From the IMG/VR virus record IMGVR_UViG_3300027971_000002: 32,280 bases of DNA, one strand, 5' to 3'. The DNA is from an uncultured virus (IMG/VR IMGVR_UViG_3300027971_000002) (lineage: Duplodnaviria; Heunggongvirae; Uroviricota; Caudoviricetes). The notes under the pieces were generated by a model. The model was not told the origin of the DNA and did no database searches. It saw nothing but the letters and a program-made list of their open reading frames with translations. Positions within the stretch are counted from its first letter, which is position 1. Each line of letters begins with the position of its first letter. Positions 1 to 32,280 of this stretch are shown here, piece by piece. The translations under genes were made by a program, and so were the position numbers.

Positions 1-128
1 AAAAACTCTATTTCGTCTTGGGTCATGAAGTTTTCTAGCTCAACAATCATGTCTTTGCTATCCCCAAACCAACCTGATGGGGTTATAGATGGCGTTCTTT
101 GAACTACCTTGTATGAGCTTTTATCCAT
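1..128 (-). CDS. Partial CDS running off the window edge; probable third 2OG-Fe(II) oxygenase (N-terminus only)
   Basis: Not in the ORF track. Manual translation from ATG at 128 gives MDKSSYKVVQRTPSITPSGWFGDSKDMIVELENFMTQDEIEF... The segment 'IVELENFMTQDEIEF' resembles the start of P4H-type domains, and the ATG lies just after the upstream stop. Confidence 0.6.
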   Translation of the reverse strand, partial: MDKSSYKVVQRTPSITPSGWFGDSKDMIVELENFMTQDEIEF

Positions 129-130
129 TT

Positions 131-847
131 TTATATTGTATCTCTCTTTGTTGTATCTACTACCCCTAATTTTAATGTTTTTACCTCATGAGAACCTAAG
201 CTCTCTTCTTTTTCATTAACAGCGTCTCTGTACCAGTCTGTCCATTCTCCAACAGTATTTAGTTTTTGTGCGGCAACTCCATAGGACGTATTCGCATCTA
301 ATCTCGTTCTATTTGGGTCTTGGTATTCAACAATTTTAATAGTTGTCCCATTTAAGTGCGACAACGATATAGGAATAACGGTGGCAACTGGGGTTCCTGC
401 TTTAATTATAACTCGTTTATTTGCAATCTTTGCTTTAATAGCTAAAGGCAAGGGGTGGTCATAAAAAGAAGTACTAATCACAGACGACATAGTCTCAAAC
501 TCATTACTAAAGTAATTTACTGGGTTAATGATGAGTGTACTAACCGTTTTATCTGTTCTAAAAATTAAACCAGTTTCTAAACTTATAGAAGACTGACCTC
601 TACCAGAGTAAGCGCCTTCTGGACTAAATATTTGAACATGGTTTGGAGTTTGGTCGTTTACACCATCCCAAATGAACTCAATATCCTTTGAACAAGACAT
701 GCTCCAGCCAATTACATTTGACTGTGTTACTGGAAAGCACCTGTAAGCATGGTTTTCTGACGTCGCATCCATCCAGTCTCTTTTAATTGACATAGGCTGA
801 ATGTCAAACAAAGACCCTTGTGTTTTTTCAACTGAGATGTTAAACAT
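131..847 (-). CDS. DUF6065-like protein
   Basis: 238 aa with RDWMD...HAYRCFP...N..GW and a C-terminal GTPVATVIP motif; overlaps the upstream stop by 1 nt. Confidence 0.65.
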   Translation of the reverse strand: MFNISVEKTQGSLFDIQPMSIKRDWMDATSENHAYRCFPVTQSNVIGWSMSCSKDIEFIWDGVNDQTPNHVQIFSPEGAYSGRGQSSISLETGLIFRTDKTVSTLIINPVNYFSNEFETMSSVISTSFYDHPLPLAIKAKIANKRVIIKAGTPVATVIPISLSHLNGTTIKIVEYQDPNRTRLDANTSYGVAAQKLNTVGEWTDWYRDAVNEKEESLGSHEVKTLKLGVVDTTKRDTI

Positions 848-1503
848 TAATCTGCATCTGCGCTATACATCTCTGGAGTGTGAAACTTTTTGCTGTAATC
901 AAGCATGGTCACAATAGAGTATTTAGTCCCAGAGGTTACTGGCATTGCTTGGTGGGGATACATAAAGTTTGATGGAAAGATGAACAGGTCTCCAGCTTCT
1001 GCTTTAACTTTTAAGTTTTGTAATCTAAAGTAAAGCTCTCCACCTTCGTAGTCATCATTTGGGTATGCAACTAAAGAGAGGGTACAGTTATAAGAAAACC
1101 CATGGTCGTGATGCTCCATAAAGTGTTGGCCTGGGCCGTACTTAATAAAGTTAAAGGCTTCCCAGTACTTTAGGTTGTTAATGTTATACATCTTTGAGTA
1201 GTCTTGAACCGCAGGCAGTTTAACGTCGTATAGGTCTTGCCACAAAGCTTGAAGGTTTAAACTAACCTGACTTTTGTCGTTTTCTATATCCGTCTTCTTA
1301 AACTTAAAGTCGTTGCAATCTCTATACTCTGGCATAAGCTGCTTATACCCGACATATGCGGGTTGCCAGGCGTACCCAGTGGTATCCCCTTCTGGCTTAA
1401 GGTTAGCCTCAATTCGGCCTATAACATCAATATCCTTATTGATTACGCCCTTATAGCAAAAAATGCCATTGCCTAAATCAACTTTTTCTGTCCATGTTTG
1501 CAT
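847..1503 (-). CDS. 2OG-Fe(II) oxygenase, prolyl 4-hydroxylase-like
   Basis: KYGPGQHFMEHHDH (HxD), YPNDDYEGGEL, GDLFIFPS, and YPHQAMPVTSGTKY (distal His and 2OG-binding Lys). Confidence 0.9.
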   Translation of the reverse strand: MQTWTEKVDLGNGIFCYKGVINKDIDVIGRIEANLKPEGDTTGYAWQPAYVGYKQLMPEYRDCNDFKFKKTDIENDKSQVSLNLQALWQDLYDVKLPAVQDYSKMYNINNLKYWEAFNFIKYGPGQHFMEHHDHGFSYNCTLSLVAYPNDDYEGGELYFRLQNLKVKAEAGDLFIFPSNFMYPHQAMPVTSGTKYSIVTMLDYSKKFHTPEMYSADAD

Positions 1504-1512
1504 TTGTAGTCC

Positions 1513-2280
1513 TTATCTGTATTCCCGCATTGACCAAACACTATTTTTGTATACCCCGCCGTCAGGTTGGCGGTAAAACCTCATGTTAGTAACCATTTTA
1601 TCATATATCGTAGACTGGTCTAAAATCTCTATTTTGTGTTCCCAATCTTCTCTTTTAAAAGGAAGAACCTGAATATATGGGGTTCCTGCTGGTAATGTGC
1701 CTTCCCAGCCTTCTGTAATAAAGAAGGGAAAGCTACCAAGTAAATGAACTTTGTCAGAGTCCACAACCCCAGTAGTGTTTAAAAATGGTAAGTCAAATCT
1801 ATTCATTGGGGTCATAAACAGTGCGCTGTATCCTTCTGGAAGCTCTAACCCCCAAGGAGAACTCCAAGCAAAATGGCTTTGGTAATAACCCTTTGGGTGT
1901 TCAAACTGCGGCATTGGGGGGCGTTGAGTACAAAAATCTTTGTACTTAGGGTCATCAATTTTTACATTTATGACGCCTTGACTATTTTTATAAAAGATTA
2001 AATCGCAGGGTGTTTTAAAAAGATACCCAGTTGTAAAGGCGTCCAGAATAGCGGGGCAAGCTTTCCACGTAGGAATCTTTCCATAGTCGTCGGTCGTACC
2101 CTTTTTAGGAAAAGGACAAACTTCTTTGGGCGCTTTGTAGTATTCCCCGTCTGGGTCCTTATAGAACCTATCCGCACTTTTATACCAATTTGGAATTTCG
2201 GTTTGTGTTGGGACGGGCTTAGAAACATCTTCTTTTTTTATCCAAGGCCTAAAAGGTCTAAATATGGCAACCAAAGACAT
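1513..2280 (-). CDS. Conserved phage protein, DUF6065-related with possible dUTPase-like fold
   Basis: TWKACPAILDAFTTGY, TGVVDSD, FPFF and GTPYIQVLPFKRE; same motif layout as 131-847. Confidence 0.55.
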   Translation of the reverse strand: MSLVAIFRPFRPWIKKEDVSKPVPTQTEIPNWYKSADRFYKDPDGEYYKAPKEVCPFPKKGTTDDYGKIPTWKACPAILDAFTTGYLFKTPCDLIFYKNSQGVINVKIDDPKYKDFCTQRPPMPQFEHPKGYYQSHFAWSSPWGLELPEGYSALFMTPMNRFDLPFLNTTGVVDSDKVHLLGSFPFFITEGWEGTLPAGTPYIQVLPFKREDWEHKIEILDQSTIYDKMVTNMRFYRQPDGGVYKNSVWSMREYR

Positions 2281-2987
2281 TACTTGTGCCCTAACTCATT
2301 AATGTCTGTCATAACAACAACGCAATATTTTGTTCCTGACACCATGGGCAGAGAGGCGTGTTCGTAAATGTAGTTTGAGGGAAATACTGCAATGTCTCCT
2401 ACTTTTGGTTTATAGATTAAATTATCAAGTCTTGGAAACTTTATATCTCCACCCTCATAATCATCATTAATATATATAACGGCAGATACTGTGCAATTAT
2501 AAGCAGGGCCGTGGTCTGCGTGAATATTAAAGTGGGTCCCACTTCCCTCATACTTTACAAAGTTAAAAGCTTCATAATAAACTACGTTAATGCCCCAGTA
2601 TTTAGCATAATCATCTATGCAGTATTTAAGCTTTTGATAAATTTCTTCATGCAAGTCTATCAGTTCTGCATTTGATTCGTCTCTGAGCCCAAGCTGTTCT
2701 TTTTTATATTTAAAGTCTACACAGTCTCTTGCTTTTTTAATTGGGGTATTAGAGTTTGTAACTCTAGCCTCTGACCATTTATATTTGCCATCTGTTGATA
2801 GGTTAGACTCAAGGGTGTCAATGTATCTTGCAGCATCTTCACTAGAAAAAGTATTTTGGTAAACGTTTAGGCCCAAACCTAAGTTTTTAACACTTACCTT
2901 ATTGTCTAACGCCCTTTCAGGGGTCCTATTTGATGCGGTCTCTGACCTATCCTTTGTAAACCAAATATTTTCGTTTTCGTTATGCAT
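2280..2987 (-). CDS. 2OG-Fe(II) oxygenase, prolyl 4-hydroxylase-like
   Basis: HFNIHADH (HxD), YINDDYEGGDIKF, GDIAVFPSNY, YEHASLPMVSGTKY; a clear paralog of 847-1503. Confidence 0.9.
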   Translation of the reverse strand: MHNENENIWFTKDRSETASNRTPERALDNKVSVKNLGLGLNVYQNTFSSEDAARYIDTLESNLSTDGKYKWSEARVTNSNTPIKKARDCVDFKYKKEQLGLRDESNAELIDLHEEIYQKLKYCIDDYAKYWGINVVYYEAFNFVKYEGSGTHFNIHADHGPAYNCTVSAVIYINDDYEGGDIKFPRLDNLIYKPKVGDIAVFPSNYIYEHASLPMVSGTKYCVVVMTDINELGHK

Positions 2988-3240
2988 TTTTTTCTTCTTC
3001 TTCCCATTTACCTAGGGGGCATGATGCTAGTTCTAGTTTTGCTTTGAATTTCATAACACACCCACATTTTTTGCATTGAGTAGTCAAAGACAAAAACTCA
3101 GGACAGCCTCTACAGATATTTAATCTGTTGGAATACGCTTCTTCATCTACATATTGAGTACTTGGGTTTAGCAAATCCCAAGGTCTAGTATCTCCTAAAT
3201 TTTGTTTATACTTTTGCCAAGGAGTTAAACCTTCTTCCAC
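2980..3240 (-). CDS. Small Cys-rich metal-binding protein (DUF6171-like)
   Basis: RLNICRGC...QCKKCGC.MKFK.KL...SCPLGKW; GTG start preceded by AGAGGG. Confidence 0.7.
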   Translation of the reverse strand: MEEGLTPWQKYKQNLGDTRPWDLLNPSTQYVDEEAYSNRLNICRGCPEFLSLTTQCKKCGCVMKFKAKLELASCPLGKWEEEEKNA

Positions 3241-3259
3241 GGTGCCCTCTCTATAATTA

Positions 3260-3652
3260 TTAAAGTTCGGCTACCTCATAGGTGATGGTCGGGTTACTTG
3301 AAAGGGCGGCAATCCTCATATCGTTGTCCCCGAATCCTACGCAATAGCCGTTCATCCCATAATAGACATTATCTTTAAGAAAAGCAAAAGACACACACCC
3401 GTTTGTGCAAACCACTCCACAAGCCAGTCTGTGTTCTTCGCCTTCAGGAGCAATGAACTCTGACCCATTCCAAACACTAAGTTTGGCAGGGATATAGTTC
3501 AAATGCGTTATATCTAGTATCTCTGGATTATTAGATAGAGCATAATCTTTGTCTATTTTAGAGTCTAACGGAAGCCCAGAATCATCTAACTCTATTGAGT
3601 AGAAAATAATTTTATCTCCGTCTAAATTCAGGTAAAAGTTTTTTACTTTCAT
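3260..3652 (-). CDS. Hypothetical protein with an internal duplication
   Basis: 130 aa, AAGGAG RBS, two similar motifs (YALSNNPEI and AALSSNPTI) and a CGVVCTNGC segment. Confidence 0.7.
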   Translation of the reverse strand: MKVKNFYLNLDGDKIIFYSIELDDSGLPLDSKIDKDYALSNNPEILDITHLNYIPAKLSVWNGSEFIAPEGEEHRLACGVVCTNGCVSFAFLKDNVYYGMNGYCVGFGDNDMRIAALSSNPTITYEVAEL

Positions 3653-3660
3653 ATCGCTCC

Positions 3661-4503
3661 TTAGTCGTCACAACCGCAAACATTACCGCAGTTATCGACG
3701 ATAATGCATGACCCGCCGCCACATGTCCTACTGCAATCTGTAATGCCACAATATCCGCTTGGTACGCAGGCAAAGTATGGAAAAAACGGCGGGAAGAATG
3801 GGAAATACGGTGGAAAAAACGGCGGGAAGAATGGGAAGAATGGGAAGAACGGTGGAAAGAACGGCGGAAAGAACGGAAAGAACGGTGGAAAAAACGGCGG
3901 GAAGAACGGTGATAGGGTAGTGATTGACCCAGACGCAGGAGAGGCGGTGCTTGTTCCGTTAGCATTAGTTGCTGTAACTGTGTATGTCTGAGAAGTGCCA
4001 CCCGTATCACTAATAACAATAGGAGATGAAGCCCCTGTTCCAGTAGTGGCATCACTGCCTGTTACGGTAAAGCCAGTAATAGCGCTACCACCAGTTGCTG
4101 GGGCTGTAAAAGCAATTGAGTTTTGATTAACTCCAGCGGTAGGGGTAGGGGCAGACATTGTTGCAGGGACTGTTGTTGCGGTAATAGAATTTGATGCTGC
4201 AGATGCTTGAGAAGTTCCAGCAGCGTTAGTTGCTGTTACGGTAAATGTGTAAGCCGTATTAGATTGCAAACCTGTGACTGTAACTGGGGAGGATGACCCA
4301 GTTCCAGTATACCCGCCAGGAGATGAAGTTACAGTAAACGATGTAGCAGCAGGGGATAGCGCAGGCAAAGAAAATGTAACTGTAGCTGCGCCATTGTTAA
4401 ATGCTCTGCCTGTTCCAACATTTGTAGCAGTCCCGATTGTTGGCGCCGATGGCTCTAGAAAGTCGTTTGAAGCCTGTGACTTCTTTCCAAATCTTTTACC
4501 CAT
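3661..4503 (-). CDS. Fibronectin type III domain protein with Pro/Phe repeat and Cys-rich tail; probable virion fibre tip
   Basis: Two FN3-like repeats (VTGLQSNTAYTFTVTATNAAGTS; TYTVTATNANGTS), then a 46-aa PFF/PPFF tract, then an 8-Cys C-terminus. Confidence 0.85.
   Translation of the reverse strand: MGKRFGKKSQASNDFLEPSAPTIGTATNVGTGRAFNNGAATVTFSLPALSPAATSFTVTSSPGGYTGTGSSSPVTVTGLQSNTAYTFTVTATNAAGTSQASAASNSITATTVPATMSAPTPTAGVNQNSIAFTAPATGGSAITGFTVTGSDATTGTGASSPIVISDTGGTSQTYTVTATNANGTSTASPASGSITTLSPFFPPFFPPFFPFFPPFFPPFFPFFPFFPPFFPPYFPFFPPFFPYFACVPSGYCGITDCSRTCGGGSCIIVDNCGNVCGCDD
3772..3909 (-). repeat. Coding tandem repeat of 9-nt and 12-nt units encoding PFF/PPFF/PYF
   Basis: Encodes PFFPPFFPPFFPFFPPFFPPFFPFFPFFPPFFPPYFPFFPPFFPYF, with synonymous codon variation between units. 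Confidence 0.95.
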
Positions 4504-4507
4504 TTTC

Positions 4508-7354
4508 TTAAGCCGTCAAGTCGCCGTAGACAACCCAAGTATTTGTTGCTCTCTTAAAGAGAGTTGCAGATGACCATTGAGTTCTTAGCTTTAATCCTGG
4601 TGTTGAGTTAACTGTAACTCCAGCATCTCCTGCAATTGTTACTTGTCCTGTAGAAGTTTGAAGAATATCTATAGATGTTCCAACTGGATAAGCCACTGCT
4701 GAGTTTAATGGAATAGTAATTGTTGTAGCACTTGAACTGGCAACTTCAATTAGAGAGTCTCTTTCTGTAAGTGCTGAAAGTGCATAGGAGGCTGTCTTTT
4801 GGATAATTGGTGTACGTGAGGGTACGCCTTCTTTTGTCTGTGTACCATCAGTAAACGCTAAACCAGCAGAAGATGCTGTTATTAATCCAGAACCAGATAC
4901 TGTAAGTGCTGCTACAGTGTTTGTACCAGTAAAAGTTGGTGATGCAAGTGGTGCAAATCCTGAAATACTTGCACCCGCAGGAATTGTTACTGTACCAGTA
5001 AATGTTGGTGACGCAAGGTCTGCTTTAAGTCCAAGGCTTGTTGATAACCCTGATATCTTAGACTGAGCAATAGCGGCTGACGCATTAATATCTCCGTCAA
5101 CAATAGTTCCATCTAAAATCATTGCAGATGTAACTGTACCTGTATCTGCCGCAGTAATTGCAGTACCAGAAATCTTTGTTTTAGCGATTGCTGCGGAGGC
5201 ATTAATATCTCCGTCAACAATAGTTCCATCTAAAATCATTGTTGAAGTAACTCCGCCAGTTGCAATATCAAGTGTTCCTGGCGTAGATTCTGTTAGACCA
5301 GAGCCAGCTGTAATTGCTTTAGCAGCATTAAATGCTACATATGTTACGTTTGTTGTCCCAATTGTAATTGCTGATGTATTAGAACAAACATACCCGTAGC
5401 CTGAGCCTACAGTACCTTCAAGTACAAGTGTAAAGTCTCCACCCTTTAGTTCTCCATCGGGAGTATTGTCTGCATCTGTTGCGCGTGACCATGCACTTGC
5501 TGATGCTACATAGATACCGTTTTGAGTTCCTGTTGTTTGGTCTTTAACAAGAACACGGTCTCCAGCAACAACTGATACACCATCAATTGTTTGCGCTCCG
5601 CTTAGCGTAATATTTGCTGTTGTAGCAACTCGTACTGGTTGATGAAAGTTAAGTCCAGAAACAACATTGTCAACATATGCCTTTGTTGCTGCATGGAGGT
5701 CTACTGTTGGTGCGCCTGAAAGAGTAAGTGCTCCTGTCATCGTTCCGCCAGCAAGTGCTAACTTAGCATCAAGTGCTGTTTGTGTAGCTGTAGAAACTGG
5801 TTTTGCCGAATCTGCAGTATTGTCTACGTTGTCAAGGCCGACCATTGTTTTTGTAATACCTGAAACGGTACCTGTAAATGTAGGCGCGTTTAGGTTAGCT
5901 TTTAGGTCAAGAGCTGTCTGCTGTGCTGTAGACACGGGCTTGTTGGCGTCTGACGTGTTGTCAACATTAGCAAGACCAACATGAGTTTTTGTTACACCAG
6001 AAACTGTTCCAGTAAATGTAGGGTTAGCAATTGGCGCCTTTAGGTCAAGGGCGGTCTGTTGAGCCGTTGAGACTGGTTTATTAGCATCGGTTGTGTTATC
6101 AACATTTGCAAGCCCTACGTGAGACTTAGTTACGCCTGAGACTGTTCCTGTGAAAGTTGGGTTAGCCAAGGGTGCATATGTAGAAGATGCTGTTGCAGAG
6201 GCAAGTTTTAAATCAAGTGCTGTTTGTGTTGCTGTAGAGATGGGCTTGTTTGCATCTGTAGTGTTATCTACATTCCCTAGTCCAACATCTGATTTAGTTA
6301 ATCCAGATGGAGAGGTAATTGTTTTATTAGTAAGAGTTTGAGTTCCATTTGTTGTTACAAGTATAGATGTGTCTGTAATTCCGTGCACAGCGGTTGTGTC
6401 TGAAGAATGAGTAGAAACTGCGGTATCAGCATACGTCTTTGTAGCAAGTGCTGCAGTATCTGCAATTCCGTGTACGGAGGTTGTGACTGAGCTATGTGTT
6501 CCTATTGCGTTGGTTGCATAGTCTTGTGTAGCAAGTGTTCCTGTTACATCTGGAAGAGTTAGGACTCTATCTGCTGTAGGGTCCTCTACTGCTAGTGTAG
6601 TTTCAAAAGCATTTGCTGTAGCGCCTTCAAATACAAGGTTGACACCCGTATCAAGAGACACTGTTCCAGTAAATGTTGGTGATGCAAGATTTGCTTTAAG
6701 GTCAAGAGCTGTTTGTGAAGCTTTAGTTGCAAGTGCATTTGTAACAGTTACTGAGAATGACGCATCATTTCCAAGGGCTGTTGCCAACTCATTGAGGGTA
6801 TCAAGTGCACCTGGCGCAGACGCTACAAGGTTTGAAACCGCTGTTCCTACAAATGCTGTAGTTGCAATTTGTGTAGTAGCTGTACCTGCTGCTGCTGTAG
6901 GAGCTGTTGGAGTTCCTGTCAAACCTGGTGATGTAAGGGTCTTGTTAGTAAGGGTCTGTGTATTAGTTGTTCCAACTACCGCACCAGTAGCACCGTGTGC
7001 TTCTGTAAGATTTGCGTGTGTAGTAACATCTGAAGTAAGTGCTACTGTTCCTGTTGCGTCTGGAAGAGTAATTGTACGGTCGGCGGTTGGGTCAGTTACC
7101 GAAACCGTAGTTTCAAAAGCATTATCTGTTGCGCCTTCAAATGTAATGCTTGAGCCAAATGATGGATTTACTGTTGAATTAGCATCAATAAAATAGTCAA
7201 GGTTTATCCAGTGATTTGTACCATCACCAATTTTAAACTTGTTTGTATCGGTTTCGTACCCGATTTCGCCCGCGTTTAGGATAGGGCCGTTGCCACTGTT
7301 AGTAGATATCCACTGCGCCGCAGTGCCCCTACGCTGTTGCATTCTTGTTGCCAT
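4508..7354 (-). CDS. Long fibre protein with Mtd N-terminal-like domain
   Basis: N-terminal MQQRRGTAAQW...LNAGEIGYETDTNKFKIGDG, APGALDTLNELATALG, DRVLVKDQT...QNGIY, Thr/Ala-rich repeats and a C-terminal NTWVVYGDL module. Confidence 0.85.
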   Translation of the reverse strand: MATRMQQRRGTAAQWISTNSGNGPILNAGEIGYETDTNKFKIGDGTNHWINLDYFIDANSTVNPSFGSSITFEGATDNAFETTVSVTDPTADRTITLPDATGTVALTSDVTTHANLTEAHGATGAVVGTTNTQTLTNKTLTSPGLTGTPTAPTAAAGTATTQIATTAFVGTAVSNLVASAPGALDTLNELATALGNDASFSVTVTNALATKASQTALDLKANLASPTFTGTVSLDTGVNLVFEGATANAFETTLAVEDPTADRVLTLPDVTGTLATQDYATNAIGTHSSVTTSVHGIADTAALATKTYADTAVSTHSSDTTAVHGITDTSILVTTNGTQTLTNKTITSPSGLTKSDVGLGNVDNTTDANKPISTATQTALDLKLASATASSTYAPLANPTFTGTVSGVTKSHVGLANVDNTTDANKPVSTAQQTALDLKAPIANPTFTGTVSGVTKTHVGLANVDNTSDANKPVSTAQQTALDLKANLNAPTFTGTVSGITKTMVGLDNVDNTADSAKPVSTATQTALDAKLALAGGTMTGALTLSGAPTVDLHAATKAYVDNVVSGLNFHQPVRVATTANITLSGAQTIDGVSVVAGDRVLVKDQTTGTQNGIYVASASAWSRATDADNTPDGELKGGDFTLVLEGTVGSGYGYVCSNTSAITIGTTNVTYVAFNAAKAITAGSGLTESTPGTLDIATGGVTSTMILDGTIVDGDINASAAIAKTKISGTAITAADTGTVTSAMILDGTIVDGDINASAAIAQSKISGLSTSLGLKADLASPTFTGTVTIPAGASISGFAPLASPTFTGTNTVAALTVSGSGLITASSAGLAFTDGTQTKEGVPSRTPIIQKTASYALSALTERDSLIEVASSSATTITIPLNSAVAYPVGTSIDILQTSTGQVTIAGDAGVTVNSTPGLKLRTQWSSATLFKRATNTWVVYGDLTA
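5762..6298 (-). repeat. Four tandem copies of a fibre shaft repeat
   Basis: TKxxVGLxNVDNTxDxxKPxSTAxQTALDxK occurs four times, linked by PTFTGTVSG; boundaries approximate. Confidence 0.85.
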
Positions 7355-7394
7355 AGCTGTGTCCTCCCAGACCTTTTACTATTATATCAGATAA

Positions 7395-7955
7395 TTAATT
7401 AAAATTATCTGTTGGACTCCCGCCGTCGTAACCACTATCCCAGGAATCTGTACCATAAAACCCAGCATCTATTATAGATATATTATCTAAGGGGGTTCCG
7501 CCGTCGTAACTACTAGTCCAGGAACTTGTATCATAAAACCCAGCATCTGCTGTAATTATAAATGTTGAATCATAGAACCCTGCATCTTCAAATACAAAAA
7601 CAATTAGCCCAGTACCATCAACCGCGGTGTCGTGAACATGCTGTCTAAGGTCGTCTGCAAAGTTAGCAAGCGCAATCCAATTAGCAGCTCCTGCAGAATA
7701 AACAGATAGACGCATTGATACTGTGTTAAACCATAGTTGCCCATCTACTGGAGAACCTGGTGCGGATGAGGAGGCAGGGGCAATACCATCCCCAGCACCA
7801 CCCCCAGCACCACCACTTGATGCAGCCCAAGCTGTTCCGTTATAGATGTAGAGGGTTGAGTCAGTCGTATTAAAGTACAGGTCACCTGCACGTTGGCCAA
7901 CAGGCTCGCTGCTTTTAGCCAGTACGTTTAGGGGTACTAATGCCTTTGTACTCAT
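7395..7955 (-). CDS. Virion fibre or adaptor protein
   Basis: GDLYFNTTDSTLYIYNG..W and GQLWFNT modules, plus repeated DAGFY and YDGG.P motifs at the C-terminus. Confidence 0.7.
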   Translation of the reverse strand: MSTKALVPLNVLAKSSEPVGQRAGDLYFNTTDSTLYIYNGTAWAASSGGAGGGAGDGIAPASSSAPGSPVDGQLWFNTVSMRLSVYSAGAANWIALANFADDLRQHVHDTAVDGTGLIVFVFEDAGFYDSTFIITADAGFYDTSSWTSSYDGGTPLDNISIIDAGFYGTDSWDSGYDGGSPTDNFN

Positions 7956-7960
7956 TTATA

Positions 7961-9550
7961 TTATCCGATTACGACTACTCTGTAGGCGTTAGATGATGGT
8001 GCGGATGCAAATCCAAGTGTCACAGTGGAGGTTGTAGCGCGGGTGTTATCTACTATAACTTCGTCTCCAGTAGCCACTTCATAAACCTGAACGTGGACAT
8101 CTAGTGTTCCTAGGTTGTGGGTAATTGTGTATGAGGTAGCTGATGTTGAAAGTGTGGTTGAGTACTTTCTAGCTACTACTGTGGCGTCAACAGAGATTGT
8201 GTTAGTGCCCACGGTAATGCCGTTACCAGCGCCAATTGCAAAGCCGTTAGCGTCTGTAGCAGCACCTGAGTTGGTAGCAAGCTTGATAGAAGCTCCACCA
8301 CCAGCTGTTTGCAAACCACCTGTTGAAAGCGGCTCAAAGGTGAAGTTAGAGCCAGTAAGTAGAACACCATTAGATGCTGTGTAAGTTCCAGCGCCAGAGA
8401 ACTGTGTAAATGTAAGAGCTGTTGTTCCTAGAGTGATTGTGTCATCAGTAGTTAGGACATAGCCGTCGTTTCCGTTAGCTGTACCCTCTGAAACAAATAC
8501 AAATAGTCCAGCAGTTACTTCGGAGCTTACGTTGGCATCTGTTGCACGAGTCGGTGCGCCTGACGCGTTAACAGTATAAATACCGTTTTCAGCTCCAGAT
8601 GCCTGGTTCTTAATAAGGATACGGTCGCCAGTTGCAAGTGTGACACCGTCAATAACAGAACCATTAGCAAATGATGAAGCAAGAGTTCCTGCTACTGCAG
8701 TAGCTGCACGAACTGATGCTTTAACATCAAGACCTTGAGCTGTTGAGTCTACGTAAGCCTTGGTTGCAGCATCTTGTGCGCTAACTGGGTCTGATACGTT
8801 GGTGATTAAGTTGCTGTTCATTGAGAACGAGCCGGTTGGAGCTGTTAAATCTGTAACTTTATTTGTACTAAGGATTACCGTTCCGTTAGCATCGGGAAGG
8901 GTGATTGTGCGGTCAGCTGTTGGGTCAGTAGCAGTAAGGGTAGTCTCAAAAGCATCTGCTGTAGCACCTTCAATAATAATTGAAGACCCAGTAACTATAA
9001 GATTTTTGTTTCCATCAAGCCCTGCTACACCACCCGCTATACCGATGTCTGCAAGTTCAACGTATGAGCCTAAAGATGTGGATACGTCTTCTGCCAAAGC
9101 AACGGTTCCTGTTGCGTCTGGGAATGTGATAGTTCTATCTGCTGTTGGGTCTGTAACTGATACTGTAGTTTCAAAAGCATTTGCTGTAGAGCCTTCAAAT
9201 ACAATTGAAGAGTCTAAAGAAACCGTACCTGTAAAGGTAGGGTTAGCAAGAGGGGCCTTTAGGTTTAATTGACCTTGGATGCCTGAGGTGACGCCATCTA
9301 CATAGTTAAGTTCTGTAGCGCTTACGGCGGTTCCAGCAAGAATGTTGATTTCAGCTGCGGTAGCGGTTACGCCGTTAAGTCCAACAGCTTCCCAAATAGT
9401 ACCGTTATAAACACGCATTTCATTAGAAGCGGTGTTGTAGTAAACCTGGCCTGTTACAGGACTTGCTGGGTCAGTCGCTAGATTTTGAATACGAGCATTT
9501 TGAAGCTCGTTCTTCGTCAAATCAAGTGACGTTAAATATTTACGTGCCAT
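7961..9550 (-). CDS. Fibre protein
   Basis: GQVYYNT module, DPVSAQDAATKAYVD, GDRILIKNQ...ENGIY and a C-terminal ITHNLG domain; shares modules with 4508-7354. Confidence 0.8.
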   Translation of the reverse strand: MARKYLTSLDLTKNELQNARIQNLATDPASPVTGQVYYNTASNEMRVYNGTIWEAVGLNGVTATAAEINILAGTAVSATELNYVDGVTSGIQGQLNLKAPLANPTFTGTVSLDSSIVFEGSTANAFETTVSVTDPTADRTITFPDATGTVALAEDVSTSLGSYVELADIGIAGGVAGLDGNKNLIVTGSSIIIEGATADAFETTLTATDPTADRTITLPDANGTVILSTNKVTDLTAPTGSFSMNSNLITNVSDPVSAQDAATKAYVDSTAQGLDVKASVRAATAVAGTLASSFANGSVIDGVTLATGDRILIKNQASGAENGIYTVNASGAPTRATDANVSSEVTAGLFVFVSEGTANGNDGYVLTTDDTITLGTTALTFTQFSGAGTYTASNGVLLTGSNFTFEPLSTGGLQTAGGGASIKLATNSGAATDANGFAIGAGNGITVGTNTISVDATVVARKYSTTLSTSATSYTITHNLGTLDVHVQVYEVATGDEVIVDNTRATTSTVTLGFASAPSSNAYRVVVIG

Positions 9551-9563
9551 TTATTTTTTCTCC

Positions 9564-9866
9564 TTAGGAAAGGTACGCTCTGCCGCTGAATGCCCCGGTG
9601 AAAGTTATCGTAAGGGACATGGTGTTCGTATAGGCTATTTCACCTTCAACGATTGACCCGCCCGAGTCCTGAACAGTTACGTTTGGATACCAACCAAGGT
9701 TGTGAGTTATGGTCCACACAGCCGAAGATGTTCCCTGAGTATGATGATACGCCACAGAGGGTTGATTTATGCCCCCAACTGTAATTTGGTTTAAGGTAAC
9801 CGCAGGCGATGCTGGTGGGGTTACCTGCACAACTACTTGGCCGGCTACTGGAATAAGTCCGCTCAT
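9564..9866 (-). CDS. Small virion structural or adaptor protein
   Basis: WTITHNLGWYPNVTVQD...FSGRAYLS; same ITHNLG domain as the C-terminus of 7961-9550. Confidence 0.7.
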   Translation of the reverse strand: MSGLIPVAGQVVVQVTPPASPAVTLNQITVGGINQPSVAYHHTQGTSSAVWTITHNLGWYPNVTVQDSGGSIVEGEIAYTNTMSLTITFTGAFSGRAYLS

Positions 9867-9867
9867 A

Positions 9868-10926
9868 TTAAGCCAATGTCACTTGTTGGGTTACAAATAC
9901 TTGCCCGCGAATATAGGTCTGTTCGAAGGTTGCATCTGTTGTACTTGTGGCTTGAAGGTCCCAGAAAGCTCGTGCTGGTAAATACTTAGTAGCCGATGGG
10001 GCCATCGTCAAACGAATACGGCCGTTAGCCGCGTCAATTTTAGTAATGTCAAAAGTCGCATAAAGTGCAGGAGCATTTGGATAGGTTCTAATTTGAGCTT
10101 TAAAAGTAAGAGCTGTGACATCAAATGGGAAGTCAAATTCGCCAGACCATGAATCTCCCTGATAAAGGGTGATGTCATAAACACCTGCGTAGGTAGGTAT
10201 TGGCTTACGACCTTTGAGGTCGTTTTGAATATATACGCGCTCTGGTCTACGAGAGTCATCAATCTCTTGAGCCAAGTACATAGGGACGAGCTTGTTAGTA
10301 AGGCGAGAAACACGGCGAAGTGTTCCCATCTCAATACGCCATAGTCCGATGTTAAGTGCAGAGGAAAGCTGCTTGTACTGGTCAGTTCTAGATTGAATCA
10401 TTTGTACAAGCTGGCGGTATCTGTCAGAACGCGGAATCATAACCCCGTCTGGTGAAGATATATTAATATCAAATGCAGAGTCTGTAGCAAGAGCCCATAG
10501 AGCTTCAATTGTTGACAGAATTGCTAATGGGTACTCTTCAACTGGTGGAATCATGGCAATTGTCATCTGGCTTCCGTAGCCATCTGTTCTTTCAAAAGTG
10601 TGCTGTTCAACCGCAGTATTAACAAAGCGGGTTATATCTGTGTCTGTAAAGTATCGGTAATGAGTTCCGACTACTGAGATTGCAGCGTTATTGGCTGGGG
10701 CAGTTACAAATGTAACAATGCCTAAATCTTGTTGAATCGTGTATCCGGCTGGGGTAGCTACTGGGCTACCAGCTACTGTAACTAAAAGAGTTGTGTTTTC
10801 AACAGGCTTCTTTTTTAAGTCAAAAATTTTAGTAGTTCCGTCGCCTGTTGCGGTGTAGGTAAACTGAGTTGGCATGTCGCCTAGCTCAAGCCTTACTCTA
10901 GACACTAGGTCTGCTAATACAGCCAC
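9868..10926 (-). CDS. Head-tail adaptor-like protein with an inserted beta domain and a C-terminal BppU-like domain
   Basis: Position after the capsid genes; VRLELGD...YFTDTDI adaptor-like motifs; GDGTTKIF...GIVTFVTAPA insert; C-terminal LYQGDSW...AQIR...NGRIRL...WDLQ. Confidence 0.6.
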   Translation of the reverse strand: MAVLADLVSRVRLELGDMPTQFTYTATGDGTTKIFDLKKKPVENTTLLVTVAGSPVATPAGYTIQQDLGIVTFVTAPANNAAISVVGTHYRYFTDTDITRFVNTAVEQHTFERTDGYGSQMTIAMIPPVEEYPLAILSTIEALWALATDSAFDINISSPDGVMIPRSDRYRQLVQMIQSRTDQYKQLSSALNIGLWRIEMGTLRRVSRLTNKLVPMYLAQEIDDSRRPERVYIQNDLKGRKPIPTYAGVYDITLYQGDSWSGEFDFPFDVTALTFKAQIRTYPNAPALYATFDITKIDAANGRIRLTMAPSATKYLPARAFWDLQATSTTDATFEQTYIRGQVFVTQQVTLA

Positions 10927-10984
10927 TAACCACTCCTAACGTAACTAATCTAATGGTAGCGGTTACGGCCAAAAAAACTTGATA

Positions 10985-11018
10985 AACGAAACAGCGGGGG
11001 GAAGACCGCTGCTTCGTT
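10985..11018 (-). terminator. Stem-loop after 11025-11390, probable terminator
   Basis: AACGAA-CAGCGG ... CCGCTG-TTCGTT inverted repeat, with T-rich sequence downstream on the minus strand. Confidence 0.55.
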
Positions 11019-11024
11019 AATCAA

Positions 11025-11390
11025 TTAAATATTGGCTGCTAAGTAGCCTTTTTCTTTTAAGTGTTCAGCTACTGAACGTGTAACTTCGTACTTTTGACCT
11101 GGCTTAAAGTTAAAGTTGTTTCCAGCTCCAAGGGTCATGTTTTCAATATTTTCTACAACACGAATAATTACTGTGTCATCTTGCTTACCTACCCGGTCTA
11201 CTGTGTCAACAATAACTGTTTGACGGTCAGGCTTGGTAGCGTCAATAACTTGTGTTTCTGCTTGAATAGCAGCAGTTGCTGTTGCTAGTGACATTTCTTC
11301 AGCTCTCTTAGCTGTTTCATCTGAGAACTGGTCTGCTAGCTCATCACGGCTACGGCCTGTGACGTCTGTTGGTGATTTCTTTGTTGCCAT
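11025..11390 (-). CDS. Hypothetical head-associated protein (start revised to MATKK)
   Basis: GGAGGA RBS before the ATG at 11390; the longer TTG start in the track lies inside a hairpin. Confidence 0.7.
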   Translation of the reverse strand: MATKKSPTDVTGRSRDELADQFSDETAKRAEEMSLATATAAIQAETQVIDATKPDRQTVIVDTVDRVGKQDDTVIIRVVENIENMTLGAGNNFNFKPGQKYEVTRSVAEHLKEKGYLAANI

Positions 11391-11426
11391 TTGTATCCTC
11401 CGGGTTAGTGAATGAGTTTGTGTTGA

Positions 11427-11452
11427 GGCGGGGAGTTTCAAGGCTCCCCGCC
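11427..11452 (-). terminator. GC-rich hairpin after the major capsid gene (terminator or mRNA stabiliser)
   Basis: GGCGGGGAG / CTCCCCGCC 9-bp stem; no clear U-tract. Confidence 0.55.
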
Positions 11453-11477
11453 CAACATTTAAGCTATTAAATTGTGA

Positions 11478-12548
11478 TTAGTTGGTTTCTGCAATAACTA
11501 CAGCCTGGTCAGTGATTAGACCAAGTCCGAAGATTGAGTACCAAGCAAGTGCGTGCTCACGACCGAAGTCTAGAATACCGCCATCGCGGAGTTCTACTGG
11601 AAGTGAGATTGCGTGACCGAATGCGTTATCTCCGATGAAGATAGATGCATAGCGGTCTGAACCACCATTACCTGTCTTTGTAGCAGGTGTGATGTATCCA
11701 CCACCAGCAGTAACTGTTGGGTTAGCAACTGTTGTGTCTGTTGTGTATGAAGTACCAGCACCACCAGCAACCTTTAGGACCTGTGTGGTTTCGATGAATA
11801 CGCAGTCGTACAAACGACCGATTTCACCGAGCATGAAGTTACCAGGTGCTGCGTACTTGGTTACTTCGATGAATTCCGGATTGTCACGTAGCTTACGTGA
11901 CTGGTGTGGGTGAACGAAAGCAACATATGTCTCACCAAGGCGAGGGATGTTCTTTGTTGCTAGGCTCTCTACTGCATCCTTCACAGTGTGAGGTGTCATG
12001 TAGTAAGTGCCTGTCATAGCAGCACGGTTTGCTGCGGTTGTTCCGTCAGCGTACCAAGCATTAACTGCTGTCTGGCCTGAGCGGTCTTCACCGTAGATTA
12101 CTGATGTTGCTGCATAGAGTGTGTCGCGTGACAACTGGTCAAGATAGATTGCCATGTTACGACCAAGAAGACGTGAGGCTGAAGCCATTACGTCATCGAA
12201 TGAAGCGTTCAATAGAAGCTCAGATACAGCAAGAGCATAACCATGCTCAGTTACTGTGATTGAGAACTGTTGCGCTGTAAGAGCGTTTGTCTGCATACGT
12301 ACACCTTCGACAAGTGCTGAAGCAAAGCCGAGGTTGTTGTAACGCATGAAGTTGATTTGAAGACCAGGTGCAACACCTAGTTCAGTCTTCTTTACTGCAA
12401 ACTGCTCAAAGCGAAGAATAGGCATTGCCTGGAACAAGATTTCCTTGGACCAAATTGTCTGAATCGCTTGAGTTAGCTGTGTATTTGTACCTGAGTACGC
12501 TGTAGGTGCTGCGGCAAGATTGCCGGTACCCGTAATGCTTGATGCCAT
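11478..12548 (-). CDS. Major capsid protein (N4-gp56-like family)
   Basis: 356 aa after the scaffold gene; YVAFVHPHQ..LR, GEIGRLYDCVFIET and DFGREHALAWY motifs; AAGGAG RBS. Confidence 0.9.
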   Translation of the reverse strand: MASSITGTGNLAAAPTAYSGTNTQLTQAIQTIWSKEILFQAMPILRFEQFAVKKTELGVAPGLQINFMRYNNLGFASALVEGVRMQTNALTAQQFSITVTEHGYALAVSELLLNASFDDVMASASRLLGRNMAIYLDQLSRDTLYAATSVIYGEDRSGQTAVNAWYADGTTAANRAAMTGTYYMTPHTVKDAVESLATKNIPRLGETYVAFVHPHQSRKLRDNPEFIEVTKYAAPGNFMLGEIGRLYDCVFIETTQVLKVAGGAGTSYTTDTTVANPTVTAGGGYITPATKTGNGGSDRYASIFIGDNAFGHAISLPVELRDGGILDFGREHALAWYSIFGLGLITDQAVVIAETN

Positions 12549-12586
12549 TTAAATTGACTCCTTGTCAACGGTATTGGATTTTTGGG

Positions 12587-13369
12587 TCATCCGAACAGTC
12601 CCTTTGTTTTACCCTGAGCACTAGGGCTCAAGAGTCGGCCACGATATTTAGCGTATTCATCCATTGACATTGACGCAATATCTTGCGCCGTTAAGTTTTT
12701 TTGCTCCGAATTGGTATCCAAGGGTCCAGCTCCAGGAGGCAAGGTTGCCCTTGTTCCTGTCATCTCTCGACGTGCATTCTGCATTGCAGATTGCGCCGAC
12801 TCGAGAATTCTAGTTGAGCGCTCTTTCAAGCTCTCTATGCTTGCATCAACTTCTTCTATAGTGTTTCCACTAATCAAGTCAACAAGCTCTGGCATGATGT
12901 TATCACGCTCAGCTTCGAGCTTCTGTGCTCGGTAGGTCTGAAGTTCTGTGTATGCGCGTTCACGTTCTAGAAGTGCAAAAGCAGTTTCACGTTCTTGCTT
13001 CTCATGCTGCAGTTGTTCTTGCCATTCTTTTTCTTTCTTAGCCAGGAGGTCACGAACTTCTAGTTCAGACTCTTCCTTAGCCTTTATTTCCTGAGCAATA
13101 CGAGCTTGACGCTCTGATTCTTCAGTTGCAATTCGACTGGCTTCTTCTTCTCGACTGCGCTTCAATACATCAACTTCTTCTTTTAGCTTTTCAATCTGAG
13201 GATAAAGTTTTTCTTTTTCCTGAGAGCGAACCTTAGCAAGGTCTTCTTCTGTATAAAATTTTGTGTTTTGAATATTAATTGCTGATGCATCAGCATCAGA
13301 CGTGTTAATAGCTGGTAGTACTCCTGCTTCGGCTGCGAAAGCCTCTGCGTTTACTTCTGCAGTATCCAT
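12587..13369 (-). CDS. Capsid scaffolding protein
   Basis: Glu/Lys-rich coiled coil between portal and capsid genes, with C-terminal IASMSMDEYAKYR. Confidence 0.8.
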   Translation of the reverse strand: MDTAEVNAEAFAAEAGVLPAINTSDADASAINIQNTKFYTEEDLAKVRSQEKEKLYPQIEKLKEEVDVLKRSREEEASRIATEESERQARIAQEIKAKEESELEVRDLLAKKEKEWQEQLQHEKQERETAFALLERERAYTELQTYRAQKLEAERDNIMPELVDLISGNTIEEVDASIESLKERSTRILESAQSAMQNARREMTGTRATLPPGAGPLDTNSEQKNLTAQDIASMSMDEYAKYRGRLLSPSAQGKTKGLFG

Positions 13370-13467
13370 TTTTACTTCCTTTTATCCTAGGGGTCGTTTT
13401 CCAATTTAATAACACATATGACCAAACGTTGTCTTTCAGTAAACAATTTTTGCTTGTTTAGGCAGAC

Positions 13468-13477
13468 TTGTCAGGCT
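13468..13477 (-). promoter_or_regulatory. AGCCTGACAA motif (candidate -35 region) upstream of the scaffold/capsid genes
   Basis: Identical 10-mer at 21765-21774; both are at the end of the upstream gene and contain CTGACA. Confidence 0.4.
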
Positions 13478-13484
13478 AAACTAC

Positions 13485-15206
13485 TTACTTTTCATACTCT
13501 TCCGGCACTCTCCGTTGTGGGATTTTTGTACCGTAAGCTTCTGTTACAAGGCGCTGTCGTATTCCTTGCTCGCCCATCTGTGCAAACATTTGAGCCTCGT
13601 CAAGGATAGGGCTAGGCGCTCCAGGATTTCCTGGCATAGGTTGACCTTCTGGACCTTGCATTGGTTGAGGTGGCGCACCATCTGGGCCCGGAAGCATTCC
13701 AGTTAATTGAGCAATTTCTTGCTGAATCTGACCCTTAACAAGGTTAAGAGCTCCATCGGCCTTAGCGTCATCAATAAGTTCTTGACGAATTTCCATAAGT
13801 TTTTCATCAGGGAATTCTTCGCCTAGTGAACGAAGTGCGCCTTCCTTAGACTCTAGGCCAAGAGAAAGCATTGTTTGAACTTCGTTAAGCGCAATTAGCT
13901 TGTCAAGCGGTAGCGGAGGCGGGAAGTGTACATATGAGCGGAAGCTGATTGGGTCGTTCAAATCTAAGACTTCAACTTGTCCCTCTTTAAGAGGAGCAAA
14001 ACGTGTACCAGGATTAGCCGCCATACTTTCAGGCTCTTTAACCGCAAGGCTGATAAGAATAAGTTCGTTTACGCGCTCTAGCCCGTGTGCGTATTGAATG
14101 ACTTTTTGGTGATAACGGTTCATCAAAGGCTGGAACATAATTGCTAGTGCTACACCTGAGGTGTTAGATACAGGCATTGCCTGACCAAGAGCAGTTTCAG
14201 GAACACCAGTCATCTCGTGCATTGACTTTTTCATCATTGCAAGGAAGTCCATAGCACCCTTAAGGCCCTGTGCTCCACCTTCAAGGTTTTCTACACGAGC
14301 ATCCTTGGGTAGTCCGCCCCATACTTTATTAGCGCCCTTTTCTAATTGCGACGCTTTAGCACCGATAATAACCGTAACTGGCGCTGCGTGGTAGTTAACG
14401 ATGTCGGCAATATCTGTAGCCGTTTCATTATACGTACGGTTAATTGGAATAATGTCATTGCAATCAGATAGGCCCCAAGGGCTACCAGAAATGCGGACAT
14501 TAGGAATATGAATAATGGGAATAACACCAAGCGGGTTAGGGCGAGAGTCAATGAGTTCATCGTTAATGTACTCCTCAATAGCGTCATCAGTTAAAATTTC
14601 TGTGTAAGTAAACACTTGACGTGTTCCTTCAAGCGATGTACCCCAAAAACGATACTTAAGCTTAAAACGAATTAAACGTTCACGGTCGTGAGGGTGAAAT
14701 TCTGGAAACGCAAATGATGAGTTAAGAGGCAAGATACGAACACGGCCTGGGTGAACTCGACCAGCTGGGTCTTGATAAGCCTCTTCGTAAGCAACTTTAA
14801 TAAAGCAATCGCCTGAGACTCCGCCCTGCTGTCCCATTTCCCAAAGTACTGTTGCTTTGTTGTTATCTACTTCCCAAACTCTTTCTAGCAAGTCAGGAAC
14901 GATAGCCTCTGTCTGCTTAGGGCTACGGAATTGGACGCCCTTACCAAATGTAAAGTTAAGAATAAAGTCTGTAAAAGCACGGTAGTAGTTAAGAACCATC
15001 TGTGATTCGCCTACTTGACGGCGGTATGAATAATGATGACCAAGATACATGGCCCAGTTAAGTGAATAACGGTTTAAACGAGGGCCGTGAACTTCAAATT
15101 CTTCATCCGCTAGTTCTACAAGACCTAGTGGAGAAATAGAAATAGTTAAGTCAGAAGACGCAGCTCTATACGATGGAGGTGAGAAATCTAGACCGCTACC
15201 ACTCAC
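13485..15206 (-). CDS. Portal protein (SPP1 gp6-like)
   Basis: 573 aa; NPLGVIPIIHIPN...WGLSD, SNTSGVAL motifs; position between terminase and scaffold; AGAGG RBS with GTG start. Confidence 0.9.
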   Translation of the reverse strand: MSGSGLDFSPPSYRAASSDLTISISPLGLVELADEEFEVHGPRLNRYSLNWAMYLGHHYSYRRQVGESQMVLNYYRAFTDFILNFTFGKGVQFRSPKQTEAIVPDLLERVWEVDNNKATVLWEMGQQGGVSGDCFIKVAYEEAYQDPAGRVHPGRVRILPLNSSFAFPEFHPHDRERLIRFKLKYRFWGTSLEGTRQVFTYTEILTDDAIEEYINDELIDSRPNPLGVIPIIHIPNVRISGSPWGLSDCNDIIPINRTYNETATDIADIVNYHAAPVTVIIGAKASQLEKGANKVWGGLPKDARVENLEGGAQGLKGAMDFLAMMKKSMHEMTGVPETALGQAMPVSNTSGVALAIMFQPLMNRYHQKVIQYAHGLERVNELILISLAVKEPESMAANPGTRFAPLKEGQVEVLDLNDPISFRSYVHFPPPLPLDKLIALNEVQTMLSLGLESKEGALRSLGEEFPDEKLMEIRQELIDDAKADGALNLVKGQIQQEIAQLTGMLPGPDGAPPQPMQGPEGQPMPGNPGAPSPILDEAQMFAQMGEQGIRQRLVTEAYGTKIPQRRVPEEYEK

Positions 15207-15237
15207 CGATAATTCCTCTCGTTAAACTCACAACTAA

Positions 15238-15263
15238 ATACTAGCATTAATATCGACATGTCG
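15238..15263 (-). promoter_or_regulatory. Candidate promoter with CGACATGTCG palindrome, upstream of portal
   Basis: Minus strand reads CGACATGTCGA-N9-TAGTAT; the same spacing occurs at 17785-17810. Confidence 0.6.
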
Positions 15264-15265
15264 CT

Positions 15266-15577
15266 TTAACGCTTAAAGGATTCGCCCTTAATAACTCCGT
15301 GACCAACAGGCTTAGTTACTTTTTGCTTTTGTTCTTTTTCTTCTTTGTCTCTTTTTTCCTGTACGTAATCTCTATTACGTGGGTCAATATCTTTTTTAGA
15401 ATCTACAAATTTTCCGCCCATTTGCACATACTTAGTGTGCACCCAGTGAGCAGCGGCTGGTGAAGGATACTTAGGAAAACGTGACTTAGCCTGAACAGTA
15501 ACTGTATTCCAGAGGCGTGGATTAGCAGGTAACTGCTTTGGAGCATTAGTTACGGAACGACCAGAAATAAGTGCCAT
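15266..15577 (-). CDS. Hypothetical basic protein
   Basis: 103 aa, AAGGA RBS, contains PANPRLW...YPSPAAAHWV..Y...GGKF. Confidence 0.75.
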   Translation of the reverse strand: MALISGRSVTNAPKQLPANPRLWNTVTVQAKSRFPKYPSPAAAHWVHTKYVQMGGKFVDSKKDIDPRNRDYVQEKRDKEEKEQKQKVTKPVGHGVIKGESFKR

Positions 15578-15590
15578 AGTTAATCCTTAG

Positions 15591-15626
15591 AAAAGCCCCA
15601 CCAGTCCCGTTGCCAGGACGGTGGGG
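15591..15626 (-). terminator. Probable intrinsic terminator
   Basis: Minus strand CCCCACC-GTCC...GGAC-T-GGTGGGG followed by CTTTT. Confidence 0.6.
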
Positions 15627-15640
15627 AGCTACTTCTTTTA

Positions 15641-16039
15641 CTAGTCCTGCACTACTGAAGGGTTAAGGCGCTGTTGGTGTGAGCCATTGCGGAATACTTC
15701 CTCAATAACATTTGAACCGTAATCGCCAAAGCCAGCAGAAGCAAACTCTTGAAGAGTATTTGGCGCTTCTACCCATGCTGCAGAACCTACGTGAGCACGC
15801 TCACGCATTGTTTCTTCAGCTGGCTTAGTGTGAACTGCTGCATTTCGATTTGTACGGCCTGCTGCAGGGATATAGCCCTGTGCAGCTCCGTTTGAAAATT
15901 CTTGCGGAACATCTGTGTCAGTTGCAATTCCCTCTTCAAAGCGAAGTGGTCCGCGCTGTCCTGGCACTGCGCCAGCCATCTTGCGGTCGTAAACTGAACC
16001 TGGACGTTCTGGGAAGCTTGGTGCTGGTGAGATTGTCAT
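15641..16039 (-). CDS. Hypothetical protein in the head module
   Basis: 132 aa, AAGGAG RBS, contains GPLRFEEGIATDTDVP. Confidence 0.75.
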   Translation of the reverse strand: MTISPAPSFPERPGSVYDRKMAGAVPGQRGPLRFEEGIATDTDVPQEFSNGAAQGYIPAAGRTNRNAAVHTKPAEETMRERAHVGSAAWVEAPNTLQEFASAGFGDYGSNVIEEVFRNGSHQQRLNPSVVQD

Positions 16040-16119
16040 AGTTATAACTCCTTGTAAAGGTTGAGGCCTCAGGTAAAAGTGTGCTACTTATTTAAGGTAA
16101 ATACTGCCTAAAGTAATAA

Positions 16120-17691
16120 TTATCTATAAAAAGGTGAAGAAGATACTTCTACCGAAGGCATAGTTAAATCCATAGTTAAACAGACAGCAATGGCCAAACT
16201 ATCCGCGTAGTCATCGTGGGCGTGAGCTTCAGCGGGTGCGTGAGCTAAGAAGTTTGGGCCTTGGAACTTTGTCTCAAGGTCGGTCATCTGCTGGTAAAAA
16301 CGCTTCCAAGTTCTAAGGCGTCTGGTCTTAGCGTGTGCAGGCCAACCAACCATGCGACGGTCAATCAAGGCCTTAAGGTGCTTCCAGCGTTTAGACTGCT
16401 CTTGTTGACTACTGCCTATCGAATGAACCTCTGCTCCTGGAAGTAAAAGCTTAAGGCGTTGGGCTACCGCATCACCGACTCCGTTAGCATCTACACCTAC
16501 CGCTAAAACATCGTAAGAGCCAAGAAAGTTTACAATTTGGAAATACTGGTCTTCCCAGTCATCACCCTGAATTTCTAACCAGTTAAGTACTCGGTGGTCG
16601 TAGTAACCAAACTCATCTGGCCTATCCCAATCAACCCACACAACAGTTACAACTGTTGAGTCCATCTTACGTGCGGGGTCAATCCCAACAACAACTGGAG
16701 TTCTGTGCCATGCCCTAACAGTTTCTTGAGATGTATCGCCAAGCTCATCCATAATTGTGGAGGTAACGAACATTCCGCGTTCTAGTAGCCACTTGCAGTT
16801 GTATGACATCTGGAACTCATCAGAATCTTCGCCAACACGAAGCATTTCTTTTTTAATGAACTTACCGTAGTTAAGGTTTACCTTAGCTACATCTTTGTAG
16901 TCCCATTGGAAGTGGTTCTGTCTTGAAGCTCTGCCTGTCTGTCTACGCTTGTTTAGTTGAATAGAGCGATAAAAGTTATTCTTGTGCGTAGTTGGCGTGC
17001 CTGTCTTTACCATCGTCCCTGAGTAATACGCAAGCATAGGAGAAATTGATTTAGAGACTACAAAGTCATCTGCTTCTTGGCACTCGTCAATAACAATAAG
17101 GTGAAAAGATTTAGATTCAATCTTTGCGCGTGGGTTAGCGGTCATCATCATTAGGCTACTGCCTGAGTTCTTAAGCTTAATTTGGCGTGTCACACCTGGG
17201 ACTTTGCCAAGGGAGTCATCAATCTCTGGGTCGCCTAAAATCTCTAACGCACGCTCAGAAGTTAAACGGTTTACCGTACGACCAAAAAGAGTTTCAACCT
17301 GACCTTCTACTGGAGCAAACATTCCAATCCAGATGCCGTCTTTAAACTGACCTAATAAATCTGGGTACATTTTTGCAAGTCTAGGTAGCAACACCATTAA
17401 TGTGGCTACTGTGTTAGCAATTGTTTCTGATTTTCCTGACTGGCGTGCAGCAAGCGCTGTAACTTCTTCACCGTCATTAATGATTACAGACTCAATAATG
17501 CGACGAGCAAGCGGTAGTTGATATGCGTGTAGCTCGTGCCCCACTAAGGCGTTCATAAACTGGATTGTTTTATCAACCATCTTGCGTACAAATTCTTTAG
17601 AGAGTTCGTCTAACTCTTCTTCCTCTTCTTCAATGAGTTCTTCTTCATCTTCTAAGAGTTCTTCTTCGTCTAAAAATTCTAACTCGCTCAT
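16120..17691 (-). CDS. terL: Terminase large subunit
   Basis: Walker A (ARQSGKSE), Walker B (LIVIDE), GTP coupling motif, nuclease acidic motifs GIDPA and HDDYADS. Confidence 0.92.
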   Translation of the reverse strand: MSELEFLDEEELLEDEEELIEEEEEELDELSKEFVRKMVDKTIQFMNALVGHELHAYQLPLARRIIESVIINDGEEVTALAARQSGKSETIANTVATLMVLLPRLAKMYPDLLGQFKDGIWIGMFAPVEGQVETLFGRTVNRLTSERALEILGDPEIDDSLGKVPGVTRQIKLKNSGSSLMMMTANPRAKIESKSFHLIVIDECQEADDFVVSKSISPMLAYYSGTMVKTGTPTTHKNNFYRSIQLNKRRQTGRASRQNHFQWDYKDVAKVNLNYGKFIKKEMLRVGEDSDEFQMSYNCKWLLERGMFVTSTIMDELGDTSQETVRAWHRTPVVVGIDPARKMDSTVVTVVWVDWDRPDEFGYYDHRVLNWLEIQGDDWEDQYFQIVNFLGSYDVLAVGVDANGVGDAVAQRLKLLLPGAEVHSIGSSQQEQSKRWKHLKALIDRRMVGWPAHAKTRRLRTWKRFYQQMTDLETKFQGPNFLAHAPAEAHAHDDYADSLAIAVCLTMDLTMPSVEVSSSPFYR

Positions 17692-17705
17692 ATGTTCCTT
17701 ATTCT

Positions 17706-17743
17706 AATAAAAAACATGAAACCCTGGTAGGTATACCAGGGTT
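17706..17743 (-). terminator. Intrinsic terminator directly upstream of the terminase gene
   Basis: Perfect 10-bp stem AACCCTGGTA / TACCAGGGTT with a 4-nt loop, followed on the minus strand by TTTTTTATT. Confidence 0.7.
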
Positions 17744-17784
17744 CACGTTGCCACACACGGGAGAGAAGGAAGAGAGGCAAGGTA

Positions 17785-17810
17785 ATTGTAGCGCAAATGT
17801 CGACATGTCG
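17785..17810 (-). promoter_or_regulatory. Candidate promoter with CGACATGTCG palindrome
   Basis: Minus strand reads CGACATGTCGA-N9-TACAAT. Confidence 0.6.
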
Positions 17811-17812
17811 TT

Positions 17813-18058
17813 TTATCCGAGTTTTGCAGTAGTTCTAGTGTGCAACTCGTGTACAACAGCGTGAAGGGCCTCTGCCCCTGTTAAAGCTTCTTCTAAAACT
17901 GCAACATCACGGGTTCTAGAGTAAACGCTCATACAACGACCTATTTCGTAGGTAGCCTGTTCAATCCACATCTCAAGTTCTGTTGTATGTATCTTTCTTA
18001 CGCGTTTTACTACTTTTTCTGAAAAAGGCTTATCCCAAGGGCTTTTCTTTTTAAACAC
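17813..18058 (-). CDS. Hypothetical helical protein (start probably GTG at 18058)
   Basis: ORF overlapping the upstream stop, immediately before terL; no terminase small subunit motif recognised. Confidence 0.65.
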   Translation of the reverse strand: MFKKKSPWDKPFSEKVVKRVRKIHTTELEMWIEQATYEIGRCMSVYSRTRDVAVLEEALTGAEALHAVVHELHTRTTAKLG

Positions 18059-18338
18059 GCCAGTCACCTATTTCTTCCGTATTAAGTTCCATATCCCTAA
18101 GACCTAATGCTTTAGCAATCATATCATCGGCATCCTCATCAAAAACAAAGCCTTCAGAGCGCTTCCATAATCCCAACACAAACCCAGGCTTAGTAAAGGG
18201 AAAACGAAATACTAGGCATACTTTGCTTTGTCTAAACGGATGTTCAGTTTCCTGGGTCCAGCCTTTTTCTACCACAGGTAACAAATTACGGTGGTAGTAC
18301 TGAAGAACGTCTACGTATAGTGGTCCAATTGATTTCAT
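18051..18338 (-). CDS. Hypothetical protein (start revised to MKSIGP)
   Basis: ATG just after the KTSC gene stop; contains EKGWTQETEHPFR. Confidence 0.7.
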   Translation of the reverse strand: MKSIGPLYVDVLQYYHRNLLPVVEKGWTQETEHPFRQSKVCLVFRFPFTKPGFVLGLWKRSEGFVFDEDADDMIAKALGLRDMELNTEEIGDWRV

Positions 18339-18339
18339 A

Positions 18340-18840
18340 TTAGTTTGCTGCGAAGCCTCCGCCGTCTCCGTACATATAACTAGCAAATGCTTTAACATCG
18401 TTTAGCTGAACTCGTTGGTCTCTTGGCATTCCAGCGGGGTCAGCTAATCCCATTTTAGGCCATTTATTAAGCCCAGAAGCTTCTAGGTATGGGCCCTTTG
18501 AAGGCGCAAGAACAAAGCCTTCCCAAAGGTATGGTGGGACGTCGTAGTAATTCCACCAAGTTCCATCTCTAAATACAACAGTTAAAGTTTGAGTATTTGC
18601 GTCGTATCCAGCTTTTAGTGTTCTTGGTTTTTTAGGGTTTGAGCTTGTTGTTGCTCTTAAGTTATACGCAGATATAACTTGATACTTTGAGGCTACTTCT
18701 GCTTTTTTTACTTTTGATGAGGGGTTAAATAAATACTCATCAAGAGTTGGAAGGCTAGAGGCTCCAGAGGGTTGACCTATTTGATATCCGCCAAGTAGTA
18801 CGTCAATACTAGGTACTTGGGCTCTTTTTCTTGGGGGCAT
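18340..18840 (-). CDS. KTSC domain protein
   Basis: AGYDANTQTLTVVFRDG..YYDVPPYLWEGFVLAPSKGPYL matches the KTSC pattern. Confidence 0.8.
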   Translation of the reverse strand: MPPRKRAQVPSIDVLLGGYQIGQPSGASSLPTLDEYLFNPSSKVKKAEVASKYQVISAYNLRATTSSNPKKPRTLKAGYDANTQTLTVVFRDGTWWNYYDVPPYLWEGFVLAPSKGPYLEASGLNKWPKMGLADPAGMPRDQRVQLNDVKAFASYMYGDGGGFAAN

Positions 18841-19106
18841 TAATCTTCCTTACAGGTGTGGTCGCCTGTCTTATGCGCTAGAACTCGCTCGTTACATTCT
18901 GAGCAAGTTAGCACGCGGGCTCCCTTAAAGTTATTTTGAGCAGTTGACCCGATAGGAAAGTTACTTCCATCTTCAGGTACTTCTGACTCATACTCGGTAT
19001 TAATTTTAGACTCTCTAAATAACTCTTGTGGAAACGGTCCAGAAGGGCTCGTAACTCTAGAAGGTATTGGGTGAGCCTGAGCCGCTTTCACGCGGGTTAC
19101 CTTCAT
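18840..19106 (-). CDS. Hypothetical protein with a C-terminal Zn finger
   Basis: CSEC...HTC; overlapping start/stop coupling with neighbours. Confidence 0.7.
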   Translation of the reverse strand: MKVTRVKAAQAHPIPSRVTSPSGPFPQELFRESKINTEYESEVPEDGSNFPIGSTAQNNFKGARVLTCSECNERVLAHKTGDHTCKED

Positions 19107-19318
19107 TCTGTTGGTTCTTCAGTAACTTCTTCAGTCTTTTTCTTAGAAGACTTTTTAGGTGTTGAGTCTTCCGCTGAAACAAAGGCTAGTGGAAAGTGGC
19201 CAGCAGTAGCACGTTCACGAAGGTGCTTTGGTAGGCACTGGGTGCAATAGTCAACGGGGTTTACCCCAGCATCGGCTACTGTATAGATTGCATGATTATC
19301 ACAATTAACGCATTTCAT
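19103..19318 (-). CDS. Small Zn-binding protein (start revised to MKCVNC)
   Basis: GGAGGA RBS; CVNC...CTQC. Confidence 0.75.
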   Translation of the reverse strand: MKCVNCDNHAIYTVADAGVNPVDYCTQCLPKHLRERATAGHFPLAFVSAEDSTPKKSSKKKTEEVTEEPTE

Positions 19319-19347
19319 AGTTTTTCCTCCTTCTTTAAGTGTACAAC

Positions 19348-19376
19348 AAAAAAGGGAGCAGCACATAGCCGCTCCC
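19348..19376 (-). terminator. Intrinsic terminator after the holin-like gene
   Basis: GGGAGC...GCTCCC stem followed by T6 on the minus strand. Confidence 0.65.
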
Positions 19377-19390
19377 CCAATTGTAGGCTT

Positions 19391-19681
19391 TTATTTCTTC
19401 TTTGGAGCCTTTTTAGCCACAGAGGCTTCTACTGCAAGTTTCTTAGTAATTTCTGCAAGGCCAATAGTTGCTACTCGGCCAAACGCTGGGTCCTTCTTAT
19501 TGATATAGCGAAGTGCTACTGGGACCAAAGATGCCCATAGAGCGTTGGCTACTAGTAGCCACTCGCCTGAACTAAAGTCCAACGGTGTTGCTGCTCCGCT
19601 TGTTTGCATGACAATCATTACTGCGCCGATAACTTGGCCAAGCAAGTTACGTGCATAGGATTCAATCATTGCTTTATTCAT
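19391..19681 (-). CDS. Holin-like membrane protein
   Basis: Two hydrophobic segments, LRYINKKDPAFG motif and a Lys-rich C-terminus. Confidence 0.6.
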   Translation of the reverse strand: MNKAMIESYARNLLGQVIGAVMIVMQTSGAATPLDFSSGEWLLVANALWASLVPVALRYINKKDPAFGRVATIGLAEITKKLAVEASVAKKAPKKK

Positions 19682-19926
19682 TTTTCTCCTTCTTCTACGT
19701 GCTGGTCGAAACGACCCTCAAGTCTTGACAATGATACACGAACTTCAACCATGTCCACGGCAATTCTATTAATTGCGTCTTTTAGCGATGAGCCACCATT
19801 GGGCTTAAGCTCTGACAGGTAATGTTTAATTGTCCAACGAATACCTACAATTATCGCGGCGCCTACGCCTAATAACGTAGATGATAAAGCTGCCCAGTCT
19901 TGTACGCTCAAGGTGTATCCGTTCAA
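19678..19926 (-). CDS. Single-TM membrane protein of the type found next to actinophage holins
   Basis: N-terminal TM followed by ELKPNGGSSLKDAINRI and a coiled coil; start codon uncertain. Confidence 0.65.
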   Translation of the reverse strand: MNGYTLSVQDWAALSSTLLGVGAAIIVGIRWTIKHYLSELKPNGGSSLKDAINRIAVDMVEVRVSLSRLEGRFDQHVEEGEK

Positions 19927-20049
19927 TAGGTGTGATGTATATCATAGAATGGTAACAATAATAATACCGCGTTTAATTAAAATATTATTAAATATTTGTG
20001 CTTAAACTTGCATTTAGATGTACTTATCAATAAAAATTACTGGTTCAAC

Positions 20050-20128
20050 TTGACACGGCATGTAACTCTGGTGTTTCCTAGAACATGACAGGGCCACTCA
20101 CAAGGTGGCTTTTGCCTACTGAGAGGAG
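20050..20128 (+). promoter_or_regulatory. Promoter and leader of the transglycosylase gene
   Basis: TTGACA at 20050-20055, GCCAC/GTGGC hairpin at 20093-20109, GAGGAG RBS at 20123-20128. Confidence 0.5.
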
Positions 20129-20135
20129 CAATTAA

Positions 20136-20681
20136 ATGCTCAATATCAGAATTAATCTAACGATTAATCTAAGAAAGGTTGTATCAATACTAGGAGTACT
20201 CCTCATTACGAGCTCCCAGATGTTACAGCCAGCGTACGCGGTTAAAGAGTTTAGCAAGACAGTATTACCGCCAGAAAAGGCTATTACTGTATCGCTGACA
20301 CACTTGAAGGTGACCACTACGCAATCAGCTGCTAGGAAAGCCCTAGCAAGCCCACACGCTAAGTACTTTGATGCGGAAGCAACAGCGTTCTTAACTGTGT
20401 ATACCCAAGACTGGTCCGTTAAAGAATGGAATTGTCTTAGATATATTTGGACTAAAGAAAGCCACTTTAATCCAAAGGCCGAAAACAAGAGCTCGGGAGC
20501 ATACGGAATTGCTCAATTTATGCCAAGCACTTGGGGAAACTACAAGGTTGAAAAAACCTCAGACGCCCAACTACAGATTAAATATGGCTTGCGTTACATC
20601 CTAAAGCGTTACGGCAATGCTGCTGACCCAAATGGAGCGTGTAATGCACAGGCCTTCTGGAAGAAGAACAATTGGTACTAG
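20136..20681 (+). CDS. Secreted lytic transglycosylase (SLT/Rpf-like fold)
   Basis: Signal peptide ending AYA; CL..IWTKES.FNPKAEN.SSGAYGIAQFMPSTW catalytic Glu motif; QIKYGLRYI..RYG...C.A..FW....WY. Confidence 0.9.
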   Translation: MLNIRINLTINLRKVVSILGVLLITSSQMLQPAYAVKEFSKTVLPPEKAITVSLTHLKVTTTQSAARKALASPHAKYFDAEATAFLTVYTQDWSVKEWNCLRYIWTKESHFNPKAENKSSGAYGIAQFMPSTWGNYKVEKTSDAQLQIKYGLRYILKRYGNAADPNGACNAQAFWKKNNWY

Positions 20682-20686
20682 ACGTA

Positions 20687-20730
20687 AAATAAAAAAGCCC
20701 CCCAGCTAAATGCTGGGGGGCTTTTTATTT
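20687..20730. terminator. Bidirectional intrinsic terminator between convergent genes
   Basis: AAATAAAAAAGCCCCCCAGC-TAAAT-GCTGGGGGGCTTTTTATTT. Confidence 0.9.
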
Positions 20731-20733
20731 AGG

Positions 20734-21684
20734 CTATGCAGCCCAAGGTGTGATTGTAATTGTTGCTGTTGTAGCGACTGAAGCAGTTGCTGCCGCTGTT
20801 GACTGTGTCTTGATTGTTCCAGCTGTACCTGTTAGGCGTGTACCAGGTGTAATAGCGCCTGTGTTGGCAACTGTCCATCCTGAACCTGCAATAACAAGTG
20901 TGCTTCCTGAACCACCAGTTACAGTCCAAGTACCAACAAGTGCTGCTGGGATACCTGTACCTGCGGCGATAGTTACCTTAGTACCTACAGGCCATGTTGA
21001 AGTTCCGCCAGCGATTGTTACTGTTGCCGCTGTGGTTGCTGTTACGTTAATACCAGTTGGCTGTGTAGCAGTGTTTGTAGCTGCTGAAGCTGTAGTGATA
21101 TTAGCTGCTTCGTAACCTGCATCCTTAAGCTCATCAAGAGCTACTGCTGTTGTATCACCAAGTACTGAAGGTACGTTGATGTATCCAATTCCAGCGCCAT
21201 CTCCTGCTGTTAGAGCGTCTGTGCGCTGAACCTTGCCATACTGACCTGTAATAAGACCAGCGTTAGCTGCGTTAGTTACTGTAAAGCTAAGCGCGTTAGC
21301 TGTAGCAACAGTTGCTGCTGAAAGGTTGTAAGCACCTGCTGAAAGACCTGTAATGTTTACAGAAGAACCTGCAGCTAGATTGTTTTGTGATGTATAAGTT
21401 ACTGTTGTGCCATCACCTGAAACTGCTGTAATAATAAAATTACCTGAACCTGGTGTGTAAGAAGGGTATCCTGCCCAACCAGCTTCTGCTACTGCGTGGT
21501 TAGAAAGTGATGCATCTAGACGGTCTGCTGCTACGCGAGTAGTAGCTGACCATGCATAATCTCCTGAAGAGTTTGCTGAAAAGTTTGCTGGAGTCACTGC
21601 CGCAGCTCGGTCATCGTTTGGTTGCATAGGGAAGTTTCCCCACACAAAGTCAACGGCTTGCTGACCTGATGTGTCTGTTGCCAT
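20734..21684 (-). CDS. Ala/Thr-rich probable virion protein with two beta-rich modules and a split PASTA-like domain
   Basis: N-terminal VDFVWGNFPMQPNDDR; VPSVLG.T...A...LKDAGY and C-terminal GTIKTQS.AA...TITITP. Confidence 0.65.
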   Translation of the reverse strand: MATDTSGQQAVDFVWGNFPMQPNDDRAAAVTPANFSANSSGDYAWSATTRVAADRLDASLSNHAVAEAGWAGYPSYTPGSGNFIITAVSGDGTTVTYTSQNNLAAGSSVNITGLSAGAYNLSAATVATANALSFTVTNAANAGLITGQYGKVQRTDALTAGDGAGIGYINVPSVLGDTTAVALDELKDAGYEAANITTASAATNTATQPTGINVTATTAATVTIAGGTSTWPVGTKVTIAAGTGIPAALVGTWTVTGGSGSTLVIAGSGWTVANTGAITPGTRLTGTAGTIKTQSTAAATASVATTATITITPWAA

Positions 21685-21773
21685 TATTTTACCTATTTCT
21701 CTAGAGTGGTATTAACGCCTGATATCGTGGGCGCAAAGGCTATTGTCCAACGGAAATACAGAGGTTGTCAGGC

Positions 21774-21935
21774 TTAATTCGAAGACTCTCCGTTAGGACC
21801 TTTACCTGGACGACTATAGGTTCCAATACTCGGTGTTTCATTTTTAGTTAAATATATTTTGCGTATGCCAAATCTACTGTCTCTAATCGTGGCAGGTTTA
21901 AACTTTGCATCAGTGTCAAACGTTTTTTTTCTCAT
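21774..21935 (-). CDS. Small hypothetical protein (53 aa, not in ORF track)
   Basis: MRKKTFDTDAKFKPATIRDSRFGIRKIYLTKNETPSIGTYSRPGKGPNGESSN; ATGA overlap with the upstream stop. Confidence 0.6.
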   Translation of the reverse strand: MRKKTFDTDAKFKPATIRDSRFGIRKIYLTKNETPSIGTYSRPGKGPNGESSN

Positions 21936-22069
21936 GGAGACCATCGATTCCATTGAAGAGCTTGTGTTTCTTGTCCTTGGGTAGCGCCAACAGCTCTAGT
22001 AAGCGAATCACGAAAATCGCGGTCGCTAGGTTTGTCTACTTTGCTAGATTTATTTAATTGGGGTTCCAA
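21932..22069 (-). CDS. Small hypothetical protein (3' part of track ORF 21932-22204; start uncertain, possibly TTG)
   Basis: Fills the gap between genes and its stop overlaps the next ATG; no in-frame ATG downstream of 22050. Confidence 0.4.
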   Translation of the reverse strand: MEPQLNKSSKVDKPSDRDFRDSLTRAVGATQGQETQALQWNRWSP

Positions 22070-22709
22070 CGCCGCCGCCAGGAGTTGTGCCACCAAATTG
22101 ACCAGTAGAGCCGATACCAGCAACGTACTCAACGCCTTGACGAATAGGTGCAGGAGGTTTTCCGGCGTTATCATCAGCACGGTCACGACCAACGCGAGCC
22201 GCATAATTTGAATGTCGTCCAGCTGCTTCTGCTTGGCTTAACTCTCCTGAGTCAACCATTGCTTGAATTTTCTTAACTGTCATGCGAGGACCTGAAGACC
22301 CACCACGCTTTGGTGGTGGTGGAGCAAACGCAGGGTTCCAAGAGGCTTTTGCGTTGTCAAGGTCAGCAGATTGAGCGTGTGGGTTAGCTTTACCAAAACC
22401 TGTTAAATGTTCAGAGGCACGTCCACGACTCCAGTCTTGCTGTTGCACAGTAGCGTCAATACGGCTTGACTCACGATTAAACTTATCTACTTCGCCTGTT
22501 TGCTGACGACCAAAATCTAAAGCGCTATTTTGATTTGCAAGAAAAGCACCGTGAGACATTTCATCACGACGCATCTGCATGTACTGTCGCATTTGACGGC
22601 TACTCATGCCACCCATACCGCCGCGACGGCTACCGCCAAAATATCTTCCAGCAGCGTTATCGCCTACACCTGAATTAAGGTTCATGCTTCCCTCCGGGTA
22701 TGATGGCAT
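22050..22709 (-). CDS. Gly-rich, probably disordered hypothetical protein
   Basis: 219-aa ORF with low-complexity G/R/M/Q composition. Confidence 0.7.
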   Translation of the reverse strand: MPSYPEGSMNLNSGVGDNAAGRYFGGSRRGGMGGMSSRQMRQYMQMRRDEMSHGAFLANQNSALDFGRQQTGEVDKFNRESSRIDATVQQQDWSRGRASEHLTGFGKANPHAQSADLDNAKASWNPAFAPPPPKRGGSSGPRMTVKKIQAMVDSGELSQAEAAGRHSNYAARVGRDRADDNAGKPPAPIRQGVEYVAGIGSTGQFGGTTPGGGVGTPIK

Positions 22710-22731
22710 ATTAATATTGTTCCTGTTCTAC

Positions 22732-22839
22732 TTAAGAAAGTCTGTCTAAACTTGGACGAAAATCTCCGCTAATTGGGTCAACAAAATCTTCCCAGCTAAA
22801 TACTGGTTCTCTGTCACATCTTCCGTCAGCGTAAGCCAT
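22732..22839 (-). CDS. Small hypothetical protein (35 aa, not in ORF track)
   Basis: MAYADGRCDREPVFSWEDFVDPISGDFRPSLDRLS; fills the gap and overlaps the upstream small ORF. Confidence 0.4.
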   Translation of the reverse strand: MAYADGRCDREPVFSWEDFVDPISGDFRPSLDRLS

Positions 22840-22948
22840 AGTCTGATTCTAGATGTTTTTTCTCGCACATACGTGCTAAATCAGGAACAACGTAACGCTT
22901 ATCGCATAAAGCGCAGGTATAGCGCTTTATGCGTTCAGCATCATCCAC
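22826..22948 (-). CDS. Small Zn-finger-like protein (40 aa, not in ORF track)
   Basis: GTG overlapping the endolysin stop; MDDAERIKRYTCALCDKRYVVPDLARMCEKKHLESDYGLR (CxxC...CxxxH). Confidence 0.6.
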   Translation of the reverse strand: MDDAERIKRYTCALCDKRYVVPDLARMCEKKHLESDYGLR

Positions 22949-23505
22949 TACTTACCGCAGGTTGGGCACTTAGCTGCTGCTGTAGCAGGTTTAGCTGCTC
23001 CCGCTGCTTTGAACTTTGGGCGGCCAAAGCCAACAATTGAAATCAAGACTCCAGCCTTGTTCTTCTTAAATGCACGAAGTTGCTTGCACACTTCTCCGCC
23101 ATTTCTTTGGCTTCCAGACTTCTTTGAAGATGTGTTGCCTTCTATACACCAAACAGTGCCATCTTCATTATCTTTTACAACAATACCAACGTGAGAAATT
23201 CTATCGACGCCGTCTGCGGGGAAATCAAAATAGACGATATCTCCTGGTTCTGGGTCTGCAATATCTCCATCAACCCAAGCACCAGCTTTTTTGAAAGCCT
23301 GTGCTCCACCTGGAGTGTAAACAGTGTTAGGGATTTTTACGCCAGCTTCGTTTCCACACCAGTTGACGAAACTTCCGCACCATGGTTGAAAATTAGCCTT
23401 TGTATACGCGCCGTACTTTGTCTCATTGTCCTTAGGACCTTCAATAGTACCTAGCTCTGCTGTAGCAACTTCAATAAGACGGGCTGCTGTTCCTTGTTCT
23501 GCCAT
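22948..23505 (-). CDS. CHAP-domain endolysin / peptidoglycan hydrolase
   Basis: QPWCGSFVNW (catalytic Cys), PEPGDIVYF, ISHVGIV (His) and IEGNT. Confidence 0.88.
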   Translation of the reverse strand: MAEQGTAARLIEVATAELGTIEGPKDNETKYGAYTKANFQPWCGSFVNWCGNEAGVKIPNTVYTPGGAQAFKKAGAWVDGDIADPEPGDIVYFDFPADGVDRISHVGIVVKDNEDGTVWCIEGNTSSKKSGSQRNGGEVCKQLRAFKKNKAGVLISIVGFGRPKFKAAGAAKPATAAAKCPTCGK

Positions 23506-23915
23506 TACTCTTTATCCCAATCTGTATCAACTGGTTGTTCTTCTGGCATAGCGCCATTTGGCTTTGCTGCTAAACGAGCAGCTGTAGCGTCAATTTCTGC
23601 TTCAAGCTTCTTGTCAGCCTGTGTGTTCTTGGCATCCATCTCTTTGTTTGACAACTGTGCTGCCATAACATCTTTAGCACCAGAAGACCCAATAAGAATA
23701 CCTGCAAGCGTTCCTGTAATAAAAGTAGCAATACTGCCCAAAACGTTAAAGAACATCTTGTCATTCTCTGACTGTGCTCCAATAGGCTGTGTTACGAACA
23801 AAAGACCATAAAGAATGCCTAGTGAGGTTGCCAATAGGATTGTTCCTAATGTGATACCTAGAATAAACTTTAATCTAGCATCTAAGTCTTGTGGTGTTAG
23901 TTTTTCTCTAAGCAT
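23505..23915 (-). CDS. Two-TM membrane protein (holin-like candidate)
   Basis: Two long hydrophobic helices and a charged C-terminal tail; directly upstream of the endolysin. Confidence 0.7.
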   Translation of the reverse strand: MLREKLTPQDLDARLKFILGITLGTILLATSLGILYGLLFVTQPIGAQSENDKMFFNVLGSIATFITGTLAGILIGSSGAKDVMAAQLSNKEMDAKNTQADKKLEAEIDATAARLAAKPNGAMPEEQPVDTDWDKE

Positions 23916-24114
23916 TTGGTGTTCCTTTTGGTTGAGGGGTCTTTACTAAGTCTACAGGACAGGTCTGTGTAGCGGTACAGATAGGCGGCTTACATTCTGG
24001 GGTTTCCCAATTTTTTGGGTCTTGACATGGGTATCTAAAAAATCCGCTGTACCCGCAACTACTTAGAGATATAGCCAATAGTAAAGCGGCTAGTGCACAT
24101 CCAACTTTTTTCAT
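23908..24114 (-). CDS. Small Cys/Pro-rich lipoprotein
   Basis: MKK, hydrophobic stretch and LSSC lipobox; mature part RYPCQDPKNWETPECKPPICTATQTCP. Confidence 0.75.
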   Translation of the reverse strand: MKKVGCALAALLLAISLSSCGYSGFFRYPCQDPKNWETPECKPPICTATQTCPVDLVKTPQPKGTPNA

Positions 24115-24281
24115 TCTTCATCCTTTGGGTTACGTAGTCGGTAAGTCACCGCCCAAGCAAATAATGTTCCCATAATTGCGTACCCCACAATTGTTTTTGC
24201 TGAACCGTCTAGCACTACCCAAGCAATAAACATGCCTAGTAGTGTCCATAGCTGGTCAACCATATCTCTTAGTACTCTCAC
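24111..24281 (-). CDS. Small two-TM membrane protein (56 aa, not in ORF track)
   Basis: [56 protein letters not shown]; 4-nt overlaps at both ends and an AGGAG RBS. Confidence 0.8.
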
Positions 24282-26203
24282 GGTTTTCTCCTATATCCTG
24301 ATTGTCCAGAAGCGCCTCCGCCTCCAGTACTTCCTCTCGTTGAACCTCCTGCAGCACCTGCAGCAGCACCAACAGCATTTATTGCAGCACCTGCCGCAAT
24401 AACTGTTGCAACAACAGCTTTTGTTGATTCTTCACGCTCTTCAGTGGACATGTCCGCACCAATGCTTGCAAATGCTTGTAGTGCCTCACCTGGGTCGCTA
24501 AATATTGCGCCAATTAATTCTGATGGGTTCTCCAGTAAAACTAGAGCCGCAGCTACGTCTGCTGTAATTATAACTTCGTTACCATCTTCATCCTGCCTAA
24601 CCTCGACAGGAGTCTCTTCGGGAAGGTCCTTATACTCAATACCAGCATCTTGAATCTGCTCTTTTGTAAGAGTTTCGCCAGGGGCTACTGATTCAATCAA
24701 AGCTTCAGCAACAAGTTCTTTCTCAGCGGTAGTCAGTTTTCCGTCTTCAGATAAAGCCTCAGATAGGGCCGACACTTCTTCAGCAGTAACTTTTCCATCT
24801 GCGTTTAGGGCTTCCAAAACAGCCTCAGCATCGGCAGCAGAAAGAGTTCCGTCAGATAAAACGTTCTCTACTGCAGCAGTAGCGGCTTCCTCTTCAGTTA
24901 TGGTAACCTCTGGAAATGATTCTTCTATCGGATTTTTTGGCTCTGGCTCTGGTAACACTGGTGGTGTTTCTTCTTCCACAGGTGGTTCGACTTCCAAAGG
25001 AGGCTCCTCGGTTACTACGGGTGGCTCTTCAACTTCTACCGCTGGTGGTAGCTCTTCTGTGGGTTCTGATGGCGTTTCTGTACCAGTGGCAGGGTCGGTA
25101 GATGGCTCTGGACCAGGCTCAGGCGAAGGCTCTGGAGTTGGCTCTGGAACAGGCTCGGGCTCAGGTCCGGGCTCTGGAGAAGGCTCAGGACTTGGTTCAG
25201 GAACAGGCTCGGGAACAGGTTCAGGCTCTGGGGTTGGCTCTGGTGAAGGCTCAGGCTGTGGTGAAGGCTCTGGCTGAGGTTCGGGTGTTGGCTCAGGTGA
25301 CGGAGTTGGATTTGTTGGGGCCGGGTCCACTGGTGGAGTTGTAGGTGTTGGAGTGGGTTGTGGTGTTGGTTCCACTGCTGGTGGGATTGTTGGTGTGGGC
25401 GTTGGCTCAACAGGAACAGGAGTAGGTGATGGAGTTGGTGTGGGTTCTATTGATGGTGTTGGCGTTGGGGTTGGTACTACCGTTGACTGTGTTGGTGTGG
25501 GGCTGGGTGTTGATGAAGGTTCTGGCACATTGGTTGCACTTGGTGAAGAACTTGCGGAAGGAGTAGGCGATGGCGCAGGAGATGGGTCAGGACTTGGGGA
25601 TGGCGAAGGAGACGGCTGAGGTGTTGGACTCGGCTGCACAGAAGGCTCTGGGGAAGGTACAGGAGTTGCAGAAGGCGTTGGAGAAGGTGAAGGCACTGGA
25701 GTTACGGGTGTCGGAGTTGGAGATGGCTCTGGACTCGGCGCGGTCGAAGTTGATGGTTCGGGAGTAGGTGATGGTACAGGTGTTGAAGTTTGTGTTGGGG
25801 ACGGTGTTGCTGTTGCTGTTGGCGTATCTGATGGCGAAGGGGTTGGAGTTGTTGCAGTAGATGTATCAGAAGTTGTAGGTGTTGGGCTTGGTTCAATCGG
25901 TGTTGGCACTACTCCGTTGTAATACAAGACGCTTCCAGTTGCTGTTGTAGACACAAAAGTTTTCCATTGTCCTTGTGTAGCAATAGAACAAAAGAGCGCG
26001 GCAATATTGCCCTTACCTTCAAAAAATTGAGTTGTGTTATTCCAACCAACATTAAATACTTTAGACTCGCCAGCTTCATTAGCACAGGTAACTGAATTTC
26101 CTGCAGGGGTCATCTCTGCGTAGGCTGGGTTTGGGAATAATAAAGGAAAGAAAGCTGCGGATGTTAAAACAGATAGTGCTGCGAATAAGCGCAAGCGTTT
26201 CAT
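24278..26203 (-). CDS. Secreted, membrane-anchored Pro-rich surface protein
   Basis: Signal peptide (AYA-E), small Cys-containing N-domain, long PT/PS then PE repeats, acidic helical domain, C-terminal hydrophobic helix, Gly tail and RRK. Confidence 0.85.
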
Positions 26204-26219
26204 TATTACATAAATTATA

Positions 26220-26411
26220 CTAAATCAAAGCAGATTCGGGGTCCCAAACAGACAGTGACTTAAGTAAAAGTCCTTCATACTTTTCTTTTGCGTGGTGACC
26301 ACAGAACATTAACTCTCCATTTAAAAATGTAAACACAACTTTTGCTGCAGCACTGCAGGAGTCACAACGGTCATTAAGAGTAAGTGCTTCACGCTCCGTG
26401 GTAGTAATCAT
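26220..26411 (-). CDS. Small Cys/His metal-binding protein of actinobacterial type
   Basis: [14 protein letters not shown]...[18 protein letters not shown]. Confidence 0.75.
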
Positions 26412-26647
26412 TGACTTCCTCCTCCATCTCCTCCGCCGGAATCTCCGCCAGAATCTGCTGCTGCATCAGGGGCTCCACCTTGCGCGTTGCCACCATAACC
26501 ACCGTAAAGTCCGCCGTAACCAAATCCGTATCCACCATATCCGTACCCTACATGAGAATAACTAGGTACACCAGTGCGACTGTTTATGTGAATATCTTGA
26601 AACTGAGCGTGAGTATGGTGGCGATGGTGTTTATGCTTTTTACTCAC
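26408..26647 (-). CDS. Low-complexity His-rich and Gly/Tyr-rich protein
   Basis: KKHKHHRHHTH, GYGYGGYGFGYGG and a Gly/Asp tail; 4-nt overlaps with both neighbours. Confidence 0.65.
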   Translation of the reverse strand: MSKKHKHHRHHTHAQFQDIHINSRTGVPSYSHVGYGYGGYGFGYGGLYGGYGGNAQGGAPDAAADSGGDSGGGDGGGSQ

Positions 26648-26838
26648 TTTTTTCCTCGCTTTCCATAAGCGTAGCCGCCCTGTGCGTAATACTCTTCAGT
26701 AGACATTGTTCTAGCAAGTTGGTAGCGACGCCTTAAATGAACAGTATCGTCAGGGTACTCGTGTTCCCATTTCTGGGCTTTTGGCTTTTCATCACCCAAA
26801 GTTCTGTACTCATCAAACTGGTCAGAGTCTGGGTTCAC
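26644..26838 (-). CDS. Hypothetical protein beginning MNPDSDQF
   Basis: GTGA overlaps with both neighbours. Confidence 0.65.
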   Translation of the reverse strand: MNPDSDQFDEYRTLGDEKPKAQKWEHEYPDDTVHLRRRYQLARTMSTEEYYAQGGYAYGKRGKK

Positions 26839-27131
26839 TTCTCGTTTTCTTTCTTTCCTGCGCGACGCTTGTTTTCTTTAGCAGTGTTCTTACTACGAGA
26901 AATAGCGCGAAGGTTTCCCTTTGAATCATTGTTATGGTTATTGTCTTTGTGGTCCACAGTAGTGTCCTTAGACTTAATCTTGCCGTTCTTAGACTCGTAG
27001 TCGGCACGAGCTTTATTCTTAGAGGTAGTGTGCCACTTACCATCTTTACCTTTGGTTTTGTAAACGTAAATAGGGCGTCCGCCATTAGCATCAGAACCTT
27101 TATAAGGTCCAAACTTTTTTGTCTCAGCCAT
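26835..27131 (-). CDS. HNH-like protein (start revised to MAETKK)
   Basis: TVDHKDNNHNNDSKGNLRAISRSKN; GGAGGA RBS. Confidence 0.7.
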   Translation of the reverse strand: MAETKKFGPYKGSDANGGRPIYVYKTKGKDGKWHTTSKNKARADYESKNGKIKSKDTTVDHKDNNHNNDSKGNLRAISRSKNTAKENKRRAGKKENEK

Positions 27132-27351
27132 TATTGTCCTCCTCATGGTGCTCTTTGTGTGCTGCTGCAGCCGATTGACGATTAGGAAATACTTGGTCTT
27201 CTACAGTAGATGATGTTCTAGTTTTCTTATCAAATTTTTGATATTTGTACTTTCCAGACCAATTACAACCTTCACCTTGACACTCAGCAATAACCCCGCC
27301 GTTAGTGCGCTCAGTGTAAAGCTTATGGCCTTTTGGCACTAACAATCCCAC
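27124..27351 (-). CDS. Hypothetical protein, possibly Zn-binding
   Basis: CQGEGCNW...AAAHKEHH. Confidence 0.6.
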   Translation of the reverse strand: MGLLVPKGHKLYTERTNGGVIAECQGEGCNWSGKYKYQKFDKKTRTSSTVEDQVFPNRQSAAAAHKEHHEEDNNG

Positions 27352-27602
27352 TTTCTACGCGCTTTGTTCAAACGACTGTTTGGGTCTTTAGCTGCTTTAG
27401 GAAAATCTTTTGCTTGTCCAGCAGAACGTGCACAGTAAGACTTACGACGTGCAGCAGACTTAGGAGACTTCTTTGCCTGCTCTTTACTTACAGGAGGCTT
27501 TAGGTTGTGGCCTTCTTTTTTGGCAGAAGCACGACCTTTTGCGTTCAGTCCACCTTCAGAGTTCTGGCCTTCTTTTCGTGTCCACGCTGGTGATTTAGCC
27601 AT
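27339..27602 (-). CDS. Basic conserved phage protein (DUF6321-like; start revised to MAKSPAW)
   Basis: AWTRKEGQNSEGGLNAKGRAS...RRKSYCAR...DPNSRLNKARRKWDC. Confidence 0.7.
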   Translation of the reverse strand: MAKSPAWTRKEGQNSEGGLNAKGRASAKKEGHNLKPPVSKEQAKKSPKSAARRKSYCARSAGQAKDFPKAAKDPNSRLNKARRKWDC

Positions 27603-27783
27603 TTTTCTTATGCCAATCTTTAGTAGCTTTAACTCCTTGAGCAATTGTCTTAGAGCCTGCTTTTTTTGTTAAATTAATTTTATCGTATTTTCCTTTATTT
27701 CCAGCGTGGTCAACGATAACTTCGCCTTTTTTATTCTTCTTAATGGTGTGCTTTTCACCAGAAACTTTAATAGTTTTAGCCAT
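27595..27783 (-). CDS. Small Lys-rich hypothetical protein
   Basis: 62-aa ORF in a tightly packed operon. Confidence 0.7.
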   Translation of the reverse strand: MAKTIKVSGEKHTIKKNKKGEVIVDHAGNKGKYDKINLTKKAGSKTIAQGVKATKDWHKKNG

Positions 27784-27785
27784 TA

Positions 27786-28070
27786 TTAGCTCTCACTAAT
27801 ACTTGTCATCGCTCCTGGATTAGAAGTCGCGGTAGGAGTTGACCTTGGATTTGTTTGGGGCATAGCTCCTGCAATGTTTGACGCGGTGTTCATACCACGC
27901 ATAAAGGAGGCTCCGCGGCTACTAGCGGTGCTTGCAGGGTTTACTGCAGCCTTTGTTACTCCAGAGGCAGCAGCACGTGCTGCTCCGCCTTCTACAGCAC
28001 TAGCTGCGCCTGCTCGTAGAGCTGCGCTTCCAGCAATGCGTGCAACCGCACCAATAATCAGAGGAATCAT
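27786..28070 (-). CDS. Ala/Gly-rich hypothetical protein
   Basis: AAGGAG RBS; hydrophobic N-terminus MIPLIIGAVARIAG. Confidence 0.7.
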   Translation of the reverse strand: MIPLIIGAVARIAGSAALRAGAASAVEGGAARAAASGVTKAAVNPASTASSRGASFMRGMNTASNIAGAMPQTNPRSTPTATSNPGAMTSISES

Positions 28071-28279
28071 TAGCGTTCTCCTTTGTTTCTCTTTGACTTG
28101 TTAAGCACATCAGATGCGTTAGGTGAAACAGAATACTGTCCATATGATGGTCGTGGCCCACTAAACTGTCCTACATTTGTCATACGAAATTCTTTCAAAC
28201 GGGCCGACTCTGTACGTACACCGTCTTTGCCTAAAGCATTTTCTGCGCGAGTAGGTCCAAGTGCTGGGTCTTTAATCAT
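28070..28279 (-). CDS. Hypothetical protein
   Basis: 69-aa ORF coupled to neighbours. Confidence 0.65.
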   Translation of the reverse strand: MIKDPALGPTRAENALGKDGVRTESARLKEFRMTNVGQFSGPRPSYGQYSVSPNASDVLNKSKRNKGER

Positions 28280-28511
28280 AGATTTTATCTTCTGGTTCGG
28301 TATCTTTAGCGCCAGTAATTTTATTTGCTAGCGGTGTTCCTTTTGGACGGCGACGGTCAGAAGGTCCTGGGTTTGCAGATGCACATTCTTCAGGTGTGCT
28401 GTGGAAGACATTGCTTCCTCTTGCACCTCTAGTCTTTACTTTGTTTACTTTTCCTGCAATTGGTTTTCCGCAGGAATCACAACTTGGAAACTGTCCTTTA
28501 TCTGGATTCAT
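28272..28511 (-). CDS. Small Zn-binding protein beginning MNPDKGQF
   Basis: CDSCGKPI...FH....C; ATGA overlap. Confidence 0.7.
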   Translation of the reverse strand: MNPDKGQFPSCDSCGKPIAGKVNKVKTRGARGSNVFHSTPEECASANPGPSDRRRPKGTPLANKITGAKDTEPEDKIYD

Positions 28512-28846
28512 TTTCTGAGCGGTCCTCTTGCTGCTGGTCCTTCAGAGTTTGATTCAGCAACAGCCATTCCTTCATGACCTACGTTAGCTTCTGCGTAATC
28601 AAACTGCGGAGTACGCTTATTAGGGATAGCCGCACCTAATGGTGGCTCTTGCATGATTGCTTCAACAGATTGAGAATCTCCCCGACTAAGTCCGCGGGAA
28701 AACTCTTTAGCACGACTAGCGGCCCACTCTTGGTCGGCTGATTCTGCTTGTTCTTTAGTAATACCTTTACCGTGCTTTTCAAGCATGTACTTGACAGCAT
28801 CTGGGTGGTAGTTGTTATTAAGCTCAGTCTCTTTATTTCTTGACAT
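28508..28846 (-). CDS. Hypothetical protein
   Basis: 112-aa ORF with TAATG coupling. Confidence 0.7.
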   Translation of the reverse strand: MSRNKETELNNNYHPDAVKYMLEKHGKGITKEQAESADQEWAASRAKEFSRGLSRGDSQSVEAIMQEPPLGAAIPNKRTPQFDYAEANVGHEGMAVAESNSEGPAARGPLRK

Positions 28847-29142
28847 TATTCAGTCAATCCTAAGAAACGCGAAGCTTTTGCAATGCTGTTATGAAATGTC
28901 TGTAGACGGCTTCCTGAATCCTCTTGAGCGGTAGCAGGAGCGCTCTTTGCATCCATACGACGGTCCACTTCTTTGTGAAGAGTCTTAGGGTCATAGGAAA
29001 CGGCAAAATCAACAGGGTCTGTAGAGTTAACTATCTTTGAGCGTTCTTCTCGCCACGCTTTACCGGGGAATGAGACCACTGTTCTATCTGCTGCTGGTCG
29101 TTTTACAATTCCCTTAGCAATAGGTCCAAACTTCTCAGCCAT
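28846..29142 (-). CDS. Hypothetical protein
   Basis: 98-aa ORF, AAGGA RBS, TAATG coupling. Confidence 0.7.
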   Translation of the reverse strand: MAEKFGPIAKGIVKRPAADRTVVSFPGKAWREERSKIVNSTDPVDFAVSYDPKTLHKEVDRRMDAKSAPATAQEDSGSRLQTFHNSIAKASRFLGLTE

Positions 29143-29870
29143 TAGGTATCCTTTAGTGGTCGAGGTTGAATGTAACCTTCGCGGGCGGCAGTTCCTGTTG
29201 CATCACGATGCAGACGGTCTTCCATGCCAATACCTACGTGAGCTGGGTGAATATCAAACTCAAAGACACCAGAACGTGGATGCCAAGTCATGCTACTTGT
29301 ATTACCTTCGTGTGTTTGTTCAACACGATGGCGTCCGCCTCCTGCTTTACCAACTTTAGTTTTTGTAACTTTTGTACTTACTGCAGCATCAGTTGTTCGT
29401 ACAGCTCCGCCTCTTACTTTTCCACCCTTAGTTAAGCAAGATGCACCTGTGCACTGAACCATAACTGCTTGTCTTGACTCAGCACGACGCTTTGTCTCTG
29501 GCACATGCTCTGTTGGAACAATTTCACCTTTACCTGGGCCAATTGATTTTGAGCAGTGCAAACACTTTCCTGGATAACGATTAACAGGAACACCAGCTGC
29601 ACGTGCACCCTTAGCAGTAGCAAAATCAATAGTGGTGCCGTACTCTTCTAAATCACGAGATGGGTCGTAACCTTCTCCGTTTGGACCAGTAATGCGACCA
29701 ATGCGTGAACCACTTTGCAATGCAGCATCAATTGCTGATGCGCGACGAGGAGCCATAGACTCTGGCATGTCTGGGTCATCAGAGTGGTCAATTGGTTGAC
29801 GCGTAGGTGGCTTTGGCTTACGCGTAGGAGCAGCAGCCTTACGTGTAGGTTTTCTAGGTGCTCTTGGCAT
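29142..29870 (-). CDS. Hypothetical protein with basic N-terminus, Zn ribbon and degenerate GNAT-like C-terminus
   Basis: NRYPGKCLHC...CTGASC; FDIHPAHVGIGMEDRL resembles GNAT motif A; GGGAG RBS. Confidence 0.65.
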   Translation of the reverse strand: MPRAPRKPTRKAAAPTRKPKPPTRQPIDHSDDPDMPESMAPRRASAIDAALQSGSRIGRITGPNGEGYDPSRDLEEYGTTIDFATAKGARAAGVPVNRYPGKCLHCSKSIGPGKGEIVPTEHVPETKRRAESRQAVMVQCTGASCLTKGGKVRGGAVRTTDAAVSTKVTKTKVGKAGGGRHRVEQTHEGNTSSMTWHPRSGVFEFDIHPAHVGIGMEDRLHRDATGTAAREGYIQPRPLKDT

Positions 29871-29884
29871 TCTTCTATTCTCCC

Positions 29885-30118
29885 TTATAAACCTTTGTAA
29901 TTCTCACTTAAATCAGCGTATTCTTTCACCGCAATAGCCATCGCTGCTTGAACCTCTAGATACAACTTAGGATGGCGTTCAAGTAGATGTTGGAGTATCC
30001 CCCGGATACTTCTCACATTTGCTAAACATCCATTATTCATATCTAACATAATCAAACGCGCACAATTGCCAACGCTGTCGGAGCGGTCATCTTGCTCAGT
30101 GAGCCACGATACAAACAT
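29885..30118 (-). CDS. Small helical protein, possibly YozE-like (start revised to MFVSWL)
   Basis: F..WL..Q.DR.D.VG..AR.I..D pattern. Confidence 0.55.
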   Translation of the reverse strand: MFVSWLTEQDDRSDSVGNCARLIMLDMNNGCLANVRSIRGILQHLLERHPKLYLEVQAAMAIAVKEYADLSENYKGL

Positions 30119-30131
30119 GGCTATATGGTAG

Positions 30132-30713
30132 TTAGAAACCTCTTCCGTGACACTCCATAACCAATTCAATTGAAGACTTACCTCGGGAGAAGTGAGCAGC
30201 AATCTTAGGTGCCATCCCGTCAATAAGTATCTGATGCATCCCAAGGCGCTTGATGCGTTTCTTCAAGATAGCACCATCTTTGTTCTCCTCGGCAATCATT
30301 CCCATGTACAGAATGGTCCAAACGACACAAGCCTCAAAGTCATCCTTATAGTTCCACGACATCTCTTTAATCATCTCAACAACTGGCTTTGTAGCTGGGT
30401 AGGTAGCATCTGTCGTAGTTGCGTCGTAGATACGCACAAAATCAGCATAGATAGCCTCAGGGGCACGCAAAGCCGTCCAGCCTTTCACAATGCCAAAATA
30501 CCACTCGTCCGTTGGAAACTTCATCCACTTGTCCTTAAAGCCAAGTACATAGATGCACCAGTCATCAAAGCTTCCTGTGCCAAAATACAACCTGACCTTG
30601 TCGTCATCTGATGTAAAGGTAGCAACGTGTTGTTTGAGTGGAGCCGTCTTGCTTGGCCCAAAATTCTTTTCAATTTGAGCAAGCGCGGTATCTAATGCTT
30701 CTTGTCGATTCAT
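30132..30713 (-). CDS. Hypothetical protein with a RecA-like N-terminal helix fused to a conserved uncharacterised domain
   Basis: N-terminus MNRQEALDTALAQIEKNFG; body with G.FDDWCIY, GMIAEENK..AILKKRIKRLGMHQIL; no Walker motifs. Confidence 0.75.
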   Translation of the reverse strand: MNRQEALDTALAQIEKNFGPSKTAPLKQHVATFTSDDDKVRLYFGTGSFDDWCIYVLGFKDKWMKFPTDEWYFGIVKGWTALRAPEAIYADFVRIYDATTTDATYPATKPVVEMIKEMSWNYKDDFEACVVWTILYMGMIAEENKDGAILKKRIKRLGMHQILIDGMAPKIAAHFSRGKSSIELVMECHGRGF

Positions 30714-30835
30714 TTACAAAGCGTAACACTTAGGCTACTGACTGCAATTTCTGCAACCCCTCAAAAAAATTTCATACCCCCTCGGCTACTGTGCTGAATA
30801 TGCGGTGTCACCTACCCCCGTTGCCTGGCCTCGGC

Positions 30836-30851
30836 TGTGAGATTGGTCACA
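30836..30851. promoter_or_regulatory. Crp/GlxR-type binding site
   Basis: TGTGA-GATTGG-TCACA, perfect consensus. Confidence 0.7.
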
Positions 30852-30870
30852 CTTAAGGGTGGGGGTCTGC

Positions 30871-30886
30871 TGTGAGTCGCGTCACA
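30871..30886. promoter_or_regulatory. Crp/GlxR-type binding site
   Basis: TGTGA-GTCGCG-TCACA, perfect consensus. Confidence 0.7.
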
Positions 30887-30892
30887 TTACGG

Positions 30893-30930
30893 CGAGTGGT
30901 CTAGGTTTGCTCCCCGAGTGGTTGTACCTT
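30893..30930 (+). promoter_or_regulatory. Early-type promoter, copy 1
   Basis: CGAGTGGTCTAGGTTTGC-N14-TACCTT; the 18-mer recurs at 31567. Confidence 0.7.
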
Positions 30931-30975
30931 TGTCTTATTGGTAATCGTTACCAATACCTAACAAGGGGGCTAACC

Positions 30976-31410
30976 ATGAACGACCTAACACCAGCAACAC
31001 CAACCGAGCCAACACTGGCCGAGCAATACGACCACTGGGCACCAGTAGTCCTCGAACTCAAGGGCGAGTTCGTAAGCAAGACAGCCAGTGACATCGAGTA
31101 CACATACAAGCGTGCCGATACCTATCGCTCAATCTCTGACACCATGACCACCAACATCGAGTCGGTCAAGGAATACCTCATCGAGAACTACGATGACCTC
31201 GGTCATCATGCCGATGAACTCGCCACACTCCTCGACATTGAACTCGAGCGTGAGGTCACTTACTCCATCTCAATGTCTGCCACGGTCACCGTCACCGTCA
31301 AGATGGGTGAGGACGCCGAGGACCTCATCACCGAGAACCTGTACATTGACTCCAGTGACAGCAACATCAACATTGATGACTACAATGTGGATACCGTATA
31401 CGAGGCTTAG
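30976..31410 (+). CDS. Acidic hypothetical early protein (start revised to MNDLTP)
   Basis: AAGGGGG RBS before the ATG at 30976; strongly C-ending codons; the track's GTG extension overlaps the promoter. Confidence 0.8.
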   Translation: MNDLTPATPTEPTLAEQYDHWAPVVLELKGEFVSKTASDIEYTYKRADTYRSISDTMTTNIESVKEYLIENYDDLGHHADELATLLDIELEREVTYSISMSATVTVTVKMGEDAEDLITENLYIDSSDSNINIDDYNVDTVYEA

Positions 31411-31425
31411 TTAGCCCTAAGAAGT

Positions 31426-31460
31426 ACGAGCCCCCACTCCCGTCAGGGTGGGGGCTTCGT
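31426..31460 (+). terminator. GC-rich hairpin ending cassette 1
   Basis: AGCCCCCAC...GTGGGGGCT stem; weak U-tract. Confidence 0.65.
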
Positions 31461-31548
31461 GCTGTCCGCGTTTGCGGTCCGCGAATTGTTTGTGTTGGCC
31501 CACCCGCCCCGTTTATATATAAGGGAGTATAAGGGAGGGAGAGAGTTG

Positions 31549-31564
31549 TGTGATGCGTATCACA
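31549..31564. promoter_or_regulatory. Crp/GlxR-type binding site
   Basis: TGTGA-TGCGTA-TCACA, perfect consensus. Confidence 0.7.
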
Positions 31565-31566
31565 TT

Positions 31567-31604
31567 CGAGTGGTCTAGGTTTGCCCCCCAAGCGGGTCTA
31601 ATGT
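31567..31604 (+). promoter_or_regulatory. Early-type promoter, copy 2
   Basis: CGAGTGGTCTAGGTTTGC-N14-TAATGT. Confidence 0.7.
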
Positions 31605-31646
31605 TCTACCTATCAGCAACCGCTGATACTGACAAAGGGGCAGAAA

Positions 31647-31838
31647 ATGACACGTAAAGATTACGTAGCAATTGCTGAGGCTATCGCCTCAGTTCGTGAA
31701 CACTCATACCTTTCAGGTATGCCTCAATTCCAAGCAGGAATTGACCAAGTAACTGGAGCAATCGCTCAGGCTCTAGCCAATGACAATCCACGCTTTGACC
31801 ACGGAAGATTTCTAACCGCAACAATGGGGGGCAAATAA
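31647..31838 (+). CDS. Small conserved phage protein
   Basis: MTRKDYVAIA...LANDNPRFD..RF..A; AAAGGGG RBS. Confidence 0.8.
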   Translation: MTRKDYVAIAEAIASVREHSYLSGMPQFQAGIDQVTGAIAQALANDNPRFDHGRFLTATMGGK

Positions 31839-32062
31839 TGACTCAGGAACTTATTGAGATTCGTCTTAGCGAACCGCAAATCTTTGTACTTCGCCAAATG
31901 TTGGAGTTGGAACTCAACTCAAACTTGAGAATGTCTCGCCACGAGACAGCCTTACAAGCCTTCAAGCGATTGACAGGCTATGACCCAGGAAGGGGAAAGA
32001 AAGGACGCCAGGAAGCACTGGCAGTCCTAGCCAAATTCGAGATAGGGGAAGACGATGAGTAA
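31838..32062 (+). CDS. Hypothetical protein
   Basis: TAATG coupling with the upstream gene; GGGGG RBS. Confidence 0.75.
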   Translation: MTQELIEIRLSEPQIFVLRQMLELELNSNLRMSRHETALQAFKRLTGYDPGRGKKGRQEALAVLAKFEIGEDDE

Positions 32063-32189
32063 TGTATGGTCAAGTTCGGTCACCTCAGAAATGACCAAAG
32101 GAATGACTGGCGATGAAATTGAAATCCTAATCGCCGATTTAGATGACGCGGTTATGGGAGTCTGTCAGGACCACGGCATAGAAGGATAA
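32055..32189 (+). CDS. Small acidic protein (44 aa, not in ORF track)
   Basis: MSNVWSSSVTSEMTKGMTGDEIEILIADLDDAVMGVCQDHGIEG; AGGGG RBS; ends just before a terminator. Confidence 0.7.
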   Translation: MSNVWSSSVTSEMTKGMTGDEIEILIADLDDAVMGVCQDHGIEG

Positions 32190-32196
32190 TTCCCGG

Positions 32197-32233
32197 GAGC
32201 CGGGGGGCGAAAGCCTCCCGGTTCTTTTTTTTT
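32197..32233 (+). terminator. Intrinsic terminator
   Basis: GAGCCGGGGGGC-GAAA-GCCTCCCGGTTC followed by T9. Confidence 0.9.
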
Positions 32234-32280
32234 AGGGATGCCAAATACTCATTTACCCAATGCCTCTGCCAATGTTTGTG

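Follow-up and report, generated by a model that had tools for sequence, protein, structure and literature searches.

The locus described here raises the question of whether an array of 2OG/Fe(II) oxygenases, encoded directly after a phage fibre block, acts on the last protein of that block. It lies at the start of a 32,280-nucleotide stretch of DNA from an uncultured lake phage (IMG/VR record IMGVR_UViG_3300027971_000002), the whole of which is called the window below. An initial annotation had read the locus as an operon that unites a substrate, a fibre protein with a proline- and phenylalanine-rich (PFF) tract, with the enzymes that tailor it.

Gene layout at the end of the fibre block

Every gene of the locus is on the minus strand, adjacent genes overlap by up to 8 nt or are separated by up to 19 nt, and the FN3-PFF gene is followed in order by g130, DUF6171, oxyA, dufA, oxyB, dufB and a cut oxyC:

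4508..7354, minus strand: 948-aa fibre protein (Pfam Mtd_N, 1.3e-12; many PHROG tail-fibre families match), its gene directly preceding the FN3-PFF gene
3661..4503, minus strand: 280-aa appendage protein with FN3, FN3, (FFP/FFPP)n tract and 8-Cys tail (Pfam fn3 and internal repeat)
3772..3909, minus strand: 46-residue tract made up of P, F and Y alone, coded by tandem repeats (residues 199-244)
3664..3771, minus strand: 36-residue hypervariable tip with 8 Cys (sequence and comparison with relatives)
3260..3652, minus strand: g130, 130-aa putative tip-linked accessory ORF with 4 Cys (gap-ORF family F5)
2980..3240, minus strand: DUF6171 protein, 86 aa, 6 Cys (PF19668, 31.7 bits against 27; phrog_13558, 1e-17)
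2280..2987, minus strand: oxyA, P4H-superfamily 2OG/Fe(II) oxygenase, 235 aa (PF13640, 39.1 bits)
1513..2280, minus strand: dufA, divergent DUF6065-type protein, 255 aa (phrog_7084, 9.5e-35)
847..1503, minus strand: oxyB, P4H-superfamily 2OG/Fe(II) oxygenase, 218 aa (PF13640, 50.6 bits)
131..847, minus strand: dufB, DUF6065 protein, 238 aa, predicted dUTPase fold (PF19541, 1e-24)
3..128, minus strand: oxyC, N-terminal 42 aa, truncated at the window edge (orthologue in L007, 85% identical)

The architecture proposed earlier for the 280-aa product, two FN3 domains followed by the tract and the 8-Cys tail, was confirmed. Pfam fn3 matches residues 39-105 (38.2 bits, cut-off 25), and a second FN3-like copy is evident as an internal repeat (residues 20-110 versus 111-200, 53% identity, E 6e-11). 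The tract is coded by imperfect tandem repeats with periods of 9, 12, 21, 33 and 42, and the six FFPPFF-coding patterns in the window all fall inside it; 100 shuffles gave an expectation of 0. At least 318 relatives of the protein were found in IMG/VR; the conserved portion is residues 1-204, the P/F/Y run varies from fewer than 20 to about 150-165 residues, and the tip may be absent or have an intein-like domain in its place. The tract is a feature of fibre-type proteins, accompanying FN3, PASTA, He_PIG or the fibre chaperone domain Peptidase_S74. The 280-aa product is a modular appendage protein, the final gene product of the fibre block, with an exchangeable C-terminal tip and a repeat-encoded PFF spacer whose length varies between close relatives.

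Gene calls and Pfam/PHROG matches likewise bear out the two small Cys proteins and the alternation of oxygenase and DUF6065-type genes with minimal gaps. The probable third oxygenase at the edge is borne out by its orthologue in L007 (L007:12533-13219), a 228-aa PF13640 protein. The orthologous array extends further than the window shows: the eight L007 ORFs scanned include six PF13640 genes together with one GSHPx-like and one SDR gene.

The two small Cys genes track the Cys tip and not the enzymes. DUF6171 follows 35 of 51 Cys-tailed genes versus 0 of 36 tail-less ones, and in the loci tabulated every Cys-tailed relative carries a 64-158-aa ORF at the g130 position, except where DUF6171 occurs alone. 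Where the tip is missing, the gap from gene to array is about 70-160 nt. The g130 product matches no Pfam or PHROG family and belongs to a gap-ORF family of four members; its Shine-Dalgarno sequence and the upstream gene's stop codon overlap. The DUF6171 Cys pattern (CxxC...CxxCxC...C) looks zinc-binding. Both genes make more sense as accessories to the Cys tip. In T4 gp37/gp38 and lambda Stf/Tfa, fibre tips are followed by downstream assembly or adhesin genes, and here too small genes just downstream change along with a variable C-terminal tip, although there is no sequence similarity to those systems and the tip is a Cys-rich peptide of 25-45 residues. The locus may be viewed as two units side by side: the final gene of the fibre block, whose 8-Cys knot tip would travel together with two small accessories, g130 and DUF6171, and what would be the beginning of a tandem dioxygenase array of Syn9 type.

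Oxygenases and DUF6065 proteins of the array

The HxD motif and the distal His are invariant across 35 aligned oxygenases, and oxyA conserves both HxD...H and the Lys, which aligns with the Lys of Bacillus anthracis P4H and the Arg of LH3. The Lys that the initial annotation had placed at the 2OG-binding position is present in oxyA, oxyB and oxyF-type paralogues only; oxyC, oxyD and oxyE of the orthologous array have Arg. In a profile search against the PDB the best matches were B. anthracis P4H (9e-9), P3H1 (3e-8) and PBCV-1 vCPH (2e-6). The AF2 model of oxyB (pLDDT 90.1) gave as top Foldseek matches the algal P4H (CrP4H)/(Ser-Pro)5 complex, PPHD/EF-Tu, vCPH and PHD2, with the nucleoside-antibiotic enzymes PolD and PasI scoring about equal to the peptide hydroxylases. 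Sequence profile and fold thus both uphold the assignment to the P4H superfamily, and the predicted oxygenase fold most resembles that of peptide prolyl hydroxylases.

Like vCPH of the chlorovirus PBCV-1 (PDB 5c5t; E 1.8e-6 with profile A3, fourth in Foldseek rank), the oxygenases have a P4H fold and a Lys at the 2OG C5 position, and both viruses encode Pro-rich repeat proteins. In work attributed to Eriksson in 1999 and cited in PMC9301287, the PBCV-1 P4H is said to be active on Pro-rich peptides in vitro. The phage enzymes differ in that identity is about 17%, many paralogues and a putative DUF6065 partner are present, and the prolines are flanked by Phe-Phe.

In its AF2 model (pLDDT 83.9) dufB has a dUTPase/dCTP-deaminase fold (Z 11 against dUTPases, at most 4.2 for unrelated rows), so that it is not an obvious decorating enzyme. 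The dufA product has no Pfam match and aligns with dufB (alignment A1) with W, C, G and P residues invariant. In two of the 20 alphaproteobacterial loci examined, DUF6065 forms a fusion with a Cupin_8/JmjC oxygenase domain, a signal of partnership between the two protein types, and from gene order and this bacterial fusion we infer that they may work together. Collagen-modifying systems (C-P4H/PDI, P3H1/CRTAP/PPIB, LH3 and mimivirus L230) share the oxygenase superfamily, and in their complexes a catalytic subunit and a partner without catalytic role act together on a structural polymer that is repetitive and extended, an arrangement to which the oxygenase/DUF6065 pairs can be likened; however, DUF6065 is unrelated to PDI or CRTAP, and the PFF tract has no Gly-X-Y period.

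Co-occurrence of tract and array

Among unique FN3+PFF ORFs of related phage contigs that have 3 kb or more of sequence after them, an oxygenase lies within 3 kb downstream on the same strand in 71 of 71, and a DUF6065-type gene in 64 of the 71. Tract type and oxygenase adjacency also co-vary as predicted, with adjacency in 6/6 FN3 genes with (PPxFFA)n tracts versus 1/7 with Pro-poor FG-type tracts. An aromatic-Pro tract protein is encoded upstream in 17 of 18 evaluable DUF6065-seeded loci with at least six oxygenase/DUF ORFs, and by the same criterion in 3 of 61 smaller loci. This FN3-array gene order is kept across a large phage lineage; on an FN3 tree of 84 rows, oxygenase adjacency changes only twice, and co-variation of tract and enzyme comprises three independent pairs (sign test, p=1). 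Oxygenase adjacency thus holds for all 71 FN3+PFF ORFs, but the counts are explained by shared ancestry and reduce to about two events.

The enzymes also occur independently of the tract, an outcome that the initial annotation had named as contrary to its proposal and that applies in part. Two complete relatives, G304 and G308, lack the FFPPFF motif and encode four and six PF13640 oxygenases and three and two DUF6065-type genes, respectively, mostly away from the FN3 gene. In G315 a PFF tract is in a giant 959-aa protein about 30 kb from the oxygenases.

The tandem dioxygenase array of Synechococcus phage Syn9 spans gp41-gp54, as set out in the Syn9 passages of Iyer, Abhiman, de Souza and Aravind (2010; PMC2938197). 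Its order is fibre genes gp32-34, Gly-rich gp36, 38 and 39, then halogenases, gp43 and dioxygenases, and gp43 matches the DUF6065 profile (6.9e-17), so that in both phages a DUF6065-type protein occurs in an array directly after fibre genes and low-complexity proteins. At E 0.01 our oxygenase profile picked up no Syn9 enzyme. The array studied here differs from that of Syn9 in other ways: the window and the eight L007 array ORFs scanned yielded neither halogenase nor JmjC genes, two DUF6065 copies alternate with oxygenases, and the upstream protein is aromatic-proline rather than Gly-rich. Syn9 has no FFPPFF motif, and Pro makes up 2-3% of the low-complexity proteins next to its array; this lack of Pro-rich partners counts against tailoring of the PFF tract. 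Collectively, adjacency and the peptide-hydroxylase fold favour a substrate-plus-tailoring operon, but the two tree events, arrays without the tract and tracts far from oxygenases weigh against it.

Candidate substrates of the array

We lean, at somewhat less than even confidence, towards an array that tailors phage structural proteins. A serious contender, to which we give appreciable though clearly lesser than even weight, is that the array forms an auxiliary island with no link to the fibre protein and corresponds, in freshwater, to the cyanophage 2OG-oxygenase arrays, with host proteins, small molecules or secondary metabolites as targets; its place beside the FN3-PFF gene would then simply reflect that this gene closes the structural module. 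Relatives of oxyB are found in 287 isolate records, most of them Synechococcus myoviruses and Melnitz phages, where the FN3-PFF protein has no match among the records searched. The oxygenases retained by the two complete relatives without FFPPFF and the two tree events point the same way, as do the GSHPx-like protein and SDR of the orthologous array. In relatives the block downstream of the FN3 gene has a class II ribonucleotide reductase next to it on its far side; with the SDR after the array, this places the array at a module boundary, where adjacency is cheap. Moreover, the Syn9 array is read as secondary-metabolite chemistry in the portion of Iyer et al. (2010; PMC2938197) devoted to it, and the use of viral P4H "remains cryptic" in the corresponding lines of a 2022 AMG survey (PMC9301287). 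Against this, a fibre-locus low-complexity protein followed by an array recurs in the distant phage Syn9, and large arrays are preceded by an aromatic-Pro protein in nearly all evaluable loci. The array also shares a strand with the structural genes at near-zero gaps, with promoter-like and terminator-like sites not above chance frequency, and no metabolite scaffold-building enzyme is among the eight L007 ORFs scanned.

It is improbable that the oxygenases instead hydroxylate another phage protein, such as the large fibre proteins or a 641-aa protein (24278-26203) that has a signal-peptide-like start and includes a PT/PE-rich tract (about 330 residues) as well as a stretch of 60 residues in which Pro makes up 50%. 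Its PEP/PTP repeats resemble peptides reportedly used as PBCV-1 P4H substrates, and one long Pro-rich protein is present in 3/3 whole genomes checked, including both PFF-less ones that keep oxygenases, the four proteins being likened by composition only; the 641-aa gene, however, is about 20 kb from the array.

Action of the oxygenase/DUF6065 pairs on nucleotides or nucleic acids, suggested by the predicted dUTPase fold and proximity to ribonucleotide reductase (in L073 a DUF6065-type gene has the FN3 gene as one immediate neighbour and the reductase as the other), along with weak matches of the oxyC orthologue to Tet_JBP (3e-4, below the Pfam cut-off) and of profile A3 to Naegleria Tet (1e-4), is least probable of all, since DUF6065 matches no dUTPase family in Pfam (best PDB profile match E 0.64), non-enzymatic herpesvirus proteins among its structural matches also use the fold, and the top oxygenase matches are peptide hydroxylases.

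Returning to the tailoring of structural proteins, Iyer et al. (2010; PMC2938197) proposed, in their treatment of bacterial dioxygenases, collagen-like and tail-collar proteins as substrates of the co-encoded enzymes. Late in infection, the phage array would hydroxylate phage-encoded low-complexity structural proteins, with DUF6065, which has an invariant Cys, perhaps acting as oxygenase partner or adaptor. The PFF tract is the lead candidate substrate, albeit a doubtful one, and prolyl hydroxylation as the reaction is a shade more doubtful still. Genomes carry six to ten paralogous oxygenases, many for one monotonous substrate, which counts against this target. Conversion of Pro to hydroxyproline would stiffen the extended, polyproline-type spacer, as in collagen and plant extensins. 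The PFF spacer may be regarded as a testable candidate target for phage oxygenase arrays.

The Pro-Phe fibre protein and its exchangeable tips

Every gene in positions 1-9550 of the window lies on the minus strand, and the features that the analysis refers to are the following:

22948-23505, endolysin
16120-17691, terminase
13485-15206, portal
11478-12548, major head protein
7961-9550, 7395-7955 and 4508-7354 (-), fibre-type proteins with Pfam and PHROG matches
3661-4503 (-), FN3-PFF protein (280 aa), with its P/F/Y-only (PFF) tract at 3772-3909
3260-3652 (-), small gene g130
2980-3240 (-), DUF6171 gene (86 aa)
2280-2987 (-), oxygenase oxyA
1513-2280 (-), DUF6065-type gene dufA
847-1503 (-), oxygenase oxyB
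131-847 (-), DUF6065 gene dufB
3-128 (-), oxygenase fragment oxyC

The closest record to the window has 63% of sampled words in common with it, and related contigs reach 100-115 kb, some of them with terminal repeats. Among isolate phages, positions 1-4503 had no match as DNA, dufB had none, and neither did the FN3-PFF protein, whose tract the BLAST low-complexity filter may hide. Only three ORFs (138, 352 and 100 aa) separate the major head protein from the first fibre gene (9564-12548, minus strand), and matches to sheath, tube or tape-measure proteins were absent from this stretch; on the opposite strand, 20136-20681 contains a tape-measure/transglycosylase-like ORF. Promoter-like and terminator-like sites in a scan of 1-10000 were at or below shuffled expectation, which bears neither way on a transcriptional break.

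The initial annotation read the last fibre gene as two FN3 domains, 46 residues of P, F and Y, and an eight-Cys tail, and this architecture is real. Pfam recognizes one FN3 domain (38.2 bits), the second copy is an internal repeat (53% identity, E 6e-11), and 46 residues of P, F and Y alone precede a 36-residue tail that contains 8 Cys. Imperfect tandem repeats in the DNA encode the tract, and all six occurrences of the FFPPFF-coding pattern in the window fall inside it, with none in shuffles; together these matches confirm the original observation.

An IMG/VR scan with this protein found at least 318 relatives, and the best 80, representing 79 loci, were kept. The conserved part is residues 1-204. 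The length of the P/F/Y run spans <20 to about 150-165 residues, and the C-terminus takes three forms: a hypervariable Cys-rich tail (4-12 Cys), nothing, or 150-200 residues that form a domain. Thirteen such long C-termini, built into a profile, match the bacterial intein-like domain 2lwy (E 3e-9) and many inteins; nine of them terminate in HNK or HNR. An intein-like (Hint) domain comes after the Pro-Phe tract in many relatives; it begins with Cys or Ser and carries HNK/HNR at or near the protein end (L042:8805-9287, L058:8778-9257, L071:8814-9368, L149:7493-7987 and others). If this domain cleaved itself off, the protein would end with the tract, as the tail-less variants do.

The tract is also found in other proteins. 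A motif-first scan for PFFPPFFP gave at least 126 stretches, and in the 80 loci for which DNA was taken the tract follows a PASTA domain scoring above the Pfam cut-off (L158, 544-1218; L152, 7991-8356), precedes a Peptidase_S74 fibre-chaperone domain (L169, 1085-1762) or a He_PIG Ig domain (L181, 7623-8510), or serves as an internal linker in seven large ORFs (461-1383 aa, two cut by the locus edge). This range of fibre-type architectures argues that the tract is a portable spacer of phage appendage proteins and not peculiar to one gene. Large FN3-bearing proteins of up to 1383 aa contain it (e.g., L121:5673-8549), and some phages have two or three PFF proteins. In one FN3 clade (L045, L053, L056, L057, L060, L071, L073), Phe-Gly-type repeats such as FGFTPFGAFG and FSPFGVFGF replace the Pro-Phe tract; DUF6065-type genes lie downstream in 4/7 of these loci and an oxygenase within 3 kb in 1/7.

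Two small Cys-containing genes follow the FN3-PFF gene. The 86-aa protein, with a CxxC...CxxCxC...C pattern, belongs to DUF6171 (PF19668; 31.7 bits against a gathering score of 27), and its nearest Atlas clusters are viral DUF6171; g130 has no family in Pfam or PHROG and no named family in the ESM Atlas (best score 0.82). It is the tip type, not the presence of enzymes, that predicts DUF6171.

DUF6171 genes within 2.5 kb downstream, by tip type (unique ORFs followed by ≥3 kb of sequence)
Cys-tailed: 35/51
Tail-less: 0/36
Intein-like or long-tailed: 2/23
Other tip types: 1/16

Directly after almost every Cys-tailed gene tabulated there is an ORF of 64-158 aa, a few having DUF6171 alone, and these gap ORFs form families F1 (n=29), F2 (n=7) and F5 (n=4, including g130). 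The small genes therefore track the tip, and their distribution suggests tip-specific accessories for assembly, for metal or disulfide handling, or as a distal partner. Between the FN3 gene and the array, the Ser-type long-tailed variants (L004, L009, L011, L054) have three gap genes of their own instead of g130 and DUF6171. These belong to families F6, F3 and F7 (168-212 aa) and form a second tip-specific accessory module. A glutathione peroxidase (GSHPx)-like gene was considered as a thiol oxidase for the Cys tip and rejected, as it occurs in 4/33 Cys-tailed vs. 6/25 tail-less loci with adjacent oxygenases.

P4H-fold oxygenases and their putative dUTPase-fold partners

Both complete oxygenases belong to PF13640 (P4Hc; oxyA 39.1 bits, oxyB 50.6 bits, cut-off 27). 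The HxD...H motif and Lys first noted in them are upheld by the alignment: the iron triad H131, D133 and H184 is invariant in 35 aligned orthologues and paralogues, and the basic residue at the 2OG C5-carboxylate position is Lys in oxyA, oxyB and oxyF and Arg in oxyC, oxyD and oxyE. Lys is the 2OG C5-carboxylate residue of collagen-type P4H, and the array Lys aligns with the Lys of Bacillus anthracis P4H and the Arg of LH3. In PDB profile searches the best matches were B. anthracis P4H (E 9e-9), P3H1 (E 3e-8) and PBCV-1 vCPH (E 2e-6), followed by PKHD hydroxylases, LH3 and PHD2. The AF2 model of oxyB (pLDDT 90.1) is a double-stranded beta-helix closest to P4H/PHD enzymes, namely algal P4H with (Ser-Pro)5, PPHD/EF-Tu, vCPH and PHD2 (top structural matches 3gze, 4iw3, 2jig and 5c5t, TM about 0.6). 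Two small-molecule enzymes, PolD and PasI, match this model about as well as the peptide hydroxylases do; the label "prolyl-hydroxylase-like" is therefore right for the superfamily, on family, profile and fold, and does not fix the substrate.

The neighboring gene dufB encodes a DUF6065 protein (PF19541; 87.8 bits against a gathering score of 26.6), and dufA, which has no Pfam match, is a divergent relative that matches phrog_7084 (9.5e-35) and aligns with the family. A W, a C (C37), a G and a P are invariant in this alignment. The AF2 model (pLDDT 83.9) has a dUTPase/dCTP-deaminase fold: the Foldseek matches listed at ranks 1-50 are all dUTPases or dCTP deaminases, and an independent all-against-representatives search (VIA) gave Z 11.1 over 119 aligned residues, with unrelated rows at ≤4.2. 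By sequence the protein does not fall among the dUTPases: no Pfam dUTPase model matched, and the best PDB profile was WSSV dUTPase at E 0.64.

Of 301 alphaproteobacterial genomes sampled, 30 also encode DUF6065 (one of these is flagged unpublished). Twenty of the loci were examined, and two of them join DUF6065 and a Cupin_8/JmjC oxygenase domain within one protein of 549-565 aa (L233:6894-8588, the same locus as L096; L234:6378-8024, the same as L099). Neighbors of the fusion genes include a TonB-dependent receptor, a TbpB-like lipoprotein and a TPS-domain protein. The bacterial neighborhoods are heterogeneous (RTX, DUF3106, TonB receptor, TPS, MatE) and gave no functional lead besides the fusion. 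A search of genome contigs with dufB found seven loci, the five closest 68-81% identical (L081-L085); these sit in MAGs labeled Flavobacteriales, Luteolibacter, Beijerinckiaceae and Acidimicrobiaceae and are most likely phage contigs mis-binned into unrelated bacterial taxa. At least these five of the seven look like phage contigs, and they carry no information on the cellular context of dufB. No mention of "DUF6065" was found in the literature searched.

Phages that lack the Pro-Phe tract have uncharacterized proteins of 210-235 aa interspersed among their DUF6065-type genes, at the places where oxygenases otherwise sit (L053:9260-9952, L053:11210-11914, L071:9377-10045, L260:4582-5286). When the two L053 ORFs and the L071 ORF were compared, as candidate hidden oxygenases, with the oxygenase alignment by hhalign, probabilities were 0.2-2%; single-sequence queries are weak in this comparison, and hidden oxygenases may yet be among them.

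Gene order, phylogeny and the Syn9 array

In the 100-kb relative L007 the order is FN3-PFF gene, 143-aa ORF, DUF6171, oxyA, dufA, oxyB, dufB, oxyC, GSHPx-like gene, three PF13640 genes and SDR, so that the three tandem classical 2OG dioxygenases of the window correspond to an array of six. Related genomes have 6-10 PF13640 genes, nearly all within the block after the FN3 gene, and a class II ribonucleotide reductase follows this block. Co-occurrence of PFF-FN3 genes with the oxygenase/DUF6065 set was put forward as a check in the initial annotation, and adjacency to an oxygenase is complete among FN3 genes with the tract.

Genes within 3 kb downstream (unique ORFs from both locus sets, identical proteins collapsed; ORFs with <3 kb of downstream sequence dropped, 7, 1 and 6 in the three classes)
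FN3 with PFF tract: oxygenase 71/71; DUF6065-type 64/71
FN3 without strict tract: oxygenase 7/13; DUF6065-type 10/13
Non-FN3 PFF ORFs: oxygenase 17/40; DUF6065-type 17/40

The seven oxygenase-positive genes of the second class are six (PPxFFA)n genes and L060. Of the six Pro-poor FG-type genes, none is followed by an oxygenase within 3 kb and 4/6 have a DUF6065-type gene. Among the misses in the third class are the giant proteins and an additional PFF gene, which lies about 7.5 kb upstream of the FN3 gene of the same phage. Both samples were picked by similarity or motif and belong to one broad lineage. In a tree of 84 FN3 rows, adjacency to an oxygenase changes about twice, and three independent pairs give a sign test of p=1. 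The count of three tract changes on this tree is an overcount, with PPHF-type rows L154 and L158 coded as tract-less. The adjacency counts thus show conserved gene order, not repeated co-evolution.

Occurrence of the enzymes apart from Pro-rich fibre genes would speak against the tie between them, and this is in part what we observed: in two complete relatives the FFPPFF motif is found nowhere, yet they have 4 and 6 PF13640 genes and 3 and 2 DUF6065-type genes. The giant PFF protein of genome G315 is encoded about 30 kb away from the array; a further PFF tract, upstream of the array, stands at the start of that contig. Among loci collected with divergent DUF6065 genes as seeds, an aromatic-Pro protein lies upstream in 17/18 evaluable loci with at least six oxygenase/DUF ORFs and in 3/61 smaller loci; many DUF6065-type genes therefore occur without such a protein.

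A more distant comparison is offered by the Synechococcus phage Syn9, whose array, as presented in Iyer et al. (2010; PMC2938197), comprises ten tandem dioxygenases and two halogenases. Like the window and L007, Syn9 has several tandem 2OG dioxygenases together with a dUTPase-fold protein carrying a conserved Cys (gp43, which matches our DUF6065 profile at 6.9e-17), and its array comes after fibre genes gp32-34 and Gly-rich gp36, 38 and 39. It differs in its tryptophan halogenases and JmjC member, for which no counterpart was found among the window genes or the 8 array ORFs scanned in L007, and in that the FFPPFF motif is absent from the Syn9 record. Judged by gene order, Syn9 presents an independent case of a fibre-locus low-complexity protein followed by an array, one beyond the three independent pairs and with a different kind of low-complexity protein. 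That these proteins of Syn9 contain little proline speaks against proline being the general target.

Candidate substrates and their meaning for aquatic phages

Collectively, these data establish P4H-fold oxygenases alongside dUTPase-fold proteins in a Syn9-type array. The reading in which the array tailors the fibre protein is not established, and the occurrence of arrays without the tract counts in part against it. That such arrays tailor phage structural proteins in general is plausible, if somewhat short of an even chance; that the PFF tract itself is the substrate is a good testable hypothesis, though a less probable one. An alternative candidate substrate is a second Pro-rich protein, encoded at 24278-26203 (minus strand). 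Its 641 residues begin with a signal-peptide-like segment and include about 330 of PT/PS/PE repeats; the gene accounts for the spike in GC and GC skew at 25-26 kb. The protein reaches 50% Pro in 60 residues and has an acidic helical part and a hydrophobic Gly/Ala-rich C-terminus. Whole genomes G304, G308 and G309 encode one long Pro-rich protein each, which makes the 641-aa protein a candidate in its own right.

The most far-reaching version of the tailoring reading is speculative and the least likely of the three: (FFP/FFPP)n would be a new virion fibre spacer, an aromatic-proline polymer filling the place held by collagen-like repeats in other phage fibres (the tract that precedes Peptidase_S74 in one relative bears on this comparison), each P4H-fold oxygenase would work with a dUTPase-fold DUF6065 adaptor, and Syn9-type arrays would hydroxylate low-complexity proteins of the fibre locus. 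Whatever the enzymes do, three features appear to be undescribed in the literature searched: the Pro-Phe spacer as a module, the exchange of tips on it (Cys knot, intein-like or none) and the accessory genes that go with the Cys tip. The strings PPFF, FFPP, PFFP and FPPFF gave no topic-related use among the matches listed.

Few unexplained gene sets are as common in aquatic phages as arrays of 2OG/Fe(II) oxygenases, which are usually classed as auxiliary metabolic genes. A 2022 survey (PMC9301287) still calls the viral use of P4H "cryptic", and a search of the literature for cyanophage prolyl 4-hydroxylase with collagen found no tested function. If true, the proposed mechanism would provide a function and a substrate for the arrays of aquatic phages, cyanophages included. 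Since one small protein with a monotonous Pro-Phe tract lies beside the enzymes, a +16 Da shift should be easy to see. An unmodified tract would remove the most obvious candidate and point to the secreted PT/PE-rich protein or to non-protein substrates, whereas hydroxylation, if shown, would define a new fibre material, give DUF6065 a role, and move these arrays from "metabolism" to "virion protein tailoring".

Follow-up and report, generated by a model that had tools for sequence, protein, structure and literature searches.

A RecA-like N-terminal helix on a DUF7004 protein of an uncultured tailed phage, and its possible docking on RecA

The window, by which the whole analysed stretch of 32,280 nt is meant, is a 32-kb part of a tailed-phage genome; its G+C content is 44.7%, and its genes are coded mostly on the minus strand. 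Genes for the major capsid protein (11478-12548), portal (13485-15206), and large terminase (16120-17691) were recognized, and tail fibres and a CHAP endolysin are also encoded there. The phages of the Streptomyces phage BRock group are the closest cultured ones, with amino-acid identity of 55% for the terminase and 70% for the capsid protein. The host is likely actinobacterial, because the nearest cultured phages are phages of Streptomyces and WhiB is encoded on other viral contigs with DUF7004. An actinobacterial host had been guessed in an earlier note on this DNA, made from the sequence alone; the guess fits both the nearest phages and the helix described below, which among the actinobacterial RecAs compared is closest to that of the acI group (Nanopelagicales). 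More than 600 stretches of viral contigs (loci L206-L285 among them) encode terminases 87-100% identical to that of the window, which places the phage in a very abundant lineage. Two tandem gene pairs, each consisting of a 2OG-Fe(II) oxygenase beside a DUF6065/phrog_7084 protein, were also found in the window at 131-2987 (-).

The gene under study (30132..30713, minus strand) is complete according to the ORF list and the sequence, with the stop codon at 30132-30134, and codes for a protein of 193 aa. It is the first gene of a leftward block and adjoins a divergent intergenic region of 260 bp. Neither a DNA match nor a tblastn match to it was found among GenBank phages. Its codons 2-19 (30657..30710, minus strand) code for a RecA-like amphipathic helix, NRQEALDTALAQIEKNFG, recognized by a significant match to RecA N-termini. 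The linker PSKTAPL, codons 20-26 (30636..30656, minus strand), was delimited from alignments and stands where RecA has GKGS and a beta-strand; its length varies among relatives. Residues 27-193 (30135..30635, minus strand) form the DUF7004 domain, with three beta-strands followed by a helical bundle according to PF22539 and the AF2 secondary structure. Residues 1-26, encoded at 30636-30713 (-), read MNRQEALDTALAQIEKNFGPSKTAPL, as the earlier note had written them. The AF2 model, computed with 145 sequences, has a mean pLDDT of 94.3 and consists of a helix at residues 3-18, strands at 26-34, 39-45, and 53-58, and then seven helices. The lowest pLDDT is that of the linker, with means of 71 and 78 in blocks of 10 residues. 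L7, L11, I14, and F18 lie on one face of the N-terminal helix.

A TAA stop is located immediately 5' of the ATG, and an upstream stop was found 0-8 codons before the ATG in all 10 of the relatives that carry the helix and have a complete 5' end. Read by eye, the first in-frame ATG, GTG, or TTG after the annotated ATG is codon 43, and a start there would delete the first beta-strand and the beginning of the Pfam domain. Because no alternative start preserves the DUF7004 domain, the helix must be translated. The possibility raised in the earlier note, that the true start lies downstream of the helix, is contradicted by the lack of a usable start before codon 43. Parts of the gene, the helix codons among them, are found on contigs from RNA libraries of four studies (freshwater, river, and lake samples); these contigs are assembled and such libraries may hold DNA, and they are evidence of neither transcription nor the start site.

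The divergent intergenic control region (30714..30975), delimited from the sequence, contains blocks conserved in four related loci. Three perfect TGTGA-N6-TCACA palindromes, against 0.06 expected, were found in the window at 30836-30851, 30871-30886, and 31549-31564; all three are in the two intergenic regions adjoining the gene, and related loci have kept the first two. The motif is the CRP/FNR-type consensus, and a regulator of the host or the phage may use the palindromes as operators. No Shine-Dalgarno-like sequence was identified at 30714-30760 (-), just before the ATG. The same stretch contains CAGTAGCC twice, conserved in relatives, and then a hexamer resembling TAnnnT at a distance of 6 nt from the ATG. 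Leaderless transcripts are common in actinobacteria, and the transcript of this gene may be leaderless. A consensus scan of the upstream region revealed no sigma-70-type promoter or terminator, and SOS-box-like sites upstream were no more frequent than by chance. The intergenic stretch at about 31474-31542 recurs three times in the complete genome of a 98-kb relative, G451 (17958-17998, 19628-19699, and 22486-22512), with 75-93% identity, and resembles a regulatory element that is repeated in the early region.

On the other side, the gene is directly followed by a small ORF that is conserved and codes for about 77 aa (window about 29885-30118, minus strand; also at L003:6942-7175), and after it comes a gene for a 242-aa protein (29142-29870), which is conserved and belongs to no known family. 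The order of these three genes is kept in loci L001, L002, and L003, and the products of the two neighbours are possible partners of the helix-DUF7004 protein.

In Pfam (hmmscan, E<=10), the 193-aa protein matched DUF7004 (PF22539) alone, with E 8.7e-45 and a score of 152.9 bits, well above the gathering cut-off of 27; its residues 38-193 correspond to model positions 4-155 of 155. The RecA model (PF00154) gave no match at this threshold, and the remainder of the protein is thus without RecA ATPase motifs, as the earlier note had claimed.

The RecA likeness of the N-terminus was analysed by several searches. When the N-terminal 39 aa alone were compared with 177,635 PDB sequences, 13 distinct matches were obtained at E<=10; all 13 were RecA, and all were placed at RecA N-termini. 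The best single-copy RecA had an E of 0.18 in this search, the lower E-values coming from artificial multi-RecA fusion chains. A profile of 10 such extensions gave 28 PDB matches at E<=10, the top 22 of which were without exception RecA N-termini (single-copy E 2.4e-6 to 6e-3); DnaA, with an E of 0.18, was the first match other than RecA. In hhalign, the family alignment matched 49 RecAs, a set selected with a pattern derived from the phage helices, with a probability of 91.6 and an E of 8e-7. Residue 2 pairs with the start of the RecA helix in this alignment, which is carried by the helix and loses confidence beyond it. By BLASTP, 14 of 18 residues are identical and 17 of 18 positive to the RecA of a Nanopelagicaceae chromosome (E 2e-6). 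A word-indexed search of residues 1-40 against longer proteins in 5.8 billion sequences returned nine candidates, none at E<=10; an 18-residue match cannot be scored against a database of that size.

The columns R3, A6, A10, L11, I14, E15, and F18 are invariant or nearly so in the 10 extensions. Residues A6, A10, L11, I14, E15, and F18 pair with A20, A24, L25, I28, E29, and F32, which are invariant in the alignment of the 49 pattern-selected RecAs. Position 5 of the helix is E (or T, A, S), never the K of RecA, and none of 12 phage helices matches the RecA consensus there. The RecA-like part is restricted to residues 2-19, and the GKGS-hMxh strand of RecA is replaced by PSKTAPLK. The earlier note had marked all of residues 1-26; the likeness stands for the helix at residues 2-19 and fails for the strand.

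A chance likeness of an ordinary amphipathic helix could be suspected, as the match is only 18 residues long and the best single-copy RecA reached an E of only 0.18 with the single sequence. This explanation was rejected as extremely improbable: it is contradicted by the E-values of the profile, hhalign, and pairwise BLASTP comparisons and by the top 22 profile matches, all of them RecA at the correct position. The similarity, the significance of which the earlier note had left to be checked, is thus significant by three methods. By these comparisons, the phage helix is confirmed as a homologue of the N-terminal oligomerisation helix of RecA. This helix is present in the protein, and the PF00154 ATPase core with Walker A and B is absent from it. 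The view of the earlier note that a RecA helix was grafted onto an unrelated protein agrees with this, the rest of the protein being DUF7004.

A pattern made from the helix motif was used to scan 185,579 species genomes. It matched 80 loci, and 79 of them have a Walker-A GKT just downstream and are therefore RecA; the remaining one runs off the contig end. Among the best loci, freshwater acI actinobacteria (Planktophila, Nanopelagicaceae) are prominent, with 14 of 18 identities, a score that is equalled in unrelated phyla and exceeded in two Lachnospiraceae genomes (15 of 18). Actinobacterial RecAs that had not been chosen by the pattern are identical to the window helix in 5 to 12 of 18 positions, against 14 for the acI reference.

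RecA is also encoded in the phage lineage. It was identified in Streptomyces phage BRock (E 1.6e-36, L095:1279-2310, minus strand) and, above the Pfam cut-off, in two of five long relatives found via the terminase (87-93% identity), namely the complete 98-kb G451 (L286:1258-2319, minus strand) and the fragment G452 (L287:1243-2364, minus strand). It is absent from the nearest record, the 21-kb fragment G001. The N-termini of the BRock, G451, and G452 RecAs are divergent, and BLASTP of the window helix against the phage-lineage and BRock RecAs gave no alignment at the helix. Because of this divergence, the graft copies a cellular RecA and not the one of the phage lineage; judged from the alignments, the helix is a near-copy from a cellular, actinobacterial RecA of acI type, and the phage-lineage RecAs are known from the relatives and not from the window. 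DUF7004 is missing from all five long terminase-related contigs, and the helix-DUF7004 gene is therefore an accessory of a sublineage.

These data bear on the idea that the protein regulates or assists the recombinase of the phage itself rather than the RecA of the host. The occurrence of RecA in BRock and in two of the five long contigs speaks for such a target. However, the N-termini of the phage RecAs do not align to the helix, as opposed to 14 of 18 identities with cellular RecA, and DUF7004 is encoded on none of the five contigs, so that the genes for RecA and DUF7004 are unlinked there. A target among the phage's own recombinases is thus considered quite unlikely.

The DUF7004 family comprises 547 homologues at E<=0.001 in the word-indexed search, or 378 representatives at 50% identity. 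Most members are about 160 aa long and begin at the equivalent of K27, i.e., without the helix; whether homologues of the C-terminal domain lack the helix had been posed as a check in the earlier note, and most of them do. The domain motif could be located in 155 of 265 proteins, and 11 of these 155 have a RecA-like helix (P0001-P0006, P0011, P0015, P0016, P0018, and P0019). The helix is truncated in P0023 and degenerate in P0009, P0017, and P0020. In the maximum-likelihood tree of 59 domain sequences, all helix-bearing rows group in a single 35-row clade (support 92/91), and none of the remaining 24 rows has the helix. Helix-less proteins are nested inside the 35-row clade, and the branches starred in the tree require at least six state changes; the tree is rooted at midpoint only, and some of the losses may be miscalled gene starts on short contigs. 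One gain of the helix followed by several losses would be the simplest reading of this tree. Because close relatives are without the helix and the tree needs at least six state changes, DUF7004 can do its work, whatever that may be, without the helix. It is nevertheless kept in homologues that are only about 50-60% identical overall. In distant pairs, pS of helix codons 2-19 is 0.69-0.99 versus pN of 0.08-0.14, and pN of the DUF7004 domain is 0.17-0.19. The helix codons are under purifying selection that is no weaker than that on the domain.

In the RecA filament, the N-terminal helix of each subunit holds on to the ATPase core of the next one, and the beta-strand after the helix likewise packs on the neighbouring subunit. 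The helix is described in PMC4066776 as a major determinant of RecA self-interaction. Docking of the phage helix on RecA was evaluated by co-folding the complete 193-aa protein with the Nanopelagicaceae RecA, residues 42-360, with alignments used for both chains. Three runs gave ipSAE of 0.01, 0.54, and 0.63 (median 0.54), graded by the tool as weak support with no interface reported, and the best of three controls reached 0.00. The pLDDT of the partner was 82 or higher, and agreement between the runs covers 11% or more of the contacts. When the tool was calibrated, 116 of 157 solved complexes and 2 of 215 mismatched pairs passed the mark, and scores at or below 0.60 include only 18 of the 157 solved complexes together with both passing mismatches. 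The co-fold score may also come from solved RecA-RecA interfaces that the model has memorized. Column by column, conservation in the phage helices and in the pattern-selected RecAs correlated with a rho of 0.80, a value that is circular because the RecA set had been picked with a pattern derived from the phage helices. An unbiased repeat with 18 actinobacterial RecAs and 18 columns gave a rho of 0.30 (p 0.23), which is not significant. The concordance of conservation was therefore dropped as support for binding. Two further features speak against docking: the strand after the RecA helix is not kept in the phage proteins, and the helix was repeatedly lost.

The best explanation assumes a protein of two parts, with the first 19 residues as a near-copy of the RecA helix, then a short variable linker and the DUF7004 domain. 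The helix would dock in the groove of the RecA core that normally takes the helix of the neighbouring subunit. In E. coli numbering, this groove is made up of residues 89, 124, 127-128, 131-132, and 135-138 (PMC4364692). The protein would in this way bind free RecA, or the single end of the filament at which the groove is exposed. Subunit addition would be blocked at that end, which would cap the filament and damp SOS and host recombination. A second consequence, compatible with capping, would be that DUF7004 becomes tethered to RecA or to RecA-coated DNA. Docking of the helix on the RecA core, with either capping of filaments or tethering of DUF7004 to them, is given about an even chance. That RecA is bound, where it is bound, and what follows downstream are all inferred from the features described above.

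The helix could instead be a fossil or a structural element, i.e., the 5' end of recA was captured by gene fusion and its product now serves only the folding or self-association of DUF7004, with no contact to RecA. The repeated loss in close relatives, the poorly conserved strand, the co-fold run with a score of 0.01, and conservation that does not track RecA in the unbiased set all agree with that, as does the fairly high pLDDT of the helix in the monomer model. On the other hand, the RecA consensus residues are held under purifying selection down to about 50% overall identity, the 24 rows outside the clade and most family members fold without such a helix, and the co-fold controls scored 0.00. 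A helix without RecA contact is for these reasons held to be unlikely.

PHROGs contain no family for the 193-aa protein. Foldseek of the AF2 model against PDB gave no match at E<=0.001, and the best Z in VIA-align against 48,161 chains was 4.8, with no recognisable fold relative. The BFVD fold search likewise gave no match at E<=0.001; a protein of Streptomyces phage BillNye was at rank 7, with TMq 0.48 and E 0.22. No usable match was obtained in ESM Atlas. DUF7004 was not found in any of five cellular genomes, and in 401 genomes of one phylum no match was above the cut-off and one was sub-threshold. In the literature, the term "DUF7004" was found in a single paper, on Enterococcus typing. As the C-terminal part of fusions, the domain occurs with DnaE-type polymerase (P0160), Dam methylase (P0201 and P0207), and an ASCH domain (P0208). 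In locus L012 its gene is located directly after a Dam methylase gene, and in L009 it adjoins genes for a Cas4-like nuclease, helicase, primase, and nucleotide-modification protein. Gene context points to a tie of DUF7004 to DNA metabolism. In the 193-aa protein, the domain is not basic overall (pI 6.5); its conserved residues include D50, D69, E142, and K152/R153/K155.

From this context, the helix might serve mainly as an address tag. It would carry an activity of DUF7004 to RecA filaments or, should the domain bind DNA, seed or load RecA at particular DNA sites as a mediator would. The evidence for the helix is the same as for docking with capping, and DUF7004 is the old and widespread part, recurring as the C-terminal partner of DNA enzymes and adjoining Dam methylase (L012) and replication-type genes (L009). 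Nevertheless, no fold relative of DUF7004 was found, the domain is not basic, and what hints at a function is its gene context. The present data do not separate delivery from capping, and delivery as the main role is considered rather improbable, though it ranks first among the rival readings. Since RecA is encoded in the lineage and DUF7004 is tied to DNA-metabolism genes, two points that the earlier note had not anticipated, the possible roles are wider than simple inhibition.

The protein has likenesses to several known systems and differs from each of them. With the cellular RecA helix at the start of PF00154, it shares 14 of 18 residues in the case of the Nanopelagicaceae RecA, the hydrophobic face L-L-I-F, the location at the extreme N-terminus, and a flexible segment that follows; unlike in cellular RecA, the helix leads into DUF7004 and not into the ATPase core, and GKGS with the beta-strand is replaced. 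Synthetic peptides of the RecA N-terminal helix were reportedly described as RecA inhibitors by Cline, Holt and Singleton in 2007. The phage helix would resemble these peptides as a free helix copy competing for the subunit interface, but it is part of a naturally occurring phage protein, in which it is joined to a domain of 167 residues, and the peptides are designed. In BRCA2, the BRC repeats mimic the oligomerisation motif of Rad51 (FxxA) and can both block and load filaments. As in them, the polymerisation motif of a recombinase is copied onto a protein that is not a recombinase; unlike the BRC repeats, which are eukaryotic, use FxxA, and have no sequence relation to it, the phage protein has a single copy of a bacterial helix.

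Phage P1 Ref is an HNH nuclease that depends on RecA filaments, and it is not known to carry a copy of the RecA helix. As a phage protein that brings its own domain to RecA filaments, Ref would be a model for the address-tag reading; the protein studied here has DUF7004 and no HNH match in Pfam, and is in this respect not Ref-like. The HNH_3 match in the window belongs to a separate gene (26835-27146) and not to the helix-DUF7004 gene. DinI and PsiB are protein modulators of RecA. RecX is another such modulator, according to PMC5766188, and DprA is modelled in PMC4066776 as a cap that uses the self-assembly surface of RecA. Action on the RecA filament, as proposed for the phage protein, would be shared with these four. 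At E<=10 in Pfam, the 193-aa protein had no match to RecX or another Pfam-defined regulator of RecA, and none was found in PHROGs. To our knowledge, neither RecX, DinI, PsiB, nor DprA has been described as carrying a copy of the RecA N-terminal helix. Searches of the literature found no description of a natural protein with such a copy.

RecA controls recombination, SOS induction, prophage induction, and mutagenesis. If RecA is indeed targeted by a copy of its own docking helix, this would be a new route by which phages handle the DNA-damage system of the host, and a bacterial parallel to the mimicry of Rad51 by BRC repeats. Tentatively, and with more doubt than confidence, it may further be proposed that a phage with its own RecA of divergent N-terminus uses a copy of the host-RecA helix and a DNA-metabolism domain to cap, sequester, or redirect the host RecA selectively while sparing its own recombinase. 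If true, the protein would be the counterpart in a bacterial virus of the design of BRCA2, with BRC repeats plus a DNA-binding domain, and a natural, host-specific modulator of RecA and SOS. The helix would then also be a ready-made template for inhibitors of RecA and SOS, already tested by evolution. For the DUF7004 family, which has hundreds of members and no known role, the helix is a first functional handle, on a family that gene context ties to DNA metabolism.
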